Part shown: in pieces, positions 1-64,000 of the stretch | How the letters are laid out: each line of letters opens with the position of its first letter | How positions within the stretch are numbered: the first letter of the stretch is position 1 | From: Candidatus Zixiibacteriota bacterium | GTDB taxonomy: Bacteria; Zixibacteria; MSB-5A5; WJJR01; JAJRUJ01 | DNA length: 64,000 nt | Direction: 5' to 3' | NCBI GenBank assembly: GCA_020051695.1 | Contig: JAGVQM010000019.1 | Span: 15,221-79,220 of the forward strand | Made by a program: the position numbers and the translations under genes | Notes under the pieces: generated by a model | Seen by the model: only the letters and a program-made list of their open reading frames with translations | What the model was told of the DNA's origin: nothing | Database searches by the model: none

Positions 1-1
1 G

Positions 2-820
2 GAGTTTTCAGCGATCAAGGAATTTGATGATTATACCTACGTGCACTCGACCAATGTCTGCATTTATTCGATCACACTTGGTTTGCGGCTGGGGCTGGAC
101 CGGAGCCGATTGTCGCAGCTCGGCTTTGCCGCGTTGTTTCACGATATCGGCAAGACCAGGTTATCCCCCGAATTGATTGGCAAGGCCGGGGCATATGACG
201 ATGCGGACTGGCGGGAAATCCGGAAACATCCCGCGCTGGGCGCCCTGACCCTGGCGATGATGCCGGCGACCGATGCCCACAATTCTCGCGCAGTGCTGGT
301 CGCCTATGAGCATCATTTGAATCTGGACGGCACCGGTTATCCGCCGTTGCCCACGCCCCGTGAACTCGATTTGTTCTCGCGGATCGTGGCCCTCACCGAT
401 TCCTACGACGCGATGACCTCGGGACGGGTATATATGAAAACCCGGCTGTCTCCGGATGAAGCGGTGCACCGGCTGCTGCGTCAGAGCGGCTTACGGTATG
501 ATGCGGTGCTGTTGCAGGCGACAATCCATGCGCTCGGAGTTTTCCCGGCCGGGACGTTCGTGCGGTTGAATACCGGCGAATATGGCATTGTGCGGCGCAA
601 TAACCCCCTTGATATTTTCTGCCCGGAGGTTATCGTTTTCCATGTGCAAGAGCACGGCGTGATCATCGACCGGACGATCCAGCTTAGTGCGCGCGATGCG
701 GAGACCGGCGGGTATCGGGCATATATTGCCGAAATTGTCGATCCGGAGACTTTGGGCCTGACCACTAGGGAAGCGCTGGGCATCGAATGGACGGAAACTG
801 CCTCTGCGGCGATCGAGTAA
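2..820 (+). CDS. HD-GYP domain protein (c-di-GMP phosphodiesterase family), 5' end cut by window edge
   Basis: Frame is open from nt 2 upstream of the tracked GTG at 41 (EFSAIKEFDDYTYVHSTNV). HD motif FHDIGK and HHLNLDGTGYP (GYP) motif are present. Confidence 0.85.
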   Translation, partial: EFSAIKEFDDYTYVHSTNVCIYSITLGLRLGLDRSRLSQLGFAALFHDIGKTRLSPELIGKAGAYDDADWREIRKHPALGALTLAMMPATDAHNSRAVLVAYEHHLNLDGTGYPPLPTPRELDLFSRIVALTDSYDAMTSGRVYMKTRLSPDEAVHRLLRQSGLRYDAVLLQATIHALGVFPAGTFVRLNTGEYGIVRRNNPLDIFCPEVIVFHVQEHGVIIDRTIQLSARDAETGGYRAYIAEIVDPETLGLTTREALGIEWTETASAAIE

Positions 821-927
821 GGCACCGTACCCTCATATTTTTGTCAACCCGGCCCCCCCGACCAGCGTATAACAAACCGAGAAGCGGGATAACGGTACTC
901 CACAACGTGTAATCAGGGAAGGTAAAC

Positions 928-2199
928 GTGAGTTTCCCGGTCATTGCCTCACTGGTCGCCGTCATGATCCTCTGCAGCGCAAGCAGCGGACGGGCCGAAC
1001 GGATTCTGATTCCGATGGACGTCCGGCAGACCGATCATTTGAAGGCCTATGGGGTGGCCTATTGGGCCCTCGAGCAGGGAATGAATGTTGAATGGTTGCT
1101 CAACTTCGAGGGCGGGTCGTTTCTCTGCCCGGCCGTGTCGGACCTGGCGGATACCTGTATCGTGCGTGGTGTCCTGTTTACCCGGATTTCCGAGCCGGAG
1201 GCCGAGCAGGTGTATACCCGGGTCGAGCAGGAAAACATGGAAGTTGTCCTCCTGGAGAAGGCGCCGTCTATTGCCATTTATACTCCCCCCAACAAACAGC
1301 CGTGGGATGACGCGGTCACCCTGGCCCTGACCTACGCGCAAATCGCGTATACGACGCTCTGGGACGAGGAAGTCCTGGGTGGCGAGCTGAGCCGGTACGA
1401 CTGGGTGCATCTCCATCACGAGGATTTTACGGGGCAGTACGGCAAGTTTTACGCGTCGTACCGGGGGGCGTTATGGTACAAGCAGGAACAAGCCGTCAGC
1501 GAGGCGATGGCCCACCAACTGGGCTACCATAAGGTTTCCGAAGAGAAAAAGGCCGTGGCCCGGGCGATTAAAGATTATGTCACCGGCGGCGGTTTTTTGT
1601 TTGCCATGTGCTCGGCGACGGAGACTCTGGATATAACACTCGCTGCCGAGAATGTGGATATTGTGCCCTCGGAATTCGACGGTGATGCATATGATCCGGA
1701 CTGCCAGGAGCGCCTTGATTATAGTAAAACCATGGCATTTAATGGCTTCTCTGTTTCCCTCGACCCATTTGCCTACACTCATGGAGACATCGACACCACG
1801 CCGGACCGGAAAACGAACCGGTATGGCCCTAAAGGGGATTATTTTACCCTCTTTGACTTTTCCGCCAAACTGGACCCGGTCCCGACGATGCTGGTGCAAT
1901 GCCATGTCCCGGTGATCAACGGCTTCATGGGTCAGACTACTGCTTTTCGCAAGTCGCTGCTAAAAAAACATATCATTATCCTGGCTGAAAACGAAGGGCA
2001 ACAGGAAGTGCGATACCTCCATAGCAATTTTGGGCAGGGCACTTTCACCTTCCTGGGAGGGCATGACCCGGAGGATTACCAGCATTTTCTTTATGACCCG
2101 CCTACCGAATTGGCGTTGCACAAAAGCTCTCCGGGGTACCGCTTGATCCTCAACAACATATTATTCCCTGCGGCGCGAAAAAAAGAACGCAAAACATGA
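928..2199 (+). CDS. Secreted conserved hypothetical protein
   Basis: 423 aa ORF with N-terminal signal peptide (VIASLVAVMILCSASSGRA). No catalytic motif I can assign with confidence. Confidence 0.6.
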   Translation: MSFPVIASLVAVMILCSASSGRAERILIPMDVRQTDHLKAYGVAYWALEQGMNVEWLLNFEGGSFLCPAVSDLADTCIVRGVLFTRISEPEAEQVYTRVEQENMEVVLLEKAPSIAIYTPPNKQPWDDAVTLALTYAQIAYTTLWDEEVLGGELSRYDWVHLHHEDFTGQYGKFYASYRGALWYKQEQAVSEAMAHQLGYHKVSEEKKAVARAIKDYVTGGGFLFAMCSATETLDITLAAENVDIVPSEFDGDAYDPDCQERLDYSKTMAFNGFSVSLDPFAYTHGDIDTTPDRKTNRYGPKGDYFTLFDFSAKLDPVPTMLVQCHVPVINGFMGQTTAFRKSLLKKHIIILAENEGQQEVRYLHSNFGQGTFTFLGGHDPEDYQHFLYDPPTELALHKSSPGYRLILNNILFPAARKKERKT

Positions 2200-2545
2200 T
2201 GTAAACCACTCGTTAATCGTCGTCTTTCGCGGTAATACGCGAATTTGTACCGACCCGAATTTTATTTCGACGGAGACACTTTCGGTTTCGATTCGTGGCA
2301 AAAAAAGGCCATTTATCGGATAAAAAAGTTAATATTTGCTTGCGCAATGGGGGGCGATTTGTAGATTGGTGGTGCGCGTTGCTGTGAGTTGAAGAAAAAC
2401 ATCGTCGTCCGGTTTGACTTGCGCCGGGTGATGGACAATCTCCGAGTGAGACCATAGTTCGATATATGTCGGGAAAAAGTGGGGCAGGCCGGGGCTTTGC
2501 GGTGGAGTGAAGACTTTCGGTGGCAAGAGAAAGGGATGAACTACA

Positions 2546-3244
2546 GTGAAAAATTTGACAATCATCGTCGACAATAATCAGCGGGATTCGGCGGTCCCCA
2601 AGTACATCGAAAGCAAATCCGTGACCATTGAATATGCCAATTTGCGCACCGGGAGTTATTTGATCACCGATAACATGGCCATCGATCGTTTGACCAGCAC
2701 GCAATTTGTCGAGCTTACCTCGCAGAGGGCGTTATTCCGCCGGCTGCTTGATTTCAAGAAAACGTATGAAGAGCCGGTCCTGCTGGTCGAGGGCAATAGT
2801 CTGGCCAAGAATAAAAAAGTCTCCGGCGGCGCCCTGCGCGGGGCGATCTCCTATATCTGCTGTTTGAACCGCATTCCGATTATTTTTACCGCGGATGAAG
2901 TTGAGACCGCCGAGATGCTGTTCATTATCGCCAATCAAACACAGTTCGGCCTGGGCTATGAAGTCTCGGCCCCCGAACCGGAGACCCCGGCGGCGAGTGA
3001 AGGGCAACCGGTAAAGCCAAAGACTCCCGAGGATATCCAGTCGTATATCGTGCAGGCGCTGCCGGATGTCGGTCCGGCGCTGGCAACATCGATTATGACG
3101 ATGTACGGCAATTTGCGCACACTATTTTCCGCCACGGTCGGCGACCTGACCAAAGTCGAGGGCATCGGGCCGAAAAAGGCCAAGAAAATCATCGAGGTCT
3201 TCGATCTTGATTTCGCCGAGGAGAAAAAAGGCAAGAAAAAGTAA
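2546..3244 (+). CDS. ERCC4/XPF-like nuclease-fold protein with C-terminal (HhH)2, catalytic motif apparently degenerate
   Basis: N-terminal IIVDNNQRDS...LRTGSYLITDNMAIDRLTSTQF follows the ERCC4 layout VDxRE...GDY...ERKxxxD. C-terminal LPDVGPALATSIM and VEGIGPKKAKKIIEVF are two helix-hairpin-helix motifs. GTG start. Confidence 0.65.
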   Translation: MKNLTIIVDNNQRDSAVPKYIESKSVTIEYANLRTGSYLITDNMAIDRLTSTQFVELTSQRALFRRLLDFKKTYEEPVLLVEGNSLAKNKKVSGGALRGAISYICCLNRIPIIFTADEVETAEMLFIIANQTQFGLGYEVSAPEPETPAASEGQPVKPKTPEDIQSYIVQALPDVGPALATSIMTMYGNLRTLFSATVGDLTKVEGIGPKKAKKIIEVFDLDFAEEKKGKKK

Positions 3245-3270
3245 CAGCTCTGCCTGCACGCCGCTCTGCT

Positions 3271-3296
3271 GCCCGCCTTCGTGCGGGCTTTTTTTT
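3271..3296 (+). terminator. Rho-independent terminator after the ERCC4-like gene
   Basis: GCCCGC-cttcgt-GCGGGC hairpin followed directly by T8, 27 nt after the stop codon, between convergent genes. Confidence 0.8.
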
Positions 3297-3387
3297 GCAT
3301 GCGCACAGGGCATATGGGGCATCGCTGAATAATGCCGGTGGCGGTCGGGAAAAACCCGGCGGGATGATGGTGATAAAATCAGGCCGA

Positions 3388-4029
3388 TCAGCTGAACAAT
3401 TTGAGCAGCCAATCGTCGATGAGGAACTGCACGCGCTCGATCAGCAGCGAAATACGCGCCATCACGGTATAGCCGAACGACGCGCCGAAGCCGATCATCA
3501 ATGTCCAGATGCCGACTTTGGCGATGCCGCCGGTGGCGCCTTTGTGTTCCTTGGAGAAAAAGAAATAGACCAACGACGTGATGATGCCGATCACCACCAC
3601 GACCGTGTTGATACCCGCCCAAAAGTCGGTTTGCGAATTATGGAGAGCGACAAACGACTGCACGGTGCCGAAGATTTGTTCGAGGACTTTGGTCTGCATC
3701 TCCAGCGGGATCGCGACGCCGGTAGCGATGCCCAGATAGAACGCCAGCGGGTACCGGGAAATCCAGGCCCAGCGTTTGACGATCCGGGTCCACATCAGGA
3801 CCCCGAGGAACGCCGGGATAAGATACCACCATTTCCCGGCCAGCAGTTTCTGCCAGATGTTGGGGATAGCCACGTTGACGTACAGGATAGAAACCCAGTA
3901 CCCTGCCGAAACGCCGACGACCAGATGTTCGGTAAATTTATAGAACGGATTGTCCTTGTACAAAAACGAAAAAATGCACAGGGTCAGCACCGCGGCGACG
4001 GTTGTGGCTATGGCAGTGGCGAAATCCAT
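3388..4029 (-). CDS. Cassette subunit A, copy 1: polytopic membrane protein of unknown family
   Basis: 213 aa with multiple hydrophobic segments. Motifs SFLYKDNPFYKF, FFSKEHKGA and FGYTVMARISLL are shared with 34920-35684 and 38640-39383. Start lies 3 nt after the B1 stop. Confidence 0.85.
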   Translation of the reverse strand: MDFATAIATTVAAVLTLCIFSFLYKDNPFYKFTEHLVVGVSAGYWVSILYVNVAIPNIWQKLLAGKWWYLIPAFLGVLMWTRIVKRWAWISRYPLAFYLGIATGVAIPLEMQTKVLEQIFGTVQSFVALHNSQTDFWAGINTVVVVIGIITSLVYFFFSKEHKGATGGIAKVGIWTLMIGFGASFGYTVMARISLLIERVQFLIDDWLLKLFS

Positions 4030-4032
4030 CGT

Positions 4033-4902
4033 TTATAACCCAACCCTGTTCTTTTTGCGGGTGGCAAAATACCCGATGTTACCGACGATAATAAAAATAA
4101 TAATAATTGAGTGCGCGACCACCTGCACGCTCATGCCTTCCACGGCCTTCCCCGGCGTGCCGACCAGCGTTTCATATTCTGCGGCGCCCTGTAATCCACC
4201 GAGGATTCCGAAAATCTGACCGGTCTGCAGATAGGGGTAATAGTCGGTGGCCATGACCCCGGTGACCCCGATGGCCAGCGGAACCTGATACCGGCCGTTG
4301 CCGTATGTAATCCACCAGTCGGTCGCGGAGGTCCCCGAAATGTTGATCACGGCTTTGATATTCTGGTAATTGCGGATACCCTTCATCATCGGCAGCGAAT
4401 CCAGCGGCACATTGTAATAATCGTTGGGGAAGGGGATCCGGTAGTTTTGTCCCATGCCCAGGATAATCAATATCGGGTATGGCTTGTAGCCCAGGAACAC
4501 CCAGTCTTTACCGCTTTCGGGGCGGTAGCCGGTCAGTTCAAAATGCCGCTGGCAGGCCGTGTCGATGGCTTCAGCAGCCATCCCCGGCCCGTTTTGATGC
4601 AAGGCGGTGATAATGACTTTGATCTTCTTTTCAAAACATTGTTTCAGGACGGCCCGCGTCATCGGGTGCAGCTCCGCAAGCGTGGAGGGATCGTAATCCA
4701 TCGCCAGATGGATATAATCGCCGTCACTGAGACTGTTCATATAATCGTAAATGCTGCGCGCTTCCTTGGAAATCGGGATCGGAATCACCGGCTTGGCAAT
4801 GACCGAGAGGACCACTGCCAGCATCAAAAATCCATAGACCCACCGCCGGTCGATGGCGAACATGCGTTCGAAAATGTTTTTTCGCGAATTCTGCTCAGTC
4901 AT
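4033..4902 (-). CDS. Cassette subunit B, copy 1: bitopic protein with a large central soluble domain
   Basis: 289 aa. IDRR followed by an N-terminal TM, a central domain with DYDPSTLAELHPM and GGLQGAAEYE, then a C-terminal TM followed by a basic tail (RKKNR). Paralogs at 35688-36548 and 39380-40237. Confidence 0.85.
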   Translation of the reverse strand: MTEQNSRKNIFERMFAIDRRWVYGFLMLAVVLSVIAKPVIPIPISKEARSIYDYMNSLSDGDYIHLAMDYDPSTLAELHPMTRAVLKQCFEKKIKVIITALHQNGPGMAAEAIDTACQRHFELTGYRPESGKDWVFLGYKPYPILIILGMGQNYRIPFPNDYYNVPLDSLPMMKGIRNYQNIKAVINISGTSATDWWITYGNGRYQVPLAIGVTGVMATDYYPYLQTGQIFGILGGLQGAAEYETLVGTPGKAVEGMSVQVVAHSIIIIFIIVGNIGYFATRKKNRVGL

Positions 4903-4920
4903 GTTCCACCCGAGTTCAGA

Positions 4921-5547
4921 TCAATCCTTGCCCAGATATGATCGTTCAATACCCAGGACCACTTTCATCGCCGTCGAGACGATCCCCAGCCCGACCCCGA
5001 TCAAAATCGCCCGTTTGGCCGCCAGGTTGGGGACATTCAAAATCCAGTCCGAGGTTTTGCCGACCACCGAGGTCAGCGGCCCCAGCGGGAAAAACCGCAT
5101 CATGACGATGATGGCGGCGACCAGCAAAATACTGGCTAAAACCGAGCGGGCACGAAATGCCCGATAAGCGGCCGAGGCAATGAAAAAGGCCAGCAACGAA
5201 AACATCGTCGCCGAGATCGGGATCATGATGTTGTTGAAACTCCAGTCGAACGCCGTCGATAGCGGGGGATAATGATGGCCGATAACGCCGAACGCACTCA
5301 TGACAAACAAGCCGATGAGGGTGACGATGGAGTAACGCCAGGCCTCCGTTTTCCGCCTGATTCTGGTGATGCTCACGCGGGTCAGCGAAATGACGCCGAG
5401 CATCAGCGCAAACACGCCGATAATCGGCGGCCAGTCCAGGGCAATGAATTCGTAGAAAAACTCAGACTTTTCGTGGGGTACGAAATACTGCACGACCATA
5501 AACAGCCCGCAGGAAAAGATAATGATCAGTGGAAACTGCCGTTTCAT
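4921..5547 (-). CDS. Cassette subunit C, copy 1: polytopic membrane protein
   Basis: 208 aa. MKRQFPLII N-terminus, FFIASAAYRAFRARS, and NVPNLAAKRAILIGVGLGIVS..VLGIERSY. Paralogs at 36553-37341 and 40255-40917. Confidence 0.85.
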   Translation of the reverse strand: MKRQFPLIIIFSCGLFMVVQYFVPHEKSEFFYEFIALDWPPIIGVFALMLGVISLTRVSITRIRRKTEAWRYSIVTLIGLFVMSAFGVIGHHYPPLSTAFDWSFNNIMIPISATMFSLLAFFIASAAYRAFRARSVLASILLVAAIIVMMRFFPLGPLTSVVGKTSDWILNVPNLAAKRAILIGVGLGIVSTAMKVVLGIERSYLGKD

Positions 5548-5556
5548 ATCCGTACC

Positions 5557-6906
5557 CTAAATATTCAATGCAAAATAATCCGTGAGCCAGCCCAGATTTA
5601 AAATCCCGGCAATCACTCCGATGACCATGGCCACCAACAGGAGCGCCTTGGCATAATCCTGGGCCTTTAACGTCCCCAACAGAATCGGTTCCCGTCCCAG
5701 GTAGGCCGATGCCGCGTATAATTCCTCACCGATGAGCGTATAGTCGCACGCCACAACGAAAAACGGAAGTTGGGTCACCCGGTCGGTCCCGGAAATCTGG
5801 ATCGACCCGGCCAGCGAACCGGTTTCCGCCAGGATCAGCGATTCGGCGTAGAACACACCCAGGTAGAAATTCGTCGCTGTCTGCCGCCGCAACATGACAC
5901 CGTTGACTGCGGCGACATAGGCAAACTGGTTTTGGGTGACAAAATAGACCATATCTTCGTTATAATCATCCACGCGGCCGGCGTCGATGTAGGCCTGTTT
6001 GACCGTTTCCTGCGCAATGGTCATCACAATCGAATCATAACAGGGGACGATAAGTTCGGTCTGGTACTCGGCGACTTTTTTGGCGACGCGGGAAAGAATG
6101 GTAAACGAGGCAATGGTGGCGATTTCATCGGGCGCCCCCAAACCGAGCACATACAAGATCGGCCGCCCCATTTCGGTCGCGCGGCCGATGGCCTCATCGA
6201 CGGCGTTGATCCCCGCCAACGGCCGGATATACAGTTCCCTGCCGCCCCTGGCCAGTCTGACCATGGTCAGCATCAAGCCCCCGAAGATCAGCACGGCCAG
6301 GACGACCCATGTTTTCCCCGTATGATACCACTGCCCGGATGATTCGACCGGGCCGAAGATTGCGGATTCAGAGACGGCGCCGCCGGTACCGACAGACAGT
6401 ATTTTAAACGAGAATCCGACATCGTCGGGAGAATAATCGTTGCCTTCGCGGGCCTTGCCGCCGCGATTAAAATATTCTGCAGTACCCGCGGGGATACTCG
6501 CAATTGTATCCCATACGCCCTCAACGAGATGCCACCAGGTGCCCTGTTCGTTACGCCATTGGGGCCCGTCGCCCTGTGGTTCGGTCAACGGACCCGCCCA
6601 GCCCGGCGTACGCAGGATCCTATATTGCAGGACATTGTTCCGGCCGCCCAGATCATCGGCGGAGATGTTCCAGGTCAGATGGAAGGCATGGCCATGGTCG
6701 TTGGGGAGGTCCACCACTTGAAGATTGCTGATCGGCGCGGGGGGAGGTTCGACAATAATGGTCGTGGAATCGACAATCAGCGTATCAGAATGGGGTTCGT
6801 CAACTTGCGCTGCTGCTGAAAGGGATAAAACACAACAAATAAAAACGGTTGCGGCTATGCAAATCCAACAATGGGTTGTCCTCACCCCAGCGGCCTCACC
6901 AATCAT
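5557..6906 (-). CDS. Cassette subunit D, copy 1: signal peptide + FN3-like ectodomain + TM + conserved ~230 aa module + C-terminal TM
   Basis: 449 aa. Signal peptide ending SAAAQ, FN3-like HLTWNISADDLGGRNNVLQYRILR, TM WVVLAVLIFGGLMLTMV. Conserved motifs GRATEMGRPILY, AESLILAETG and LPFFVVACDYTLIGEELYAASAYL. Paralogs at 37350-38615 and 40951-42195. Confidence 0.85.
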   Translation of the reverse strand: MIGEAAGVRTTHCWICIAATVFICCVLSLSAAAQVDEPHSDTLIVDSTTIIVEPPPAPISNLQVVDLPNDHGHAFHLTWNISADDLGGRNNVLQYRILRTPGWAGPLTEPQGDGPQWRNEQGTWWHLVEGVWDTIASIPAGTAEYFNRGGKAREGNDYSPDDVGFSFKILSVGTGGAVSESAIFGPVESSGQWYHTGKTWVVLAVLIFGGLMLTMVRLARGGRELYIRPLAGINAVDEAIGRATEMGRPILYVLGLGAPDEIATIASFTILSRVAKKVAEYQTELIVPCYDSIVMTIAQETVKQAYIDAGRVDDYNEDMVYFVTQNQFAYVAAVNGVMLRRQTATNFYLGVFYAESLILAETGSLAGSIQISGTDRVTQLPFFVVACDYTLIGEELYAASAYLGREPILLGTLKAQDYAKALLLVAMVIGVIAGILNLGWLTDYFALNI

Positions 6907-7108
6907 CGGCGGCTAAGAAACCTAAATCCGAGCCAAAACGCAACCCCAAAAAGTGGAAATATCAGCGGAGTACTGTGAATATTATGTAAATATGCAGTAG
7001 AAAGAATTCTCGTGGCATGGGCATCTTCCGCCAAGGGCGGACAGGTGCCCCCGCAGATACACGGGCGGGACGCCCGTGCCACATGGTCATCATAGTCCGG
7101 GACTCGGG

Positions 7109-8458
7109 CTACGCCAGCTCAGCAAGAATCTTCTGAAAATCAGGAAAGCGGGCAAGGATGACATCGGCGTTGTCGATCGTCGTGTCCTTTTCACCGGATA
7201 AACCGGCGACCGCGAAAGCCATGCCGATATCACTGTCACCGTGACAATCAATGTCGGCGGCGTGCCATTCGGTAGGTCCTTCAATGGCCCAGCCGTCCTC
7301 CAGCTCGGCGACTTTGACCCCCATGCGGCGCAGGTTTTCGGTAACCGCGGCAAACGGCAGCAACCCGACATCCTGCAATTCTTTCGCGCCGCGAATCACA
7401 GTCACCCCCACCGCCGATCCGGCGACAACAGCGATTAACGGGAGCTGCCCCGCCAGCGAGGGAATTTCCGAGGCGGAAACTTTGGTAGCTTTGAGCGTCT
7501 CGCCGACCACCTCGATATCACCCACCGGCTCGCCGTTTTCGATACGCCGCTTCTGCGTGGTGATCTCGGCCCCCATGCGCCGCAGGATTTTCAACAGCCC
7601 GGTCCGCGTGGAATTCAAGCCGACGTCGGTGACGACAATCTCCGACCCCGGCCGCACGGTGGCGGCGGCGATCAGCGGCGCGGCCAGCTCATAATCGCCG
7701 GGGATGACCCAATCGACCGGCTGCAGCGGCGCCGCATGCGGAGTAACCGTCAGCCGTTTATGAAATACTTCCCGTTCGGCCAGCGCCTCGTCGGGACGCA
7801 GCAGTTGTTCGCGGCGGCTCAGCGGGCGCTCGGGCCGGACAATTGACGGTTCAATGCCATAGGCAGGTAAAATCCGCTCCAGACTGTCCGGCAACGGCAA
7901 ATCTTCGGTAATTTCGGTGGTGGACGAGGCAAACAGGGCTGCCATCAGCGCAACATCTTTAACCATCGGCAAGCAAGAGCCGGTGGCAATCAACGAACCG
8001 CGTGGCTGGACCGAATTGAATTTGATGCTGGTCTCATCGTTCTCACTGATTTCCGGCAAGATGCCCATGACCGCCAGGGGCTCGAAAACGGCCGCGCGGA
8101 TTGCCGCAGGCACATCTCCAACCAGTGTCGACGGCTGTTTTCCCCCGGCCAGCAGGCCCGCCAATAACCAGTAGGCGACGGGCGCGTCCGGACAATTCAA
8201 CTCGAGGGTGGCCGAAGTCTCCACGCCGGGCGGCCTGCCGTCGATTTGGATAACATGGCGCCCGGCGTTCACGGCCGAGCCGAGCCGGCGGACGCAGTCC
8301 AATACAGTTTGCGCACCGTGGTGCTCCGGCCAGTTGTTGATCGTCGATTTTCCGCCACACAACACCGACAGCACCGCTGCCCGCTGTGCCAGCGCAATGT
8401 CCGGCGGAAAACGGAAACTGCCCCGCACCCGCCGTGTCGGTTTAATCGTCAGTTTCAT
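7109..8458 (-). CDS. EPSP synthase (AroA/MurA fold) family protein, divergent, canonical active-site residues apparently absent
   Basis: 449 aa. VGLNSTRTGLLKILRRMGAEI, EPVGDIEVVG..LKA and a C-terminal MAFAVAGL..FPDF all follow the AroA layout. However, PPDIALAQR replaces PGDKSxSxR and ELQDVGLLP replaces ELRVKESDR. Starts 6 nt after the argS stop. Confidence 0.6.
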   Translation of the reverse strand: MKLTIKPTRRVRGSFRFPPDIALAQRAAVLSVLCGGKSTINNWPEHHGAQTVLDCVRRLGSAVNAGRHVIQIDGRPPGVETSATLELNCPDAPVAYWLLAGLLAGGKQPSTLVGDVPAAIRAAVFEPLAVMGILPEISENDETSIKFNSVQPRGSLIATGSCLPMVKDVALMAALFASSTTEITEDLPLPDSLERILPAYGIEPSIVRPERPLSRREQLLRPDEALAEREVFHKRLTVTPHAAPLQPVDWVIPGDYELAAPLIAAATVRPGSEIVVTDVGLNSTRTGLLKILRRMGAEITTQKRRIENGEPVGDIEVVGETLKATKVSASEIPSLAGQLPLIAVVAGSAVGVTVIRGAKELQDVGLLPFAAVTENLRRMGVKVAELEDGWAIEGPTEWHAADIDCHGDSDIGMAFAVAGLSGEKDTTIDNADVILARFPDFQKILAELA

Positions 8459-8464
8459 CAGAGA

Positions 8465-10177
8465 TCACATTTGTTCGGGCGCGGCCAGGCCCAGGAGGTA
8501 CAAGCCATCCCGCAAGACTTCGCGAATTGCAGCCGAAAGCAGCATCCGTGCCCGCGTCAGGGACTCATCATCGGTCATAATCCGCACCCGGTGATAATAG
8601 CTGCTGTACAGATCGACCAGTTCGATCAAATATGCAGCCAGCGTCATCGGCTCACAGGTCTCGGCCACCGTTTGCACCATCCGGGGATATTCATGCAGCA
8701 GTAACGCCAATCGTGTTTCCTCCGGGTCGGCCAGGACTGCGCAATCGATATCGGTTTCTACCGGCCTGCCATACTTGCGCAGCAAAGAACACAGCCGCGC
8801 GTGATTGTATTGCAGGAACGGCCCGGTGTGGCCGTCAAAGTTGAGCACGTCCTCAAAACTGAAAACGATATCCTTGTTGCGCCGCACGGCAATCTGCGAA
8901 AAAACCACGGCGCCTGTGCCGACTTGTTCGGCAACTTCATCGACGTTCGGCAACTCGGGATTTTTCTCGGCGATAATATCTTTCGTGCGCTGCACGGCCT
9001 GTTCAATGACATCGTCGAGGAACACGACCGTCCCTTTGCGCGTGGACATGATTTCCGTGCCGAATTTCACCCAGCCAAACTCGATATGTTCCATGTGGTC
9101 GGCCCACGCATACCCCATCTTTTTCAACGCGGCAAACAACTGGCGAAAATACAGGGCCTGGGCCGAGCCGACGATGTACAACGCCCGGCTGAAATGATAC
9201 GTCTTGTACCGGTACTCGGCGGCCGCCAGATCGCGCGTGGCATATAGCGAGGCATCATCGGCTTTGCGCACGACAAATGCCGGGAGCTGCGGGTCATCGA
9301 ATTCCATGACCAGCGCATTTTCCGATTCATGGGCCAGGCCCGTCTCCTGCAGCCGTTTGATCAACGGCCCGAGATGCTCGTTATAGAAGGCCTCGCCGGC
9401 GTACGAGTCAAAGCCCACCCCCAGGCGCGCGTAAATGCGGTTGAATTCCTGTAACGACAGGTCGCGGAACCGCTGCCATAATGCGCGGTTGTCCGGGTCG
9501 CCGTCCTCGAGTTTTTTGAATTCGGCGCGGCCGTGTTCTTCCAGTTCCGGATTGTACTTGGCCTCTTCGTGAACCCGGACATATAAATCATACAGGGCAC
9601 GGATCGGCTGGACGGACAGTTGTTCTTCCGAACCCCATTGCCGGAAGGCGTAAATCAATTTGCCGAACTGTGTGCCCCAATCGCCGAGGTGGTTGATTGC
9701 CACGGGCTTGTAACTCAATTTTTCCAGCACGCGATACAGGCTGTTGCCGATCACGGTCGAACGCAGGTGCCCGACCCCGAACGGCTTGGCGATATTGGGG
9801 TGCGAATAATCCATCACGACGACTTGGCCCATGCCCTCGTCGGCAGCCGCATAACGGTCCCGCATGTGGACGATCTTTGGTAGCACTTCGGCAGCGATGA
9901 TCCCCGGTTGTTCCCAGAAATTCAGAAAACCGCCGACCGCTTCGATCTTTTGGACCGTCGCCGGACAACTAATCGTATCCGCGACTTTCCCGGCGACCAC
10001 CGGCGGCGGCTGGCACAATGTTTTGGTGAAGCCGAACAGGGGAACGGCAAACTGGCCAAAACCCGGCTTGGCCGGCAATTGCATCAGCCGTTTGATTTCC
10101 TCGGCCGATGTTTCCACACCCAGGCGGCCCAGCGCCTCAGCAGTCGAACGGGCAATATCGGCGAAAATATCAGTCAT
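8465..10177 (-). CDS. argS: Arginine--tRNA ligase
   Basis: 570 aa. HPNIAKPFGVGHLRSTVIGNSL class I signature region, typical ArgRS length and C-terminal anticodon-binding region ending in M. Confidence 0.95.
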   Translation of the reverse strand: MTDIFADIARSTAEALGRLGVETSAEEIKRLMQLPAKPGFGQFAVPLFGFTKTLCQPPPVVAGKVADTISCPATVQKIEAVGGFLNFWEQPGIIAAEVLPKIVHMRDRYAAADEGMGQVVVMDYSHPNIAKPFGVGHLRSTVIGNSLYRVLEKLSYKPVAINHLGDWGTQFGKLIYAFRQWGSEEQLSVQPIRALYDLYVRVHEEAKYNPELEEHGRAEFKKLEDGDPDNRALWQRFRDLSLQEFNRIYARLGVGFDSYAGEAFYNEHLGPLIKRLQETGLAHESENALVMEFDDPQLPAFVVRKADDASLYATRDLAAAEYRYKTYHFSRALYIVGSAQALYFRQLFAALKKMGYAWADHMEHIEFGWVKFGTEIMSTRKGTVVFLDDVIEQAVQRTKDIIAEKNPELPNVDEVAEQVGTGAVVFSQIAVRRNKDIVFSFEDVLNFDGHTGPFLQYNHARLCSLLRKYGRPVETDIDCAVLADPEETRLALLLHEYPRMVQTVAETCEPMTLAAYLIELVDLYSSYYHRVRIMTDDESLTRARMLLSAAIREVLRDGLYLLGLAAPEQM

Positions 10178-10319
10178 GACGATGCAATATATATGCGGGT
10201 TTTCAAGGAATACACTATTCTTTCATCCGTGGACCACCGGCACTGTCACGGATCTGCGTCAGACCAAAAAGCATGGGGCCGCAGGTTATTTTGATTCTGC
10301 CCCTGCTCCATGTTCCCGA

Positions 10320-10985
10320 TTATTTGGCTTTCCTGAGGTCGCGATTGACTTTGTATTCGGCTTCCCGGACTGCGGCCATGAATTCACGGACCAGGGCCGG
10401 TTCCTTACGCCCGGAACCACCCTCGACGGCGGATGAAACATTGATGCCGTATGGCCGGTGGGTGGCAATTAATTCGCCGACGTTCTCACTGGTCAAGCCG
10501 CCCGAAATGTAGATCCGCCCCCACGCTTCACCTTCGTTATCCGGCAGCCGGGTCCAGTCGAACGGCTCGCTGTCCTCCCCCGGAAGATTCTCGGTGGCGG
10601 GATCGAATATGTAATCATAACAGAAATTCCACGGCGGTTCCTCAGGCACATCGTCGTCGCCGATCGGGATGACCCTCATCAGCCGTATGCGGCGGGCAAG
10701 GTTATGCCAGCTGCTGCCTGGCGGCTCGCCGCAAATCTGCGCGCCGGTCAACCCGATCCGTCGTACGGCCTTTTCGGCCTCACTGGTACCGGCGTCACGG
10801 AACACGCCGATCTTGGCGGTCATCGGCGAAAGGACTTTGATAATCTCGACCACCCGTTGCGCCGCGACCGCCCGGGGTGACTGGGGCCAAAAAACAAAAC
10901 CCAGTGCGTCGGCCCCCTCCCGTTCAGCCATTTGTGCATCGACGATGTTGGTAATTCCACAAATCTTGACATGTACGCGATACAC
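10320..10985 (-). CDS. trpF: Phosphoribosylanthranilate isomerase
   Basis: VKICGITNIVDAQMAEREGADALGFVFWPQSPR is the TrpF N-terminal signature. I place the start at GTG 10985, preceded by AGGAGG with a 5 nt spacer, rather than the tracked ATG at 11051. Confidence 0.85.
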   Translation of the reverse strand: MYRVHVKICGITNIVDAQMAEREGADALGFVFWPQSPRAVAAQRVVEIIKVLSPMTAKIGVFRDAGTSEAEKAVRRIGLTGAQICGEPPGSSWHNLARRIRLMRVIPIGDDDVPEEPPWNFCYDYIFDPATENLPGEDSEPFDWTRLPDNEGEAWGRIYISGGLTSENVGELIATHRPYGINVSSAVEGGSGRKEPALVREFMAAVREAEYKVNRDLRKAK

Positions 10986-11105
10986 GGGGTCCTCCTGGTT
11001 GCGGCGATTGGCTCGACTGGTCTGGATATACGGATATTGGTTCCCCCCCACGGAGTCAAGTCATCTTTGCCCCGGCGCCGCTTTTTTGTGCATCCGGGGC
11101 GCGGC

Positions 11106-12449
11106 TCAGGAGCCGGCCAGACGCCCGACCGGGACGCCCTCCCCGCCACCCGCCCGCAGGTCTTCATTGCGGAAAAACCAGAAGTACAATATTGCCGCCA
11201 AAAGATATAACCCGCCGGCCACCAGCAACGGCTCGGTATAGCCAATGTGTTCAATTAATGCCCCGCCCACCCAGGTGGCCAGCGCCCAGGATGAAGTCCA
11301 GGCCAGCATCGCCAGCCCGTTGGCCACCGCCCGATCGGATTCCCCCACGCGTTCCATCAGATAATTGTTGGCGATGGGGACACCCATATTCATCAAGGCC
11401 CCGCGCATGATAAAAGCCCCCACGGCCAGATGCAGGTTATGGGAAAACGCCAGCACAACCATAAATGGCAGCGAGGCCGCTTCCGTGTACACGACCATGC
11501 GGATCATACCCCATTTTCGCGCCAGATACGGCCCGATCAATACCCCGACCAGCATTGAAGTTTGCACCAGGCCGTAATAGAAGCCGATAGCCAGCGGTTC
11601 CATGCCGAACCGGTCGCGGAAATACAGGTTCAAAAACGGGATAATCAGCCCCGCCCCCACACCGATCACAAAAAAGGGAAAGGTCAGTTTGAACAGCAAT
11701 GGGGCCTTGTTCCGGGCGCGTTGGATCAGCGTGGCGGCAGTTTGGGAACGGTCAACGATCACCCCCGAGGGAATACTCAGATACACGACCGCGCCGATGA
11801 ATGTCGACAGCGCACCGCCGATCAGCAACGCCCGATACGCCAAAACCACCGAACCCAGAAGCTCGACCGCCACGCGGTGCAGCCAACCCCCGCCAAAATA
11901 CGCAAATAACCCGGCGCCCAGCATTGCAGCAAACTGCAGGGAAAACACGTGCGCGCGTTCTGTCGAGGTCGTATAACGCATAAAAAACGGGCCGCCCACG
12001 ACGCGGGGGATCGCCGCAGCCATCCCGACACCGACAGACGCCGCTACCATCAGCGCGGGCAGATGTACCACCGTCAGCAGAAAATAGCAGCCGGCAGCCA
12101 GCGCCGTTGACAGGACCACCAGCCACCGCGCCGAAAAACGCGCAATCAACGTCGCGGCGGGGATGGTCATAACAATCGTACCCACGGATTGCATCGACCA
12201 TAACCGGCCGATGAACGACTCGGAATGGCCGAGTTCGCGCATGTACAGGTTCAACAGCAGCATAAAGACTGCCCACCCCATCCCCAGGAAAAACGTGCCC
12301 CAGAGAAACCGCCGGGCGGCCGGATGAATGTGCACAAACGGCGAGATAAATCCCCGGAGTCCCCCTGGTGCTGCATGCTCATAATCCAGGCGGGGACTAT
12401 CGTCAATCACCGTTGGTGACGAGGAAGACTTATCATGCGGAATGTTCAA
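11106..12449 (-). CDS. MFS-type transporter
   Basis: 447 aa, about 12 hydrophobic segments in a 6+6 arrangement with a central loop. Substrate unknown. Confidence 0.7.
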   Translation of the reverse strand: MNIPHDKSSSSPTVIDDSPRLDYEHAAPGGLRGFISPFVHIHPAARRFLWGTFFLGMGWAVFMLLLNLYMRELGHSESFIGRLWSMQSVGTIVMTIPAATLIARFSARWLVVLSTALAAGCYFLLTVVHLPALMVAASVGVGMAAAIPRVVGGPFFMRYTTSTERAHVFSLQFAAMLGAGLFAYFGGGWLHRVAVELLGSVVLAYRALLIGGALSTFIGAVVYLSIPSGVIVDRSQTAATLIQRARNKAPLLFKLTFPFFVIGVGAGLIIPFLNLYFRDRFGMEPLAIGFYYGLVQTSMLVGVLIGPYLARKWGMIRMVVYTEAASLPFMVVLAFSHNLHLAVGAFIMRGALMNMGVPIANNYLMERVGESDRAVANGLAMLAWTSSWALATWVGGALIEHIGYTEPLLVAGGLYLLAAILYFWFFRNEDLRAGGGEGVPVGRLAGS

Positions 12450-12520
12450 GGGGTACTCTAATCGTCATCTACAGGCATCTGCAATCCTGTATATCGGCTA
12501 TTGACAGTCAGCGGGCGCTA

Positions 12521-13327
12521 TTATTCAAGATTGATTTCACCCGAGTAGATGTTGACCGCCGGGCCGGTCAAATACAGCCGATCGGCACGCGGATGATAAT
12601 CGACCCTTAGTTTGCCCCCCGGCACAAGGAGGTCCACGGAGTTGCCGACCAGGTCTTCGCGCATGGCACACAAAGCGGAGGCCACCGCGCCGCTGCCGCA
12701 GGACAACGTGGGCCCCACGCCGCGTTCGACAAACCGCACTTCGACGGTCCGGCGGTCGACGACCCGGACAAAATCAACGTTGGCCCCGCACGGAAAGATC
12801 GATTCGTTTTGCACACGAGATGCCGCGGCGACCCAGTCGAAATCAAAATCCTGCACCAGCACCACCAGGTGCGGATTACCCGCGGCGATGGCGGTCACCG
12901 GTTGTCTGGTCCGGCCCCACTTCAGCGCTGGAAGTGAGAGTGCCTGATACTGAGGAAAACCGAGATCGACCTGCACCATGGCCACCGGCCCATTGCGCCT
13001 GATGACCCGCGTGATGGCCGGTCCGGCGGGCGGCAGAAAAACGGTTTCCTCTGTACCCTGGGAAACCAGCAAAGCGGCGCAACGCAGCCCATTGAGGCAG
13101 GTTTCCGCCGGGGAACCATCGGCATTGAAAATCCGGAATTCATGGGTACCGTGCCGGTTGGGCGTATGCAGCACGATCAGCCCGTCTGCCCCGACACCCA
13201 GGTGCCGGTCACAGATCAGCCAAGCCCGTTTTCCGGTCCAGAACCGTTGCGGCGCGGCCGATTTTTCCCGAACCAGGATGAAATCGTTGCCCGTTGCCTG
13301 CATTTTGGTGAAACTGACTTTTTTCAT
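12521..13327 (-). CDS. dapF: Diaminopimelate epimerase
   Basis: FTKMQATGNDFILV N-terminal motif and LSCGSGAVAS second catalytic-Cys motif. 268 aa. Confidence 0.9.
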   Translation of the reverse strand: MKKVSFTKMQATGNDFILVREKSAAPQRFWTGKRAWLICDRHLGVGADGLIVLHTPNRHGTHEFRIFNADGSPAETCLNGLRCAALLVSQGTEETVFLPPAGPAITRVIRRNGPVAMVQVDLGFPQYQALSLPALKWGRTRQPVTAIAAGNPHLVVLVQDFDFDWVAAASRVQNESIFPCGANVDFVRVVDRRTVEVRFVERGVGPTLSCGSGAVASALCAMREDLVGNSVDLLVPGGKLRVDYHPRADRLYLTGPAVNIYSGEINLE

Positions 13328-13552
13328 CTACCCATCCCTGTGGCTGTCCGCTGCGGTCCGACGGGGCCGGGCTCTCAACAAATCGCGGACCCTCTTGTCG
13401 CAAAAAACGAAATTCGTGCGGACCGGACAAGAACGATTATTCCCCTCGGGAAGGCACGACCGGCGCCCTGCAACGACCAGCATGCATCAGCCGGTTCCGG
13501 CGAACAGAAATACAACAGTAATAATGGCCCAAATTGGAGGATGCATGAATAA

Positions 13553-14788
13553 TTACATGTCGGCAAATACGCGGCCCAGACGCTTGATCCCCTCGCGAAT
13601 CATGGCGCAAGACGCGTTGGAAAAATTCAAGCGCATGGTATTTTCCATTATCCCCAGCGGATCGAAGGCCTTTCCAGGGACAAAGGCCACTTTTTCCTCG
13701 ATGGCCTTGAAGAACAACTCTTTTGCCTTGATCTGTTCCGGCAGTACAATCCATAAAAAAAGCCCGCCTTCGGGCCTGGTCCACCGCACGGTATCGGGGA
13801 AAAACTCAGCCATCGTCGCCAGCATCGTATCCCGCTGTTCCCGGTAGTTGACAATCAGCGTGGCGATGTGGGGGTCCAGCGCCCCGCCGGCAACATATTC
13901 ATGAACCAGATACTGGGCGAATTGATTGGTGTGCAGGTCGGTCGATTGTTTGACCCGCTCAAAAACGTCGGTGACTTCTTTGGCCGCCACCGTCCAGCCG
14001 ATCCTGAGTCCCGGGGAAATAATCTTGGAAAAAGTGCCCAGTTGAATGACAATATCACCACCCAGCCGTTTCAGCGAGGGCTGGTCGGTACCGGAATAGC
14101 GGAGCTCCCCGTACGGATTGTCGTCGATAATCGGCAGTCTGTATTTATAGGCCAGCTCAATCAGTTTATGCCGCCGTGGTTCGCTGAGGGTCACTCCGGC
14201 CGGGTTTTGGAAATTGGGCACGACATAGATAAAGGCGGGATTGTACTTTTTAATCTGGGCTTCTGCTTCATCGACTTTCATGCCCTCGTCGTCGATCTCG
14301 ACTGTAGCGTACCTGGCCCGATAGAAATTGAAGGCCTGGAGTGCGCCGACATAGGTCGGGCGGCAGCACAAGACATATCGTCCCGGTTCGAGGAACGAAC
14401 GCCCCACAATGTCTAACCCCTGCTGCGAGCCGCCGGTGACGATAATATTGTCGGCAGTGATGCCCTCGCCGCCGCGAATGCCGGCCCGGTCGGCAAGGAA
14501 CTCGCGCAACGGGCCGTACCCCCGCGAAAGACCGTATTGCAGTGCCAGTGTCCCGTATTGCACAAGTACCCGGTCGGCAACGGCCTTTAATTCCTCAATG
14601 GGGAACGACTCGGGCGCCGGCAGTCCCCCGGCAAAGGAAATTACTCCCGGTTGAGAAGAGTATTTCAAAATGTCACGAATAACTGAGCTTTCCAGCTCAT
14701 ACGCTGCAGGAGAGAAATAGCTTTTATCGAACGTGAAAGTCTTCGGCATCCCGGATGTTTCTGTTTTACCCATCCCCGATTCCATCAC
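13553..14788 (-). CDS. PLP-dependent aminotransferase, class I/II (LysN / aromatic aminotransferase-like)
   Basis: ISFAGGLPAPESFP motif, NPAG, and SFSKIISPGLRIGW carrying the PLP lysine. 411 aa. Confidence 0.85.
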   Translation of the reverse strand: MMESGMGKTETSGMPKTFTFDKSYFSPAAYELESSVIRDILKYSSQPGVISFAGGLPAPESFPIEELKAVADRVLVQYGTLALQYGLSRGYGPLREFLADRAGIRGGEGITADNIIVTGGSQQGLDIVGRSFLEPGRYVLCCRPTYVGALQAFNFYRARYATVEIDDEGMKVDEAEAQIKKYNPAFIYVVPNFQNPAGVTLSEPRRHKLIELAYKYRLPIIDDNPYGELRYSGTDQPSLKRLGGDIVIQLGTFSKIISPGLRIGWTVAAKEVTDVFERVKQSTDLHTNQFAQYLVHEYVAGGALDPHIATLIVNYREQRDTMLATMAEFFPDTVRWTRPEGGLFLWIVLPEQIKAKELFFKAIEEKVAFVPGKAFDPLGIMENTMRLNFSNASCAMIREGIKRLGRVFADM

Positions 14789-14914
14789 GTATAAAAAACC
14801 CCAAAAAACCTAAAAAGTCAAGTGGATTCACACGAACTCATATTCATTCTCCCTAATATGATACTCCTGTCACAGGCCGTTGTTGTACACCGGCTTGGTG
14901 GTTTTTGTCAACTC

Positions 14915-17275
14915 CTACCACCAGGACCAGAATTCGACACGGAAAAAATAAACGACACGACGCAAAACCAGTTTAATCAGCGGTCGGTCACCGCAATAAA
15001 TCTTGGCCTGTCCGGTCATGCCGGGGAATAAGCGGCCGTCAAGATTAGGGACCATGGTAATGACGTCGTACGTACTCTTCTCGCCGACAGCATATGGCGC
15101 AATCGCCAGTTTGTTGACCCGGCCTTCAAACATCTCCAACGGATAGGAACGCACCTTTAATTTAACCGGTGCGCCGATAACTACTTCACCGATATCATCC
15201 TCGGACGTTGGGATAATGACCCGCATGGTGTCGGTCCGTGCCAGTTCGAAAATAGTCTCGCCGGTGCGCGCGCGGGTCACCCGGCCGGAAAACGGCGCGT
15301 GGAAGACCGACGCCGCAATCTGCGAACGATAATAATCGACCACGGCGGCCAGCTCGGCGATTTCGGCTTCCTTGATGGCGATTTCCTCGATCTTGGGCGC
15401 GGAAATCAACAGGGACAATTCGCTTTGTTTGGCCTGTTTCGCCTGCCTGCCGACCGCTAGTTGCGTGCGGTACAGTTCAAATTCGCCATCAGAGATCAGA
15501 TTTCGTTCGTGCAGCCCTCGGGCGCGTTCGTGCTCGGCCTCGGCGTTTTCCAGCCGCGCCTCGACCTGGGCCAGCTCGGCCCGGAGCTGACGGACCTGCT
15601 CCTCCTTGGGACCGGAAAACAATAAATTCAGTTCGGCCTGCGCACGGCGCGACCGTGCCTCCATTGCCGCCAACTGGCTGGTATAACGATTACAGGAAAT
15701 GACCAGGACCGTATCACCGGCGGAGACCTGCTCACCCTCCACAAAACGCGGAGTGATCGCAATCGCCGAAAATTCCGCCGCAGTCAACTGCAGCGAGCTG
15801 CGTTCGCGGATCTCGCGCAGCCCGGCCTGGACCAACTCCGTTTCAACAATGCCGGCCTCGGGGTTAAAAATCCGATATACCGATGCCGGCTCGACACGGC
15901 AGACCGAACCGACCTTGCGCTCGGCCTGGATGAAAAAGGACGCCAGCAGCACAAGCAGGACGGCGCCCCAGAAAATGTACGGGCGCCTGGAGCGCGGCGA
16001 TTCGGGTTTTGAATCTGCCGGGGATTGGGCCGGGATCGGGGGCCCCTCTTTTTTTGTTCCCGAACTTGCGGGTTGCTCCTCGCCGCTTTTCATGTCTTTC
16101 TCCTTCCACAACGGCCGGGCCAGCATGATGCCGATAGCCCCCCATAAGACCAGCGGCCCTGCTGCGCCGAACCGGTCCGCCAAAAACGCGGTCACATGGT
16201 ACCCGACAAAACCCAGCAAAAATACCGAATACGTGAGGGCAATCAGCCCATACCAGAAAAATACCCGGCCATGTTTGTCGTCGGAGTGCACGAGACGACG
16301 GCCACATGTCCATTCGCTTACCCGCCGCTTGAGATGGCCGAACGCGCGCGCCCGCAGGTTCGGCAAATCCAGCAGATCGGCCAGCAGGTAATAGCCGTCA
16401 AGTTTGATCAATGGATTGAGATTGAACAACACGACGGCCAGCGAAACCGCGGCGACCAGAAAGGCAAAGTGATTGATCACGGTGCCCAATGCGGTGATCC
16501 GCCAGATGAAAACCGCAAGGGCAGTGGCGACCATCTGCACAAACAGCCCGGCGAGCATGACGTTCGCCTTGTGCCGTTTTTTGGGCAATAAGTAGGCGTC
16601 CGACATGTTGCAATACACGCAGGGCTGAAAATATAACAGCAAAAAGCCCATCTCGGTCACTTGTCCGCCATAATGTTTCAGGGCCACAGCGTGCCCGAAC
16701 TCATGAACAGCAGCCAGCACGAAAATAGCCGCCAGAATACCGATAATCGAGCCGAGCCGAAAAACATCCGCAAACCGCATGAAAAAAGTGCCGCTGTTGG
16801 CGCCGGCGACCGCCAGGGATAACCCGATCAACGCCACCGCCGAGATAAAAGACTCCGGAGTGAACATCCAGCGGACCCGGCGTTCGATTCCGGCCACCAA
16901 TCGATCGGGATTCAAGGCCGCGATCCGCCACATCAACAGCCGGCCCCACAATGAGCGCCCCGGCCGGTCGTGCCGCCTGCTCCGGGAAATGGCGGCCTCG
17001 GCGTACACCCCCTCGAACAGGCACAACCGCTGCATTTTGTGAAAAAACGCCAGGGCTGCGCCGGGGGGCAACTGCGCGTTAAATTTGGTGGAAAAAGCTG
17101 CTTCGGCGCCCTCGACCGTCGTCATACCGTCCATGCGTGTGATCAGGAAATATTCCGGTTCCCGCAATTTGAAAAAACGTCCCGTTGCGGGATCTTTGAT
17201 GATATAAACGGTCTGCCCGCCGGCATCCTGGGGGCTGGCGATAATATCGGGCCGCAACTTGAAATATTCGGGCAT
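14915..17275 (-). CDS. Fusion protein: M50 (site-2 protease-like) metalloprotease membrane domain + HlyD-type periplasmic adaptor
   Basis: 786 aa. HEFGH (HExxH) lies in a TM segment, with several flanking TMs. The C-terminal half has long coiled-coil stretches (AQAELNLL..., LAQVEARLENAEAEHERA) and beta-barrel-like segments typical of HlyD/MFP adaptors. Confidence 0.7.
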   Translation of the reverse strand: MPEYFKLRPDIIASPQDAGGQTVYIIKDPATGRFFKLREPEYFLITRMDGMTTVEGAEAAFSTKFNAQLPPGAALAFFHKMQRLCLFEGVYAEAAISRSRRHDRPGRSLWGRLLMWRIAALNPDRLVAGIERRVRWMFTPESFISAVALIGLSLAVAGANSGTFFMRFADVFRLGSIIGILAAIFVLAAVHEFGHAVALKHYGGQVTEMGFLLLYFQPCVYCNMSDAYLLPKKRHKANVMLAGLFVQMVATALAVFIWRITALGTVINHFAFLVAAVSLAVVLFNLNPLIKLDGYYLLADLLDLPNLRARAFGHLKRRVSEWTCGRRLVHSDDKHGRVFFWYGLIALTYSVFLLGFVGYHVTAFLADRFGAAGPLVLWGAIGIMLARPLWKEKDMKSGEEQPASSGTKKEGPPIPAQSPADSKPESPRSRRPYIFWGAVLLVLLASFFIQAERKVGSVCRVEPASVYRIFNPEAGIVETELVQAGLREIRERSSLQLTAAEFSAIAITPRFVEGEQVSAGDTVLVISCNRYTSQLAAMEARSRRAQAELNLLFSGPKEEQVRQLRAELAQVEARLENAEAEHERARGLHERNLISDGEFELYRTQLAVGRQAKQAKQSELSLLISAPKIEEIAIKEAEIAELAAVVDYYRSQIAASVFHAPFSGRVTRARTGETIFELARTDTMRVIIPTSEDDIGEVVIGAPVKLKVRSYPLEMFEGRVNKLAIAPYAVGEKSTYDVITMVPNLDGRLFPGMTGQAKIYCGDRPLIKLVLRRVVYFFRVEFWSWW

Positions 17276-17361
17276 CCCTGCTCCGCGGCTAAACCGTTAA
17301 TCGTAACGGCAAATTATCCGTAATCTGCCGTCCGGGCAAGGATTATCTGGACTTCCGGGGC

Positions 17362-17390
17362 TTGACCCGGCCGCCCGAACGAAGTTAATT
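17362..17390 (+). promoter_or_regulatory. Candidate sigma70-type promoter for the UDP-sugar dehydrogenase gene
   Basis: TTGACC, 17 nt spacer, TTAATT, lying 24 nt upstream of the start region. Sequence match only. Confidence 0.3.
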
Positions 17391-17413
17391 CATTCAACGA
17401 CATCACAGGAGGA

Positions 17414-18709
17414 TTGGTGAAGCTTGCAGTAATTGGTCTGGGGCATACCGGCCTGGTGGTGGCGGCGGTACTCGCCGAGATCGGGCATCAGGTACACGGC
17501 TTTGATATTGAAAGCGGCAAACGGTCGCGGATCAGCCGGGGCCACAGCCCCTTCTATGAACCGGATCTGGATTCGTTGATCGCCCGGGGGTTGGCCACGG
17601 GGCGATTGGTGATCAGCAGGACGCTGGATGAAGCGCAGGCGGACGCCGAGGTCGTCTTTCTGGCGGTCGGGACACCGGCGGCCAATGGTGATGCGCCGAA
17701 CCTGGCCGAATTCTGGTCGGCGGCGGGGCAGGTGGTGCCGCTGCTGCTGCCGCATGCGGTCCTGGCGATTAAAAGTACCCTGCCGGTCGGCACCACCGAT
17801 GAACTCATCGCGCGTTTCAAAGCGCAGTGGCCGGACGCCCCGCCGGTGGTCAATGTCCCGGAGTTTTTGCGTCAGGGGACGGCGGTTGCGGATTTTCTCC
17901 GGCCGGAGCGGGTAATTTTCGGTTCCCATTCACCGGCGGCGCTCAATGTCATGCGCGTAGTATATGAACCATTCAAATTGTCATCGGAGACCATTCACGA
18001 ATGCCGTCCGGTGGAGGCCGAGTTGATCAAACACGCGGCCAACTGCTTTCTGGCCGCCCGGATTTCCTATGCCAATGAATTGGCCAACCTGTGCGGCCGA
18101 CTGGGCGCAGATTATGAAATCGTGCGCCACGGCCTGGCCGCCGACTCGCGCATCGGTTCAAGTTTTCTCAACGCCGGGCTCGGTTTCGGCGGCTCGTGTT
18201 TTCCCAAGGACCTTGCGGCGTTGATTAAGACTGCCCGGGATGCCGGCAGCCCGTTCACTCTGCTGGAAGCGACATTGGCCGCCAATCGCGCGCAGGTGCA
18301 TCGTGTCGTGGCACTGGCCGACGAGATGGTGGGCGGGTTGTCGGGCAGGAAAGTCCTGCAATTGGGTTTGACTTATAAAGCGGGTACCGACGATACCCGT
18401 GGTTCGCGGGCCCTCGAACTGGCGTTCCTATTGATTCGGGAAGGCGCGGAATTGACCTGTCACGACCCGGCCTATATCCCGACCGAGGTCGGTTCGGATC
18501 AATTATTTACGATTGCCGACGATCCGGTTTCCGCCGCCTCAAGAATGGACCTGGTCCTTATTGCCACCGACTGGCCGGAGTTCATCGATTTACCCTGGTC
18601 GAAAATTGTGGGCAGCATGCGTTCGGCGAGACTCCTTGATGGGCGGAACCTGCTTGATCCCACCGAAATGACCGCCGCCGGTTTTACATACCGGGGCATT
18701 GGGCGGTAA
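17414..18709 (+). CDS. ugd: UDP-glucose/GDP-mannose dehydrogenase family protein (likely UDP-glucose 6-dehydrogenase)
   Basis: N-terminal VIGLGHTGLVVAAVLAEIGHQV Rossmann motif and catalytic GFGGSCFPKD. AGGAGG at 17407-17412. The start may be TTG 17414 or GTG 17417. Confidence 0.85.
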   Translation: MVKLAVIGLGHTGLVVAAVLAEIGHQVHGFDIESGKRSRISRGHSPFYEPDLDSLIARGLATGRLVISRTLDEAQADAEVVFLAVGTPAANGDAPNLAEFWSAAGQVVPLLLPHAVLAIKSTLPVGTTDELIARFKAQWPDAPPVVNVPEFLRQGTAVADFLRPERVIFGSHSPAALNVMRVVYEPFKLSSETIHECRPVEAELIKHAANCFLAARISYANELANLCGRLGADYEIVRHGLAADSRIGSSFLNAGLGFGGSCFPKDLAALIKTARDAGSPFTLLEATLAANRAQVHRVVALADEMVGGLSGRKVLQLGLTYKAGTDDTRGSRALELAFLLIREGAELTCHDPAYIPTEVGSDQLFTIADDPVSAASRMDLVLIATDWPEFIDLPWSKIVGSMRSARLLDGRNLLDPTEMTAAGFTYRGIGR

Positions 18710-18814
18710 AGACTTCTTATTCTTGCTGCGCTACAATGAAACCACGCGGCAACCCACCGCGATCGGCTTGTGGATACACAGCTTTTTGATGCGCATTGCC
18801 ACCGAGATCACAGT

Positions 18815-19111
18815 CTACAATTCATTGGCCAGCTCCACGATCCGTTTGTAGGGAATCGCCGTCCAGCTTTCGGCCTGCAGCGCGCCATTGGCCCGGCTGA
18901 TCATCGAGACTTTGGCCGCGATTTCCTCATCGGGCGCCTCATAAATATCCAAAAAATCATAAGGCCCCAACAGCCCGTAATGGGCCAGGAATTTGACCTC
19001 CGGGCATTTTTTCTTGACCTGCTTGAGCCACGCCCGGCCCAGCGACGACCGGCTTTTCACTTGCCGGGTCACTTCGGGCGAAAGCTTGGTCATGAGAATG
19101 AAGGTTTTCAT
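18815..19111 (-). CDS. GYD domain protein
   Basis: 98 aa. ...AHYGLLGPYDFLDIYEAPDEE... matches the small GYD-family layout as I recall it. Confidence 0.65.
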   Translation of the reverse strand: MKTFILMTKLSPEVTRQVKSRSSLGRAWLKQVKKKCPEVKFLAHYGLLGPYDFLDIYEAPDEEIAAKVSMISRANGALQAESWTAIPYKRIVELANEL

Positions 19112-19195
19112 TAGAATCTCCTGCTCTTTGATACGGATGGTCTATTCAAAAACTATTCTCTTCTCCCCCCTGATTAATAAGGAGCGAGCAAAAGG

Positions 19196-19762
19196 CTAAT
19201 TTTTCACAAAGTTAGCATCAGTCAGGTATACGGTGCTCCTAAAAAGCATCTGTATTTTGGCCTCAAATCTCACCGAATCGCCCTTTCGTAATTGCTCAAT
19301 CTCGGCACGCCAAACCTCATCGAATTCAACGGAAATTGTACGTCTATAACGTTCCCACTCGATAGCAACGGATATGGAATTAAAAGGGGTAGTACTCGCA
19401 TCGTAAAACTTGCCTGACCATCTAACCCAACGACCAAGATAGGACTTTTCAATCACTGTTTCAGCCTGCAGAGGAGGAAGATCTTCAAGCGCAGCGAATA
19501 GCTCAGCGGGTGATTTTTCTCTAAGGAATACTCGCTTTGATTCAGCTTCCGGATTTAGTTTCGCATCTGGATTCAAATAGTCTTTATCTATTGGTGTATC
19601 TACTAAATCGGCAGCCTGCTCTTTTTGAACCTCTTGTTGTATCGAGGCTTCATCAGTACTGGGACGAGTGGCAAAAAAAATAATAACGGCGGCGATTAAC
19701 CCAAAAACGCCGGTCACAAAGGCTCCTTGTACGGATGCCTTTTGATACCATTTCTGTGCCAT
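19196..19762 (-). CDS. Hypothetical membrane-anchored protein in an AT-rich segment
   Basis: I start it at ATG 19762 (MAQKWYQKASVQGAFVTGVFGLIAAVIIFF, one N-terminal TM). The tracked start at 19903 would overlap the divergent gene. No recognisable family. Confidence 0.5.
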   Translation of the reverse strand: MAQKWYQKASVQGAFVTGVFGLIAAVIIFFATRPSTDEASIQQEVQKEQAADLVDTPIDKDYLNPDAKLNPEAESKRVFLREKSPAELFAALEDLPPLQAETVIEKSYLGRWVRWSGKFYDASTTPFNSISVAIEWERYRRTISVEFDEVWRAEIEQLRKGDSVRFEAKIQMLFRSTVYLTDANFVKN

Positions 19763-19911
19763 ATTAATCCTTTTGGCGATTTTCCAAAGCCACCTACAGC
19801 AGATTATGAAAGACTTTGCCGTTGTGTCAATCACCAAATCGCGGTCATTCGGTGTCAAATCCGGCTTTAGTGGCTGGAACTCGCCCGCATTTATTGCTAT
19901 CATTGCCCGCT

Positions 19912-20379
19912 ATGGCCTTGGATATGACAATGGGTAGCGACCAGAGGCAATCATTCACCCAAACCCTCGGCACGGGCCTCCATAAGGGCCTCGGTTCCTA
20001 CTGGATGCTCTGCAAAGTGATGATTCCGGTTTTCGTGATTATGACTGTCCTGGCGCACACGCCGGTGCTGCCGTGGGTCGCCGAGGCCTGCGCGCCGTTT
20101 ATGAAATACTGGGGACTGCCCGGGGGCGCGGCAATGGCCCTGATATTGGGCATGACCATCAATATTTATGCTTCTATCGCCGCGACCATCGCGTTGAACC
20201 TCACCCCGGCGCAGATGACCATCGTCGGTGTCATTATTCTGGTGTCCCACAACAATATCATGGAAGCCGCCATTTTGCGCAAAACCGGTGCGCCGATCGG
20301 CTTTCTGGTGCCTCTGCGGATCATTGGGTCACTGGTATTGGGTTGGCTGGTGGCCCTGGCGTACGGGATGGCGGGGTGA
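19912..20379 (+). CDS. Nucleoside-recognition (Gate) domain membrane protein, first of a pair
   Basis: Hydrophobic protein with a YWGLPGGAAMALILGMTINIYA stretch resembling Gate-domain proteins. Start moved to ATG 19912 to avoid overlap with the upstream divergent gene. Confidence 0.55.
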   Translation: MALDMTMGSDQRQSFTQTLGTGLHKGLGSYWMLCKVMIPVFVIMTVLAHTPVLPWVAEACAPFMKYWGLPGGAAMALILGMTINIYASIAATIALNLTPAQMTIVGVIILVSHNNIMEAAILRKTGAPIGFLVPLRIIGSLVLGWLVALAYGMAG

Positions 20380-20382
20380 GCG

Positions 20383-20868
20383 ATGGAAATCCTGGCGACA
20401 ACTGATTTCTGGGTCACGATGCTGTGGGATTTGTTTCACTTGTTGCGCAAGGTATTTCTGGTCCTGATGCCGATTGTGATTGTCCTGGAGTTTTTGCGCT
20501 CGACAACGGTTTTTGCCGCACTCATCGACCGCCTGCACCGCTGGGGTCGGGTATTCGGTTACCAGAAAGAATCAATGTCGCCATTAATCACCGGGATTGT
20601 CTTCGGCATTGTCCTGGGGGCGGGGATCCTGATCGCCGAGTCCAGAACCCGCAAGCTCTCCCGGCAACAAACATTGTTAATCGGCACGTTCCTCAGTATT
20701 TGTCACGCGATTTTCGAGGATACGCTGGTGTTTATGGTCGTCGGGGCCAACGGGCTGGTGCTGCTGGGCAGCCGTTTCTCGGCGGCATTGCTGGTGGTAT
20801 TTTTCCTGTCATGGTATCTGCGCGCGGGTTTGTGGCCGCGCACAAAGACTGCTCCGGTCCCGCAATAA
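20383..20868 (+). CDS. Nucleoside-recognition (Gate) domain membrane protein, second of a pair
   Basis: 161 aa polytopic protein starting 3 nt after the previous stop. This is the typical two-gene arrangement. Confidence 0.5.
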   Translation: MEILATTDFWVTMLWDLFHLLRKVFLVLMPIVIVLEFLRSTTVFAALIDRLHRWGRVFGYQKESMSPLITGIVFGIVLGAGILIAESRTRKLSRQQTLLIGTFLSICHAIFEDTLVFMVVGANGLVLLGSRFSAALLVVFFLSWYLRAGLWPRTKTAPVPQ

Positions 20869-20988
20869 CCGGCAGCTTTCCAGATTAATCTGATATGCGG
20901 TTTCCTGCCGGGGACATATATTTTCCGGGTGCTCCGCATCGGCCGGTATGCGGAGGAACACAACTGGAGAAAATCTCCGGCGGGCGCA

Positions 20989-22371
20989 ATGAGCGAGCAC
21001 AACGACAAAACAACCGCCGCGCTGAATAGTACCGAGTACATCCTCAGCGGGAACCCCTACCGCACAATCATCCGACTGGCCTGGCCGGCGATCATGTCGA
21101 TGATGTCGCACACGCTGCTGACGATCACCGACGCCGCGTGGGTTGGGCGGCTAGGGGCCACGCCGATGGCCGCGGTGATCTCCAGTATGTTCGTCATCTG
21201 GATGATCTGGTCGCTGGCCGAGGTGATCACCTCGGGCGCGGTGGCCCTGGTTTCGCGCAAACTGGGCGCCAAAGACACGGCGGCGGCCGGGCATATCGCC
21301 GACCATACGTTTCGTTTTTCGATCTGGTTTTCTCTGGTGTTCACCGTCGTTGGCGTAGCATTCAGTCCGTGGGCCTTTGAGGTCATGGGCAGCGCGCCGG
21401 ATGTTCGAGATATCGGCATTGTCTACCTGCGCGTTTTTTTCTGTTCAGGTCCGCTTTTGATCGGCGGGCAGCTTTTCAACGCGTTGTACCGGGCTTCGGG
21501 TGATACAAAGACGCCGTTTTTGGTGAATATCTTCAGTAACGCACTAAACCTGGTGCTCAACCCGCTTCTGATTTTCGGAGTCGGACCGTTCCCGGAATTA
21601 GGTCCCGCAGGTTCCGCGTTAGCCACAGTATTGTCCTATGGCTTTGCGTTTGCCGCCTATTTCGTCGCTTTTCGACGGCGGCCGCTCCCCTTTGATTTTT
21701 CCCGCCATTATTTTGTCAAGCCGGACTGGGATATTGTGCGGCGGACGGTAAAAGTCGGTCTGCCGCTGTCTACGTCGGGAATCATTTTCGCCGTCGTGTA
21801 TCTTTTCATCAACCGCGTGACCGCCTCATTCGGCACGGAAGCGGTAGCCGCCCTCGGCGTGGGGAATCGGATTGAATCGATTAATTTTCTGATCGCCTTC
21901 GGCTTTTCGATGGCCGTCGCTACGCTGGTCGGCCAAAACCTCGGGGCCAAAAATGCCCGGCGCGCCGAAGCGCTCGCCTTTAAGACCGTCTGGCTGATCT
22001 CGGGTTTTTGCGGCGTGACCTCGGTGTTGTTTTTTATTTTTGCCCTGCCCGTCGCCAAGTTTTTTAACGCCGACCCGGCCGTCTGGCCCTATTGTGTCAG
22101 TTACCTGCAAATCCTGGCCCTGTCCCAGGTCCTGATGGGTTGGGAAATCGTCTTCGAGGGCGCCTTTGCCGGAGCCGGTGACACGCTCCCGCCGATGATT
22201 GTCTCCATCGTCGGGTCGGTCGCGCGCATCCCCCTGGCTTATGCCCTGGCCTTGTGGCTGGGCTGGGGTGTGGCCGGGATCTGGTGGACAATAACGCTGA
22301 CCACGATCGTCAAGGCAATTGTCCTGCTGATCTGGTTCCGGCTGGGCCGGTGGAAGAGTAAGGAAGTGTAA
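20989..22371 (+). CDS. MATE family efflux transporter
   Basis: About 12 TM segments. N-terminal PAIMSMMSHTLLTITDAAWVGRLG and the internal repeat are typical of MATE/NorM. The start could be GTG 20929 or ATG 20989. Confidence 0.85.
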   Translation: MSEHNDKTTAALNSTEYILSGNPYRTIIRLAWPAIMSMMSHTLLTITDAAWVGRLGATPMAAVISSMFVIWMIWSLAEVITSGAVALVSRKLGAKDTAAAGHIADHTFRFSIWFSLVFTVVGVAFSPWAFEVMGSAPDVRDIGIVYLRVFFCSGPLLIGGQLFNALYRASGDTKTPFLVNIFSNALNLVLNPLLIFGVGPFPELGPAGSALATVLSYGFAFAAYFVAFRRRPLPFDFSRHYFVKPDWDIVRRTVKVGLPLSTSGIIFAVVYLFINRVTASFGTEAVAALGVGNRIESINFLIAFGFSMAVATLVGQNLGAKNARRAEALAFKTVWLISGFCGVTSVLFFIFALPVAKFFNADPAVWPYCVSYLQILALSQVLMGWEIVFEGAFAGAGDTLPPMIVSIVGSVARIPLAYALALWLGWGVAGIWWTITLTTIVKAIVLLIWFRLGRWKSKEV

Positions 22372-22496
22372 AAACCGGTCCGGCCCGGCAAATCAAGCGT
22401 TGACCTGCACTGCCGAAATATATAACTACTGCCTGGGGCCGACAACAGGAGAACAGGCGGACGAAGTCAAGCGTTGAGGGGAAAGGGTACGGTCCG

Positions 22497-23453
22497 ATGG
22501 CTACCGGTTGGGTATATGATGAGGTGTTTTTGAAGCACGATACCGGGCTCCGACATCCGGAATCGGCGCAACGGCTGCAGGCCATCGCCGCACACCTGAA
22601 ACAAACGGGACTGGCGGCACGATTGACCCCGATCCCGGCCCGGCCCGTGGAAAAACACGAAGTTATTCGCGTGCATTTCGCCTCACACTGGGACCGTCTG
22701 GAAAAAGTATGCCGTGACGGCGGCGGGTTTCTGGACGGCGATACGCCAGTGTCGGCCGGTTCATGGGAGGCGGCAATCACCGCCGCCGGCGGGACAATTG
22801 CTGCGGTCGATGCGGTAATGCAGGGAACGGTAACCAATGCCTTCGCCTGTGTCCGCCCGCCGGGCCACCATGCCGAACCGGAAATGGCCATGGGGTTCTG
22901 CCTGTTCAACAATATCGCTATCGCTGCCCGACACTTGCTCGACCAGTGCGGCCTGGAACGTGTGTTGATTGTCGACTGGGACGCGCACCATGGCAACGGA
23001 ACGCAGTATGCATTTTACGAAAATCCGCAGGTCTTTTATTTTTCCATCCATCAATTTCCCTTCTATCCCGGCGAGGGAGCCGCCACCGAGACCGGGCGCG
23101 GCGCCGGCGAAGGGTTTACCATGAATGTGCCGATCCCCGGCGGTTCCGGGGACGCCGAATTCCTTACCGGGCTAATCAACGGGTTACTCCCGGCAATGGA
23201 GAGTTTTCGGCCGCAATTCGTGCTGCTTTCGGCCGGTTTCGATGCCCATCGCAATGACCCGATGACGGGTTTGGCGGTGACCGACCAGGGATTTATCAAG
23301 GCCGGCTTGATTATCAAAAGTCTGGCCGACCGCCACTGCGGCGGCAGATGGGTCTCGGTCCTTGAGGGCGGATACAACGAAAGCTCCCTGACCACTGGCG
23401 TGGCCAACCTGCTGCGCATCAAGCTGGGGGATATCACCGAACATGAGGGATGA
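22497..23453 (+). CDS. Histone deacetylase family (acetoin utilisation / deacetylase) protein
   Basis: RPPGHHA and DWDAHHGNGTQ motifs, with EGGY near the C-terminus. Confidence 0.85.
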   Translation: MATGWVYDEVFLKHDTGLRHPESAQRLQAIAAHLKQTGLAARLTPIPARPVEKHEVIRVHFASHWDRLEKVCRDGGGFLDGDTPVSAGSWEAAITAAGGTIAAVDAVMQGTVTNAFACVRPPGHHAEPEMAMGFCLFNNIAIAARHLLDQCGLERVLIVDWDAHHGNGTQYAFYENPQVFYFSIHQFPFYPGEGAATETGRGAGEGFTMNVPIPGGSGDAEFLTGLINGLLPAMESFRPQFVLLSAGFDAHRNDPMTGLAVTDQGFIKAGLIIKSLADRHCGGRWVSVLEGGYNESSLTTGVANLLRIKLGDITEHEG

Positions 23454-23456
23454 TGC

Positions 23457-24242
23457 ATGCCACGCTATGTCCGCGTTGCCGTGGAAAACCAACCTGTCTG
23501 GGGCAGATTACATCATCACACAATTGAAATCCTGAACCGCGCGCCATACGCTGACGGGCAACCCACCGGGACGACTCTGGCGCTCGAGCAAACCAGACTG
23601 CTCGCGCCGGTATGTCCATCCAAGATCATCTGCGTCGGGCTTAACTACGCGCTCCATGTCAAAGAAAGCCAGTCGGCGACGCACATCCCTGAACAACCGG
23701 TATTGTTCATGAAACCACCCACGGCGGTGATCGGGCCGGACGACAGCATTGTATATCCCCCGTCCTCGGCGCGGGTCGATTACGAGGCGGAACTGGCCGT
23801 GGTGATCGGCAAAACCACCCGGCACGTCGCCGAAGCCGACGCCGAGAAATATATCTTCGGGTATACGTGCGTGAATGACGTCACCGCCCGCGACCTGCAG
23901 AAAAAGGACGGTCAGTGGACGCGGGGCAAGGGATTTGATACGTTCTGCCCGGTCGGCCCCTGGATCGAGACCGAGCTTGATTACCGCAATACCACCGTCG
24001 AATCGTACCTCAACGGAGCGCGCAAACAATCGGGCAATACCGCCGACATGCTGTTCCCGGTGCCGTTTTTGGTGTCATATATCAGCGAGATCATGACCCT
24101 GTTGCCCGGCGATGTCATCTCCACCGGCACGCCGGAAGGCATCGCCCCCATGCAGCCGGGGGATACGATTGAGATTCGGGTCTCGGGGATCGGGTCGCTG
24201 GTGAATCGGGTTGTTACCGCGAAACCGGGTTGCTGCGGGTGA
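23457..24242 (+). CDS. Fumarylacetoacetate hydrolase (FAH) family protein
   Basis: KIICVGLNYALHVKE, YEAELAVVIGK and DVISTGTPEG motifs. Confidence 0.8.
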   Translation: MPRYVRVAVENQPVWGRLHHHTIEILNRAPYADGQPTGTTLALEQTRLLAPVCPSKIICVGLNYALHVKESQSATHIPEQPVLFMKPPTAVIGPDDSIVYPPSSARVDYEAELAVVIGKTTRHVAEADAEKYIFGYTCVNDVTARDLQKKDGQWTRGKGFDTFCPVGPWIETELDYRNTTVESYLNGARKQSGNTADMLFPVPFLVSYISEIMTLLPGDVISTGTPEGIAPMQPGDTIEIRVSGIGSLVNRVVTAKPGCCG

Positions 24243-24255
24243 CGTACAATTACTG

Positions 24256-24972
24256 ATGAACGCACAAATCCTGATTAAAACAACCGGCCTCTGCCGACAT
24301 TATCGGCGGGGACCGCAGGAAATCCGCGCAGTGGATGATGTGAATCTGTCCATTCCAAGGGGAGAATTCCTGGGTATCGTTGGAGCGTCAGGGTCGGGTA
24401 AATCGACACTCCTGAATTTGCTCGCCGGTCTGGACACACCGACCTCCGGTACAATCAACATTGACGGCAGCGCATTGAGCGCCCTGAACCGTCGGCAGCT
24501 GTCCACTCATCGCGCGCGGTGCGTGGGTATGGTGTTTCAATCGTTTAATCTGATTTCGCATCGTACAGCCCTGCAAAATGTCGAACTGGCGTTGTACTTT
24601 AATGACACTCCGCTCGGTGAGCGCACAGGCCGGGCAACGGACATTCTGCAACGCCTGGGATTGGGCGACCGACTGAACCACCGACCGGCCGATTTGTCCG
24701 GTGGTGAACAGCAGCGCGTGGCCTTGGCGCGGGCGCTGGTCAAACGGCCTGAAATCCTGATGGCAGACGAACCGACCGGGAACCTGGATGAAATGAATAC
24801 CCGGCACATCGCCGCGATGCTTGCCGAATTGAATCGCGAGGGTCTTACGGTGCTCATGGCGACTCATGATACTGCGCTGGCCCGCGAATGCGCACGGCGG
24901 GTAATCAGGATGAGCTACGGGCGGCTAGTCAATGAAGAGGATGTCCGGGCCACCGGAGGAGTGACATCATGA
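24256..24972 (+). CDS. ABC transporter ATP-binding protein (LolD/MacB-type)
   Basis: Walker A GASGSGKSTLLN, signature LSGGEQQRVALARAL, Walker B ILMADEPTGNLD. Start taken at ATG 24256. Confidence 0.9.
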   Translation: MNAQILIKTTGLCRHYRRGPQEIRAVDDVNLSIPRGEFLGIVGASGSGKSTLLNLLAGLDTPTSGTINIDGSALSALNRRQLSTHRARCVGMVFQSFNLISHRTALQNVELALYFNDTPLGERTGRATDILQRLGLGDRLNHRPADLSGGEQQRVALARALVKRPEILMADEPTGNLDEMNTRHIAAMLAELNREGLTVLMATHDTALARECARRVIRMSYGRLVNEEDVRATGGVTS

Positions 24973-26432
24973 CTCTGCCCGACCTGGCCGAAATCTCAAT
25001 CGGCAATCTGTGGCGGATGAAGCTGCGGTCGTTCCTCACCATTTCCGGGGTCGTGATTGCCATCGCGGCGTTCGTGGCGATGCTGTCGTTCGGGGCGGGA
25101 AACCAGAAATATGTTACGCGCCAGTTTAACGCACTTGGCTTGCTGCATACAATGCAAGTCTACCCGGCGCGTGCGGAAGGATTGGCGGATTCTGTTAAAA
25201 TCCCGGCGCTCAATTCGGCAATGGTGGCCAAACTGGCCGGACTGCCCGGCGTAAATCTAGCCTATGCATTTGATGTATTCCGTGTTTCGGCCCAGATCGC
25301 CGATACCATCATCGGCACCGAAGCCCAGGCCCTGCCCGCAGCGGCGGCGCGAACCAAAATATTTTCGCAGTTGCTGGCCGGTGCCCTGTTTACCGGAGAC
25401 AGCGCCAAGGAAGCAGTGGTCACCAGCCAGTTTTTGGACTCGTTACATATCACCGACCCCGATTCATTAATCGGCCAACGCCTGGTGATCTCGGTCCGGG
25501 CAGCAAGCATCGACAGCGGTATGGCCGCGGTCCTGCGGGGCGGTATGAACACGATCCACGAACGCATCCGGCAGGTACGGTTTGATTCATTGGTCAATCA
25601 GGACTATCTCTGGGCCCTGGCCCGCCGGGAACTCAACGATGCAATGAAACGATTCGTAGACGGTTATCTTAACTCGCGGGCGACGATCGCCGATACGCTT
25701 ACCATTTGCGGCGTGCTCAAATCCGCCGAGCAGGGACGATTGCGTGTCGGGCCTCTCATCATTCCCCTGGCCACCGCCGCACGCTTCAGCGCCGCCGGTC
25801 CCGGCGAAAACCCGGTCGATTTATTTTCCTCACTGCAAAGTGGCGGATTATTCCTTGCCGACGACCCTGGTTCAGCACGAAGTTTCAGCAAAGTCACACT
25901 CGATCTGGAACCCCAGGCCGCATACACGGCAATTCGCGACACCGTTGAGACGCTCGGTTTTCGGACGTTCAGCTTTATGGAACAATTCGAGGAGATCAAG
26001 GAATTTTTTGTCTATTTCGATTTGGGATTGGGCATCGTCGGACTGATTGCTTTGGTCACTGCCTCGCTGGGTATCATCAACACCATGGTGATGTCGATCC
26101 TCGAACGCACGCGGGAGATCGGCGTGCTCAAATCTCTCGGGGCGGATGATCGCGATATCCGCAACCTTTTTTTAGTGGAATCGGGAACGATTGGCCTGAT
26201 CGGCGCTTCCTGCGGGATCATTTTCGGCTGGTTGATTACTCGGTTGGTCTCAACGATAGCGCAGACAATTATGGTCCGACAAGGCCTTGATGAAATCGAA
26301 TTGTTCGCCCTGCCACTCTGGCTGGTTTTGATCGCATTGTCATTTGGGTTGATCGTCAGCCTGCTGGCCGGGGCCTATCCGGCCCGGCGCGCAGCCCGCG
26401 TCGATCCCGTGAAAGCTCTGCGCAGCGATTAA
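24969..26432 (+). CDS. ABC transporter permease, FtsX/MacB-like
   Basis: N-terminal TM, a large periplasmic domain, and a C-terminal 3-TM FtsX module (REIGVLKSLGADDRDI). ATGA overlap with the ATPase gene. Confidence 0.8.
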   Translation: MTLPDLAEISIGNLWRMKLRSFLTISGVVIAIAAFVAMLSFGAGNQKYVTRQFNALGLLHTMQVYPARAEGLADSVKIPALNSAMVAKLAGLPGVNLAYAFDVFRVSAQIADTIIGTEAQALPAAAARTKIFSQLLAGALFTGDSAKEAVVTSQFLDSLHITDPDSLIGQRLVISVRAASIDSGMAAVLRGGMNTIHERIRQVRFDSLVNQDYLWALARRELNDAMKRFVDGYLNSRATIADTLTICGVLKSAEQGRLRVGPLIIPLATAARFSAAGPGENPVDLFSSLQSGGLFLADDPGSARSFSKVTLDLEPQAAYTAIRDTVETLGFRTFSFMEQFEEIKEFFVYFDLGLGIVGLIALVTASLGIINTMVMSILERTREIGVLKSLGADDRDIRNLFLVESGTIGLIGASCGIIFGWLITRLVSTIAQTIMVRQGLDEIELFALPLWLVLIALSFGLIVSLLAGAYPARRAARVDPVKALRSD

Positions 26433-26453
26433 TACACGTGATTGTCTCGCGTC

Positions 26454-28754
26454 CTACCACGCCGCTTTCCACGATAACATTGCCCAGGCTGCCAGATACA
26501 ACGCTGCGGCGATCAGCAACGCGGCGGTGAAGCCCCAGGCGAAGGCGACCAGCAAAATCAATGTCGCCCCCAGCACGGATGCCGCGCCGTTGATTGCAAA
26601 TCCCCAGTCGATCAGTGTCCCCACCCGCAACGCCGCCTTGGGGAACGGCATGCCCATAAAAAAGCCCAGCGGGGAGATCAACAACGCGCTGATCAGGATG
26701 CGCGCGGTAATCGGCAGCATGGTCAGTTCCTGGAACAATCGAGGAAAAATGAAAATGTCCAACAACAACCAGGCCATGATACTGACAAAGGCCGTGCGGT
26801 CGCGGACTTTTGCCGAAAACCGGCTGCCGATGCCGGAGGAAACCAGCAGAGTCAGGAGAATCACCGCAATGCTGTACACCGCCGGTCCGACAAACAGCGT
26901 GTATTTCTGGATCAGGATTACCTCAACGGCCATAAACGCCAGACCGATGATGAAAAAATACAACCAGGGGAGGGCACGGAGTTTTTCGCGTTTCCCGAGA
27001 TACGGCACCAAATTGATCGGGATAACCAGCACGATGACAATCACGGCAATGATGACGATAATCATTTTGGAAACCGGAAAACCGAGGAAATCATACGGGC
27101 GCAGGCCGTTCAGTTTATCCCAGGAAAAATTCTTCCACAACCCCAGTTGCGCGGTAAAAGGACGGTCGTCGGTGCACGGGGAAATGTCGATCGTGGCCGA
27201 GTCGGCGGCCGCAGTCCAGCCGTTCGCGACAATTTGATTGATGATATTGCCCTGCAGCGAATCTGCTGCCGGGTACAGCAAATAACAGTAGCTTTGTTCC
27301 TCCGGCGCATGCTGCCCGAAAGCGTTACGGCGGATTTCGTCAGTCAGCGGCTTTTTGGACAACAGGATCATATTGCGCCGCATGTTGGGCAGGTTATACA
27401 CGGAAAAGTGCGCGGCGGGGTGGGCCACACCGGCAGCTTCCAGTCCGTGGATCAACTCGCTGACCAGGCGCGGCATATAAAACTGATGTTCCATCATCAT
27501 GAACCCGCTGTCGGACAGGGCCGTCCAGTAATCGCGAAAGGCCTCGGTGGTAAATAAATAATTCTCTGCCAGGGCAAACGACCCCGAGGCCAGCGCCGCC
27601 CACGAATTCGAACTGAGGGAGTAAATGACATCAAACGCGCCGGTGAACCGGCTGACATAGATCCGGGCATCTTCGGTAACGACCTTGACGCGGGGATCAT
27701 GGTAGATCCCGCCGGAGAACTCGGCCAGCGTGGTGAAATGTCCCAGGGAATCCGCTCCCGCCGAATCGGGGGGGAACGGCAGGTACCCGCCGGGGTCGCC
27801 CACGGTCATCATGAAATTGATATGCGGGTTGACCTCCACGGCATGAATTTCGGCCGCGCCATATTGCAACGCCTGCAGCACATCGACACCACCCCCTGCC
27901 CCCAATGAAAGGAAGGTACAGGAATCAAAACGCCCGATCAAATTGGAAACATCGATGCCGAACTCGTACAGCATCGAATCCGGTTTATCCCAGTTGCCGT
28001 CGAAACCATACACCGGAGAATTGGCCGCGTTATCGATGTTGATTCCACGATAGGTTTCATCGTAACCATAGAGTTTAATCTTGGACATCGCATCCCAATG
28101 CTTGTAAATGACCGGGCCGTGCTCGGGACGATCGACTTCCAGCATGCCGACAGCATAATTGCCGAGGACAAGCGCCGCCGCTGCCAGGGCCAGGGGGAGG
28201 ATTCTAGACCAGCGCCGACAGGCAATGAACGCCGCCGTTAGGACCGGCAAAGAACACCAGAAGACCGTGGCCGGGGTGCCGATCGCGTTCATCAGGTAGA
28301 TCGCCACGAACACGCCGGCCCCCGCGCCAAGCAGGTCGGCCATATATAGTCGCGGCACATTTTGATGGTCCTGCTTAAACAGCAGCGCCAGGACCATCCC
28401 GGCACAGAAAAACGGCGCACCCAGCAGGACAATGGCCCCGATCAGCTTTCCGATCATTGCGGCACTGGTGAACACCCGCGCAAAGTCCGGTCCGAGCTGG
28501 AAGACCAGTGGCGGGCCGGCCAGGGCGAACAGACCGGTCAGCGCCAAATATCCGCCGACACTGCGCAGCCGGTTCAATCCCGGGACCAGCCGCAACGAAA
28601 GTGCCCCCAGACCCAGGCCCATGACCGCCAATGACAGAACCAAAAAGGCAAAACTATAGAAAAATTCGGCGGAAAAAATTCTGGTCCAGACAACTTCCAA
28701 TGCAATTATCGAAACAGACAACAGGGCAATGATGACATACTTGCGGTTTCCCAT
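26454..28754 (-). CDS. Spermidine-synthase-like (aminopropyl/methyltransferase fold) domain flanked by two polytopic membrane domains
   Basis: 766 aa. About 7 N-terminal TMs, a central FLSLGAGGGVDVLQALQYGAAEIHAVEVNP glycine-rich nucleotide-binding motif, and about 6 C-terminal TMs. Confidence 0.6.
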   Translation of the reverse strand: MGNRKYVIIALLSVSIIALEVVWTRIFSAEFFYSFAFLVLSLAVMGLGLGALSLRLVPGLNRLRSVGGYLALTGLFALAGPPLVFQLGPDFARVFTSAAMIGKLIGAIVLLGAPFFCAGMVLALLFKQDHQNVPRLYMADLLGAGAGVFVAIYLMNAIGTPATVFWCSLPVLTAAFIACRRWSRILPLALAAAALVLGNYAVGMLEVDRPEHGPVIYKHWDAMSKIKLYGYDETYRGINIDNAANSPVYGFDGNWDKPDSMLYEFGIDVSNLIGRFDSCTFLSLGAGGGVDVLQALQYGAAEIHAVEVNPHINFMMTVGDPGGYLPFPPDSAGADSLGHFTTLAEFSGGIYHDPRVKVVTEDARIYVSRFTGAFDVIYSLSSNSWAALASGSFALAENYLFTTEAFRDYWTALSDSGFMMMEHQFYMPRLVSELIHGLEAAGVAHPAAHFSVYNLPNMRRNMILLSKKPLTDEIRRNAFGQHAPEEQSYCYLLYPAADSLQGNIINQIVANGWTAAADSATIDISPCTDDRPFTAQLGLWKNFSWDKLNGLRPYDFLGFPVSKMIIVIIAVIVIVLVIPINLVPYLGKREKLRALPWLYFFIIGLAFMAVEVILIQKYTLFVGPAVYSIAVILLTLLVSSGIGSRFSAKVRDRTAFVSIMAWLLLDIFIFPRLFQELTMLPITARILISALLISPLGFFMGMPFPKAALRVGTLIDWGFAINGAASVLGATLILLVAFAWGFTAALLIAAALYLAAWAMLSWKAAW

Positions 28755-28895
28755 GTTTGATCCTTTCGGGCCGAATATAACGGTACACTCTTTCCCATAA
28801 GGTGCTCGTCTATCCGTACTCCTCCAGGCACCAGCTTAATCAACGGTATCCAGCGCATTAAGTTGCGCCCATGAAACAGTATTGACAAGCGGGGG

Positions 28896-30017
28896 CTAAT
28901 TCCGGGGCAGCATCGCGGCCAGGGCCGCGTCCATACCCGGCACGCAATTGTCCCAGAAAAAGCGAGTCACGACCCCGGCGAGCTGTCCGGCATTCCCCGG
29001 CAGCCGGCCGTCACGGGCAATGCATGCGGCAAGGTGCGCCAAACGATCCGCCAGCTCCTCGGGCGAACCGTTATAGAAATATTCACCCCTTGCTGCTGCG
29101 GTCCCGGCAGCAAGGATTTCCACATACGACAGCCGCCGTGGCAGCAGCGGCCAAGCCCCGGCGGCGATGGCCTCCACTGCGCTGATACCGAAAAACTCAT
29201 GAGTCGCAGTCGAGACAAAAACATCGGCTGTGGACAGCACGCCGACATACTCCTCCCGCCGCGCGAGGTACCCCCAGTGTTCAATCGCTTCGGCGAATTG
29301 TTCTTTCGCGCGGGAAAACGCGCCGGGGACTTCCGCAAACTGCTGACCGATGACACTCACGCGGAAGGTGACGCCGCGATCACTGAGTATGTGCAACGCC
29401 CGGAAAAAATCATCCGGATTTTTATCATGTTCCCAGCGGGCCGCCCAAACAATGCGTAACGGACCGGGCCGGCGCGCACCCCGCGCCGGAAAGTTTTCGA
29501 TGCCCGGCGGAAAAACCCGGGCTTTCCGGCGAAGTTGATCGACCACTGCCAACGGCTGATAATCGGGCATCCGGCGCAGGAATACATCCAGGGCATCAAG
29601 AAAACAATCGCGATGGTATGCAGAATTAAACCACACAGCCGCGGCCGTCAGCGCAGTGGTCAGATTGGTCATGGCAAAATGATAATCGCGTTCATGTTCC
29701 TCGCGCACGGGATAGGTCAGTTGGTTTTCGTGGAAATATGCCACTGCCGGCAGCACCCGGAGGGGTTCATCAACCAGCCCCCGAAACTCCGCGAGGTTGA
29801 GCATATCCGAACACCAGACCAGGTCCCACGCTTCGCCGCGCCGCAGGCGGCGGTCCAGCTCGGCGGCAAAAGTGACCGCGGCATGGCGCATCCGCCATTT
29901 CCATTTGGTGGCGGGCAGGGTCAGGAACGTCCAGTGATGAACACTGCATTTTGCCCAGCCGTCCAGAAAGGCCCGGTGGCTGCCGCCGTAGTATGGCTCC
30001 AGCGCGAGAACTCTCAT
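28896..30017 (-). CDS. Glycosyltransferase family 1 protein with DUF3524-type N-terminal domain (GTDC1/QTMAN-like)
   Basis: MRVLALEPYYGGSHRAFLDGW...HHWTFLTLPATKWKWRMRHAA N-terminal region plus a C-terminal GT1 EFFGISAVEA motif. Start placed at ATG 30017. Confidence 0.6.
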   Translation of the reverse strand: MRVLALEPYYGGSHRAFLDGWAKCSVHHWTFLTLPATKWKWRMRHAAVTFAAELDRRLRRGEAWDLVWCSDMLNLAEFRGLVDEPLRVLPAVAYFHENQLTYPVREEHERDYHFAMTNLTTALTAAAVWFNSAYHRDCFLDALDVFLRRMPDYQPLAVVDQLRRKARVFPPGIENFPARGARRPGPLRIVWAARWEHDKNPDDFFRALHILSDRGVTFRVSVIGQQFAEVPGAFSRAKEQFAEAIEHWGYLARREEYVGVLSTADVFVSTATHEFFGISAVEAIAAGAWPLLPRRLSYVEILAAGTAAARGEYFYNGSPEELADRLAHLAACIARDGRLPGNAGQLAGVVTRFFWDNCVPGMDAALAAMLPRN

Positions 30018-30143
30018 TGGTCTGTCCCGGAACACAAGGTGAACGTTGCCGGGGACACCGGCAAGGTAATACGGCAGCGTTTCGACGGTAATCAGGCGGG
30101 TGGCCGGATCATCCGGCAACCGGGGGCGCACCCCTATTGCCGG

Positions 30144-30728
30144 TCAATCATAGAACCATTTCATCTTGCGCAACTCGGGGACCTCATAGCTGAGGTCCTC
30201 GGCGATTTCATTGAGTTCGTCGGCAGTTTCCTCCAGTCCCTCGGCTTCGGTTTCGAGGTCGGCGGCGTCATCTTCCAATTTTTCGCTCGCATCCTCGAGG
30301 TCACGTTCCAGGTCTTCCATTTCGTATTCGGTCAGAAACGCGCGCAGCACCCCGGCGGCCGCATTGACCCCCAGTTCGCCCCCGCGCAGACCGATTTCAC
30401 CGGCCTTGAGGCCGATTTTTTTGGCCTCAGCGACCAGTGCTATCGTCTGCTCATAGTAATGTTCCAGCAGCCGGTCGGCCTCGTCATCGGTTTCAATCGG
30501 GCGTCCGTTGATCGATAACCGATAGTCGGCGGTGATCTCGATCCATTCCAGACGCCGGCCCTCGTGTTCGAGGCGCAGCGTCCCATCGTCATCAATATCC
30601 ACTGATCGGTTGCCGCCGATATGATTCCGTTCGTGTGCTTCTCCGTGGCGCTCATCCATTGCCAAAGCGGGCAGCACCGGCAACAGGACAAACATCCCGG
30701 CCAGAAGTATGGTAATCGTCGTTTTCAT
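30144..30728 (-). CDS. Secreted hypothetical protein with an acidic coiled-coil C-terminus
   Basis: Signal peptide MKTTITILLAGMFVLLPVLPALA and a C-terminal E/D-rich heptad-like region. Start placed at ATG 30728. Confidence 0.5.
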   Translation of the reverse strand: MKTTITILLAGMFVLLPVLPALAMDERHGEAHERNHIGGNRSVDIDDDGTLRLEHEGRRLEWIEITADYRLSINGRPIETDDEADRLLEHYYEQTIALVAEAKKIGLKAGEIGLRGGELGVNAAAGVLRAFLTEYEMEDLERDLEDASEKLEDDAADLETEAEGLEETADELNEIAEDLSYEVPELRKMKWFYD

Positions 30729-30817
30729 AAACACTCCCCGATATTTTTCTAGCGTACGGTCGAACCGGAGCCGAAGTTGCATTTTTGCCGGGGGTGACGA
30801 AATACACAAAGACTAAT

Positions 30818-31321
30818 TCAAGGGGTCAGGCGGGCGATCAGATCGGCAAAACCGGGAAAGAGGCCGGTAAGTTCCTGCCGATCACCGGCTTCATAGTCTG
30901 AGCGGTCAAAACCGGGGGCCATGGTCGTGCCCAGCAAGGCGTAGGCGCCTCCCTCCCGCAGTACCGCTCCCTGCCAAACCCCGCGCGGCACCCGGATCTG
31001 CACGCGCTCGCCCCCCTGAAGATTGTGCCCCAGCGTCAGGAGTTCGACCTGCCCGGAGGGATGCAGCAACAGCAGGATCACCGGGTCTCCCATGTAAAAA
31101 TGATAGATCTCATCACTGGGCAGGCGGTGCAGCATGGATTGAGCATCCGGGGTCAGCAGGTATAATATCGAGGTGTACAACGACTTTTTTGCGCCGGATT
31201 GACCGGCCGGTATTTCGGCCCCGATTGATTCCTCGGCCCGAAAGGTTTCGACATAGTACCCACCCTCCGGTTCCAGCGGCCGCATACTGAACATTTCGAT
31301 CATTTGTTCCGGATCCAACAT
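30818..31321 (-). CDS. Cupin-fold protein (DUF985-like)
   Basis: LEPEGGYYVETFRAEE and later beta-strand-rich sequence fit small cupins. Start placed at ATG 31321, because the tracked longer ORF overlaps the upstream gene. Confidence 0.5.
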   Translation of the reverse strand: MLDPEQMIEMFSMRPLEPEGGYYVETFRAEESIGAEIPAGQSGAKKSLYTSILYLLTPDAQSMLHRLPSDEIYHFYMGDPVILLLLHPSGQVELLTLGHNLQGGERVQIRVPRGVWQGAVLREGGAYALLGTTMAPGFDRSDYEAGDRQELTGLFPGFADLIARLTP

Positions 31322-31475
31322 AGTCGGCTCCCTTTTACTCGTGTCCGAGGACAGCACTATCCCCAATAATAAGTACGATATCCGGCGATTTCGGCCAATG
31401 AAAAAAGGCCGGGGAAAAACCCCGGCCTCAATTTCGGAAACAGACGCCGCGGCGTCGGCGCCGTTCGAGCAGTAA

Positions 31476-33380
31476 TTACAACTTGGCCAACTCCTCTTCC
31501 AGTCGGGTAACCAGCTTATCGACATGTTCGATAACCGCTTGGAATGTTTCAGGTTGCGTCAGGTCAACGCCCGCTTTTTTAAGCAATTCCATCGGGTAGT
31601 CGCTCCCGCCGGCTTTCAACAAGGTCATATAGCGATCGATTGCTGCCGCGCGGACTGCCTTGTCCGCCGACCTGATATCCTCGGCCAGCTTGGCCGAAGA
31701 GGCAAAACAGGTCGCGTATTTATAGACATAGTACGGCGTGCGGTAGAAATGGGCGATGCGGGTCCAGGTGGAACCGTACAGGTCGTCAAACACCACGGCA
31801 TCACCCTGATACGTCTTCCAAAGGCCGGTATACAATTCGGTCAGTGCATCGGCAGTGATCGGTTGGCCCTGTTCGGCCAGCTTATGCGCCTGCCACTCGA
31901 AATCGGCGAACATCACCTGGGTATAGAACGTGCCGATGATATTGTCGATGGTTTGCTGCAACAGGGCAATCCGCTCTTTGGGGTCCTGGCTTTTTTCCAT
32001 CATATAATCCAGAAACAATGCCTCATTGAGCGTGGAAGCCACCTCAGCCACGAAGATCGTATAATCGGCGGTGGCAAAGGGCTGGTTTTCATTGGACAAC
32101 ATAGTGTGCAGCGTATGGCCGGCTTCATGGGCCACGGTGAACGCCTCGCGGAGCGTTTCATTGTAATTCAGCAGCATATAGGGATGGACACCGTAGACAC
32201 CCGCGGAAAAAGCCCCGCCGCGTTTACCTTCATTTTCAAAGACATCGATCCACCCGCCCGCGAACGCCTGTTTCATTTTGGCCTGGTAGTCGGCGCCCAG
32301 CGGCGCGACAGATTCAACAATCCAGCCCGTGATCTCATCGTAATCATACACTTTGTCGAAATCCACGACCGGGATGGACCCGTCATAACCATGATACGTT
32401 TCCAGCCCCAGGGCTTTCTTGCGCAGTTGGTAATAGCGGTGTACCGGCGCGGTGCCCGCTTTGACGATGTTGACCAGGTTTTCGTATACGGAGGTCGGTA
32501 CATTATCGTCGTCTAAATAGGTCTCCAGCGTGGAGCCGTATTTGCGCGCCTGTGCCGTACCCCAGTCACGCTGCAGAATGCTGTTATAGGTCGCCGCATA
32601 CGTGTTGGCGTTGGCGTGGTATATCCCATAGTACTGCTGGAACGCCGCCGCCCGATCGGCCTGGTTGCGGTTGGTGGACAGGGTACTGTAATATTGTCCG
32701 GCCGTCATGGTGACCGTGTCGCCACCGGACAGGACGACCTCGGGGAATCTGATATCGGATGTAGACAATTCCTGATAAATCGAAGCCGGCGTACCCCGGA
32801 ACTGGCTGAAGTACGACAACAACTGTTCCTGTTCTTCGTTTAAGACATGTTGCTGCTGGCGATAGAGGTTCTCGATACTGTAACGGTAGGGGGCCAGTGC
32901 CGGTGTTTCGTTCAGCCATTTTTCGGTGGTCTCCCAGGGAATCGCCAGCAATTCCGGGTTGAACCAGGCCGTGGCCACGCTGAATTTGCCGAACAGGATT
33001 TGGACTTGCTGCAACTTGGCGGCGATTTCATTATTGCGTGTATCGGTTACGCTGGACAGCGACGGATACTGGTAGACTTTGTACGCCAGCATTCCCAGCG
33101 TGTCACCCAGCAAATAGGAACGCAACAACTGTTCCGGTCCCTGGGCCAGTGTTCCCTGTAAAGCGGCGTACCGGTCCATCACGTTCTCGAGCCGGGCCAG
33201 GTCTGCCTCCCAAGCGGTCCAGTCCGGATAAATGTCGTTGAGATCCCACTTGTACTGAGCCGGGATTTCAGCGCGCACCAGCGTGTTCGGTTTTGCCAAA
33301 GCTAGGGCGGCCATGGCCACTACCAGCACCATCGCGGCCAGCACGGCAATCACCGGGAACCGTCGGTTGTTCTGTTGCAT
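31476..33380 (-). CDS. pepF: Oligoendopeptidase F (M3 family), secreted or anchored
   Basis: HEAGHTLH zinc motif and M3B-like length. Start at ATG 33380 is preceded by AAAGGAG. The N-terminal hydrophobic segment VIAVLAAMVLVVAMAALALA is a signal or anchor. Confidence 0.85.
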   Translation of the reverse strand: MQQNNRRFPVIAVLAAMVLVVAMAALALAKPNTLVRAEIPAQYKWDLNDIYPDWTAWEADLARLENVMDRYAALQGTLAQGPEQLLRSYLLGDTLGMLAYKVYQYPSLSSVTDTRNNEIAAKLQQVQILFGKFSVATAWFNPELLAIPWETTEKWLNETPALAPYRYSIENLYRQQQHVLNEEQEQLLSYFSQFRGTPASIYQELSTSDIRFPEVVLSGGDTVTMTAGQYYSTLSTNRNQADRAAAFQQYYGIYHANANTYAATYNSILQRDWGTAQARKYGSTLETYLDDDNVPTSVYENLVNIVKAGTAPVHRYYQLRKKALGLETYHGYDGSIPVVDFDKVYDYDEITGWIVESVAPLGADYQAKMKQAFAGGWIDVFENEGKRGGAFSAGVYGVHPYMLLNYNETLREAFTVAHEAGHTLHTMLSNENQPFATADYTIFVAEVASTLNEALFLDYMMEKSQDPKERIALLQQTIDNIIGTFYTQVMFADFEWQAHKLAEQGQPITADALTELYTGLWKTYQGDAVVFDDLYGSTWTRIAHFYRTPYYVYKYATCFASSAKLAEDIRSADKAVRAAAIDRYMTLLKAGGSDYPMELLKKAGVDLTQPETFQAVIEHVDKLVTRLEEELAKL

Positions 33381-33435
33381 GTACTTGCTCCTTTGTTGGA
33401 TGGCCTCTGCCATCGATTCACATCCAAAACCTGAA

Positions 33436-33464
33436 AACATATCGTGCAGGACCGCTGTTGTCAA
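33436..33464 (-). promoter_or_regulatory. Candidate sigma70-type promoter for the pepF-like gene
   Basis: Minus strand reads TTGACA, 17 nt spacer, TATGTT, about 55 nt upstream of ATG 33380. Confidence 0.4.
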
Positions 33465-33634
33465 CCGATCCACCCAAATCGTTGACAATTAACATAATAT
33501 CGATTTCAGGGTTGGAAGGCCGGGTTCCCATGGGGACAGTTGCAATGGCCAACGGGTAGACTGTGGCTGTGGCTCGGAGCGAAAGCATGCGGGATTTGGT
33601 GTAGTGAATCGGGGGCTTTCCGCCAAAATCATTT

Positions 33635-34594
33635 CTAGTGTCGTTCCCGCCCAAAATTTTTACCTTTGGCGAAAACCAACGGCAGCAGCTGAGACGCCTC
33701 AATCAGGGTCATCCATAACCGCGCGGCCACGGCGATCATTGCCGCAAGTCCGGGCGACATTGTCGATGCCAGCAAAACGGACAGGACTCCTTCGCGCACC
33801 CCCAACCCTCCCGGCGCGAAGATCGCCAGGTAACCCAGCAAATAGGCGGCGCCGAAGCCGGCCGCTATTGCCCAGAACGAATCCGGTTGAAAGCCCAGAC
33901 CATGCAGCATACACCAAAACGACGCGCCGTAGAGCACCCACGAAATAACATAGAAGACCAGCAAAACCAGCGACCGGCCAAAGGACAATTGAATGACCAC
34001 CGGGGGCCGCTTGAAGAGGCGCAGACCGCAGTTGAGGATCCGGGCAAAGATGCCGGGATACAGAATGATCACAGCGAGCACGACCCCCAGGACCAATGGC
34101 AAAATCGATAACCCCTGAAAGATGGTGTGTCCCAGGACTGCCGTGACGAAAAGCGCCCCGGCGATCAGAGTAAATGCCTGATGCAATACTGTGCCGACAA
34201 ATGCCGTGGCCGTGGAATAGCCCTCCCGGTTGAGCATGTAAAACATCCCCATCATCGACCAGACCTTGCCCGGAAGGTATTTGCCGAGATTGGATAAAAC
34301 CGTAATGCGAAACGCCGTCCAGAATTTCAATCGCTGACCGGAGATGGAAAACAGCAAATACCGCCACAGTTGTACGAGACTGAGCGAAACCACCCATAAC
34401 AGCGCCGCCGAACAGGCCAGCCAGCTAAAATTGAACCTCCAGGGATAATCGCGGATGACATCCCATTGCGAGGCCATGGACCGCACGAGATAAAATAGAA
34501 CCGCCGCGAAAATCAGTATGAATATGACCGTGGTCAATACACCCTTCCGCGGTCGGGTCTGCTCGTGAATCCTAACATCGTTGTTATCAGGCAT
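33635..34594 (-). CDS. UPF0104 / lysylphosphatidylglycerol-synthase-TM-region-like flippase family membrane protein
   Basis: 319 aa polytopic protein. C-terminal LGYLAIFAPGGLGVREGVL motif is typical of this family. Confidence 0.65.
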   Translation of the reverse strand: MPDNNDVRIHEQTRPRKGVLTTVIFILIFAAVLFYLVRSMASQWDVIRDYPWRFNFSWLACSAALLWVVSLSLVQLWRYLLFSISGQRLKFWTAFRITVLSNLGKYLPGKVWSMMGMFYMLNREGYSTATAFVGTVLHQAFTLIAGALFVTAVLGHTIFQGLSILPLVLGVVLAVIILYPGIFARILNCGLRLFKRPPVVIQLSFGRSLVLLVFYVISWVLYGASFWCMLHGLGFQPDSFWAIAAGFGAAYLLGYLAIFAPGGLGVREGVLSVLLASTMSPGLAAMIAVAARLWMTLIEASQLLPLVFAKGKNFGRERH

Positions 34595-34741
34595 TTGTCC
34601 TGCTCGCTGCCCCCATGGTTTTCTCCGGGGCTTGTTGACTTCGAGGCCTATTTAATTAGAATGCAACATCTTAAGTCAAGGCAAAACCATTATGGGGAAA
34701 GGCGGCGGCGCGGACGACATCACCGGCGAAGAACCGTAGAC

Positions 34742-34815
34742 TACCCCCGGCTGGATTCGAACCAGCTACCCTCGGCTTAGAAGGCCGATGCTCTATCCAT
34801 ATGAGCTACGGGGGC
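34742..34815 (-). tRNA. tRNA-Arg (anticodon TCT)
   Basis: 74 nt cloverleaf read by hand: acceptor GCCCCCG/CGGGGGT, D arm GCTC..GAGC, anticodon stem TCGGC/GCCGA with loop CTTCTAA, T arm GCTGG-TTCGAAT-CCAGC. CCA is not encoded. Confidence 0.9.
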
Positions 34816-34919
34816 ATGTGCCGACGCTATAATACGTCAAATAGGCGCCGCCAATCAAGAGGAAATCCGGTTCAGGACAAGCTGTCCGGCGGAAAAGATT
34901 ATGGCTGATAACAAGTTGC

Positions 34920-35684
34920 CTAGTTAATAAAGCCCAGCCAGTCGCCGAACAGGAAGCGCATGCGGCCGACCAACAGGGAAATACGCGCCATCACCGTGTA
35001 GCCGAAACCCGCGCCGAAAGTGACCATCAGCAGGTAAATGCCCACGCGCGAGGCGGCGCCGAATGCGCCCTTGTGTTCTTTGGAGAAAAAGAAATACACG
35101 ATCCCGCAAAAGACGCCAAGGAACACCACGACTGCTGACAGCGAATCCGTCGTCAGGAAACCGCCGTCCGGCCCGAACACGGCCAGCGGGTTGATCGTGT
35201 TATAAATCTGCCCGATAAAATCCGAACGCAGGTAGCGGACAAAATTCAATCCGGCAGTGGTCCCGACAATAAACGCCAGCGACCAGCGGGAAATCCAACC
35301 AAGCTTCGAAGACAACCGCAGCAATAAAATAATGCCCAAAATCAGCGGCAGGAGATACCAGTAATTCGGTTCGGCATCGGCCACCGAGGGTAAAAATGGC
35401 CGTACCGCCGGCGGATGCAGCCGCCCGATCAGGTTGGGGACCAGTGTCGTCCAAAACCCCATCGACATCCAGTACGCCGCCGAGACCCCAACAAACAAAT
35501 GCTCGGCAAATTTATAGAACGGGTTGTCTTTATACAAAAAGCTCAGGATACATAAAGTCAGGAACGCGCCGAACGTGATATAAAACCCTTCAAACGCCCG
35601 GGCATCGCGCGCCATGATCGAGATGACGAACGCAATGATCAGCACGATAAATCCGATCAGATAGATGATAGCCCTGCGTTGCAT
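34920..35684 (-). CDS. Cassette subunit A, copy 2
   Basis: 254 aa polytopic protein with SFLYKDNPFYKF, FFSKEHKGA and FGYTVMARISLL. Start lies 3 nt after the B2 stop. Confidence 0.85.
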   Translation of the reverse strand: MQRRAIIYLIGFIVLIIAFVISIMARDARAFEGFYITFGAFLTLCILSFLYKDNPFYKFAEHLFVGVSAAYWMSMGFWTTLVPNLIGRLHPPAVRPFLPSVADAEPNYWYLLPLILGIILLLRLSSKLGWISRWSLAFIVGTTAGLNFVRYLRSDFIGQIYNTINPLAVFGPDGGFLTTDSLSAVVVFLGVFCGIVYFFFSKEHKGAFGAASRVGIYLLMVTFGAGFGYTVMARISLLVGRMRFLFGDWLGFIN

Positions 35685-35687
35685 CGC

Positions 35688-36548
35688 CTATTTCGCCCGC
35701 GCTTTCCGTTTCCGGTCGATGAAAAAGGTCGCGTTGCCGATAATGATGAACAGCATGATCACGATATGCGCCACCGCCTGCGGCCCCATCATCTCCAGCC
35801 CGCCGTGCGGCATTTGCTCAAAATCGGGATATTTCCGGATCATTTCCGATTCGTATTCGGCTGCGCCCTTGATCCCCCCCATCATGCCCAGCATCTGGTT
35901 GGGATAATACGGATACAACTGCGGCGCCGAGACCGCGGTCACCCCGCCGGCCACCGGTATGTTGCCGGGGTCGCCGGCAAAAAGGATCCACTCTTTCAAA
36001 CCGGGAAAGCCGCCGCCGAAGGCCGCGATTAAGTCCATGTTTTTCAAACTGCGGACATCCCGCATCATCGGAATGCTGTCAATCTGCGTGCCGTTGACAT
36101 CGGTAGTATACATCTTCTTCATGTCGGTAATGATCACGTTGATCAGGCCCTGATTACCCGCCTTGTATCCCAGATGGACATAATCCACACCGCAAACCTT
36201 ATCCGGGAAATGTGTCGTGACGATACGGTCGATCGTCTCATCGGCCAGATTTTGCCCCGTGCCCCACAACGCCATGACATACAATTTCAGATTTCGCCGG
36301 CAACAGTGATACATCACGGCATCAACCATCGGTTGCTGTTCGGGAACAGTGGAGGGATCGAAATCCAGCGAAATCAACACCCGCGAACCCTCAGGCAGGG
36401 TCTCGATTTTATCGAAGATCTTCTGCACAATCGGCGTAATCCGCTCGGGAAAGATGACATTGAACAACAGGGGAATAATTACGGACAAGGCAATAAACAA
36501 AAAGATTATCCGCCGGTCGATGTTCTTGATGGTATCGAAAAAGGCCAT
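35688..36548 (-). CDS. Cassette subunit B, copy 2
   Basis: 286 aa. NIDRR followed by a TM, DFDPSTVPEQQPM, GGIKGAAEYE, and a C-terminal TM with an RKRKARAK tail. Confidence 0.85.
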   Translation of the reverse strand: MAFFDTIKNIDRRIIFLFIALSVIIPLLFNVIFPERITPIVQKIFDKIETLPEGSRVLISLDFDPSTVPEQQPMVDAVMYHCCRRNLKLYVMALWGTGQNLADETIDRIVTTHFPDKVCGVDYVHLGYKAGNQGLINVIITDMKKMYTTDVNGTQIDSIPMMRDVRSLKNMDLIAAFGGGFPGLKEWILFAGDPGNIPVAGGVTAVSAPQLYPYYPNQMLGMMGGIKGAAEYESEMIRKYPDFEQMPHGGLEMMGPQAVAHIVIMLFIIIGNATFFIDRKRKARAK

Positions 36549-36552
36549 GGCG

Positions 36553-37341
36553 TTAATCCTTGTCCCGTCCGAGATATGTCCGTTCGATGCCCAGGATCAC
36601 CCGCAGCGACATCGAAATTACTCCCAGCGAAATGCCGATAATAATTGCCCGCTGGCCCGCCAGGTTGGGGACCCCCATAATCCAGTTGGTCAGGTTAGGC
36701 ACTTCGAAAAACGACAGCGCATCAGGCAGCCAGAACGTGGCATAGTACCCGGCGGGCGTCCGCCCCAGCAGAATGACAAAGGCAGTGACCAGCAGGACGG
36801 TGGCTTCCTTGTTTTTAGCCCGGAATGCGCGATACGACGCCGAGGCCACAAAAAAGGCCAGCAGCGCGTACATCGTCGCTTTCAGCGGAGTAAAGACATA
36901 CGTGAAAAAGTCCTGAAACACCGAGCCGGTGGCGGTGAGATTCCCCACCCAGCCGCCGGGGTTGCCGATTTTGAACAACCCGGCCCAGAGCATGACGAAA
37001 AATCCGATGAGTGTGACCATCGAGAAAAACCAGTCTTTGCCGCGCCGGTCCTCGATCCCGCCCATCGCATGGAAGGGAAACGCAATGAGCATCTTCAACG
37101 GCCAGAAGCCCCCCTGTTTCCTGCTTTCCGTGAAATAGAACTTCAACCCGCGGAAGAACCGCCCACTGTGGATCCGCACCAGGTTGCCGCCGCCGAGGAA
37201 GAAGGCAAACACGGCGATGATATCAAAATACAGGCTGAAATTTTCACCCAGCCGGCCGAACGGGTCATGCGGAATAAACGCCGCGATGATCAGCACCGCG
37301 CCGACGGTGAACGTGATTAATAATGGTACCTGCCGTTTCAT
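36553..37341 (-). CDS. Cassette subunit C, copy 2
   Basis: Start placed at ATG 37341 (MKRQVPLLITF), matching the C1 and C3 N-termini. FFVASASYRAFRAKNKEAT and GQRAIIIGISLGVISMSLRVILGIERTY. Confidence 0.85.
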   Translation of the reverse strand: MKRQVPLLITFTVGAVLIIAAFIPHDPFGRLGENFSLYFDIIAVFAFFLGGGNLVRIHSGRFFRGLKFYFTESRKQGGFWPLKMLIAFPFHAMGGIEDRRGKDWFFSMVTLIGFFVMLWAGLFKIGNPGGWVGNLTATGSVFQDFFTYVFTPLKATMYALLAFFVASASYRAFRAKNKEATVLLVTAFVILLGRTPAGYYATFWLPDALSFFEVPNLTNWIMGVPNLAGQRAIIIGISLGVISMSLRVILGIERTYLGRDKD

Positions 37342-37349
37342 GGTTTTGC

Positions 37350-38615
37350 CTATTGATTCAGCCGGAACAGATCGCGCACCCATTCGCCGGCGGTGGTGGC
37401 AATCCCGACATTAAACAATGACCCGATAGTCAGCAGTGTCACGCCGGCCAGGATCGCCAGCATCGCGATCATCTTGCCGACATCCTGCCCCTTCAACGAC
37501 CCCAGCTGGCGCGGTTCGTGCGACAGATAAGCCGAGGCGGCGAACAACTCCTCACCGATCAGCGTATAATCGCAGGCCGCGACAAAAAACGGCAGCTGTG
37601 CGGGCATCGCCGTGCCGGCGATCTGGATCGCCTCGATGGAATGGCCGGTCTCGGCCATAATCAGCGATTCGGCGAAAAACGCGCCGAGATAGAAACAGGT
37701 CGCCGGCCTTTCGCGCACCATGATCCCGTCCACCGCCGCGACATACCCGAACTGTTCGTCGGTGACATACTGCACATAATCATCCGAGTATGCATCGGGG
37801 CGCCCGGCGGCCAGATAGGCCTCTTTAATCGACTCGCGCGCGGTGGTCATCACAATCGAGCGTGAAGTCGGGACAAACAACTTGGAATCATATTCGGCGA
37901 TGGTCTTGGCGATCCGCCCCAAGATCGTAATCCCGGCCACGGTCTGCACGTCGTCCATGTCCTGGATGCCGGGGATAAACAAAATCGGCCGCCCCATTTC
38001 GGTGGCGCGTCCGATCGCCTCGTCGACCGCTTCGAGTCCGGCGATTTTGCGGATAAAGAGTATTTTGCCCCTTTTGGCCGAGGCGATGAAATACCCGATA
38101 AACAACGAGATGATTCCACCGACGACAAACAAATTCAGGATATTGAAATTAAACCACTGCGCGGACGATCGGACCGGACCGATCACCGGCGAAGACGACG
38201 AGCCCCCGGCTGTCTGGGTCTCGATTCTGTAATAGAAATCCGTCCCCGGCACGGTCGAGGCATCAGTGTATCTTTTTTCTCCGGCCGAGGAAAACCCGGT
38301 CTCGCGAAACGGCCCTTCCGGCGATTCGGCGCGCAAAATGCGGTAGCCCGTGACCAGGTTTTCGCCGGGACGGTCATCGGCCGACAGCTCCCAAAAGACA
38401 TTGATCGAATGCCCTTCATCGGAAGGCGTGTCTTCCGCCCCCGCATTGACCGGCGGCGCAGGCCGGCGGACCGCGGCCATCATCCCCGCAACGCCCGTAG
38501 CGGCGGAATCGGCCGGCGCCGAATCGACAACCTGGGCGACCATGCCGGAAGCCGGCAGCAGCATCCCTGCCAGAAGACAGCAAAAAAGAATTTTGTGCAG
38601 CACCTTCATGGTCAC
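37350..38615 (-). CDS. Cassette subunit D, copy 2
   Basis: 421 aa. Signal peptide, FN3-like INVFWELSADDRPGENLVTGYRILR, a TM, GRATEMGRPILF, AESLIMAETG, LPFFVAACDYTLIGEELFAASAYL, and a C-terminal TM. Confidence 0.85.
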   Translation of the reverse strand: MTMKVLHKILFCCLLAGMLLPASGMVAQVVDSAPADSAATGVAGMMAAVRRPAPPVNAGAEDTPSDEGHSINVFWELSADDRPGENLVTGYRILRAESPEGPFRETGFSSAGEKRYTDASTVPGTDFYYRIETQTAGGSSSSPVIGPVRSSAQWFNFNILNLFVVGGIISLFIGYFIASAKRGKILFIRKIAGLEAVDEAIGRATEMGRPILFIPGIQDMDDVQTVAGITILGRIAKTIAEYDSKLFVPTSRSIVMTTARESIKEAYLAAGRPDAYSDDYVQYVTDEQFGYVAAVDGIMVRERPATCFYLGAFFAESLIMAETGHSIEAIQIAGTAMPAQLPFFVAACDYTLIGEELFAASAYLSHEPRQLGSLKGQDVGKMIAMLAILAGVTLLTIGSLFNVGIATTAGEWVRDLFRLNQ

Positions 38616-38639
38616 GACGTCAATTCAGTTTCAGACCGA

Positions 38640-39383
38640 CTAGTTAATCAATTGCAACCAATCACTCATGAGATAATCCATGCGGCCGATCAACAGCGAT
38701 AACCGGCTCATGACCGTATACCCGAATGATGCGCCGAACGTGAGCATCAGTGTCCAGATCCCGATTTTGGCCACCCCGCCGAATGCGCCTTTATGTTCCT
38801 TGGAAAAATAAAAATAGATCAGTCCGGAGAGCGTCCCGATGACCAATATTGCCTGAGAAATGGTCGCCCACAAGTCGAGATTCCCGGCGGCATCGTAACG
38901 CTGCAGCGGGCCAGCAGAGGCCCCCAGCTGGAGGATGCCGTTGGAAACAAAGTAATTGATAAAATACAACCCCGCCGTCGCGCCGACCACCACCGCCAGC
39001 GGCCAGCGGGAGATCCACCCCGCTTTGGGAAACAACCGCATCAGCATCAGGACGCCCAGAAGCCCGCCGATCAGCATCATCCACCGGTCATCCCATCCGC
39101 CGCCCTGCACGAACGTCGTGTGATAGGCCGCGCCGACCCCGACGAAGAGCTTGGAATACATATTCTGCCAGAATAATGAGACAAACCAATAGCCGGCGGA
39201 AATTCCCACAAATGCGGCTTCGGAAAACTTGTAATACGGGTTGTCTTTATACAAGAAGGAAAAGATACCGATGGTAAAAAACGCACCCAGGGTCACCGCA
39301 AGGCCCTGGGATGCGGCCAGGATCGCAAAAACGGCGATTCCGACGGCGATAACGATATAGCCGACTACTTTGGTGTTCATCAT
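38640..39383 (-). CDS. Cassette subunit A, copy 3
   Basis: 247 aa with SFLYKDNPYYKF, YFSKEHKGA and FGYTVMSRLSLL. ATGA overlap with the B3 stop. Confidence 0.85.
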   Translation of the reverse strand: MMNTKVVGYIVIAVGIAVFAILAASQGLAVTLGAFFTIGIFSFLYKDNPYYKFSEAAFVGISAGYWFVSLFWQNMYSKLFVGVGAAYHTTFVQGGGWDDRWMMLIGGLLGVLMLMRLFPKAGWISRWPLAVVVGATAGLYFINYFVSNGILQLGASAGPLQRYDAAGNLDLWATISQAILVIGTLSGLIYFYFSKEHKGAFGGVAKIGIWTLMLTFGASFGYTVMSRLSLLIGRMDYLMSDWLQLIN

Positions 39384-40237
39384 GTTTGCTTCCGCCGGCC
39401 ACCGGCAAAGTAGGCCACATTACCCACGATGATGAAGAGGATCACGATGATGTGGGCAAATGACTGGGATAACATGAATTTCGTGGCCTTGCCCAGGGTA
39501 CCGGCCAACTCTTCAAATTCCGAAGCGCCCTTGAGGCCGCCCAGAATCCCCCGGAGCTGCCCGCTTTCAAAATAGGGATACGCCAGCGGGGCCTGTACTG
39601 CTGTCGTCCCCCCCAATAATTGTACCCCGAAACGATCAACGCCGAATTGCACCCACTCCACAATACCCGGATATCCGGCGGAGACATTGATCACAAAGTC
39701 GATATTGTTAAAATTCTGCATTCCCTGCATCAGCGGTAACTCGGCGATTGGCGTGCCCCGGAAATCGCGCGGGAATGCCGCGGGAATCGACGAACCCATC
39801 CGCTGGATCACCAATTCATTGCCGGCCTGGAAACCGAGGTTGACCCAGTCGCGGCCATAGGTCAGCGTCTTGCCCTTCCAGATAATCGTTTCTCCGGGCA
39901 CCTCGCCCAGTACGGACTCCAAGGCGGCATTGGCCTGCTGCGGTCCCTGCGGCCACAGTCCCATGATGATCATCTTCAAGTCATGATCGAGGCAATACCG
40001 GATCGCCGTTATCGCCATCGGCTGCAATTCCGGCGCCGAGGGAGGGTCATAATCACAGGGAATGAGCACGCGGGCGCCCGGCTGCAGTCGCGCCAGTTCG
40101 TCAAAACCACGACGCACTTCGTAAGAAATCGTGGTCTTTTGGGAGATATTCAAAAATAACGGCAGGGTGACCGCAACGATGACGAACAGGAAAATAATCC
40201 GCCGGTCGATCTTCATCAATTTGTCCCAAAAACCCAT
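39380..40237 (-). CDS. Cassette subunit B, copy 3
   Basis: Start placed at ATG 40237 (MGFWDKLMKIDRRIIFLF), matching B1 and B2. The tracked 348 aa ORF adds 63 non-homologous residues that overlap C3. DYDPPSAPELQPM and GGLKGASEFE. Confidence 0.85.
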   Translation of the reverse strand: MGFWDKLMKIDRRIIFLFVIVAVTLPLFLNISQKTTISYEVRRGFDELARLQPGARVLIPCDYDPPSAPELQPMAITAIRYCLDHDLKMIIMGLWPQGPQQANAALESVLGEVPGETIIWKGKTLTYGRDWVNLGFQAGNELVIQRMGSSIPAAFPRDFRGTPIAELPLMQGMQNFNNIDFVINVSAGYPGIVEWVQFGVDRFGVQLLGGTTAVQAPLAYPYFESGQLRGILGGLKGASEFEELAGTLGKATKFMLSQSFAHIIVILFIIVGNVAYFAGGRRKQT

Positions 40238-40254
40238 GCCGTTCCTGCCTGTCA

Positions 40255-40917
40255 TCAATCGCCGCTGACAAATGTCCGTTCGATCCCCAGAATAATCCGC
40301 AATGATGTCGACATGATCCCCAGCGCGATGCCGATCATGATCGCCCGCTGCCCGGCGGTGTTGGGGATGTTCATCACCCAATCGGCCCAGTTGGACAACC
40401 ACAGCCAGTGGGGCAACTGCAACCATTCTTTGGTGATCATATCACCGACCGGCACCCGCCCCAGCATCACAAAAAATGCAGCCAACAGCAGCATCGTCGC
40501 TTCCTTGTTGCGGGCGCGGAAGGCCCGATAGGAAGCCGAGGCCACGAAAAAACCGAGAAGGGCAAACATCGTGGAGGACAGCGGATCATAGACATTATCA
40601 TAAATGAACATGAACCGCGTACCGGGCTCCTGAAAATTCGCTCCTCTGGAGAAAAAGATGCCGACGATAAATATTGCGGCAAAACCGATAATCGTCACCA
40701 GTGAATACATCCAGTCTTTCTTGCGCCGGGCAACCTTGAGCAACGACAATTTCATCAAGTTCAGCGCACCCAGCCAGATGGCAAAGGCCTGAATGATCCC
40801 AAACCAGTCGGAAAACCAGTCGGAAAACCGGGAAACCGGTTCGTGCGGCACGAAATATTGGAAGATGTACATGATCCCCACCACCGCAGTGATGATCAAT
40901 GGAACTTCACGCTTCAT
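40255..40917 (-). CDS. Cassette subunit C, copy 3
   Basis: 220 aa. MKREVPLII, FFVASASYRAFRARNKEAT and GQRAIMIGIALGIMSTSLRIILGIERTF. Confidence 0.85.
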   Translation of the reverse strand: MKREVPLIITAVVGIMYIFQYFVPHEPVSRFSDWFSDWFGIIQAFAIWLGALNLMKLSLLKVARRKKDWMYSLVTIIGFAAIFIVGIFFSRGANFQEPGTRFMFIYDNVYDPLSSTMFALLGFFVASASYRAFRARNKEATMLLLAAFFVMLGRVPVGDMITKEWLQLPHWLWLSNWADWVMNIPNTAGQRAIMIGIALGIMSTSLRIILGIERTFVSGD

Positions 40918-40950
40918 CTTCGCTCAAACCCTTCCCGTCTCCCCACGACG

Positions 40951-42195
40951 CTACACCTGGAACCACCCGGAAATATCCGCAATCTTAAATGTTCCCAGGA
41001 GCAAACCTGCGACAGCCGCGATCAAGATCAGTACTTTGGCCACGTCCTGACCCTTGACGCTGCCCAGTAATTTCGGTTCTTTCGACAGATAGGCCGAGGC
41101 GGCAAAAAGCTCTTCGCCAATTAATGTATAGTCGCAGGCCGCCACAAAAAACGGCAATTGAGAGGCATTCGCGGTGCCCGCGATCTGAATCGCACCGATC
41201 GCATTGCCGGTTTCGGCCATAATTAACGACTCGGCGTAAAACGCGCCCATATAGAAAATCGTCGCCGGTTTCTCGCGGACAAACAAGCCGTCCAGCGCAG
41301 CGGCATAACCGAACTGGTCATCGGTAAGATAACGCACGATGTCTTCGTTGAACGCATCCGGCCGGCCGACGTTCAAATAGGCCTCCTTCACCACCTCGCG
41401 GGAGGTGATCATCACCAGTGAACGCGAAACCGGAACATCCAATTGCGCATCGTACTCCGCGGCCAGTTTGGCGATCCGCCCCAGGATGGTCACCCCAGCC
41501 AGGGTCTGGACATTATCCATATCCTGTGTCCCGGGGATATACACCAGCTTGCGGCCCATTTCGGTGGCGCGCCCGACCGCCTGTTCGACTTCCGCCAGAC
41601 CGGCGATAGGCCGGACGTACAAATCCTTGCCCTTCTTGGCCACATTGATAAACCACAAAATCGAAATTCCGATTACCAGCACCCAGGGCAAAATCCGTGC
41701 GGTGCGAATGATATGAAACCACTGGCCGGAGGCTTTCGCGGCCCCGGAGAGCGGCGAAGCCACGCCGGCAAACAGTTTTTCCCCGGCCGGAGTGAACTTG
41801 CCGGCCAGGGCGGCCACCTTATAGTAATAATTTACCCCGTTGTCGACCTGGCCGTCGGTGAGCGTGGTCATTCCGGCGGTCGCGGAACCAACGGTATCAA
41901 ACGGCCCGTCGGGCGAAGTCGAACGCAAGATAATATACTTGGTGACATTTCTGCGGCCGGCAACATCATCGGCGGACAGTTCCCAACTGATAGTAATCGA
42001 TTTCCCGGCGTCATCAGGGGTATCCTGGGCTTCGACCGAGACAACCGGCGCCGGGGCTTCGAGTTGGGGCGGAGTTTCAGCCACAACGACCGTGGTCGAG
42101 TCGACGGGAGCATCCTGTGCCCAGGCAGGCGATGCCGCGCCACATACAGGAAAGACCAGCAGGAACAGGGAGATGGACAACGCTTTTTTCATCAT
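40951..42195 (-). CDS. Cassette subunit D, copy 3
   Basis: Start placed at ATG 42195 (MMKKALSISLFLLVFPVCGAASPAWA signal peptide). The tracked GTG at 42225 lies inside a terminator hairpin. ITISWELSADDVAGRRNVTKYIILR, GRATEMGRKLVY, AESLIMAETG and LPFFVAACDYTLIGEELFAASAYL. Confidence 0.85.
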   Translation of the reverse strand: MMKKALSISLFLLVFPVCGAASPAWAQDAPVDSTTVVVAETPPQLEAPAPVVSVEAQDTPDDAGKSITISWELSADDVAGRRNVTKYIILRSTSPDGPFDTVGSATAGMTTLTDGQVDNGVNYYYKVAALAGKFTPAGEKLFAGVASPLSGAAKASGQWFHIIRTARILPWVLVIGISILWFINVAKKGKDLYVRPIAGLAEVEQAVGRATEMGRKLVYIPGTQDMDNVQTLAGVTILGRIAKLAAEYDAQLDVPVSRSLVMITSREVVKEAYLNVGRPDAFNEDIVRYLTDDQFGYAAALDGLFVREKPATIFYMGAFYAESLIMAETGNAIGAIQIAGTANASQLPFFVAACDYTLIGEELFAASAYLSKEPKLLGSVKGQDVAKVLILIAAVAGLLLGTFKIADISGWFQV

Positions 42196-42210
42196 CAGCA
42201 GTTCCTGCAC

Positions 42211-42241
42211 AAAAAAAATCCCCACCTGCTTTGAGGTGAGG
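42211..42241 (-). terminator. Intrinsic-terminator hairpin inside the 5' leader of the tandem cassette operon (candidate attenuator)
   Basis: Minus strand reads CCTCACCT-caaagc-AGGTGGGG (8 bp stem with one G.U), then A and T8, ending 15 nt before ATG 42195. No minus-strand gene ends immediately upstream of it. Confidence 0.65.
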
Positions 42242-42352
42242 TCCTATTCATCGACGAGACTGGGTTCCCGGACAATGACTTGTTCTGCGTTTCCCGTCTC
42301 TCATAACCGTCACTATTATCCCATCCCCATCCCGCACACTCACAAGTGATAG

Positions 42353-42382
42353 AATATACCCCCCGCATATACCGCCTGTCAA
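42353..42382 (-). promoter_or_regulatory. Candidate sigma70-type promoter of the tandem cassette operon
   Basis: Minus strand reads TTGACA (42382-42377), 18 nt spacer, TATATT (42358-42353). This predicts a leader of roughly 150 nt. Confidence 0.5.
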
Positions 42383-42515
42383 GGCAATTATTCCCCGGAG
42401 AACCAATCAACGGCGGCTCTGCTGGCCGCTGATCAGTGCGGTGCATTTATCGAAAAACCTGTTGACATCCGGCCCCGTGCCCGCTTGCTCTAGGGGAAAG
42501 GATAGAGCGCAACTG

Positions 42516-43184
42516 ATGGCCGCGACACAAAAAATCGACGTCTACGAACAAGCCCTGGAGCTGGTCCGGCAACTTCATGCGGTGAACAAATATGAGGTGG
42601 ATGAGGAGGTGGCCGAGTGGCTGGCCAGCGAATCGGAAATCAACGCTGATTCCCCCAGCGGGCAATTCAACAGGATCATCGGCAGAATTTACGAGGGCAT
42701 GTTCAACGGCATTCAATCCATGCGGGAAATCGGGCCGGAATTGCTGTGGGGCCGCGCGCAGGACAAAGTCCGGGGCGAATCATATCATGCGCCGGACACT
42801 GCACAAAAGGAAAAAATACCGATCATCCACTGGCGGCTGCTGCGATTGTACTGGATGGTCCGGCTGGCCGCCGAGGAGTTGATCGAGCAAAAACCCCGCA
42901 CCCGGCTGGGCAAAGTCTTAATCGAAGTCGAGCACGACCTGCGCGAGGCGTTTGTCGAAACAAAAGAAGGCGTCAAGCTCCCGCTGGCCATGCGCCGCAA
43001 GAAACAGTGGGACCTGCTGGCCGATTTCGGCATGGGGCTGACGGTCGACCAGATTTACGATCTGCGCCCGCCGCGCTATGTCATCCACTGGAACACCGGC
43101 GAAAAGTTGTGGCTGGGAATAATCGTCGGAATCGTGATCGGTTTCGTGCTGGGGGTAATGCTGCTGTGGCCGTCGGGGCAGTAG
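42516..43184 (+). CDS. Hypothetical protein with a single C-terminal TM (tail-anchored topology)
   Basis: Start placed at ATG 42516, with AAAGGA upstream. The body is soluble and helical-looking, and the C-terminus is LWLGIIVGIVIGFVLGVMLLW. Divergent from the cassette operon. No family recognised. Confidence 0.5.
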   Translation: MAATQKIDVYEQALELVRQLHAVNKYEVDEEVAEWLASESEINADSPSGQFNRIIGRIYEGMFNGIQSMREIGPELLWGRAQDKVRGESYHAPDTAQKEKIPIIHWRLLRLYWMVRLAAEELIEQKPRTRLGKVLIEVEHDLREAFVETKEGVKLPLAMRRKKQWDLLADFGMGLTVDQIYDLRPPRYVIHWNTGEKLWLGIIVGIVIGFVLGVMLLWPSGQ

Positions 43185-43198
43185 CGCTTGCGCTGCTC

Positions 43199-46105
43199 CT
43201 ATAATTCTCCGTTGGCGTCGGTTTTAATGATGCTGAAATCAGCAGATGTGGCACCATGAGCGGTCATCCACCCGCTGATGATCAGACCACCATCGGGAGC
43301 TTCAATGACACCGGTGGCCCCATCACTTTCGGAATCACCGATGGTCCGTTCCCACAGGATCGTCGCAGTCGGACTTATTTTTGCCACGTACATATCGCTT
43401 TTGCCTGCGCCAAACGATTTAGTAGAACCAACAACAACAAAATTGCCATCCGAAACCGCAATGATCTTTGAAATCGCATCATCATTGCCGCCACCCAGAT
43501 AGAGTTCGTTGCGTTTATTGCCCAACGAATCAATCCATATTACATAACCATCTTTCATTCCGAAATACGATGCCTGGGTCCATCCGGCAATTACGTAATC
43601 ATCGATTCCATATTGAATCAGCGATTCGCCACTGTCATTGTAATAGTAGGCCCCCTGACCGTAATCTCTGCCCCACAAGTTTTTACCCTGCGCATCAGTC
43701 TTGGTAACAAACAAACCGACGCCAGCTATCATCAACCCGGTATCATGACACTGAATCACCGCATTGCCGCCATAGCCCGAATATTGCCTTTTCCAGGTTT
43801 CCTGTCCGATGGCATCAGTTTTGAACAAGAATGCTGCGGGGTTGCCTCCGACGGAGCCAGACAGAACATACCCACCGTCTGATGTTGCTGCGACAGATCG
43901 GCTGCCAGCCACCACCGTGGCACCGTCAACATAATGAAGGCGTTCCCAACCAATTGAACCGAAATCATCGATTCTGGCGATTACAACTCTGGTATCCCAT
44001 ACTAATCCCCCGCGTTCCCCCGATTCTCCGGCCGCGATATATCCACCATCCCATGCCGGGATTATTGAAAAGAGGTAATCGTCATAATCCGGTCCATGGC
44101 CAAAAACCCGTTCCCATGCCACTGTACCATCGGCGTTGACTTTAGTCGCGTAAAAATCAGAAGTCGACTGCGGTGAATAACTTGGACTCCAATAGGCAAC
44201 GCCATTTGGAATTGTGCCGACCGCCACCGCGCCACCCTCAGGGGTTAAAGTAATTGAGCGTGCTGCTTTCCTGCCAGTGCCTCCGATAATAGTATACCAA
44301 GTATTGGATAACGTTGTTGTTTTCGCCTCTGCCACATTGGAAAGTCCAGACCAATTTCCCGAAGTATCCGCCGTCTTCAGCGCTAAAAAATAATTCAATC
44401 CTGGAGTTAATCCGATTATCTCAAATGATTCCGCTTCGTGTACAGGTTTCGCAGGCCGTAATCCTTCTGCCGGAATCCCCTCACTCCATGTATCATCTGT
44501 AATCGGTGACGTTGCATAGCGCATGTCGTATTGAGCTGCCTGCCCCAAAAGACTATCGTCACCCGACGCGTTCCAAATCAAGGTCACCGAATTATGGCTG
44601 ACGGTTTGCGGGTACAGGTTCGTTATTGCTGCCGGAGGGATTGTGTCTGTTCCAGGTCGGGCGATTCCCAGCACATCATTCGAGAGAGGGGACCAATTCT
44701 GGACCTCATCCGCAGTTTTTATGGCAAAATGATAGGCGGTGTTTTTCGTCAAACCCGTTACCATGAGTGTTTCCGGGGAACCACTTGATAGAGGCAACGT
44801 AACACCGGGATAGGAATATAGTGCTCTGAAATTAGTTTCATTAATTACTGAAGTCGAGTATCGAAGATCGTATAAACTAGCCGTTCCCACATCGCCATCA
44901 TCTCCCGGCGCCGTCCAACTCAAGGTCAGCGATGTCAATGATGAATCGATAATCCGCAAATCAATGATTGCCCCCGGCGGCGTCCGGTCGATGCTCGCTG
45001 TCCGCGCCGCCAGTACGTTGGACATCGTCGACCAGTTCAGCATTTCGTCGCCGGTTTTCAGGGCAATATAATATTCAGTTTCACTCTGCAAACCGGAAAT
45101 CCTGATTGTGTCACCAGTTCCGGCGAACGATGGTTTCGGCAGATTTGGCGCGATTTGTGCATCGGGAAAATTCACTTCGTTCATCAGCCGGGGAGAATAA
45201 CGAATATCATAAAACGACGCTCGTCCCAGCGTGTCGTCATCACCCGGCGCCGTCCAGATCAACAAAAGAGAAGTGCTCGTCGTATCCAGAACTCTCAGAT
45301 CAGCAATCGGTCCCGGAGGCGTGGTATCGGCCGCCGTGGCGCCGATGATGACATTAGACATTGCCGACCAGTTCGGGACTTCATCGGCGGTTTTAATTGC
45401 AAAACAATAATTTTCGTTCGTGTCCAGGTCATAGAAAGTATACTGCTGCGTGCTGTCCGCCAGCCAGGGTGTCGGTGGATCGGCAACCTGTTTCGCATGA
45501 ATAAAATATTCGTCGGTAATCAGCGTGGTCGGTGAATAACGGATATCATATGCTGCGGCAGTCCCCGCCGAGCCGTCATCGCCGGGCACGGTCCAGCTTA
45601 ATTCAATGAAGGTATATCCGGCGTCAGTCACCCGCAAATCGGCAATTGCTGCCGGGGGGACAGTATCCAGGACAGCTTCTGTCGTGCCGGTGGCGATATT
45701 GGAGATCGCCGACCAGTTGGGCACTTCATCAGCCGCCTTGATCCCAAAATAATATGTTGTGTCCGGCAACAGCCCGAGGACCAGCATCGTCTCCGGCGTC
45801 CCCGCTTCCTGCGGGATCGGCAGACTGAACGGCTGCAGCGCCGAATCCCAGGTGGAATCGGTCAGGACGATGGAATGAAATCGGATATCATATTGGGCCG
45901 CCGTGCCGTTGGCGTCATCATCCCCGGGCGCGGTCCAGGTCAGCACCAGCGAACTGTCAGTGGGATTGATCGCCGCAAGATCGGTAATTTGTGCCGGGGG
46001 TGTGCTGTCGGGAATACCGGTGCCCTTGTCGGTTTTTTCCACGCCGCAGGACAAGACAAGCACGACGATCAAACCGGCGCCAATCAACGACTTTCGCAGT
46101 CGCAT
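43199..46105 (-). CDS. Large lipoprotein: five FN3-like repeats followed by beta-propeller-like repeats
   Basis: Start at ATG 46105 (MRLRKSLIGAGLIVVLVLSCG, lipobox LVLS|C). Five repeats of about 113 aa each contain W(T/N)APGDD..G.A..YD(I/L/M)RY and ..KTADEV.NWS. The C-terminal half has recurring DGGY(I/V)..G and W(E/K)R motifs. Confidence 0.8.
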   Translation of the reverse strand: MRLRKSLIGAGLIVVLVLSCGVEKTDKGTGIPDSTPPAQITDLAAINPTDSSLVLTWTAPGDDDANGTAAQYDIRFHSIVLTDSTWDSALQPFSLPIPQEAGTPETMLVLGLLPDTTYYFGIKAADEVPNWSAISNIATGTTEAVLDTVPPAAIADLRVTDAGYTFIELSWTVPGDDGSAGTAAAYDIRYSPTTLITDEYFIHAKQVADPPTPWLADSTQQYTFYDLDTNENYCFAIKTADEVPNWSAMSNVIIGATAADTTPPGPIADLRVLDTTSTSLLLIWTAPGDDDTLGRASFYDIRYSPRLMNEVNFPDAQIAPNLPKPSFAGTGDTIRISGLQSETEYYIALKTGDEMLNWSTMSNVLAARTASIDRTPPGAIIDLRIIDSSLTSLTLSWTAPGDDGDVGTASLYDLRYSTSVINETNFRALYSYPGVTLPLSSGSPETLMVTGLTKNTAYHFAIKTADEVQNWSPLSNDVLGIARPGTDTIPPAAITNLYPQTVSHNSVTLIWNASGDDSLLGQAAQYDMRYATSPITDDTWSEGIPAEGLRPAKPVHEAESFEIIGLTPGLNYFLALKTADTSGNWSGLSNVAEAKTTTLSNTWYTIIGGTGRKAARSITLTPEGGAVAVGTIPNGVAYWSPSYSPQSTSDFYATKVNADGTVAWERVFGHGPDYDDYLFSIIPAWDGGYIAAGESGERGGLVWDTRVVIARIDDFGSIGWERLHYVDGATVVAGSRSVAATSDGGYVLSGSVGGNPAAFLFKTDAIGQETWKRQYSGYGGNAVIQCHDTGLMIAGVGLFVTKTDAQGKNLWGRDYGQGAYYYNDSGESLIQYGIDDYVIAGWTQASYFGMKDGYVIWIDSLGNKRNELYLGGGNDDAISKIIAVSDGNFVVVGSTKSFGAGKSDMYVAKISPTATILWERTIGDSESDGATGVIEAPDGGLIISGWMTAHGATSADFSIIKTDANGEL
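44321..46000 (-). repeat. Five tandem, diverged FN3-like coding repeats (~340 nt period) within the lipoprotein gene
   Basis: Repeat units begin at ORF residues ~47, 160, 274, 387 and 500 (each TPP/VPP/IPP...I.DL). They are diverged at the DNA level. Confidence 0.75.
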
Positions 46106-46202
46106 CCCCACCTCCCGCCGAGCGCAAGTGTCCGGCATTACTACGATTCACTAGTAATAATACTACATGAATCGGGGGTGTCAACAAAAATCCAGGCGCC
46201 GA

Positions 46203-48649
46203 TTACTCGATTTCCAGCCGCCAGGGCAGCACATACCAAATACGTTCGTCATTCAACGCCGATATTTCAGCAGCCACATCGTCCGCCCGATAACCGAACA
46301 GCCAACCCGGCAACCGGATCGGCGGGGCGGCAAACCACGGGGCACGGGGCAGGAGTCTGACTTCGTAGTTATTGCGGTCGATCCCCGCCAGTTGCGCCGC
46401 CGAGGCGATGGCCCGCTGCAGCCCACCGTATTCATCGATTAAGCCGAGGTCCTTGGCCGCTTTGCCGGTCCAGACCCGGCCCTGCGCCGCGTGCTCAGTC
46501 TCTTCGTGCTCCAGCCGGCGGCCCTTCGCCACCACCTCGATGAAATTATCATATAACAGATGGACCTGTTGGCGCAGTATCTCTCGTTCCTGCTCGGAAA
46601 ACGGCCTGCTCATGCTGTACATGTCGGCGTGCGCACCACGGGTGGAGGTTTCTTTGTCGATGCCGATTTTTTCGTACAACCCGGCCAGGTTGATTTTGCC
46701 GTAATACACGCCGATTGAACCGGTGATTGTCGCGGGCGAGGCAAAGACCGAATCAGCAGCGCAGCCGATATAGTAGCCGCCCGAGGCCGCGACATCGGCC
46801 ATCGAAACGACCAGCGGCTTTTTGTCCCGGGCCAACTCCAGTTCGCGTTTGATCAGGTCGGCGGAGATGCCCGACCCGCCGGGCGAATTGATGCGCAGGA
46901 CAATGGCCTTGACATCCCGGTCGTTGCGCGCCTCACGAAGGGCTGCAACCATGGTTTGTGCCCCCAGCACCTCGCCGGCCAACAGGTCATCACGGTCCGT
47001 ACCCGGCAGCATCGTGCCCTCGGCAACGATCACGGCGACTTTGGGGATCGGTCCCCAGGCCGTGCGGTGGTATGACCGGTCGGCCAGCGCAGCAAAATCG
47101 ACGCGCGCGGCCCCCCGGGAAATTTTATCCTCGATGATTTGGCCCAGCTCATCTTCGTAGGCAATCTGGTCGACCAGCCCGGCGCGCTCTGCGTCCACAC
47201 TCACCAGCGGACCGCCGTCGATCAATTCCCGCACACGGTCCGGGGACAAGTCGCGGTCGGCGGCAACGGTCGTGACCAATTCCATAAAGATGTCGTCCAG
47301 CAGCGCTTCCCGGGCTTCACGGGCCGGTTCGGACAACGAGGTGCGGGAATATGTCTCGACCGCGCTTTTATATTCGCCCACCCGTTCGTATTCGAACTCG
47401 ATGCCGAGCTTGTCCATCAAATCCGTATAGAACGTTGCCTCTGCGCGCAGACCATCGAGATTGACCGTCGACACCGGTGGGCAAACCAGCCAATCGGCCG
47501 CACACGCCAGGTAATACTCGCCGTCGGACGGCGACGAGGAAAAATACACGACGACCGGTTTGCCCTGGGACTGAATCTGCCGAATTGCCGTGCGCAGTTC
47601 ATCCAGCCGCGCCCAGCCAACGTGCAGGTCATCCAAACGCAACAGCAGGCCGCGAACGGCCGGGTCGGCCGCGACTTTATCTAAAACGGTGAGGATTTCG
47701 TAATGCGTCCGAGGCCGGGAAACAAAAAAAAACGGGGAGATTGTTTCTCGGCCGGCGCCCCGCTCAGCGAAATATCGGCCACTTCCCGGCGCAGGTGCAC
47801 TACCGAGCGGCGGCGCTCCTTGAACGATCCGGCAGCCAGCGTACCACGGAAAAACTTGCCGTCCCGGTCAAAGGCATTGTATGACGAGAGCATTAATTCG
47901 GCCAGGTTGAGTTGCACGCCCAGGCCGAATTTGTGGCTGCTCACGGATCCGCCATACAACGGTCGGCCTTTGTCGCCGTAATCGCCGCTGATGATCAGCC
48001 CGTCCACCAATTCCAGCCCGGCCGTAAGATGATAGGCGCCGTCGGCCAGCCGCTGCCCCGTGGACTGGTAATAATCGGCTCCGAGTACCAGCCGTTCATC
48101 AAACATGTTTACCGCCGCGGAATACGCATACACCCCGGCGGTACGCTCCCCGGCGTACGGCATATGGTTGGCGTTTTCCAAGCGTACGCCCAGCGAAAGG
48201 TGCTCACCGGGCCGCACCATCAGCGCGTAGGTCCAGAAATGCGCCTTGTCCTCGAGTACGTCATCGGAGGTGACCCAGCGATACGAGGCCCCCAGATAGA
48301 TCCGGTCCTTGATTTCGCCGCCCCAGCCCAGCGTGTGGTGCCGGGCATCGGGTTCGCCGCCCGAACCCAGCCATTCGACCCCGAAAGCAAATCCGCTGCG
48401 CCCGACATAGATCAGGTCGTTGCCGGCAAGGTCGGAATCCGAATACGTATGTGCCACATACGTCCGCCAGTCGTTATCGGCGGCCAGTGTGCCGGGGTTG
48501 TACCGGAGCGCCCATAGTCCGTCGGCGGCAGCTACACTTTGATAGGGCAGCAGCACCCTCCGGTCGGGATAGACCATCTCGGCCGAGACAGATACCACCG
48601 CAGTCACAAGAATTCCGATAAGTACTGCACAGGCGACAGCTTGTTTCAT
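46203..48649 (-). pseudogene. sppA: Signal peptide peptidase SppA (two-domain 67K type) with N-terminal beta-rich extension, frame broken at the A9/T9 run 47724-47732
   Basis: Downstream ORF (46203-47642) carries EYKSAVE (Lys domain) and VAASGGYYIGCAAD (Ser domain). Its frame stays open upstream, reading ...FFFVSRPRTHYEILTVLDKVAADPAVRGLLLRLDDL. The upstream ORF (47681-48649) ends ...VVHLRREVADISLSGAPAEKQSPRFFLF, which is SppA-like. One extra T in the run would fuse the two frames. Confidence 0.7.
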
Positions 48650-48669
48650 GATCGCACCCTCCCCGTCGA

Positions 48670-49779
48670 TCAGATGGAATCGCCCTCGTCTTTGGTCACC
48701 CGAGGATATGGTCCTCGCAGCATGATATCGCCGCGGTCGTCGATGGCGATGTCCAAAAGACCGCCTCCTTCACCGGCGACACCTTCCAGAGAGTACCGGT
48801 CGATCTGCGTAATCTTGAGCGGCAGTCCTCTGGTGCGGATCGATCCGCCGCCGGTCCTGCTGATCGATGATTGCACCACCGCGGAAAAACCTTCATGGGT
48901 CACTACGGTGACATCGGAGTTATCGGTACGAATCATCACATTGGCCCCCTGCCACCGGGCAATATCGAGATCCACCGGGGAATTGCGCGAGGTAATCCGT
49001 GAATTCCCGCCGGTCACTGTCCAATCGGAAATATTCACCGGCGCATCGTCGACCCGGATATCGACCGCTCCCTCAATTTTTGTAAAATCCAGTTGCCCTC
49101 GTTCCGACCGAACCTGCAATGGTTCGGAAAATCCGGTGAGATCTTTTAACGTCGTAACACCAAAATGGTTATTGATCTGTATCCGGCCCTGTGCGCCGGC
49201 CAGCGACAAGGCGCCGTACTCGGTCCGCAGGTCCGCCGCTTCGGTCACGCCCGTTACCTGGATGCCGCCGTACGTCCCGTGAATTTGTACTTCGCGGAGC
49301 GGCCCGGTAAGATCAAAGTCAAAAAATTCCGAATCACCACGGAAAATCCGTCCCGGCGGCAGCAATATCTCGAAAGCGACCGTCACGCCGATCTGACTGC
49401 CCTCCCACTCTGCGTCCCGGGGCGTGGTGATCCCGATGCGCAATACTTCCCGAACGACCTCAGTCTGCACCGTGATCGACTCCAGGATTCGCGCAGCGCG
49501 TTCGCCGCTGGAGAGATTGTAAAGATTTTTTTTGATTTCGATTTTGATGTCGTCGACATCGACATCGGTCCGCAGCCGTATCTCGCCGCGGATATTCTCG
49601 GGTGGTTTGAACTCGAGCATGGAAATATCGGCGGCGGGAATGCGGCGGATTTCGCTTGCGGCAAGGCCTTGCCGGCTTTCGGCGGTGTTGTCTTCGGCCT
49701 GCGCCAGGCCCGAAAGCATCACGACCAGACCGGCCAGCCGCAGTAGTCGAACAAGCTTAATCTCAAAGCGTTTTGTCAT
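48670..49779 (-). CDS. Secreted beta-strand-repeat protein (DUF4097 / putative adhesin-like)
   Basis: Signal peptide LAGLVVMLSGLAQA. Short repetitive strand-turn units (G.I.V...G.V.I) run through the C-terminal two thirds. Confidence 0.45.
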   Translation of the reverse strand: MTKRFEIKLVRLLRLAGLVVMLSGLAQAEDNTAESRQGLAASEIRRIPAADISMLEFKPPENIRGEIRLRTDVDVDDIKIEIKKNLYNLSSGERAARILESITVQTEVVREVLRIGITTPRDAEWEGSQIGVTVAFEILLPPGRIFRGDSEFFDFDLTGPLREVQIHGTYGGIQVTGVTEAADLRTEYGALSLAGAQGRIQINNHFGVTTLKDLTGFSEPLQVRSERGQLDFTKIEGAVDIRVDDAPVNISDWTVTGGNSRITSRNSPVDLDIARWQGANVMIRTDNSDVTVVTHEGFSAVVQSSISRTGGGSIRTRGLPLKITQIDRYSLEGVAGEGGGLLDIAIDDRGDIMLRGPYPRVTKDEGDSI

Positions 49780-49851
49780 GATCTGCCCCTTGCCGGACCC
49801 GGATAGAGATACGGACGGCCGTCGTCATTGTTGCATCGGTGTTCCGCCATA

Positions 49852-50742
49852 TCATTGCCTGCTATTCCTCCGTTCGGCCGCTTTCCCCGCCGTTTGCCGT
49901 ATGGTTGAGCGCCGTGTCGGACTTGTGGACGTCGCCTGCTGCTCTCCGAATAGCTGATACAACAAAATCCCGGCGGCTACGGCACTGTTGAGCGATTCGA
50001 CCGACGGCGCGGTCCGGATGTGCAATGATTGTGCGCCACACTCCCGCCAGACGTCTGACAGACCCTCGGTTTCCCCGCCGATGACCAGTGCGACCCGGGC
50101 TTGTTTCGCTACCGGGCCCGGCGCCGTGCCGGAATGCGCATCGGCCGTATAAATCATATACCGCTTTGCGCGCAGCAACCCGGCCAGTTCGGCGGTTTCG
50201 ACAACCTGGACAATCGGCAACTGGAAGAGCCCCCCCATGGAAGACCGGACCACCTTTGGGTTATACATGTCCACCGTGCCCCGGCTGAGGCAGACACCCT
50301 CCATGCCGAATGCCGCCGCCGAGCGGAGAATTGCCCCCAGGTTGCCGGGATCGCGAACATGGTCCACGACCAGCAAGCGTCGGCCGGAAAGCAGCGCGGG
50401 GGATGGGTCCTGCGGCCGTTGCCGGGCCACGGCAAGAATGCCGGGAGGTTCAACGGTATCGGTCATTTCCTGTATATCATGCGGGGCGGCCACATATATT
50501 GCGATTTCCGGGCGATGGTATTTGTCGAAAATTAAACTGAACCGCTGCCGTGTTTCCGGGTCATCCCGCAAAATAACCGCCTCCAGCACCCACTCGGCGG
50601 CCAATGCCGCATCAAGCAGCCGAAAACCCTCGAGGAGAAACAATCCGGATTTGGCGCGGTTGTGGGCGCTGCGCAGCCGGGCCGCCTGTCGCCTGATTGT
50701 CTTGACCAGCGGCCGCCATCGATCCTGATCGATGAACTTCAT
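49852..50742 (-). CDS. TrmH/SpoU family RNA 2'-O-methyltransferase
   Basis: LVVDHVRDPGNLGAILRSAAAFG, ALVIGGETEGLS and ESLNSAVAAGILLYQL SPOUT motifs, plus about 30 aa of basic C-terminal tail. Confidence 0.85.
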   Translation of the reverse strand: MKFIDQDRWRPLVKTIRRQAARLRSAHNRAKSGLFLLEGFRLLDAALAAEWVLEAVILRDDPETRQRFSLIFDKYHRPEIAIYVAAPHDIQEMTDTVEPPGILAVARQRPQDPSPALLSGRRLLVVDHVRDPGNLGAILRSAAAFGMEGVCLSRGTVDMYNPKVVRSSMGGLFQLPIVQVVETAELAGLLRAKRYMIYTADAHSGTAPGPVAKQARVALVIGGETEGLSDVWRECGAQSLHIRTAPSVESLNSAVAAGILLYQLFGEQQATSTSPTRRSTIRQTAGKAAERRNSRQ

Positions 50743-50834
50743 GCCTTAGCGTACGCCCCGACGGGCCATCGGGCAAGCATTTTCCTGTTGCGACGAAGAT
50801 ACGGGACAAATTTTTCCATTTTTTTGGTCGACGG

Positions 50835-53543
50835 ATGTTATGTTATACTGCAATGGTCAACATGTGCCAACGAATTAAATATCTCGGGCAGGCGGCTGTC
50901 GGCCGCCGGTTGCTGCTGATTATAGTTGTCTTGACCTGGCCGCCCGGAGTATCGGTCGCCGGCTGGCCCGGCGACAGCAGCATGGTTTTTGAAGCGCCGG
51001 GCATTTATGAGCGGCTGTATCGCAGCCATATCCAGTCGACAGACGGGGCGCCGACCCTGTCTTTGACCTTATCCGGAGGAGGCGCGAGAGGCCTGGCGCA
51101 AATCGGCGTGCTGCGTGCCATCGAAGAACGAGGGCTGGTCGTCACCGGCATTGCCGGGACGAGTCTCGGCGCCATCATCGGCGGGTTGTATGCAGCCGGT
51201 TATTCCGCGGAGGAGTTGGATTCACTCGTCCGCGTGGCCGATTGGAATTCTTTTTTTTCCGATACACCGCCGCGCACGCATTTGTTGCTGCCTCAGAAAG
51301 ATGCCCGCTCTCGCGCCTTTCTGACGCTCCATTTTCGCGGGCTTAAACCCAATTTGCCGACGGCCATGACCGGCGGCCAGCCGCTGCTGCAACTACTGAC
51401 GGAATTATGCCATGCGGCCGAATATCATGCGCGATCGGACTTCGATTCGCTGGCCATCCCCTTTCGCAGTGTCGCGACCGACCTGGTTTCCGGCCGGGCC
51501 ATAATCCTGCGGCACGGTGACCTGGCGCTGAGTTTGCGGGCCGCCTCGGCGTTCCCACTGGCCCTCTCTCCGGTGCATCTGGATTCGATGATGCTGGTCG
51601 ACGGTGGTTTGATCAGCCCCATTCCGGTATCATCCGCCCGCGAGTTCCCGGCCGACCTGGCGCTTGCGGTCAATACAACCTCAGAATTGGAATCGGCGGT
51701 CGCGCTGGAAAACATTTACAACGTGGCCAATCAATCGACCACCATCATGACCCGGCCGCAGTCCCAACAGGCGCTAACGCTGGCCGACGTGGTCATCGCG
51801 CCGCTGTTGCACGAGTACAACAACCTTGATTTTGACCGGGCCGATACGATCATTGCGCTGGGATACAGTGCAGCTTGCCGGGTTTTGGATTCACTACTGG
51901 CGTACTATCAACCACCGGCACAGGACTCGGCCGCCGGTGAACGCGATATCACCGTCGATTCTGTCGCCGTCTCCGGCTTGGATGAGACGGTCCTCGAACA
52001 CCGCGAAATTATTGCCTATCTGCGGTCGCCGTCCGGCGACAAATTATCGCTTGAACGTCTGGAACATAAACTGCATCAGGTAATCGACAACGGCCAGGTG
52101 CGCCGCATAACACTGCAGGTTTCCGCCGATCCCCGGCCGACCATTGGCGAGATAACCATCTCCCCCTATCCCCGGCTGCGCGAGGTGGTCTTCGACGGCA
52201 ACAGCGTGTTTCCCAATGCGGTGTTGGCCGCCGGCTTTTCCCCGCTGATCGGGCGTCTGGCCGACACACGACGGCTGGCCGAGGCACTTCGCAGTTGCCT
52301 GGAATTATATGAGGCGGAGGCCTACTCTCTGGTCGAAATCCGGGCTGCCGAACTCGACGATTCCACCGGGCGCCTGAGAGTGGTCATCGATGAAGGCCGG
52401 CTTTCCGGGCTGGAGGTTGCCGGCAATACCTCGGTTAAAGACTGGGTGATTACCCGCCATTTCCCGCTGCAGAAAGGCCGGTTGTTTAATTTTCGGGAAT
52501 TTTTTCACGGATTGGAAGATTTGCACGCCACCGGGTTATTCAACAATGTTGGGGGCCGGATCGCCCGGGGGGCCGACGGGCCCATCGTCAAACTCAACGT
52601 TCGCGAAAAAGACTACGATATTGTGCGCTTCGGATTACGGCACGATTTGGAATACCAGACCGACGTGTTCGCCGAGGTTGTCAACAGCAACCTTCTGGGG
52701 CTGGGGAATGAAATTTACATACACGCGGGGTATTGCCCGCGCCGGGAACGATACGCCGCCGGTGTGCACGCCGACCGGATGTTCCGCACCTACCTTAACG
52801 CCGCTGTCCAGGCCTATCGGGAGATCCATGAACGGTACCGCTACGTGGACTACCATCGCCGCGGCTTTTTCGAGACGGCCCGGACAGGGTTGATGCTGAC
52901 GGTGGGACATAACATCAAACGTTTTGCGGCATTCTCGGCCAATGTGCGGCTGGAGGATATTGTCCTCACCGAAGAGCCGCCGCTGCCGAATTCGCGCGCG
53001 CGTTTGCGGGCGATGGTATTCTCGGCGCAGTATGACGACCTTGACCGGTATCCTTTTTCCCGCCATGGCCGGAAGTTTGATTTGTCGGTGGAATTTGCCG
53101 ATGATTTTGTCGGCGGCAATGTGGTGTATCGGAAGGCTTGCGCCCAGTTGGAAAACTGGTTGTCGCCCATCGGCCGGTTCACGATCGGCCAGCGGATAAC
53201 TCTGGGGGTGGCCGACCGCGTTGTGCCGGATTACGAGCGTTTTGCGTTGGGGGGCCGCCAGTCGATGATGGGGTTGCACGACGATGAATTCCTCGGCGAT
53301 AAGCTCATCCTCGGCAACCTCGATTGCCGGGTGCGGTTCTTTTCCCGCAGTTATATGAATTTCCGTCTTGATGTAGGTGGGGTCTGGGAGGACGGGGACG
53401 ATGTCCGGCTGATTGACGATTTGCGAGTTGGCACCGGGGCCGGACCTTCATTTGATACTCCTTTGGGACCCTTGGAGTTGATGTGGGGGATTGCCGAGGA
53501 CGATCTCACGAATTTCTATTTTAACTGGGGTTATGACTTCTAA
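50835..53543 (+). CDS. Patatin-like phospholipase fused to a POTRA + Omp85-type beta-barrel (PlpD-like, type Vd secretion architecture)
   Basis: SGGGARG oxyanion motif, GTSLGA (GxSxG), and DGGLISPIP (catalytic Asp). The long C-terminal beta-rich region ends ...NFYFNWGYDF with a terminal Phe typical of outer-membrane barrels. The exact start is uncertain. Confidence 0.75.
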   Translation: MLCYTAMVNMCQRIKYLGQAAVGRRLLLIIVVLTWPPGVSVAGWPGDSSMVFEAPGIYERLYRSHIQSTDGAPTLSLTLSGGGARGLAQIGVLRAIEERGLVVTGIAGTSLGAIIGGLYAAGYSAEELDSLVRVADWNSFFSDTPPRTHLLLPQKDARSRAFLTLHFRGLKPNLPTAMTGGQPLLQLLTELCHAAEYHARSDFDSLAIPFRSVATDLVSGRAIILRHGDLALSLRAASAFPLALSPVHLDSMMLVDGGLISPIPVSSAREFPADLALAVNTTSELESAVALENIYNVANQSTTIMTRPQSQQALTLADVVIAPLLHEYNNLDFDRADTIIALGYSAACRVLDSLLAYYQPPAQDSAAGERDITVDSVAVSGLDETVLEHREIIAYLRSPSGDKLSLERLEHKLHQVIDNGQVRRITLQVSADPRPTIGEITISPYPRLREVVFDGNSVFPNAVLAAGFSPLIGRLADTRRLAEALRSCLELYEAEAYSLVEIRAAELDDSTGRLRVVIDEGRLSGLEVAGNTSVKDWVITRHFPLQKGRLFNFREFFHGLEDLHATGLFNNVGGRIARGADGPIVKLNVREKDYDIVRFGLRHDLEYQTDVFAEVVNSNLLGLGNEIYIHAGYCPRRERYAAGVHADRMFRTYLNAAVQAYREIHERYRYVDYHRRGFFETARTGLMLTVGHNIKRFAAFSANVRLEDIVLTEEPPLPNSRARLRAMVFSAQYDDLDRYPFSRHGRKFDLSVEFADDFVGGNVVYRKACAQLENWLSPIGRFTIGQRITLGVADRVVPDYERFALGGRQSMMGLHDDEFLGDKLILGNLDCRVRFFSRSYMNFRLDVGGVWEDGDDVRLIDDLRVGTGAGPSFDTPLGPLELMWGIAEDDLTNFYFNWGYDF

Positions 53544-53703
53544 GCCGGGCCGGCACCCGCCGATGGTATTGACACAGACGGCAGCCTGCAGGTAGATTGC
53601 CGGTCGGAACAGGCGGACGAATGCCCGCCGTGAAGAAAACAAAACGTTCTGCGGAACGTATCATATTGCGCCACAGGATGATGTTTTTTTCAGAGGAGGC
53701 CCG

Positions 53704-55527
53704 GTGAGCGATTTCAAGGCGGTTCAGCGTACACACACCTGCGGGGAATTACGAGCATCCGATGCCGGCAAAACCGTCCGGCTCAACGGCTGGCTGCACC
53801 GCTGGCGCGATCATGGCGGCCTGTTGTTCGTTGATGTACGTGATCGCTACGGCCTGACCCAGGTTGTTTTTCGGCCGGATATCCTGGACCGGGAAACCAT
53901 GAAACTGGCCGGGCATGTCCGGGCCGAAACGGTCATCGCGGTGGAGGGCGTCGTCGGTTTGCGGCCGGAGGGAATGATCAACACGGAAATGCCCACCGGT
54001 GAAATCGAGGTGGTCGCCGGCAAACTGGCGGTACTCAATGAGTCCAAGACACCGCCCTTCGAAATCGCAGAGGAGACCACCGCCGCTGAGGAGCTGCGCC
54101 TGAGATACCGCTACCTGGACCTGCGGCGGAATTTCCTGAAAGACAAACTCATTCTGCGGCACAAAGTCTGCCTGGCCATCCGCAATTACCTGAGCGCCCG
54201 GGATTTTCTGGAAATTGAAACACCGCTGCTGATGCGTTCCACACCGGAAGGCGCACGGGACTATATCGTTCCGTCCCGGACAGCCAGGGGAAAATTTTAT
54301 GCGCTGCCGCAGTCCCCGCAGTTATTGAAGCAAATGCTGATGATCTCCGGGTTCGATAAATATTTCCAGCTTGCGCGCTGTTTGCGCGACGAGGACCTGC
54401 GGGCCGATCGGCAGCCCGAACACACGCAGATCGATATGGAAATGAGTTTCGTGACCATGGACGATATCTTTGCGGTGATCGAGGGGCTGATGCAGCACCT
54501 GTTTAAGGAAATCCTCGGCATAGATCTGGTGATCCCGTTTCCCCGTCTGACTTACGCCGAGGCGATGTCGCGCTATGGAATCGACAAGCCGGACACACGC
54601 TACGGGCTGACCATCACCGACCTGTCGGACATCGTCGCCGGCTGCGGATTCAAAGTCTTTGCCGAGATTGTCGCCGCGGGCAAGACCGTCAAAGCCATTT
54701 GTGCTCCGGGGCAGGCCGGGCTGTCCCGCAAACAGGTCGGACAATGGGAGGAAACTGCCAAAAGCGCCGGGGCGAAGGGTCTGGCTTATATTTTGTATGG
54801 GGCGGATGGCCCTCGGTCGTCGATTGCAAAATTCCTCGGCCCAGAAATCATGCAGCAGATTGCCTCGGCGACTGCGGCAACGACCGGCGATGCCGTGTTT
54901 ATCGTCGCGGACGATAAGACCGTCTGCGAGGGAGTCCTGGGGCGGCTGCGCATCGAGATGGCCCGGGAATGGGGTCTGGCCGACCCCCGGCGGTTCGAGT
55001 TCCTCTGGGTCCACGCTTTCCCGCTATTCGAATATAATCCCGAGATCGGGCGTTTCGATGCGATGCATAATATCGTGACTTCTCCGTATGCCGAGGACCT
55101 GGCGCTGCTGGAGGAGGGCCGGTCGACACCGCTGGCGGCTGTCGACCCACATCACCCGTGGGCCCGCGTGCGCGCCAACCAGTATGATTTGGTGCTTAAC
55201 GGGACGGAGATCGCCTCGGGTGGCATCCGCAACCACCGGCGGGATATTCAACAACAGATCCTCAATATCCTTGGGATCGATGATGAACGCGCCGAGCGGA
55301 TGTTCGGCTTTCTGCTGGAGGCCCTGGAATACGGCGCGCCGCCGCATGGGGGGATCGCTCCGGGGCTGGACCGCCTCGTGGCGGTCATGACCGGTTCCGA
55401 TTCCATCCGCGATGTCATCGCCTTCCCCAAGACAACTGCCGCGCAATCGCTGATGGACGGCGCCCCGGCGGAAATCGACGACAAACAATTGCATGAATTG
55501 GGCCTGGCAATCGTCGATAAAAAATAA
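53704..55527 (+). CDS. aspS: Aspartate--tRNA ligase
   Basis: FYALPQSPQLLKQMLM, CLRDEDLRADRQPEHTQIDMEMSF and GGIAPGLDRLV class II motifs. GTG start preceded by GAGGAGG. Confidence 0.95.
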   Translation: MSDFKAVQRTHTCGELRASDAGKTVRLNGWLHRWRDHGGLLFVDVRDRYGLTQVVFRPDILDRETMKLAGHVRAETVIAVEGVVGLRPEGMINTEMPTGEIEVVAGKLAVLNESKTPPFEIAEETTAAEELRLRYRYLDLRRNFLKDKLILRHKVCLAIRNYLSARDFLEIETPLLMRSTPEGARDYIVPSRTARGKFYALPQSPQLLKQMLMISGFDKYFQLARCLRDEDLRADRQPEHTQIDMEMSFVTMDDIFAVIEGLMQHLFKEILGIDLVIPFPRLTYAEAMSRYGIDKPDTRYGLTITDLSDIVAGCGFKVFAEIVAAGKTVKAICAPGQAGLSRKQVGQWEETAKSAGAKGLAYILYGADGPRSSIAKFLGPEIMQQIASATAATTGDAVFIVADDKTVCEGVLGRLRIEMAREWGLADPRRFEFLWVHAFPLFEYNPEIGRFDAMHNIVTSPYAEDLALLEEGRSTPLAAVDPHHPWARVRANQYDLVLNGTEIASGGIRNHRRDIQQQILNILGIDDERAERMFGFLLEALEYGAPPHGGIAPGLDRLVAVMTGSDSIRDVIAFPKTTAAQSLMDGAPAEIDDKQLHELGLAIVDKK

Positions 55528-55540
55528 AAAGGACGAATTC

Positions 55541-56542
55541 GTGGACCAGAACCAACAAACCCCGGCTGCATCTACCGACGAGACCTCGCGCGCGTTTTCT
55601 ATTGCCGGCGTCGATCCGAGGATTCTCTCCGGGCCGAACGAGGCGTTTTACCCCCTGATTGAGACGCAGTTCAATGTCCGGCTGACCGCTCGGGGGGACG
55701 AGTTGCTGGTCTTCGGCCCCAAGCAGAATGTCGGCCGCGTCGGCGCGCTGTTTGCTGATTTAATCGAGCATATCAAACGCACCGGTGAGTTGTCTGAGCG
55801 CTACTTGTTCTACGCGATGACCATCGTCAATGAAGACGGCCGCGGACCATCCGAAAAACTGGAAGTCTCCACGTCCCTGGCCGGCATCGGCACGCGGCAG
55901 ATCAAGCCCAAGACGCTGGGGCAAAAGGCCTACCTGGAAGCCATCGAAAATTTCGACATTACCGTGGCCATCGGTCCGGCGGGCACGGGCAAGACATACC
56001 TGGCGGTGGCGATGGCCGTGGCCGAGTTGAAGCACAAGCTGGTCAACCGGCTGATCTTCGCCCGCCCCGCTGTCGAAGCGGGGGAGTCGCTGGGCTTTCT
56101 TCCCGGCGATATTCGGGCCAAAGTCGATCCCTATCTGCGGCCGATCTATGACGCCTTGCATGATATGGTGACCGCCGAACGCATCCGGAACCTGATCGAA
56201 GACCGCGTCATTGAAATCGTGCCGCTGGCGTTCATGCGGGGGCGGACATTGAACCGCGCCTTTATTATTCTGGACGAGGCACAAAACGCCACCGGCGCCC
56301 AGATGAAAATGTTTCTTACCCGTCTGGGAAATAACTCCAAGGCCGTGGTCACCGGAGACGTTACGCAGATCGACCTGGAGGATAAATCGCAGTCGGGGCT
56401 GGTGCTGGCCCCCGGTATCCTGCAAGGTATACCGGGCATCTCGTTTATCGAACTGACCGAACGGGATGTCGTGCGCCATAAACTCGTGGCCCGCATTATT
56501 CGGGCGTATGAGAATTGGGAAAATAAGAAAACCGGGAAGTAA
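55541..56542 (+). CDS. phoH: PhoH family ATPase (YbeZ-like)
   Basis: Walker A GPAGTGKTYLAVAMAV, Walker B-like FIILDEAQN, and TGDVTQIDL. Start placed at GTG 55541, after the aspS stop. Confidence 0.9.
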   Translation: MDQNQQTPAASTDETSRAFSIAGVDPRILSGPNEAFYPLIETQFNVRLTARGDELLVFGPKQNVGRVGALFADLIEHIKRTGELSERYLFYAMTIVNEDGRGPSEKLEVSTSLAGIGTRQIKPKTLGQKAYLEAIENFDITVAIGPAGTGKTYLAVAMAVAELKHKLVNRLIFARPAVEAGESLGFLPGDIRAKVDPYLRPIYDALHDMVTAERIRNLIEDRVIEIVPLAFMRGRTLNRAFIILDEAQNATGAQMKMFLTRLGNNSKAVVTGDVTQIDLEDKSQSGLVLAPGILQGIPGISFIELTERDVVRHKLVARIIRAYENWENKKTGK

Positions 56543-56580
56543 GCAGGTACACTACCGGCGGGCAGGTCGGGGTTTCGATA

Positions 56581-58848
56581 GTGGAGGTTGTTTCAGGGAC
56601 GCGCTGGCCGTCCCGCGTCATGTCGCAATGGTTGCTTAAATTCAGGCGGCGGCTGGCAGTGGCCAACCGTGAACGTTTTGCCCGTTGGGCGAAAACACCG
56701 CGTTACCGTACGATGCGCTTCGCGGTCGGTTTGGCGCAGGGCGCGGGGCTGGTCCTGCTGGCCCTGTTCCTCTATCCCGCAGCGGAGTTGTTCGCCCCCC
56801 AGGACTGGCCGGATGTCGGCGACGTGGCCACTGAAGACATCGTGGCTTCGGTGAATTTCCCCATTAATAAAAGCCCCGAAGAACTGGCCGAGGAACAACG
56901 GCAGGCCGAAGCGAACTCGCCGCTGTATCTGCGCTATGACCGCGCGCCGGTCGACTCGGTGCTGGACGAACTGAGGGATTTCTTCAACCGCCTGGACTCG
57001 TTGTCGGCGACCTCGTTGTCGAGCCAGTCCCTGGCCCGCCGCCTGCAGCGCGATTTCCCCTGGCTGAACCTGGACCAGCCCGAGGCGCACATCCGGGAAT
57101 GGTCCGCGTTGCGGGCGCATTTGCAGGACATTTTGCGCGGGTTCTATGTGGCCGGCATTTTCCCCAACCGGCAATACCTGCCGTTCTCGGAGAATATTTT
57201 TGTGCTGGTCATGAAGCCCGGCGGGGAAATACCGCTGAAAAAAGACCAGATCCTCGATGTGGATATGGCCCGGCGGTTATTGCGGGCGGAAATCCTGGAA
57301 GTACCCGAGGTCGCCGAGGAGACTAAGGAAAGTCTGGCGGATTTCGCCGCGCAGTTTATCGTCGCCAACCTCGAATTCGATCCGGCGATCACCGAAGCCC
57401 GGCGGGAACAGGCCGTGTCCGAGATCAAGCCGATCAAAATGAAATTTTTCGCCGGTGAACGGATCGTCCGTAAAAACCAGCGGGTGACCGCCGAACATGT
57501 CGAACGTCTGCGGGCCCTGTCCGAGTATCATGTCCGCCAGGCCCGCCATGAAAATCCGCTGGCCTTTGCCATGCCGATCGTGGCGCGCTTTGTCCTGATC
57601 GGCTTGTGTATTGCCGGAATGGGTGTTTACCTGGTGTATTTCCAGCGGCAGGAAGTCAAACGGATCAGTTCGCTTTTGGCCCTCGGACTGATCTGGGCCG
57701 GCATGATTTTGGCGACCTTTGCCATTTCGCGCGCCGGGTTGTCGGAGTATCTCATCCCGATTGCCGTGTCTTCCATTTTAGTGACCATCCTGTTCAACCT
57801 GAGCATGGGCATTTTCAACACAATTTGTCTGTCGGTCCTGCTGGGCGTCCTCGGCGGCTTCGACTTTTCCCTGACCTTTGTCAACCTGGCCGCGGGTATG
57901 GTGACGGCTTATTCGGTGCGCCGCGTACACCACCGCTATGACTTCTACCGTCCCGTGCTGTATGGAGCGGTGACCTATGTCGTGTTGATTTACCTGTTGG
58001 AAACGCTCCGGTTTCAGGATACGGGGGCGATCCTCGCCTCCTGCGGTATCGGGGTCCTGAATGCCTTTTTCTCGGCGATCCTGTGTATCGGGTTGCTGCC
58101 CGTGTTCGAAAGTCTGTTCGGTTTTACCACCGATTTGACGCTGCTGGAGTTGTCGGATTTGAATCACCCGCTGTTGCGGCGGCTGGCACTGGAAGCCCCC
58201 GGCACCTATCATCATTCGTTGATCATCGGCACGCTGGCCGAAGCCGCCGCCGAATCAATCGGCGCCAACTCGCTGCTGGCCCGGGTCGGTTCTTATTTCC
58301 ATGATGTCGGCAAAATTGAAAAACCCGAATATTTCATCGAAAACCAGACGATCGCCCGCAGCCGGCATGACAAACTCACGCCCTCGATGAGCGCGCTGAT
58401 CCTGGAATCACATGTCAAGCTCGGCCGGGACCTCGCTTTGGAATACGACATCCCGGATAAAATTATCGACTTCATCGAGCAGCATCACGGCACCACGACC
58501 ATGGATTTTTTCCTGAATAAGGCACGCAGGCAATCGCCGGATGATCTGGTACCGGATGAGGAATTCCGTTATCCGGGTCCCAAACCGCAATCCCGGGAGA
58601 CGGCAATCCTGATGCTGGCCGATTCTGCCGAAGCGGTCAGCCGCACGCTGGATAATCCGAAACCCAGCCGAATGCGGACCGCCATCCATAGCGTCGTGCG
58701 CGATAAATTTGAAGCCGGGCAGCTCGATGAATGTGACCTGACCTTGAAAGACCTCGGAAAAATCGAGGCCGGTTTTATGCATCGCCTACAGGGGGTCTTT
58801 CACAAACGCGTGGAGTATCCGGGGAAAGAGGCGGAGAAAACCACATGA
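56581..58848 (+). CDS. 7TM-receptor-type HD/HDIG hydrolase (PgpH/YqfF-like)
   Basis: N-terminal extracellular domain, a 7-TM block, and a C-terminal HD domain (HHSLIIGTLAE...YFHDVGK...HHG). The start could instead be ATG 56620. Confidence 0.8.
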   Translation: MEVVSGTRWPSRVMSQWLLKFRRRLAVANRERFARWAKTPRYRTMRFAVGLAQGAGLVLLALFLYPAAELFAPQDWPDVGDVATEDIVASVNFPINKSPEELAEEQRQAEANSPLYLRYDRAPVDSVLDELRDFFNRLDSLSATSLSSQSLARRLQRDFPWLNLDQPEAHIREWSALRAHLQDILRGFYVAGIFPNRQYLPFSENIFVLVMKPGGEIPLKKDQILDVDMARRLLRAEILEVPEVAEETKESLADFAAQFIVANLEFDPAITEARREQAVSEIKPIKMKFFAGERIVRKNQRVTAEHVERLRALSEYHVRQARHENPLAFAMPIVARFVLIGLCIAGMGVYLVYFQRQEVKRISSLLALGLIWAGMILATFAISRAGLSEYLIPIAVSSILVTILFNLSMGIFNTICLSVLLGVLGGFDFSLTFVNLAAGMVTAYSVRRVHHRYDFYRPVLYGAVTYVVLIYLLETLRFQDTGAILASCGIGVLNAFFSAILCIGLLPVFESLFGFTTDLTLLELSDLNHPLLRRLALEAPGTYHHSLIIGTLAEAAAESIGANSLLARVGSYFHDVGKIEKPEYFIENQTIARSRHDKLTPSMSALILESHVKLGRDLALEYDIPDKIIDFIEQHHGTTTMDFFLNKARRQSPDDLVPDEEFRYPGPKPQSRETAILMLADSAEAVSRTLDNPKPSRMRTAIHSVVRDKFEAGQLDECDLTLKDLGKIEAGFMHRLQGVFHKRVEYPGKEAEKTT

Positions 58849-59336
58849 ACCCGTCAATTACCCTGACGAACCGTCATCCCCGGTTGCGCCCCGCCCACCG
58901 GCCCCTGGAAATGTTGGCCCGCCGGGTTTTTGCCGGCGAACACAAGCGGGGGACAGCCGATGTCATCCTCATCGGCTCGGCATTGCTGCATTCCCTGAAC
59001 CGGCGGTTTCTTCAGCACGACCGGACCACCGACGTTTTGTCCTTTCCCTTCGGCGCCGCGGGCAAGCCCGACAGCTCCGGGTACTGGGGTGAGGTGTATA
59101 TCAATCTCGATTTGGTCAACACTGACGCAAAAAACAACAACACGACCCTGAAAGAAGCCCTCGCCTGGCGGATGGTCCATGGCTTGCTGCACCTGTTCGG
59201 TTATGATCATCGGACAAAAGACGAGATCGTTCTCCTGGCCGGCCGTGAACGGCGCTACCTGAAGGCGGCCGGATTTTCCTATTCCGGATGGGAGTCCGAA
59301 CACAGCTCGCCGCGGCGCCAAGTGTTAGCACAATGA
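58845..59336 (+). CDS. ybeY: rRNA maturation endoribonuclease YbeY
   Basis: HGLLHLFGYDH zinc-binding motif. Overlaps the neighbouring genes by 4 nt on each side. Confidence 0.9.
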   Translation: MNPSITLTNRHPRLRPAHRPLEMLARRVFAGEHKRGTADVILIGSALLHSLNRRFLQHDRTTDVLSFPFGAAGKPDSSGYWGEVYINLDLVNTDAKNNNTTLKEALAWRMVHGLLHLFGYDHRTKDEIVLLAGRERRYLKAAGFSYSGWESEHSSPRRQVLAQ

Positions 59337-60607
59337 TGATCATCGGTCTTTCACTGGCAGTGATGGCGGCCCTGATTGTAACTTCACGGCTGGCGGCAAT
59401 CTATTCCTCGCAGTTGTTCTCGTCATCAAGTGAGCTCCTCACCGAACGGAACGATCTCACCGACCGGCAGCGCCGGTTTATCGAGGAGATCAACCGTCGT
59501 CCGCACGACCTGGTGTTTACCGCAGGACTGTTCAAATCACTGGCCTTAGTCGCCGGTTCACTGCTTACGGTGTTCCTGGTCGTCAACGGCGGAGTGTTCG
59601 GCGGGTGGGTGACGATACTATCTGCCGGGGCCGGGGCCATCACGTTCTGGTTTGTCTTTACCCTGATCGTGGATATCATGCCGCCGCCGAGCGAATCGGA
59701 CACGCGGCAGGTCCGGGCCCGTCTGGGCTTGTTGGCGGTGATTTACCACGGCTTCCGCCCCCTGCGCCGGCTGGCCGGCGCCTCCCGCGCCCGGTATGCC
59801 GAAGAGCGGCGGGACGAGGAGAAAAAGGAGGAAATCGTTGAACGCGCCATCGAAACGCTGGCCGAGGGCATCGGGACCGACGAGCCGATTATTGAGGAAG
59901 ATGAACGGCAGATGATCCAGCAGATTTTCCGGCTGGATACCACGGAGGTTAAGGAAGTCATGGTCCCGCGGATCAATATTATTGCAGTCGAACCGGAGAC
60001 CACGCTGGACCGCCTGCGCGAAATTGTCCGCACCGGCGGACACTCGCGTATCCCCGTGTATAAGGGAGATCTGGATACCATTCTGGGGATCGTGCATGTG
60101 AAAGATATTTTTTGCGGGAAGCCGGTTTCCCGTGAGCAGTTCGATTTGCGCAAGTACATCCGCCGCCCGCTGATTGTTCCCGAAACGCAGAAAATCGACC
60201 GCCTGCTCGAGGAATTCCGCCGCAAGCGCAACCATCTGGCCATTGTGGTCGATGAGTACGGCGGCACCGCCGGGCTGGTCTCCCTGGAAGACATCATCGA
60301 GGAGATCGTCGGCGAAATCGAGGACGAGCACGATTACCTCGAACCGGCGATCGTCACCAACGACGACGGGACAGTCCTCGTTTCCGGGCAGGTATCATTG
60401 GAGGAAATCACCGATCATTTTGAGTTGAAACCGTTCTCTGAGGAATTCGAGACCGTGGGCGGTCTGATTTATGATATCGTCGGCGGCGTCCCCGAACCGG
60501 GAAAAGTCATCAACAAACCGCCATTGCGCTTCATTGTGGCCCGGATCGACGGCCAGCGGATTGCCGAGATCAGGGTCGAACGCCTGCCCGAGGGTAACGG
60601 ACACTGA
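59333..60607 (+). CDS. CNNM/CorC-type hemolysin-family protein (DUF21 TM domain + CBS pair + CorC_HlyC)
   Basis: N-terminal 4 TM, then EVMVPRINI...HSRIPVY / LAIVVDEYGGTAGLVSLEDIIEEIVGEIEDEHD. Start at ATG 59333 (ATGA overlap with ybeY). Confidence 0.85.
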   Translation: MMIIGLSLAVMAALIVTSRLAAIYSSQLFSSSSELLTERNDLTDRQRRFIEEINRRPHDLVFTAGLFKSLALVAGSLLTVFLVVNGGVFGGWVTILSAGAGAITFWFVFTLIVDIMPPPSESDTRQVRARLGLLAVIYHGFRPLRRLAGASRARYAEERRDEEKKEEIVERAIETLAEGIGTDEPIIEEDERQMIQQIFRLDTTEVKEVMVPRINIIAVEPETTLDRLREIVRTGGHSRIPVYKGDLDTILGIVHVKDIFCGKPVSREQFDLRKYIRRPLIVPETQKIDRLLEEFRRKRNHLAIVVDEYGGTAGLVSLEDIIEEIVGEIEDEHDYLEPAIVTNDDGTVLVSGQVSLEEITDHFELKPFSEEFETVGGLIYDIVGGVPEPGKVINKPPLRFIVARIDGQRIAEIRVERLPEGNGH

Positions 60608-60765
60608 TCTTCCCCACGGCGGCGAAACCGACACCCGGTCTGTGAGAGATTCTTCTTTCCCGCCATGGGTATTTTTTGACATTTCCCGACGGCAAAAAAA
60701 CCGATGCGCCGCGGCGGTTTTCGCCGTATTCTGGTGATTAGAACATAAACGGGCGGGTAAAGACG

Positions 60766-60969
60766 ATGCCGATGTTTGAATACCGCTGTGGCGAATGTGG
60801 CCGCAATTTCGAAGAACTGGTCCTGTCCCCCTCGGCCGAACGGATAGTCCGCTGTCCGGGTTGCGGGTCGGCCCGAATTCAGAAAAAAATGTCCTGCTTT
60901 TCCGGAGTGTCCGGCGTGACCGGCTCCGGGGAGGCCGCGCCTGCGCCGCCGAGTTGCGGGTATAGTTGA
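60766..60969 (+). CDS. FmdB-family zinc-ribbon protein
   Basis: MPMFEYRCGECGRNFEELV...RCPGCGS gives two CxxC pairs in a 67 aa protein. Confidence 0.75.
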   Translation: MPMFEYRCGECGRNFEELVLSPSAERIVRCPGCGSARIQKKMSCFSGVSGVTGSGEAAPAPPSCGYS

Positions 60970-61027
60970 CGGGCGTAAGCGGCGGCCGTGCGCCGTCATT
61001 GCCCGGACCGGGGGTAGCAGAATCCGG

Positions 61028-61624
61028 TTGTCAAAGCGACGAATCGGAAATATCCGGGATATGAACGTCCCTCCGCGACAGTCATCTCGCGCAACCTCCG
61101 GCGGGGCAAAATCATTGCAGACTGACTTGTTCTACCCTGATTTGCGGCGGCTACCTGGGACTTCGGAACTAGCCTTGCTCTTTAACCGTCTCAACGAAAA
61201 GCACTTCGATAATAAATTACCCCCGGCGCAGGTATCCTGGTCCACCCGGCTGCGCATTGCCGGGAACTGCCGTCCGGACAGCCGGGAAATCCGCCTGTCG
61301 GTCAGTTATCACATTCATTTCCCCGAGGAAGTCGAACACACCCTGCTGCATGAGATGCTGCATCTAATTTATCCCACGCACGATGCGGCTTTCAAGCGCG
61401 CGGCGGAGAAACTCGGTGTGTCAATAAATTGCCGGGAATACCCCGGGGTACACCCCCGCAGCCGGTTTGTATACATCTGTCCGGGGTGCCGAACCGTGTA
61501 CCACCGGCAAAAACGCGGCAATATTTCCTGCGGCAAATGTTCGGGTAACGGGTACGATCCCCGGTTCAAGCTGGTGCTCCAAAAATCACCGCCCCGCACA
61601 CCCCGGGTGCGGCCGACCAGTTGA
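61028..61624 (+). CDS. SprT-like zinc metalloprotease domain protein with C-terminal zinc ribbon
   Basis: LLHEMLHL (HExxH) and CPGCRTVYHRQKRGNISCGKCSG. The start is uncertain (TTG 61028 or ATG 61061). Confidence 0.65.
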   Translation: MSKRRIGNIRDMNVPPRQSSRATSGGAKSLQTDLFYPDLRRLPGTSELALLFNRLNEKHFDNKLPPAQVSWSTRLRIAGNCRPDSREIRLSVSYHIHFPEEVEHTLLHEMLHLIYPTHDAAFKRAAEKLGVSINCREYPGVHPRSRFVYICPGCRTVYHRQKRGNISCGKCSGNGYDPRFKLVLQKSPPRTPRVRPTS

Positions 61625-61662
61625 CAAATCGCAAAAAAATCGTATATATCTAGGCCTTTTGT

Positions 61663-61736
61663 GGCGGTGTAGCTCAGCTGGCTAGAGCAGCGGAATCATA
61701 ATCCGCGTGTCCGGGGTTCGAATCCCTGCACCGCTA
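61663..61736 (+). tRNA. tRNA with CAT anticodon (elongator Met, or Ile2 if lysidine-modified)
   Basis: 74 nt cloverleaf: acceptor GGCGGTG/CACCGCT, D arm GCTC..GAGC, anticodon stem GCGGA/TCCGC with loop ATCATAA, T arm CGGGG-TTCGAAT-CCCTG. It lacks the initiator features (C1xA72, three GC pairs in the anticodon stem). CCA is not encoded. Confidence 0.9.
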
Positions 61737-61899
61737 CTTTCTGTAATCGATTTATTCGCGACCTGTGTTGGATTGCACCACCATATCTTCCTCGCGAAAC
61801 CGCATCTGTTGTCATCGCCACGAGGTTTGGTCAGTTAGTCTCCCGGCGCACTGGACAACAAGGCAGCTGGCGTTGAGCTGTCATAGTCCCAATACTGAT

Positions 61900-64000
61900 T
61901 TATTCTTCAGTTTTCGTGCGCTTCCCGAATAACACGTATAATACCGGCAGAACGAGTAACGTCAGTCCGGTAGATGACACGATCCCCCCAACCACCACGG
62001 TGGCCAGCGGACGCTGCACTTCTGCGCCGACACCTGACGAGATCGCCATCGGCACAAATCCCAAGGCAGCCACGAGTGCCGTAATGAGTACAGGACGCAA
62101 GCGTGTTACCGCACTTTCCCGCACGGCACTTTCAATATCCAGCCCTTCCGACCGCAGTCGCTTGATTGTTGAAACCAGTACCAGCCCGTTCAGTACTGCA
62201 ATGCCGGATAGAGCAATGAAACCGACGCCGGCCGAAATGGAAAATGGCATGCCGCGCACCGCGAGGGTCACCACACCGCCCACCGCCGCGAGCGGGACGC
62301 CCGAGAAAATGAGCAGGGCATCCCTGGCCGATTTATAGGTCCAGAAGAGAAGTCCGAAAATCAGCGCCAACGCGAGAGGCACCACCATCGCAAGCCGCAA
62401 ACGGGCACGTTCGAGGTTCTCAAATTGTCCACCGAGTCGAATGAAATATCCGGCCGGCAACGAGATCTCGGCATCCAGCCGACGACGGAGCTCTTTCACG
62501 AAAGACCCGATATCTCGGCCTCGTACATTACATTGTACGACGATGCGGCGCTTACTCCATTCCCGAGTGATTGTCGATGGTCCCTCATCCAACGCGGCGG
62601 TCGTCACCTGATCAAGACTTACGATGCTGCCTGTGCCCGAGGTCAGGAACACTTGATCGATATCTTCCGGTCCTTTGATTTGTGTCGTATCCACTTGCAC
62701 GACCAACTCAAATCGGCGCTGTCCTTCGAAAACATCGCCGACGGCCAAACCGCCAATGCTTTCAATGGCCATCAGCACATCTCGTGCCGACAGGCCGAAC
62801 CGTGCCAAGCGCTGCCGATCCACCGCCAGCCGAAGCTGCGGTTGTCCCGTTACTTGTTCGACGGAAACATCCGCCGCACCGGATATTTGTTTTGCTACTG
62901 CAGCAATCTGTTCTCCTTTTTCCACCAGGACCGCCAAATCGTCCCCGAACAGTTTGATGCCGATATCCGATCGAATGCCGGCGATCATTTCGTTCACCCG
63001 CATCTCGATCGGTTGTGTGAAGATCCGATTCTGTCCGGGAAGGTCGGCCAGCTCGGCATCCATGGCTGCTGTCAACTCCTCCTGAGTACCCGCTTTCGTC
63101 CACTGCTCTGTCGGCTTTAAAGAAATAAACATATCCGACAGCTCCAGTCCCATGGGATCGGTCGACAGCTCGGCCGTGCCGGTCCTGGTCCAGATTCGCT
63201 CGATCTCGTCCGGGAATGCCTCGAGTAGATTTCGCTCGATTCGCGTATTGTATTCAACTGTTTGCTCCAGCGAGATGCCGGCCAAACGAACCAGATTAAT
63301 GACGATCGTCCCTTCTCTCAGTCGCGGCACAAACTCAGAGCCCAGACGACTGAACAGCAATGCGCCGGAGGCAACCAGGATCAGGGCCAGCACCAGGACC
63401 ACCCGTTTGAAGCGCAGTCCCCAGTCCAGCACCGGCTCATACACATGGCGCAGTCCGCGGACGAGCACCGGCTCCCGCTTCCGTGCGGTGCCGGTTAGAA
63501 AACTGCCGATCAAGGCCGGAATGACAGTGAAGGAGAGGATCAGTGATCCGGTGAGCACAAACACCACCGTCAGCGCCATGGGTTGAAAAAGCTTGCCCTC
63601 CACCCCCTGCAGCGTCAGAATAGGCAGATAGACGGTGATGATAATCAGTTCGCCGAATAACGTCGGTTTTCGCACCTCCAGGATTGCTTCACGAATGACC
63701 TGCAGCCGGTCGGATGACCCATCTGCCTGTGAAAGCCGCCGGACGGAGTTTTCCACCTGAATGACGGCATTATCAACTGCCAAGCCGAAATCGATTGCTC
63801 CGAGACTCATCAGGCTGCCGACGATACCCACGCGCGACATAAGATCAAGAGCGAACAACATCGACAGCGGAATCGCCGAGGCCACAATCAACCCGGCCCG
63901 AAAATTCCCCAGAGAGATAAACAAAATGACGACGACGAGAAGCGCACCATAGAGGAGGTTATGGGTAACCGTCGAAAGGACTTTGTCGACCAACTTCGTC
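61900..64000 (-). CDS. RND efflux permease, CusA/CzcA-like, C-terminal ~700 aa (5' end beyond window)
   Basis: LMSLGAIDFGLAVDNAVIQVEN and the overall TM/periplasmic alternation are typical of CzcA/CusA-type RND pumps. The ORF runs off the window end. Confidence 0.85.
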   Translation of the reverse strand, partial: TKLVDKVLSTVTHNLLYGALLVVVILFISLGNFRAGLIVASAIPLSMLFALDLMSRVGIVGSLMSLGAIDFGLAVDNAVIQVENSVRRLSQADGSSDRLQVIREAILEVRKPTLFGELIIITVYLPILTLQGVEGKLFQPMALTVVFVLTGSLILSFTVIPALIGSFLTGTARKREPVLVRGLRHVYEPVLDWGLRFKRVVLVLALILVASGALLFSRLGSEFVPRLREGTIVINLVRLAGISLEQTVEYNTRIERNLLEAFPDEIERIWTRTGTAELSTDPMGLELSDMFISLKPTEQWTKAGTQEELTAAMDAELADLPGQNRIFTQPIEMRVNEMIAGIRSDIGIKLFGDDLAVLVEKGEQIAAVAKQISGAADVSVEQVTGQPQLRLAVDRQRLARFGLSARDVLMAIESIGGLAVGDVFEGQRRFELVVQVDTTQIKGPEDIDQVFLTSGTGSIVSLDQVTTAALDEGPSTITREWSKRRIVVQCNVRGRDIGSFVKELRRRLDAEISLPAGYFIRLGGQFENLERARLRLAMVVPLALALIFGLLFWTYKSARDALLIFSGVPLAAVGGVVTLAVRGMPFSISAGVGFIALSGIAVLNGLVLVSTIKRLRSEGLDIESAVRESAVTRLRPVLITALVAALGFVPMAISSGVGAEVQRPLATVVVGGIVSSTGLTLLVLPVLYVLFGKRTKTEE

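What the first reader, a model, noticed from the sequence alone, without database searches (positions are those of the whole stretch)
34920..42195. Very tight gene junctions conserved across all three cassettes
Junctions read from the coordinates are as follows. D to C: 9, 8 and 33 nt. C to B: 18, 4 and 17 nt. B to A: 3 nt, 3 nt and a 4 nt ATGA overlap. A3 to D2 is only 24 nt. Several junctions leave no room for an independent Shine-Dalgarno sequence. This implies translational coupling and therefore fixed subunit stoichiometry. It also implies that the two tandem cassettes form one eight-gene transcription unit.
Basis: seen in the sequence. Interest (0 to 1): 0.35.

Follow-up and report, generated by a model that had tools for sequence, protein, structure and literature searches.

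The report
Tightly packed operons for unknown membrane complex
The short gaps between these genes are real but are ordinary operon packing; what they package is more interesting, namely three ancient copies of a widespread four-gene set for a membrane-protein complex whose function nobody has worked out.

Summary
All ten junctions have the stated lengths. All twelve gene models match public gene calls on the source contig, a 178-kb Zixibacteria MAG. The same spacings recur in two syntenic relatives and, statistically, in 79 loci from more than ten phyla.

- Co-transcription of the two tandem cassettes is likely. There is one near-consensus promoter (42382-42353), and the A3-D2 spacer holds no promoter or terminator.
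- That promoter is followed by a conserved terminator-like hairpin 16 nt before the D3 start codon. Any eight-gene transcript must read through it.
- Termination-reinitiation coupling is plausible only at the -4 to +9 nt junctions. It is unlikely at 17-33 nt.
- Absence of a Shine-Dalgarno motif is genome-wide here, so it is not specific to the junctions.
- Fixed stoichiometry does not follow from spacing.

Each cassette encodes four membrane proteins. D has a signal peptide, an fn3 domain, a TM helix and DUF6754. C and A are polytopic. B is TM, Rossmann-like domain, TM. Only D matches Pfam, and nothing beyond its fn3 domain matches PDB sequences.

Zixibacteria and Ignavibacteria carry three ancient cassette types in a fixed order, 3-2-1. 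In 35 of 80 loci a GlmL-like ASKHA ATPase gene or a barrel-sandwich protein gene (often both) lies beside the cassettes. Neither gene is in this window.

The parts
42353..42382 (-). Sigma-70-type promoter-like site, TTGACA-18 nt-TATATT. Probable start of the transcription unit.
   Evidence: Scores 11 of 12 matches and is the only strong - strand hit in 34500-42700. The -35 and -10 hexamers are invariant in relatives L081 and L082.
42212..42241 (-). Terminator-like hairpin (CCTCACCT / loop / GGGTGGGG) followed by T8. It lies inside the 5' leader, with the T-run ending 16 nt before the D3 start codon.
   Evidence: Found. The stem arms and T-run are conserved and the loop varies in L081 and L082. 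No Rfam family matches.
40951..42195 (-). D3: signal peptide, fn3 domain, TM helix, DUF6754 domain, C-terminal TM helix (414 aa).
   Evidence: PF20539 at E 2e-117. TM scan. Exact public gene call.
40255..40917 (-). C3: polytopic membrane protein (220 aa) with no known family.
   Evidence: No family match. TM scan. Paralogue of C2 and C1 at 41-42% identity. Exact public gene call.
39380..40237 (-). B3: TM helix, alpha/beta domain, TM helix (285 aa). An alternative start at 40255 gives 291 aa.
   Evidence: Paralogue evidence. Both starts exist as public calls. Relatives use the 285/286-aa start.
38640..39383 (-). A3: polytopic membrane protein (247 aa). Its start overlaps the B3 stop as ATGA.
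37350..38609 (-). D2: signal peptide, fn3, TM helix, DUF6754, TM helix (419 aa).
   Evidence: PF20539 at E 3e-120. 100% identical to public protein P0001. AF2 model.
36553..37341 (-). C2: polytopic membrane protein (262 aa).
   Evidence: Exact public gene call.
35688..36548 (-). B2: N-terminal TM helix, Rossmann-like alpha/beta domain, C-terminal TM helix (286 aa).
34920..35684 (-). A2: polytopic membrane protein (254 aa) and last gene of the tandem pair.
   Evidence: Exact public gene call. No terminator-like fold downstream.
5557..6906 (-). D1: DUF6754 protein of the detached type-1 cassette (449 aa).
   Evidence: tblastn 41-43% identity to D2 and D3. Exact public gene call.
4921..5547 (-). 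C1 (208 aa).
4033..4902 (-). B1 (289 aa).
3388..4029 (-). A1 (213 aa).

Best explanation
The short junctions are the normal packing of operons that encode subunits of a hetero-oligomeric membrane complex.

Shown:
- Each cassette (D-C-B-A) encodes four integral membrane proteins.
- These proteins co-evolve as a set.
- The gene order is invariant across more than ten bacterial phyla.

Inferred:
- Cassettes 3 and 2 are transcribed together from the promoter at 42382-42353.
- This transcript passes through a roughly 150-nt leader. Its conserved terminator-like hairpin probably makes expression conditional, by attenuation or a riboswitch-like mechanism.
- Cassette 1, which lies 28 kb away, is a separate unit.
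- Internal genes are translated in two ways. Termination-reinitiation coupling is credible where stop and start overlap or lie within a few nucleotides: B-to-A in all three cassettes, C2-to-B2, and perhaps D-to-C in cassettes 1 and 2. At the 17-33 nt junctions, initiation is independent or merely facilitated.

Function (inferred):
- The cassette is the membrane module of a larger, uncharacterised envelope system.
- Its cytoplasmic partners are a GlmL-like ASKHA ATPase and a barrel-sandwich-hybrid protein. In other genomes their genes lie immediately beside the cassettes.
- My best guess is a transporter- or translocase-like module. The three paralogous versions would differ in specificity and share one ATPase module.
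For: Junctions and gene models:
- Recomputed coordinates match the finding, and all 12 gene models are public gene calls.
- Orthologous spacings are conserved in L081, L082 and L080.
- The same pattern holds in 79 loci.

Conservation of the cassette:
- The D-C-B-A order is universal.
- All four genes of a cassette assign to the same paralogue type. The array order type 3, type 2, type 1 recurs in Zixibacteria and Ignavibacteria.

Transcription:
- There is a single strong promoter and no promoter or terminator at the A3-D2 spacer.
- The promoter and leader hairpin are conserved in relatives.

Protein features:
- All four proteins have predicted TM segments.
- D matches PF20539.
- The B model is confident and shows TM, alpha/beta domain, TM.

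Partner genes:
- GlmL-like (PF13941, E 1e-129) and RnfC_N-like genes lie next to the cassettes in 35 of 80 loci. These loci come from Planctomycetota, Acidobacteriota, Fermentibacteria, Zixibacteria and Coatesbacteria.

Coupling:
- The distance dependence of termination-reinitiation coupling comes from PMC10666635.
Against: - No expression data exist for this organism. Co-transcription, read-through of the leader hairpin and coupling are all inferred from sequence.
- The promoter scan covers only the sigma-70 consensus, so internal promoters inside A3 or other genes cannot be excluded.
- In relatives the A3-D2 spacer is 49-75 nt and is not conserved in sequence.
- In L080 a cold-shock gene sits between two cassettes. 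Arrays are therefore not always a single unit.
- The GlmL-like and barrel-sandwich genes are absent from this 64-kb window.
- No fold or sequence match gives any subunit a function. The transporter reading is a guess from architecture.
Confidence: 0.6

Rival explanations
1. Every junction is translationally coupled because there is no room for a Shine-Dalgarno motif. The four subunits, and the two cassettes, are therefore made in fixed proportions from one eight-gene mRNA.
For: - All junctions are at most 33 nt.
- B-to-A overlaps are frequent in the family, 40 of 101.
Against: - Four of the ten junctions are 17-33 nt, a range where reinitiation is mostly lost.
- Absence of a Shine-Dalgarno motif is genome-wide. 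The motif is found before 10 of 38 other genes and 3 of 12 cassette genes.
- Across the family, internal genes carry Shine-Dalgarno-like cores in 44-53% of cases against an 11% background. Tight spacing therefore does not exclude a gene having its own ribosome-binding site.
- Coupling sets dependence between genes, not a ratio.
Confidence: 0.15
2. The spacing is simple genome compaction and the cassettes are separate units. Each gene initiates independently. Cassette 2 has its own promoter inside the 3' end of A3, so there is no eight-gene transcript.
For: - Paralogue types 3 and 2 are ancient and may need different regulation.
- The A3-D2 spacers in relatives are 49-75 nt and are not conserved.
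- Six of 48 A-to-D junctions in other genomes exceed 180 nt.
Against: - No promoter-like site was found on the - strand within A3 or the spacer.
- No terminator follows A3.
- Thirteen of 48 A-to-D junctions in other genomes overlap, which requires co-transcription there.
Confidence: 0.15
3. This rival concerns function. The cassette is a periplasm-facing scaffold or envelope-organising complex, working like MreC/MreD with MreB or PilN/PilO with PilM. In those systems an ASKHA ATPase on the cytoplasmic face is linked through bitopic proteins to periplasmic interaction domains. On this reading it is not a transporter.
For: - The D ectodomain is variable and made of interaction modules: one to five fn3 domains, or a BamB-like beta-propeller.
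- B and D are bitopic, with globular domains predicted on opposite faces of the membrane.
- The partner ATPase is of the ASKHA type.
- MotA/ExbB genes lie nearby in 5 loci from two phyla.
Against: - No sequence or fold similarity to MreC/D, PilN/O or GspL/M was found.
- GlmL-family proteins are not known to polymerise or to bind membranes.
- The high invariance of polar residues in D, A and C fits a catalytic or transport site at least as well.
Confidence: 0.2
4. This rival also concerns function. The cassette is an Rnf/Nqr-like redox-driven ion pump. Its features would be a peripheral protein with an RnfC_N domain, one large membrane subunit, one bitopic subunit with a periplasmic domain, and two polytopic subunits of about 220 aa.
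For: The subunit inventory resembles RnfC-D-G-E-A. The upstream 375-aa protein hits RnfC_N weakly, at E 1e-6 in one member.
Against: - No subunit hits the Rnf/Nqr Pfam or NCBIfam models, even at permissive thresholds.
- A and C are not homologous to each other, unlike RnfA and RnfE.
- The upstream protein (E) has no conserved cysteine clusters.
- The gene order differs.
- The partner is an ATPase, not an oxidoreductase.
Confidence: 0.05

Closest known systems
Ordinary bacterial operons for heteromeric complexes with overlapping or closely spaced genes (termination-reinitiation coupling; Huber et al. 2019 and 2023)
   Same: The genes are co-directional. There is an ATGA overlap at B3/A3 and 3-9 nt spacers at five other junctions. 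The products are very likely subunits of one complex, and the spacing is conserved in orthologues.
   Different: Four of the ten junctions (17, 18, 24-30 and 33 nt) lie outside the range where reinitiation was measured to work. No expression data exist. Shine-Dalgarno use is low across the genome.
Pfam PF20539 (DUF6754)
   Same: D1, D2 and D3 are clear members, with E 1e-117 to 1e-120 over the full-length domain.
   Different: The family has no assigned function. Pfam covers neither the three partner proteins nor the operon.
Rnf/Nqr ion-translocating complexes
   Same: The inventory is comparable: a barrel-sandwich peripheral protein, a bitopic subunit with a periplasmic domain, and small polytopic subunits.
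   Different: There is no detectable homology, no cofactor motifs, a different gene order, and an ASKHA ATPase partner.
GlmL/MutL accessory proteins of B12-dependent mutases (PF13941, TIGR01319)
   Same: The roughly 620-aa protein encoded next to the cassettes in other genomes matches PF13941 at E 1e-129.
   Different: It scores below the NCBIfam equivalog cut-offs and carries a C-terminal extension of about 130 aa. No mutase genes are nearby. It is linked to membrane-protein genes instead, and it is not in this window.
ECF/ABC-type systems in which several membrane modules share one energising module
   Same: There are several paralogous membrane modules (types 3, 2 and 1), while the fetched stretches show one ATPase/partner gene pair beside an array.
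   Different: There is no ABC ATPase and no homology to ECF components. Sharing of the ATPase module is inferred only from gene counts in fetched flanks.

Membership tests
Translationally coupled gene pairs (termination-reinitiation type) | Stop and start codons overlap (-4 or -1) or lie within a few nucleotides | tested here: inconclusive
   One junction overlaps (B3/A3, -4), or two if B3 starts at 40255. Five junctions are 3-9 nt and four are 17-33 nt. The benchmark distances come from PMC10666635.
Translationally coupled gene pairs (termination-reinitiation type) | Downstream translation depends on upstream translation | not testable with these tools
   This needs reporter fusions with premature stop codons, or ribosome profiling.
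Single polycistronic transcription unit (cassettes 3 and 2) | One promoter upstream, with no terminator or promoter between the genes | tested here: met
   The only strong - strand promoter-like site is at 42382-42353. No - strand promoter-like site lies between it and A2, and the internal terminator-like hits are no more frequent than in shuffled sequence (13 against 11.9). The A3-D2 spacer has no significant fold.
Single polycistronic transcription unit (cassettes 3 and 2) | RNA continuity across all junctions | not testable with these tools
   No transcriptome data are available.
Pfam PF20539 DUF6754 | Score above the gathering threshold (27 bits) over the domain | tested here: met
   D3 scores 391 bits and D2 scores 400.6 bits. 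D1 is 41-43% identical to them by tblastn.
Rnf/Nqr complex | Subunits match the RnfD/NqrB, RnfA/E and FMN_bind families, and RnfC carries Fe-S motifs | tested here: not met
   There are no such Pfam or NCBIfam hits for A, B, C or D. A scan of 48 B-family members at E up to 1 shows nothing consistent. A and C are not homologous to each other.
ABC transporter operon | ABC ATPase and permease families present | tested here: not met
   No ABC_tran or permease hits occur in the cassettes. The ABC genes elsewhere in the window (24211-26432) are unrelated.
Extended GlmL-like / barrel-sandwich / D-C-B-A gene cluster seen in other genomes | PF13941 gene and 375-aa barrel-sandwich gene adjacent to the cassettes | tested here: not met
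   tblastn of these proteins against the window finds nothing below E 0.3. They are present in 35 of 80 other loci, including the 73%-identity relative L080.
Intrinsic-terminator-based attenuator or riboswitch leader | G+C-rich hairpin plus T-run between the promoter and the first gene | tested here: met
   The hairpin has 8 base pairs (5 G-C) followed by T8, at 42241-42212. It is conserved in L081 and L082 with a variable loop.
Intrinsic-terminator-based attenuator or riboswitch leader | Conserved alternative (antiterminator) structure or ligand-binding aptamer | tested here: inconclusive
   No Rfam family matches. The fold z-score is -1.7. Only three distinct sequences are available, with 5 of 38 pairs showing compensatory changes. 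The metagenome scan added no new sequence.

The most novel reading that the evidence does not exclude
The D-C-B-A cassette, together with the GlmL-like ASKHA ATPase and the barrel-sandwich protein encoded beside it in other genomes, is a previously undescribed envelope machine. It is found in more than ten phyla and in about 830 clusters at 50% identity. It could be the first transporter or translocase class powered by an ASKHA ATPase. Zixibacteria and Ignavibacteria would then run three specialised membrane modules from one ATPase module. In this lineage, expression would be gated by a new terminator-based leader RNA.
Probability: 0.25. Interest if true: 0.75.

Novelty: new member of a known kind. 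Interest (0 to 1): 0.3.

Why it matters
The junction spacing itself teaches little. It is what operons for membrane complexes usually look like.

The value lies in what the check uncovered.
- A four-gene membrane module, of which only one protein has a DUF label, has kept its gene order and spacing across Zixibacteria, Ignavibacteria, Planctomycetota, Acidobacteriota, Gemmatimonadota, WOR-3, Fermentibacteria and other phyla.
- The module was triplicated long ago, and the three types sit in a fixed order.
- It is repeatedly linked to a GlmL-like ATPase that has no known membrane role.

This gives a concrete, testable candidate for an unknown envelope function in many uncultured phyla. It also corrects the proposed transcript model by adding a conserved leader hairpin.

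Tried and rejected
- ABC transporter or Liv-type operon (my first guess from gene sizes). Rejected because Pfam shows no such hits.
- Third cassette at 20929-24972. Rejected because those genes are MatE, a deacetylase, an FAA hydrolase and an ABC ATPase. The true third cassette is at 3388-6906.
- D and B domains homologous, or A and C homologous. Rejected: hhalign probabilities are all below 4%.
- Profile searches of the A, B, C, D and E families against PDB sequences. They found nothing beyond fn3 and barrel-sandwich fragments.
- Pfam scan of 48 B-family members at E up to 1. Nothing was consistent.
- Rfam on the window and on the leader. Only the two tRNAs were found.
- blastn and nhmmer of the leaders against 80 loci, plus a metagenome pattern scan. 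These added no new leader homologues; L091 duplicates L082.
- Literature searches for DUF6754, PF13941 and GlmL with actin-like or ASKHA. No relevant paper was found.
- The afdb50 fold library was unavailable.
- Look-up of P0001 in the contig index failed.
- My first tblastn check for the ATPase used the wrong protein, a peptidase M28. It was repeated correctly.


Full report
**Observation**

The region holds eight co-directional genes on the - strand, and a third homologous set lies at 3388-6906.

| Junction | Cassette 1 | Cassette 2 | Cassette 3 |
|---|---|---|---|
| D to C | 9 nt | 8 nt | 33 nt |
| C to B | 18 nt | 4 nt | 17 nt |
| B to A | 3 nt | 3 nt | ATGA overlap (-4) |

The A3-to-D2 spacer is 24 nt to the GTG at 38615, or 30 nt to the ATG at 38609.

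All twelve proteins defined by these starts are found, residue for residue, as public gene products on the same 178,015-nt contig. B3 has two public starts. The 285-aa call gives a 17-nt gap, and the 291-aa call gives a 1-nt overlap with C3.

Two syntenic relatives have nearly identical spacings at orthologous junctions:

| Junction | L081 | L082 |
|---|---|---|
| D3 to C3 | 33 | 34 |
| C3 to B3 | 17 | 15 |
| B3 to A3 | -1 | -4 |
| D2 to C2 | 9 | 8 |
| C2 to B2 | 4 | 4 |
| B2 to A2 | 3 | 3 |

Across 79 loci from other genomes the medians are 13 nt (D-C), 16.5 nt (C-B) and 5 nt (B-A, with 40 of 101 overlapping). From A to the next D the median is 28.5 nt, with 13 of 48 overlapping.

Inside the window, other same-strand neighbours have a median gap of about 74 nt, and only 11 of 32 are at most 35 nt. 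It is the spacing expected of operons, not something tighter than usual (PMC10666635).

**What the genes are**

D1, D2 and D3 each carry a signal peptide, an fn3 domain, a TM helix, the DUF6754 domain (PF20539, E 1e-117 to 1e-120) and a C-terminal TM helix.

C and A are polytopic membrane proteins. B has one TM helix at each end. None of the three hits Pfam or NCBIfam. Profiles of all four families find nothing in PDB sequences except fn3. The four families are not detectably related to each other.

By the positive-inside rule I infer that the B domain faces the periplasm and the DUF6754 domain of D faces the cytoplasm. This is inference, not a tool result.

**Distribution and evolution**

The organism is a member of candidate division Zixibacteria. 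The D family has more than 8000 members in the 90%-identity collection and 833 clusters at 50% identity with E at most 1e-30.

A genome scan returned at least 593 loci. The 79 that were kept come from Zixibacteria, Ignavibacteria, Eisenbacteria, WOR-3, Coatesbacteria, Gemmatimonadota, Acidobacteriota, Planctomycetota, Fermentibacteria and others. The order D-C-B-A is the same in all of them.

When each gene is typed by its best window paralogue, the four genes of a cassette always agree. Zixibacteria and Ignavibacteria typically carry type 3, type 2 and type 1 in that order. Single-cassette phyla are type-2-like.

The triplication is therefore old, and each cassette evolves as a unit, as expected for subunits that assemble with their own partners. 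In this window the type-1 cassette has been separated from the 3-2 pair by 28 kb of housekeeping genes.

The ectodomain of D varies between one to five fn3 domains and a BamB-like beta-propeller. DUF6754 stays at the C-terminus.

**Partners elsewhere**

In 35 of 80 loci the cassettes are flanked by one or both of two genes. One encodes a protein of about 620 aa matching PF13941 'MutL' (GlmL-like ASKHA ATPase, E 1e-129). It scores below the NCBIfam equivalog cut-offs. The other encodes a protein of about 375 aa with an N-terminal barrel-sandwich hybrid domain. It hits RnfC_N weakly and has no PDB relative.

In 12 of these loci a small protein of about 130 aa is also present. The loci span Planctomycetota, Acidobacteriota, Fermentibacteria, Zixibacteria and Coatesbacteria.

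The close relative L080 has these genes directly upstream of a three-cassette array. They are not in this window.

No paper in the searchable library mentions DUF6754 or PF13941.

**Transcription**

The only strong - strand promoter-like site between 42700 and 34500 is TTGACA-18-TATATT at 42382-42353 (11 of 12 matches).

The A3-D2 spacer has no promoter-like or terminator-like feature and no significant fold. There is also no intrinsic terminator after A2. A tRNA-Arg gene follows 103 nt downstream on the same strand.

Co-transcription of the eight genes is therefore the most economical reading. Overlapping A-to-D junctions in other genomes support it.

A hairpin (CCTCACCT/GGGTGGGG) followed by T8 lies at 42241-42212, inside the leader, with its T-run ending 16 nt before the D3 ATG.

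The promoter hexamers, both stem arms and the T-run are conserved in L081 and L082. The loop differs between them. There is no space for another promoter downstream of the hairpin. Expression of the unit must therefore depend on read-through, which suggests attenuation or a riboswitch-like control.

Rfam has no match. With three sequences the structure cannot be tested properly, and a metagenome scan added none.

**Translation**

Shine-Dalgarno-like cores (GGAG, GAGG or AGGA at -18 to -4) precede 3 of 12 cassette genes and 10 of 38 other genes in the window. The background frequency is 8.6%.

The lack of a Shine-Dalgarno motif is therefore a property of the genome, not of the tight junctions. 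Where a motif is present (before B2 and B3), it sits in the end of the upstream gene or in the short spacer.

Across the 79 loci, internal genes carry such cores in 44-53% of cases against an 11% background. Short spacing therefore does not exclude a gene having its own ribosome-binding site.

Measured termination-reinitiation efficiencies fall steeply with distance. A 2-nt gap costs 5-70%. About 20 nt nearly abolishes coupling in H. volcanii. A 38-nt gap costs 80-100% in E. coli (PMC10666635).

Coupling of this kind is therefore credible for B-to-A in all three cassettes and for C2-to-B2. It is possible for the 8-9 nt D-to-C junctions. It is unlikely at 17, 18, 24-30 and 33 nt.

Coupling by ribosome-mediated unfolding of the mRNA remains possible at any junction. 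Fixed stoichiometry is not implied by either mechanism.

**Function**

Nothing assigns a function. The evidence shows the following:
- four co-evolving membrane subunits;
- globular domains predicted on both faces of the membrane;
- a variable periplasmic interaction domain on D;
- many invariant polar residues in D, A and C;
- a recurrent ASKHA ATPase partner.

I favour a transporter- or translocase-like membrane module served by that ATPase. The three paralogous modules would have different specificity. I rate this at roughly one in three.

A scaffold of the MreCD or PilNO kind comes next. An Rnf/Nqr-like pump is unlikely, because every homology test failed.

**Verdict**

The finding is real and its operon reading is broadly right. 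The coupling and stoichiometry claims go beyond the evidence. As a spacing observation it is ordinary. The uncharacterised, widely conserved system behind it and the conserved leader hairpin are the parts worth following up.

Noticed in passing
window 42212-42382 (- strand): A near-consensus promoter is followed about 105 nt later by a terminator-like hairpin and T8, whose T-run ends 16 nt before the D3 start codon. The promoter, stem arms and T-run are conserved in two relatives while the loop varies. This is a candidate attenuator, riboswitch or small RNA with no Rfam family.
   Followed up: partly
L080 2399-6034; L027 2349-5440; L058 2412-5878; 35 of 80 loci: A GlmL-like ASKHA ATPase (PF13941, about 620 aa) and a barrel-sandwich-hybrid protein of about 375 aa are encoded next to the cassettes in several phyla. 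In 12 loci a protein of about 130 aa is also present. None of these is in this window.
   Followed up: partly
window 3388-6906 versus 34920-42195; loci L013, L019, L020, L023, L028, L036: The three cassettes are ancient paralogue types. In Zixibacteria and Ignavibacteria they normally sit in tandem in the order 3-2-1. Here type 1 is detached by 28 kb of housekeeping genes.
   Followed up: yes
proteins P0283, P0301, P0322, P0243, P0245: The ectodomain of D is swapped between lineages. It is one to five fn3 domains or a BamB-like PQQ_2 beta-propeller. The C-terminal DUF6754 stays 55-63% identical.
   Followed up: partly
window 35684-35690 and 4029-4035: B2/A2 and B1/A1 lie in the same reading frame, separated only by the stop codon and one sense codon (TAG GCG ATG; TAA ACG ATG). 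Read-through of a single stop would therefore give a B-A fusion.
   Followed up: no
loci L002, L005, L006, L012, L040, L047, L055, L069, L072 and others: Some cassettes read D, then a gap of about 500 nt, then B and A. No recognisable C is present and B is longer. In L069 an ORF of about 120 aa fills the gap. This may be a divergent or replaced C subunit.
   Followed up: no
window 34741-34816 (- strand): A tRNA-Arg(TCT) gene lies 103 nt downstream of A2 on the same strand, with no terminator-like fold in between. A weak promoter-like site (TTGATT-18-TATTAT) lies at 34858-34829.
   Followed up: partly
window 43199-46138 (-) and 42516-43184 (+): A 979-aa secreted protein with multiple fn3 domains and a divergently oriented 222-aa protein with no family lie upstream of D3. 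Both are conserved in synteny in L081 and L082, together with a peptidase S49 gene.
   Followed up: partly
L040 9153-12774; L058 33-1312: MotA/ExbB and ExbD/TolR-like genes lie within a few kilobases of the cassettes in WOR-3 and Gimesia loci, 5 of 80 loci in all. In WOR-3 a DUF4388 gene is also present. This is a weak hint of an envelope energy-transduction context.
   Followed up: partly
window 36349-37320 (+) and 41443-42234 (+): Long antisense ORFs of 323 and 263 aa overlap C2/D2 and D3. They are most likely non-coding shadows of the G+C-rich coding strand.
   Followed up: no

What the first reader, a model, noticed from the sequence alone, without database searches (positions are those of the whole stretch)
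42196..42382. Roughly 150 nt leader with a strong terminator hairpin immediately upstream of the cassette operon: candidate riboswitch, attenuator or sRNA
On the minus strand, a perfect -35 TTGACA and a 5/6 -10 TATATT (18 nt spacer) are followed by about 150 nt of non-coding sequence. This leader contains a G-tract element (CGGGATGGGGATGGGA) and a GAGAC...GTCTC pairing. It ends in an 8 bp GC-rich hairpin plus T8, only 15 nt before the D3 start codon. No minus-strand gene ends just upstream, so this terminator is not a normal gene-end terminator. The layout of promoter, structured leader, terminator, RBS and ATG is the classic architecture of transcription attenuation. I could not match the leader to a riboswitch class from memory. 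Alternatively, it could encode a short independent sRNA of about 130 nt.
Basis: partly seen in the sequence, partly recalled or inferred. Interest (0 to 1): 0.6.

Follow-up and report, generated by a model that had tools for sequence, protein, structure and literature searches.

The report
Conserved operon leader: small ORF plus terminator
A strong promoter, a conserved 18-codon mini-gene and a transcription terminator sit directly in front of an eight-gene membrane operon of unknown function in an uncultivated Zixibacteria bacterium; this is most likely a translation-coupled attenuator, a familiar kind of switch in a new sequence family, not a riboswitch.

Summary
A promoter matching 11 of 12 consensus positions (42382-42353, minus strand) is followed by a leader of about 150 nt. 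The leader ends in an 8-bp hairpin plus T8 (42241-42211), 15 nt before the ATG of the first DUF6754 gene. The same layout occurs in 12 further distinct contigs from close relatives (first-gene protein 72-84% identical), with compensatory changes in the terminator stem. No Rfam family matches.

The conserved "UAUGA" and "GAUGA" motifs are its start and stop. It is 18 codons in 7 leaders, present in 12 of 13, usually ends Arg-Arg-stop, and its stop lies 6-8 nt before the terminator stem in 7 of 12. The peptide itself is not under selection.

Covariation tests give no support for a riboswitch-like fold, and complementarity tests give none for a G-tract antiterminator.

The best reading is a translation-coupled (leader-peptide type) attenuator whose direction of control is unresolved. 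The rivals are an RNA- or protein-sensing attenuator and a short, abundant transcript of the mccA type or an sRNA.

The element is confined to one narrow clade. The nearest outgroup lacks it, although terminator-bearing leaders of unrelated sequence recur upstream of this operon across the phylum. Interest is moderate to low.

The parts
42377..42395 (-). -35 hexamer TTGACA (42382-42377) with the conserved upstream block GGGAATAAT(TGCC)
   Evidence: One search finds the promoter (11 of 12). In the alignment of the 7 closest leaders this 15-nt bin is the most conserved in the intergenic region, at 0.95 identity. It is present in all 13 clade leaders.
42353..42358 (-). -10 hexamer TATATT; the inferred transcription start is near 42347
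   Evidence: GGTATATT is conserved in most relatives. The start site is inferred from spacing and was not measured.
42318..42333 (-). G-tract CGGGAUGGGGAUGGGA, which carries GGA/GGAUG motifs. It is a possible distant Shine-Dalgarno-like or standby site for the small ORF, or a protein-binding or antiterminator strand.
   Evidence: It is conserved across the clade (A5 invariant G columns). Complementarity to a canonical anti-SD is <= -6 kcal/mol in 11 of 12 leaders, against 12% of internal ATG controls, but the spacing is 12-20 nt. Pairing with the terminator 5' arm is not better than in shuffles.
42306..42313 (-). 5' strand of helix P1 (GUGACGGU; GGCGAC in most relatives), immediately upstream of the small-ORF AUG
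   Evidence: It pairs with 42258-42251. Cells are 70.6% paired over 13 sequences, with G-C to A-U and G-U exchanges, but this is not significant against the controls.
42248..42304 (-). Small ORF: ATG 42304-42302 to TGA 42250-42248, 18 codons, MRDGKRRTSHCPGTQSRR
   Evidence: An AUG sits at the homologous position in 12 of 13 leaders. Seven have exactly 18 codons. The stop is UGA or UAA at the same position. Eight leaders end Arg-Arg-stop (L170 seen).
42251..42258 (-). 3' strand of helix P1 (CUCGUCGA), which coincides with the terminal Arg-Arg codons of the small ORF
   Evidence: The RNA constraint and the coding constraint on these bases cannot be separated.
42211..42241 (-). Intrinsic terminator: CCUCACCU, loop CAAAGC, AGGUGGGG, A, U8
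   Evidence: -12.3 kcal/mol. Cells are 98% paired in 13 sequences, and 3 pairs change on both sides, for example in L001 and L168. It is of the same quality as the gene-end terminators in this window.
42196..42210 (-). 15-nt spacer with the SD-like AGGAA, upstream of the ATG of the first DUF6754 gene
   Evidence: GCGGGAAC/GCAGGAAC is conserved in relatives.
34920..42195 (-). The controlled operon: a 4-gene membrane cassette (DUF6754 protein plus three genes without Pfam hits) duplicated in tandem, 8 genes in all
   Evidence: The same organisation is seen in relatives.

Best explanation
This is a cis-acting transcription attenuator in the 5' leader of the DUF6754 operon, and translation of a short leader ORF probably controls it.

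A strong sigma-70-type promoter starts an RNA near 42347. About 45 nt in lies an 18-codon ORF. Its stop codon is 6 nt upstream of a strong intrinsic terminator, and the terminator ends 15 nt before the first structural gene.

Because no promoter can fit after the terminator, the eight-gene operon is transcribed only when RNA polymerase reads through it.

Proposed mechanism (inferred, not shown): a ribosome that follows the polymerase closely and sits on the terminal Arg-Arg-stop codons covers most of the 5' arm CCUCACCU. This prevents the hairpin from forming and allows read-through. Without a ribosome there, the hairpin forms and a product of about 135 nt is released.

The opposite direction is also possible, as in mccA: ribosome binding would free the 5' arm from an upstream G-rich partner and so induce termination.

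What is shown: the promoter, the ORF, the terminator, their spacing and their conservation. What is inferred: that the ORF is translated, that termination is conditional, and the direction of control.
For: - The architecture is verified in the window.
- The same architecture is found in 12 other distinct contigs of the clade with conserved synteny. The leader is as conserved as the start of the coding region (0.70-0.88 identity), while the spacer between the two divergent promoters is not (0.44-0.55).
- The terminator stem is 98% paired with compensatory changes.
- Small ORF: the AUG is conserved in 12 of 13 leaders. Seven have exactly 54 nt between the A of the AUG and the first base of the stop codon, despite about 50% interior divergence. 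Stop identity is kept through UGA to UAA changes. The L166 difference is an in-frame 3-nt deletion. The gap from stop to stem is 6-8 nt in 7 of 12.
- An ORF ends 3-22 nt before the terminator in 8 of the 9 main-clade leaders tested, against a per-leader null of 0.08-0.26.
- SD-like complementarity lies upstream of the ORF in 11 of 12 leaders.
- The lack of codon-position bias fits a leader peptide for which the act of translation matters rather than the product.
- Only 15 nt separate the T-run from the gene ATG.
- Established knowledge: a coupled ribosome prevents intrinsic terminator hairpins from forming (PMC5021804), and ribosome-controlled termination next to a tiny ORF is documented for mccA (PMC4231749).
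Against: - There are no expression data.
- There is no evidence of selection on the peptide, and a second frame is also open in 6 of 7 sequences, so openness of the frame alone is weak evidence.
- The SD-like G-tract lies 12-20 nt from the AUG, further than usual.
- One clade member (L167) has neither the AUG nor the in-frame stop yet keeps the G-tract, P1 and the terminator.
- In 4 of 12 leaders the stop lies 14-19 nt from the stem, too far for simple occlusion.
- No antiterminator is statistically supported.
- The Arg-Arg codons coincide with the 3' strand of helix P1, so their conservation may reflect RNA pairing.
- The 13 sequences are related, so the counts are not independent.
Confidence: 0.45

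Rival explanations
1. An attenuator that senses through RNA or an RNA-binding protein, with no role for translation. In this reading the G-tract (GGA/GGAUG motifs) and helix P1 form a binding site for a ligand or a protein of the TRAP, PyrR or CsrA kind. Binding decides whether the pyrimidine-rich 5' arm is free to form the terminator. The AUG and URA motifs would then be structural.
For: - The G-tract and P1 are conserved.
- In truncated-transcript folds the G-tract pairs with the 5' arm, enclosing P1, in L161, L163 and L002.
- In L168 the C-to-U change in the arm turns the A.C mismatch with GGAUGGGG into A-U (by inspection).
- L167 keeps everything except the ORF.
- Many other Zixibacteria leaders of this operon carry terminators without any small ORF.
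Against: - No Rfam family matches.
- There is no covariation in P1 or in the G-tract:arm pairing beyond the controls.
- Complementarity between the upstream leader and the 5' arm equals that of dinucleotide shuffles: mean z -0.13, with 1 of 27 at p<=0.05.
- An exact 54-nt spacing with a divergent interior is unusual for an aptamer.
- The GGA motifs are adjacent rather than presented in separate hairpin loops.
Confidence: 0.2
2. A constitutive, leaky terminator produces an abundant short transcript of about 135 nt plus a minor read-through operon mRNA. The short RNA is itself the product. It would either be a messenger for an 18-residue peptide with a conserved C-terminal Arg-Arg that works with the membrane cassette (mccA-like stoichiometry control), or an sRNA of the kind the first reader proposed.
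For: - A near-consensus promoter is followed by a strong terminator.
- Peptide length and C-terminus are conserved while the rest varies, the pattern described for MccA-type precursors.
- The mccA precedent has an intrinsic terminator between a tiny ORF and its operon.
Against: - The cassette proteins are membrane proteins with no recognisable peptide-modifying enzyme.
- There is no selection on the peptide sequence.
- Arg-Arg is absent in L001, L002 and L169, and the ORF is absent in L167.
- The element is absent from the nearest outgroup, which has the same operon.
- An independent sRNA would leave the operon without a promoter.
Confidence: 0.2
3. A chance co-occurrence of a promoter-like and a terminator-like sequence in an ordinary intergenic region.
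For: Loose terminator-like patterns are about as common as in shuffled sequence: 3 found against 2.1 expected.
Against: The promoter, G-tract, ORF boundaries and terminator are all conserved in position and sequence in 12 other distinct contigs, with compensatory stem changes.
Confidence: 0.02

Closest known systems
Leader-peptide (ribosome-mediated) transcription attenuators, such as the trp/his/pyrBI leaders of enterobacteria and BmrB-bmrCD of Bacillus subtilis (PMC4191407)
   Same: A promoter is followed by a short leader ORF and an intrinsic terminator directly before the first structural gene. The ribosome's position on the leader is the presumed signal. Only the key codons and the length of the peptide are conserved.
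   Different: No antiterminator alternative could be demonstrated. The stop codon abuts the terminator (6-8 nt), so direct occlusion is the simplest model, closer to pyrBI than to trp. The conserved codons are a terminal Arg-Arg-stop with no evident link to the operon's unknown function. The host is an uncultivated phylum, and there is no sequence relationship to any described leader.
mccA-mccB ribosome-controlled terminator of the microcin C operon (PMC4231749)
   Same: A tiny ORF lies behind a strong promoter, with an intrinsic terminator between it and the rest of the operon. Upstream sequences around the ORF's ribosome-binding region can interfere with the terminator. Length and C-terminus are the conserved features of the peptide.
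   Different: No MccB-like enzyme or other biosynthetic gene lies downstream. The ORF has 18 codons rather than 7. The upstream-sequence antiterminator is not statistically supported here.
Arrest peptides that stall at a stop codon, such as TnaC and SpeFL (from my own knowledge, not tested here)
   Same: A short ORF ends in a basic or Arg-containing C-terminus followed by a stop, positioned so that a stalled ribosome would block a termination signal.
   Different: Those systems block Rho loading rather than an intrinsic hairpin. They have conserved sensor residues in the peptide, whereas here the peptide interior is not conserved.
Terminator-type riboswitches
   Same: A structured leader ends in an intrinsic terminator used as the expression platform.
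   Different: There is no match to any Rfam class and no conserved aptamer fold with covariation. The conserved motifs read as a start codon and a stop codon.

Membership tests
Leader-peptide transcription attenuator | An intrinsic terminator lies within the 5' leader, downstream of the promoter and upstream of the first structural gene, with no intervening promoter | tested here: met
   There are 15 nt between the T8 run and the ATG. The arrangement is conserved in 13 leaders.
Leader-peptide transcription attenuator | A short ORF in the leader with conserved start, frame and stop | tested here: met
   The AUG is present in 12 of 13 leaders. Seven have 18 codons. UGA/UAA sits at the same position, and the one indel is in frame.
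Leader-peptide transcription attenuator | The leader ORF is actually translated | not testable with these tools
   The only indirect evidence is SD-like complementarity in 11 of 12 leaders, at an unusually long spacing of 12-20 nt.
Leader-peptide transcription attenuator | Mutually exclusive antiterminator and terminator structures selected by ribosome position | tested here: inconclusive
   G-tract:5'-arm pairing appears in 3 of 10 truncated-transcript folds. It shows no covariation and no excess over shuffles. Direct occlusion by a ribosome at the stop codon would not need an antiterminator.
Leader-peptide transcription attenuator | Regulatory codons related to the function of the operon | tested here: inconclusive
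   A terminal Arg-Arg is conserved in 8 of 12 ORFs, but these codons overlap helix P1 and the operon's function is unknown.
Riboswitch (any known class) | A match to a curated aptamer model | tested here: not met
   Rfam 15 gives nothing at the gathering threshold, only chance-level hits at E>=1.4 in the region, and nothing at E<=1 in 8 related loci.
Riboswitch (new class) | A conserved aptamer secondary structure supported by covariation | tested here: not met
   RNAalifold recovers only the terminator. P1 and G-tract pairings do not exceed the controls. With 13 related sequences, statistical power is low.
Independent trans-acting sRNA gene | Its own promoter and terminator | tested here: met
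Independent trans-acting sRNA gene | The downstream gene is transcribed independently of the sRNA | tested here: not met
   Only 15 nt lie between the T-run and the ATG, and no promoter-like site is found there.
Csr/Rsm-type GGA-motif RNA | Several GGA motifs presented in separate hairpin loops | tested here: not met
   The 2-3 GGA motifs are adjacent within a single 16-nt tract. The presence of CsrA in the genome was not tested.
mccA-like precursor-peptide unit | A peptide-modifying enzyme (MccB-like) is encoded downstream | tested here: not met
   Pfam and NCBIfam find only DUF6754/fn3 and weak membrane-domain hits.

The most novel reading that the evidence does not exclude
The leader is a new kind of sensor. 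One version is a nascent-peptide or release-factor-dependent ribosome arrest at Arg-Arg-stop that directly masks an intrinsic terminator. The other is a new G-tract riboswitch or protein-binding switch. Either would control a phylum-specific, duplicated envelope machine (the DUF6754 cassette). Terminator-bearing leaders recur in front of this operon across Zixibacteria, which would mean that conditional read-through is a general requirement of the system.
Probability: 0.12. Interest if true: 0.65.

Novelty: new member of a known kind. Interest (0 to 1): 0.36.

Why it matters
Almost nothing is known about gene regulation in Zixibacteria or about the DUF6754 cassette. No paper in the library mentions it.

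A conserved attenuator in front of the operon would show three things. Intrinsic termination and probably transcription-translation coupling are used for regulation in this phylum. The cassette is expressed conditionally. There is a compact element of about 190 nt that can be tested directly in vitro or in a heterologous host.

The finding does not open a new class of mechanism, and it is confined to a narrow clade.

Tried and rejected
- **Known RNA family.** Rfam found nothing at the gathering or E-value thresholds, in the window or in 8 related loci.
- **Riboswitch-like consensus fold.** RNAalifold finds only the terminator. Counts for P1 and for the G-tract:arm helix are not above the shuffles or the slid controls.
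- **G-tract as antiterminator.** Duplex energies against the 5' arm were compared with 200 dinucleotide shuffles in 27 leaders. Mean z was -0.13.
- **G-quadruplex.** L162 and L163 lack three or four G-runs (by inspection).
- **K-turn reading of UAUGA/GAUGA.** The non-bulged strand lacks the required GA next to the helix (by inspection).
- **Small ORF before the terminator as a phylum-wide rule.** Outside the clade, 4 of 18 leaders have one, against 2.3 expected.
- **Functional small protein.** Variation by codon position is 145/156/144, so there is no purifying selection.
- **Wider distribution.** blastn of the leader against 80 loci found nothing significant. Covariance model R1 found only clade members, plus weak hits at the homologous position in L052, L102 and L157. 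The nearest outgroup, L171/L172, has a short leader with no terminator.
- **Operon function.** Pfam, NCBIfam, PDB sequence search and one AlphaFold model with Foldseek against PDB recovered only the fn3 domain.

Full report
**Observation**

All coordinates are on the minus strand. The -35 TTGACA (42382-42377) and -10 TATATT (42358-42353) are separated by 18 nt and match 11 of 12 consensus positions. This is the best of four promoter-like sites in 1.8 kb, against 0.8 expected.

The leader contains the G-tract CGGGATGGGGATGGGA at 42333-42318. It ends in the hairpin CCTCACCT-CAAAGC-AGGTGGGG followed by A and T8 (42241-42211). The stem has 8 pairs (5 G-C, 2 G-U, 1 A-U) and folds at -12.3 kcal/mol. 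Fifteen nt later comes the ATG (42195) of a 414-residue DUF6754 protein, which is the start NCBI uses.

The upstream neighbour is a divergent plus-strand gene (ATG 42516, 222 aa). It is called in the same position in related contigs. So the terminator does not end a gene. The window does contain canonical gene-end terminators of the same quality, at 3271-3288 (+) and 31427-31407 (-), which shows the organism uses intrinsic termination.

**Context**

Named homologues identify the organism as a Zixibacteria MAG. Downstream lies an eight-gene, tightly packed operon made of a 4-gene membrane cassette duplicated in tandem. Each cassette has a DUF6754 protein (signal peptide, fn3 domain, transmembrane helices) followed by three genes without Pfam hits.

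The operon's function is unknown:
- no literature mentions DUF6754;
- there are no solved relatives;
- an AlphaFold model (pLDDT 71) matched only fn3 domains.

**Conservation**

Two capped scans and twelve contig look-ups gave 173 related loci.
- The 12 further distinct contigs whose first-gene protein is 72-84% identical all share the same upstream layout: L001, L002 (whose leader is the same as that of L173), and L161-L170. They share the GGGAATAA-N-CTTGACA promoter, the G-tract, a helix that I call P1, the terminator CCUCACC/GGUGGGG with U6-8, and an SD-like GCGGGAAC.
- In the seven closest sequences the leader is 0.70-0.88 identical per 15-nt bin. The spacer between the two divergent promoters is only 0.44-0.55 identical.
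- The terminator is 98% paired, with three pairs changed on both sides, for example CCUUGCC/GGCGGGG in L001 and CCUCAUCUG/CAGAUGAGG in L168.
- A covariance model built from the 13 leaders scores them at 82-132 bits and finds one copy in the window. Outside the clade it finds only weak hits at the homologous position in L052, L102 and L157.
- The nearest outgroup (61% identity, L171/L172) has an 80-nt leader with no terminator.
- Rfam finds nothing in the window or in eight relatives.

**The small ORF**

The two most conserved "motifs" in the interior of the leader, UAUGA and GAUGA, are the start and stop of a small ORF. In the window it runs from ATG 42304 to TGA 42248 and encodes MRDGKRRTSHCPGTQSRR.

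- An AUG sits at the homologous position in 12 of 13 leaders.
- Seven have exactly 18 codons although the interior differs by about half.
- The stop is UGA or UAA at the same position. The sister pair L002/L169 has 15 codons ending in UAG.
- L166 differs by an in-frame 3-nt deletion plus a premature stop.
- Eight peptides end Arg-Arg-stop.
- The gap from the stop to the terminator stem is 6-8 nt in 7 of 12.
- An ORF ends 3-22 nt before the terminator in 8 of the 9 main-clade leaders tested, against a per-leader null of 0.08-0.26.
- The G-tract gives SD-like complementarity of <= -6 kcal/mol in 11 of 12 leaders, against 36% of called genes and 12% of internal ATGs. Its spacing from the AUG is long, at 12-20 nt.

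Against a functional peptide: variation is equal at the three codon positions (145/156/144), and a second frame is also open in 6 of 7 sequences. L167 has lost the AUG and the in-frame stop. This pattern fits a leader peptide for which the act of translation matters. It is also compatible with a non-coding reading.

**RNA structure**

RNAalifold recovers only the terminator.

P1 pairs the 8 nt before the AUG (42313-42306) with the terminal Arg codons (42258-42251). It is 70.6% paired and shows some G-C/A-U/G-U exchange, but it does not exceed the shuffled or slid controls.

The appealing idea that the G-tract (GGAUGGGG), which resembles the 3' arm GGUGGGG, acts as an antiterminator on CCUCACC(U) is not supported:
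- 72% of cells pair, with no covariation;
- it appears in the minimum-energy fold of truncated transcripts in only 3 of 10 sequences;
- across 27 terminator-bearing leaders, complementarity between the upstream leader and the 5' arm equals that of dinucleotide shuffles, with mean z -0.13.

**Phylum-wide picture**

A strong TTGAC(A/T)-17-TAnnnT promoter lies 100-200 nt upstream of the DUF6754 gene in most loci. Forty-five of 110 leaders contain a terminator-like hairpin, against 20% of coding-sequence controls, and many of these lie 10-50 nt before the start codon.

The leader sequences are unrelated between clades. Small ORFs before the terminator are not enriched outside the main clade: 4 of 18 observed against 2.3 expected. 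Pairs of related small ORFs do occur in individual cases: L017/L025 and L022/L129, and single ones in L052 and L102.

**Interpretation**

Shown: a conserved promoter, a small ORF and an intrinsic terminator lie directly in front of the operon, with no room for another promoter. By architecture this is an attenuator.

Inferred (confidence 0.45): control is coupled to translation. A ribosome on Arg-Arg-stop would cover most of the 5' arm, because the stem starts 6-8 nt after the stop. This blocks the hairpin and allows read-through. The principle that a coupled ribosome prevents intrinsic terminator hairpins is established (PMC5021804). The reverse direction, ribosome-induced termination as at mccA (PMC4231749), is not excluded.

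Rivals:
- an RNA- or protein-sensing attenuator that uses the G-tract and P1 (0.2);
- a constitutive leaky terminator that makes an abundant short messenger or sRNA (0.2);
- chance (0.02).

**Verdict**

The attenuation reading is partly supported. The riboswitch reading is not supported. The key feature, a leader ORF, was missed.

This is a new sequence family, absent from Rfam, of a well-known regulatory kind. It is confined to a narrow uncultivated clade, and no experimental data are available. Interest is moderate to low.

Noticed in passing
window 34920-42195 (-): The operon is a tandem duplication of a 4-gene cassette of about 3.7 kb (a DUF6754 protein plus three membrane proteins without Pfam hits), with 70-75% DNA identity between the copies. 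Close relatives have the same two-cassette arrangement.
   Followed up: partly
window 42383-42395 (-): The block GGGAATAAT(TGCC) immediately upstream of the -35 is the most conserved stretch of the whole intergenic region (0.95 identity). It could be an UP element or an activator site.
   Followed up: no
window 42462-42467 (+) and 42481-42500: A conserved TTGACA on the plus strand lies 48 nt before the ATG (42516) of the divergent 222-aa gene, followed by a conserved GCTTGCTCTAGGGG block. No canonical -10 is evident. The 222-aa protein has a C-terminal transmembrane helix and no family match, and it is syntenic in relatives, so it might be a regulator of the operon.
   Followed up: partly
window 42225 versus 42195; L168 609; L169 868: Start-codon annotations disagree. 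The JGI 424-aa call starts at a GTG inside the terminator 3' arm, while NCBI uses the ATG at 42195. In L168 and L169 the called starts lie in or just after the leader terminator, upstream of the homologous ATG.
   Followed up: yes
window 43199-46138 (-), repeats at 44661-45938: The 979-aa fn3-rich protein contains four tandem DNA repeats of about 340 nt (60-74% identical). Its orthologues are 1088-1208 aa long, so the repeat number appears to vary.
   Followed up: no
loci L017, L025, L028, L032, L038, L046, L053, L057, L064, L070, L086, L126 and others: Leaders of DUF6754 operons in other Zixibacteria clades carry their own intrinsic terminators of unrelated sequence. The 5' arms are typically pyrimidine-rich (CCUCAC, CCUUC, ACCAC) and the 3' arms purine-rich. 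In some (L028, L086, L100) the 3' arm sits at the Shine-Dalgarno distance from the start codon.
   Followed up: partly
window ~42348-42335 (-); L161, L162, L168 at the 5' end of the leader: A small hairpin right at the inferred transcript 5' end (CACU-loop-AGUG) has a closing pair that differs between relatives: C-G in L161 and G-C in L162 and L168. GC-rich outgroups also start their leaders with a stable hairpin. This may be a 5' stabiliser. It could not be tested by columns because the alignment shifts by one position.
   Followed up: no
G-tract in L161, L162, L164, L168, L170, L001: The GGAUGGG of the G-tract contains an AUG that is in frame with the small ORF in these six leaders. It would extend the peptide to 23-29 residues, starting MG(K/R). 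In the window subclade this frame is closed by UAA/UAG, and the upstream AUG is absent in L163, L002 and L169.
   Followed up: partly
window 34742-34815 (-): A tRNA gene lies about 100 nt after the last gene of the operon on the same strand and could be co-transcribed with it.
   Followed up: no

What the first reader, a model, noticed from the sequence alone, without database searches (positions are those of the whole stretch)
47681..47760. SppA reading frame interrupted at a 9-nt homopolymer
The SppA frame (46203-47642, tracked from a TTG) remains open upstream, reading ...ISPFFFVSRPRTHYEILTVLDKVAADPAVRGLLLRLDDL, which is clearly SppA-like. The upstream ORF, in another frame, ends ...VVHLRREVADISLSGAPAEKQSPRFFLFPGLGRITKSSPF*, and its first part is also SppA-like (compare the E. 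coli LLLDISG region). The two frames meet in the run of nine A residues at 47724-47732 (T9 in the coding sense). Ten T residues would give one continuous protein (...KQSPRFFFVSRPRTHYEIL...). Three explanations are possible: a homopolymer sequencing or assembly error, a recent inactivating deletion, or expression rescued by transcriptional slippage or -1 ribosomal frameshifting. Both rescue mechanisms are documented for A/T runs of about this length in bacteria.
Basis: partly seen in the sequence, partly recalled or inferred. Interest (0 to 1): 0.5.

Follow-up and report, generated by a model that had tools for sequence, protein, structure and literature searches.

The report
Conserved T9 frameshift site in barrel-SppA gene
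The break in this protease gene is not an error or a dead gene: a run of exactly nine T's that forces a reading-frame shift has been kept in at least twelve divergent relatives, so the cell most likely makes two proteins from one gene by letting its RNA polymerase (or ribosome) slip on the run.

Summary
A T9 run (coding sense; window 47724-47732) joins a 322-aa ORF to a 479-aa SppA ORF in the -1 frame, and one extra T gives an 815-aa protein.

It is neither a sequencing error nor a recent inactivation:
- Twelve distinct orthologous lineages (54-77% aa identity, independent metagenomes and assemblers) carry exactly T9 at the same site with the same split.
- Synonymous sites are saturated, and both halves are under strong purifying selection (dN/dS about 0.1-0.2).
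- Conservation switches from the 0 frame to the -1 frame at the run.
- No conserved start codon exists for a separate SppA.
- One nested relative is in frame with a broken run (CGC TTT TTT TTC).

The run keeps length 9 although its codon phase differs between subclades, and no conserved stimulatory RNA structure or SD-like element was found. This favours programmed transcriptional slippage (+1 U), as in Shigella mxiE or Citrobacter tssM1. A -1 ribosomal shift on U_UUU_UUU is not excluded.

The upstream part is mostly not SppA. It is a signal peptide plus a 14-strand FadL/PorV-like outer-membrane barrel. The predicted products are therefore the barrel alone and barrel-SppA. This is a new case of a known mechanism.

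The parts
47724..47732 (-). T9 slippery run (A9 on + strand). This is the recoding site: +1 U in the mRNA, or a -1 ribosome slip on CG U_UUU_UUU UUG, joins the two frames.
   Evidence: Exactly T9 at the homologous site in 12 lineages. Junction Phe codons are TTT in 35/36 cases, against 19/84 at other invariant Phe columns.
47681..48649 (-). 0-frame ORF, 322 aa: signal peptide + 14-strand outer-membrane barrel + linker + SppA strand beta1 + 14-residue non-conserved tail and stop. This is the predicted product of unslipped expression.
   Evidence: (orthologous ORFs 312-324 aa)
48578..48649 (-). Predicted signal peptide (MKQAVACAVLIGILVTAVVSVSA|EM). It is the only export signal available to the SppA part.
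   Evidence: Read directly from the sequence. Modelled as an N-terminal helix 2-19. The cleavage site is inferred, not computed.
47810..48577 (-). FadL/PorV/BamG-like 14-strand outer-membrane beta-barrel domain (about residues 25-280) with short N-terminal helices and an invariant N51-P52.
47759..47785 (-). EVADISLSG: first beta-strand of the SppA fold, still encoded in the 0 frame upstream of the run.
   Evidence: Aligned with in-frame relatives. Confident strand 293-301 in the AF2 model of in-frame P0001, followed by the FFF loop and helix 320-332.
47681..47723 (-). 0-frame tail after the run (L FPGLGRITKSSPF*) and its TAG stop. Not conserved as protein. The same DNA is conserved in the -1 frame.
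   Evidence: downstream identity is 0.31 in the 0 frame and 0.58 in the -1 frame..
46203..47732 (-). -1-frame coding region from the run to the stop: two-domain S49 peptidase (SppA 67K type). Catalytic Lys codon at 47367-47369 (YKSAVE) and Ser codon at 46782-46784 (AASGGY).
   Evidence: E. coli SppA 3BF0/3BEZ, E 2.3e-60, both motifs aligned; dN/dS 0.09-0.22.
47681..47867 (-). Overlap of the two open frames in the window, the only place a shift can join them. In relative L012 this interval shrinks to 24 nt before and 16 nt after the run.
48670..49779 (-). Upstream 369-aa gene of unknown function, 20 nt from the barrel gene start, syntenic in all relatives (context, probable operon partner).

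Best explanation
This is a selected, anciently fixed recoding site, not damage. The gene encodes a secreted protein made of a FadL/PorV-like outer-membrane barrel followed by a two-domain SppA (S49) serine protease. In most of the family this is one in-frame ORF. In one clade (nearest named relatives: Candidatus Zixiibacteriota) the loop between SppA strand beta1 and helix alpha1 carries a run of nine T's, and the SppA part sits in the -1 frame.

The most likely mechanism is transcriptional slippage. While RNA polymerase transcribes the run, the whole 8-9 bp RNA:DNA hybrid is rU:dA, so the nascent RNA can slip back one position. A fraction of transcripts therefore carry U10.
- Faithful U9 transcripts give the 322-aa barrel-only protein, which stops 14 codons after the run.
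- U10 transcripts give the 815-aa barrel-SppA fusion (...PR FFF VSRPRTHYEIL...).
The run thus fixes a ratio between an outer-membrane barrel and the same barrel carrying a periplasmic protease.

Shown by the comparative data: conservation of T9, the frame requirement, purifying selection on both halves, the lack of an independent start, and the fold assignments. Inferred: that slippage happens at the RNA polymerase rather than the ribosome, the ratio of products, and that the short product has a role of its own.
For: 1. T9 is present at the homologous site in 12 distinct lineages: window, L001, L003/L048, L004, L005/L049/L052/L053, L006/L013, L007, L008, L009-11/L047, L012, L051, L054. They share 54-77% aa identity and come from independent samples and assemblers. 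Each has a 312-324 aa ORF followed by a -1-frame SppA ORF.
2. Pairwise pS is 0.56-0.76 (saturated). dN/dS is 0.09-0.17 for the barrel half and 0.09-0.22 for the SppA half. There are no other frame breaks.
3. Protein conservation switches frame at the run. Upstream it is 0.51 in the 0 frame against 0.26 in the -1 frame. Downstream it is 0.58 in the -1 frame against 0.31 in the 0 frame.
4. The shift must occur within 24 nt before and 16 nt after the run in L012.
5. Codon choice: the three junction Phe codons are TTT in 35/36 cases, against 19/84 at other invariant Phe columns.
6. The run sits in two codon phases (xxT TTT TTT TTx in 7 lineages, TTT TTT TTT in 5) yet is always 9 long. In the first group the ninth T is a synonymous site that a heptamer-based ribosomal shift does not need, and it is T in 7/7.
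7. Nine is the length at which selection against slippery A/T runs becomes evident in a large proportion of bacterial genomes, and is the run length in T. thermophilus dnaX (PMC1088944).
8. No conserved downstream RNA structure: alifold gives -5.35 kcal/mol with covariation -0.14, and the window's downstream 116 nt fold worse than shuffles, z = +1.78. Upstream hairpins are no better than shuffles. No conserved SD-like motif is visible in the alignment.
9. The natural in-frame relative L002/P0001 reads CGC TTT TTT TTC, giving R-FFF-A of the same length as the predicted shifted product. It is nested inside the T9 clade (96-97% bootstrap), and in-frame outgroups lie outside.
10. T9 to T10 is an easy mutation at a homopolymer, yet no T10 appears in any of the 17 related contigs or in the window.
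11. In-frame barrel-SppA fusions of 730-870 aa dominate the wider family.
Against: There is no RNA or protein data, so slippage itself is unobserved. U_UUU_UUU is a canonical -1 heptamer present in the 0 frame in every lineage, so ribosomal frameshifting gives the same protein and cannot be excluded. In the TTT TTT TTT group all nine T's can be explained by the heptamer plus coding. The lineages are related, so counts of 'independent' conservation are overstated, although synonymous saturation limits this. A function for the barrel-only product is inferred only from the persistence of the shift. The search for in-frame close relatives or transcripts with a junction-spanning peptide was insensitive.
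Confidence: 0.62

Rival explanations
1. The same conserved recoding site works at the ribosome. This would be programmed -1 ribosomal frameshifting on the heptamer U_UUU_UUU, with both tRNA-Phe re-pairing one base back, possibly together with some transcriptional slippage.
For: A perfect X_XXY_YYZ heptamer lies in the 0 frame in all 12 lineages, in both codon phases. The predicted product is identical to that of +1 U slippage and matches in-frame L002. All comparative evidence for recoding applies equally.
Against: No conserved downstream hairpin or pseudoknot and no SD-like stimulator were found. U_UUU_UUU is reported as much less shift-prone than A_AAA_AAG in E. coli (PMC5009743). The ninth T in the xxT TTT TTT TTx group is not needed for the heptamer yet is kept in 7/7 lineages, and run length stays 9 when the phase moves.
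Confidence: 0.25
2. Phase-variable contingency locus. Replication slippage switches the run between T9 (SppA off) and T10 (on) within populations, and assemblies happen to show the off state.
For: Homopolymers of 9 are mutation hot spots (general knowledge; discussed in PMC1088944). The site is in an envelope protein gene.
Against: The window and all 17 related contigs of the T9 lineages show T9. No T10 or T8 allele was seen, and the only in-frame relative uses a broken, non-slippery run. No full-length protein closely related (>66% identity) to any split lineage was found. Strong purifying selection on the SppA half implies it is expressed in the majority state.
Confidence: 0.05
3. Two separate genes: a barrel protein and an SppA translated from its own internal start.
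For: Gene callers annotate two ORFs in every lineage.
Against: The first possible start in the -1 frame is 74-248 nt after the run, at non-homologous positions, and only TTG or GTG. The -1 frame is conserved as protein right from the run. Such an SppA would lack strand beta1, helix alpha1 in some lineages, and any signal peptide or membrane anchor. Outgroups and the wider family are single in-frame ORFs.
Confidence: 0.03
4. Pseudogene: a recent inactivating 1-nt deletion in SppA.
For: A frame break at a homopolymer is the commonest kind of inactivating lesion.
Against: The same lesion is shared by 12 lineages with saturated synonymous divergence. dN/dS is 0.09-0.22 in the SppA half, there is no second lesion, and the catalytic Ser and Lys are invariant.
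Confidence: 0.02
5. Homopolymer sequencing or assembly error: the true sequence is T10.
For: Homopolymer length errors occur on some platforms.
Against: The T9 call is identical in JGI, ENA (MEGAHIT k141), Logan and NCBI MAG contigs from many samples. A8/T8 runs inside other genes of the window are in frame. The in-frame lineage is assembled as T8 flanked by C in three assemblies. A universally conserved T10 would itself need explaining.
Confidence: 0.01

Closest known systems
Shigella flexneri mxiE (programmed transcriptional slippage at a U/T run)
   Same: Two overlapping ORFs are joined when a non-templated nucleotide is inserted at a run of U's in part of the mRNAs. Slippage is needed to make the longer, functional product (PMC1088944 citing Penno 2005; PMC5009743).
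   Different: mxiE is a plasmid-borne AraC-type regulator in one genus. Here the gene is a chromosomal envelope protease, and the site is conserved across a deep clade with saturated synonymous divergence. The mxiE run length of 9 is from my memory, not from the text read.
Citrobacter rodentium / Yersinia pseudotuberculosis tssM (A11 run, two length variants)
   Same: A homopolymer just before a premature stop near a domain boundary of an envelope protein. Slippage yields a truncated and a full-length form. No SD-like or structural stimulators are nearby, and that absence was used there, as here, to argue for the transcriptional route. Both forms and their ratio are required (PMC4256274).
   Different: That run is A11, not T9. 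It was shown experimentally by ESI-MS of cDNA. It has a narrow taxonomic spread and concerns a T6SS component, not a protease.
dnaX: Thermus thermophilus A9 transcriptional slippage / E. coli A_AAA_AAG -1 ribosomal frameshifting
   Same: One gene gives two products of different length in a fixed ratio. A 9-nt run is used in Thermus, and the alternative ribosomal route gives the same outcome in E. coli (PMC1088944).
   Different: In dnaX the recoded product is the shorter one, whereas here recoding gives the longer one. E. coli dnaX has SD and hairpin stimulators, and none were found here.
Conserved homopolymer frameshifts in insect endosymbionts (Blochmannia, Buchnera)
   Same: Frameshifts inside poly(A)/poly(T) tracts of chromosomal genes are kept by selection over long times and read through by slippage. 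This rests on my knowledge of Wernegreen et al. 2010, cited in PMC3711429. That paper was not in the library.
   Different: Those are AT-rich, drift-dominated reduced genomes with many such tracts. Here the genome is about 57% GC and free-living, and this is the only run of 9 or more in the 64-kb window and in 71.8 kb of related loci.
E. coli SppA (protease IV, PDB 3BF0/3BEZ; TIGR00705 SppA_67K)
   Same: Two tandem S49 domains. The Ser (AASGGY) and Lys (YKSAVE) motifs are aligned. E = 2.3e-60, and the score is above the TIGR00705 cut-off.
   Different: There is no N-terminal inner-membrane helix. Instead there is a cleavable signal peptide and a 14-strand outer-membrane barrel, so the protease would be tethered to the outer membrane. 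The gene also needs a frameshift.
FadL / TodX / PorV / BamG 14-strand outer-membrane barrels
   Different: Sequence identity is 8-13%, and no Pfam or NCBIfam family is hit. The barrel is fused to a protease, and no transport or secretion role has been tested.

Membership tests
Programmed transcriptional slippage site (mxiE / tssM / Thermus dnaX type) | Homopolymeric A or T run of about 9 or more at the junction of two overlapping frames | tested here: met
   T9 at 47724-47732 lies inside the 187-nt frame overlap.
Programmed transcriptional slippage site (mxiE / tssM / Thermus dnaX type) | Run and frame disruption conserved among orthologs while both parts stay under purifying selection | tested here: met
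   12 lineages carry T9. pS is 0.56-0.76 and dN/dS 0.09-0.22 in both halves.
Programmed transcriptional slippage site (mxiE / tssM / Thermus dnaX type) | Run length, not codon phase, is what is conserved | tested here: met
   There are two codon phases (7 and 5 lineages), always 9 T's. The ninth T is synonymous and kept in 7/7.
Programmed transcriptional slippage site (mxiE / tssM / Thermus dnaX type) | mRNA population heterogeneous in run length while the DNA is homogeneous | not testable with these tools
   No reads or transcriptomes are available.
Programmed transcriptional slippage site (mxiE / tssM / Thermus dnaX type) | Full-length trans-frame protein detected | not testable with these tools
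   No proteomics data. The peptide search for in-frame close relatives was uninformative.
-1 programmed ribosomal frameshift (dnaX / IS3 type) | X_XXY_YYZ slippery heptamer in the 0 frame | tested here: met
   U_UUU_UUU is in phase in all lineages.
-1 programmed ribosomal frameshift (dnaX / IS3 type) | Conserved downstream stimulatory hairpin or pseudoknot 5-9 nt after the heptamer | tested here: not met
   The alifold consensus gives -5.35 kcal/mol with covariation -0.14. The window's downstream region has z = +1.78 against shuffles.
-1 programmed ribosomal frameshift (dnaX / IS3 type) | Upstream internal Shine-Dalgarno-like stimulator | tested here: not met
   No conserved GGAGG-like motif is seen in the 40 nt upstream across 10 aligned lineages. 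This was judged by eye, not by a scoring method.
SppA 67K (S49 peptidase, TIGR00705) | Whole-protein score above the curated cut-off, with two S49 domains | tested here: met
   The repaired protein scores 335.9 bits against a cut-off of 311.45. PF01343 matches in 2 stretches, E 1.2e-80.
SppA 67K (S49 peptidase, TIGR00705) | Catalytic Ser in domain 2 and Lys in domain 1 | tested here: met
   AASGGY and YKSAVE align with E. coli SppA and are invariant in 9 relatives. Their identity with E. coli S409/K209 is from my knowledge of the 3BF0 paper.
SppA 67K (S49 peptidase, TIGR00705) | N-terminal inner-membrane anchor helix directly preceding the protease | tested here: not met
   The profile match starts at model position 78. 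The N-terminus is a signal peptide plus a 14-strand barrel instead.
FadL/PorV-like 14-strand outer-membrane barrel | 14 antiparallel strands with fold similarity to solved members | tested here: met
FadL/PorV-like 14-strand outer-membrane barrel | Sequence-family membership (Pfam Toluene_X/FadL or PorV models) | tested here: not met
   No Pfam or NCBIfam hit at E <= 0.01-0.1.
FadL/PorV-like 14-strand outer-membrane barrel | N-terminal hatch with a conserved NPA motif | tested here: inconclusive
   N51-P52 are invariant in 25 sequences, and short helices 44-57 precede the barrel. That NPA is diagnostic of FadL hatches is recalled from memory, and the plug position was not inspected.
Phase-variable contingency locus | Both ON and OFF run lengths seen among closely related genomes or populations | tested here: not met
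   The window and 17 related contigs all have T9. There is no T10 or T8 allele of the run. Read-level minority variants are not testable.

The most novel reading that the evidence does not exclude
A deeply conserved, obligatory transcriptional-slippage site in a core envelope-protease gene of an uncultivated FCB-group phylum sets the stoichiometry between a free FadL/PorV/BamG-like outer-membrane barrel and the same barrel carrying a periplasmic SppA protease. Both forms would be needed, for example in a mixed oligomer around the SppA ring, or in a barrel that hands cleaved signal or sorting peptides to a tethered peptidase at the outer membrane. This would be the first recoding event described for SppA and a previously undescribed outer-membrane-anchored form of signal peptide peptidase.
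Probability: 0.3. Interest if true: 0.75.

Novelty: new member of a known kind. Interest (0 to 1): 0.62.

Why it matters
Chromosomal, non-mobile bacterial genes with programmed frameshifting or slippage that is conserved over deep divergence are few; prfB, dnaX, copA and some secretion genes are the known examples. This case adds a clean one. It offers 12 lineages, a natural in-frame revertant as a control, and a run that changed codon phase but not length, which bears on the polymerase-versus-ribosome question.

It also has practical consequences. Annotation pipelines currently split this gene into a 'hypothetical protein' and a truncated 'protease-4' in every member. The protein family (an outer-membrane barrel fused to SppA, 150 or more 50%-identity clusters) is annotated simply as SppA although its topology must differ from the E. 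coli paradigm.

Tried and rejected
1. Downstream frameshift-stimulating RNA structure. The alifold run on 10 lineages and a single-sequence fold found nothing beyond chance.
2. Terminator-like or slippage-stimulating hairpin just upstream of the run. Some lineages close a GC stem right before the T's, but energies equal those of shuffles (z between -1.5 and +1.8) and the stems are not homologous. The terminator scan does not call the site.
3. Known RNA families. Rfam finds only two tRNAs in the window.
4. Independent SppA start codon. None is conserved.
5. General assembly quality. All other 8-nt runs that lie inside long ORFs of the window are in frame.
6. Search for in-frame close relatives or transcript-derived ORFs with a 177-aa junction-spanning peptide. 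It gave only one partial upstream ORF and did not even recover P0001, so it is uninformative.
7. The metagenome scan returned only 4 loci, all already-known lineages.
8. Literature. SppA, peptidase and S49 are absent from Antonov 2013 (GeneTack clusters), SppA and 'signal peptidase' from the held part of Atkins 2016, and no paper pairs 'signal peptide peptidase' with slippage or programmed frameshift. None of the 12 listed papers (of 40 holding 'SppA' and 'frameshift') appeared relevant by title or abstract. No paper on barrel-SppA fusions was found. The library is open-access only, so absence is not proof.
9. The profile search with A3 was meant to cover the barrel only, but the SppA columns were kept (821 positions). 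It therefore shows that fusions are common but does not tell whether stand-alone barrels exist.
Full report
**1. The observation**

On the - strand the sequence reads ...CAA TCT CCC CGT TTT TTT TTG TTT CCC..., with nine T's at window 47732-47724. In this frame a 322-aa ORF (48649-47681) stops 14 codons after the run. In the -1 frame the sequence is open from 135 nt before the run to the stop at 46203, and encodes a two-domain S49 peptidase. Adding one T gives an 815-aa protein. That protein passes the curated cut-off of TIGR00705 SppA_67K (335.9 vs 311.45 bits) and carries two PF01343 stretches. It aligns with E. coli SppA (3BF0/3BEZ, E 2.3e-60), including the AASGGY serine and YKSAVE lysine motifs.

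A single A9 in 64 kb is itself unremarkable: shuffles give a mean of 1.09. What matters is where it sits. Other A8/T8 runs that lie inside long ORFs of the window do not break frames.

**2. Relatives**

A search with the repaired protein gave an unexpected pattern. One 819-aa in-frame relative appeared (P0001, 66% identity), along with many 448-481-aa proteins of 59-76% identity that are truncated at or near the same point as the window's ORF. A search with the upstream ORF gave 16 further proteins. All full-length ones are 312-324 aa and two are shorter fragments.

I fetched the DNA for these and scanned genome and metagenome collections. Every split relative has exactly T9 at the homologous position. 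There are 12 distinct lineages:
- the window
- L001
- L003/L048
- L004
- L005/L049/L052/L053
- L006/L013
- L007
- L008
- L009-11/L047
- L012
- L051
- L054

They come from JGI, ENA (MEGAHIT), Logan and NCBI MAG assemblies. Named members are a Candidatus Zixiibacteriota MAG (L013) and a MAG labelled uncultured Ignavibacteria (L012). Gene order is conserved: patatin-Omp85, then SpoU methylase, a 365-370-aa unknown, this gene, and in several loci an fn3 protein. In 71.8 kb of these loci the only homopolymer of 9 or more is this run.

**3. Not an error and not a pseudogene**

- Pairwise synonymous differences are saturated (pS 0.56-0.76). Non-synonymous differences remain low in both halves: dN/dS is 0.09-0.17 in the barrel part and 0.09-0.22 in the SppA part.
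- There are many invariant columns on both sides, including P305, F307-309, R312, T315 and Y317 around the junction.
- Protein conservation switches frame at the run. Over 14 codons upstream it is 0.51 in the 0 frame and 0.26 in the -1 frame. Over 14 codons downstream it is 0.58 in the -1 frame and 0.31 in the 0 frame.
- The interval in which the frames can be joined is as small as 24 nt before and 16 nt after the run, in L012.
- The first possible start codon of the -1 frame lies 74-248 nt after the run, at different places, and is only TTG or GTG. An SppA made from it would lack conserved residues and any export signal. An independent gene is therefore not tenable.

**4. The natural control**

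L002/L050 (P0001, also seen as P0091 and P0092 in other assemblies) reads CGC TTT TTT TTC GCT. This is the 'T10' version with a C at each end. It is in frame, non-slippery, and encodes R-FFF-A. That is the same length and residues as predicted for the shifted product of its neighbours.

In an NJ tree the T9 lineages plus L002 form a clade with 100% bootstrap support. In-frame proteins P0008 and P0011 (Zixibacteria) lie outside it. L012 and L006 branch first, and L002 is nested inside (96-97%, sister to L051 at 78%). The simplest history is one gain of the shifted arrangement from an in-frame ancestor, long retention, and one reversion. The wider family is overwhelmingly in frame: the best 150 representatives at 50% identity are almost all 730-870 aa and match the whole profile in one stretch.

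**5. Polymerase or ribosome?**

Either route would give the same protein. A perfect U_UUU_UUU heptamer is in phase in every lineage, so -1 ribosomal frameshifting is possible. Four things favour transcriptional slippage.

(a) The run occupies two codon phases: cgT TTT TTT TTn in 7 lineages and TTT TTT TTT in 5. Its length is always 9.

(b) In the first group the ninth T is a synonymous third position of the last Phe codon of the shifted product and is not part of the heptamer, yet it is T in 7/7. At other invariant Phe columns TTT is used in only 19/84 cases, against 35/36 at the junction; the single TTC belongs to in-frame L002.

(c) Nine is the length at which selection against A/T runs becomes evident in a large proportion of bacterial genomes, and it is the run length used by T. 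thermophilus dnaX. mxiE needs an extra U at a U run to fuse its two ORFs (PMC1088944).

(d) No stimulator was found. The consensus fold of 10 lineages has -5.35 kcal/mol with no covariation. The downstream region folds worse than shuffles. Upstream stems are no better than shuffles and are not homologous. No SD-like motif is conserved. In E. coli, U_UUU_UUU is far less shifty than A_AAA_AAG (PMC5009743). The same reasoning was used, and then verified by mass spectrometry, for tssM1 (PMC4256274).

I put about 0.6 on slippage by RNA polymerase as the main route and 0.25 on the ribosome. Both could contribute.

**6. What the two products are**

The model of in-frame P0001 (pLDDT 84.2, pTM 0.83) shows the following order:
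- the barrel up to residue 280
- a confident strand at 293-301 (REVADISLSG, which I assign as the first strand of the SppA fold)
- a loop containing FFF
- helix 320-332 and the two S49 domains

The run therefore lies in the first loop of the protease, about 30 residues after the barrel. Unslipped expression gives a complete outer-membrane barrel with a short periplasmic tail. Slipped expression gives the barrel with a periplasmic SppA attached.

T9 has persisted although T9 to T10 is an easy mutation. This suggests that constitutive fusion is disadvantageous in these organisms, so either the short form or a low dose of the long form matters. This last step is inference.

**7. Comparison and novelty**

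The mechanism is of a known kind (mxiE, tssM, dnaX, endosymbiont poly-A tracts). I found no report of recoding in SppA. The term is absent from the GeneTack survey and from the held part of the 2016 recoding review, and full-text searches gave nothing relevant. I also found no description of barrel-SppA fusions. These searches cover an open-access library only.

I therefore classify this as a new member of a known kind. Its interest is above average because of the depth of conservation, the built-in evolutionary controls, and the unusual protein it regulates.

Noticed in passing
window 47810-48577 (-); models m823d8c755b07 and m5ce961c4f2ee: The protein is an unannotated architecture: a FadL/PorV/BamG-like 14-strand outer-membrane barrel fused to a two-domain SppA. 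In-frame versions form a large family (best 150 representatives at 50% identity, mostly 730-870 aa) in Zixibacteria, WOR-3, Bradymonadia, Myxococcota and others. Sources name it simply 'signal peptide peptidase SppA'. An SppA tethered to the outer membrane cannot work like E. coli SppA in the inner membrane. A link to PorV/T9SS or BAM-type machinery is pure speculation.
   Followed up: partly
L002 718-1672 (+): In the one relative whose barrel-SppA gene is in frame, the neighbouring SpoU-type rRNA methylase gene is split into two ORFs in different frames (718-1149 and 1172-1672), next to a C7 run (ttccccccgg). In other relatives it is one ORF of about 282-289 aa. This could be an error, a pseudogene or another shift.
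   Followed up: no
window 46157-46184 (-): A near-consensus sigma-70-type promoter (TTGACA, 16 nt, TATTAT; 11/12) lies between the SppA stop (46203) and the start of the 979-aa fn3-repeat gene (46138). That gene therefore probably has its own promoter.
   Followed up: no
window 43199-46138 (-): The downstream 979-aa protein has a signal or anchor sequence, at least four fn3 repeats, and a C-terminal half rich in G-D/W repeats. The equivalent position holds an fn3 protein in several relatives (L001, L009, L010).
   Followed up: partly
window 48670-49779 (-) and 50736-53543 (+): The conserved neighbourhood comprises a 369-aa protein with no family match (a faint DUF4097 hit in relatives) ending 20 nt before the barrel gene, a SpoU methylase, and, in relatives, a divergently transcribed patatin-POTRA-Omp85 protein. 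The 935-aa ORF at 50736-53543 probably corresponds to that protein but was not checked.
   Followed up: no
window 49526-49533 and 51251-51258: 8-nt A/T runs lie inside two intact long ORFs (the 369-aa gene and the 935-aa ORF) without breaking the frame. They were useful as an internal control of assembly quality but were not examined in relatives.
   Followed up: partly
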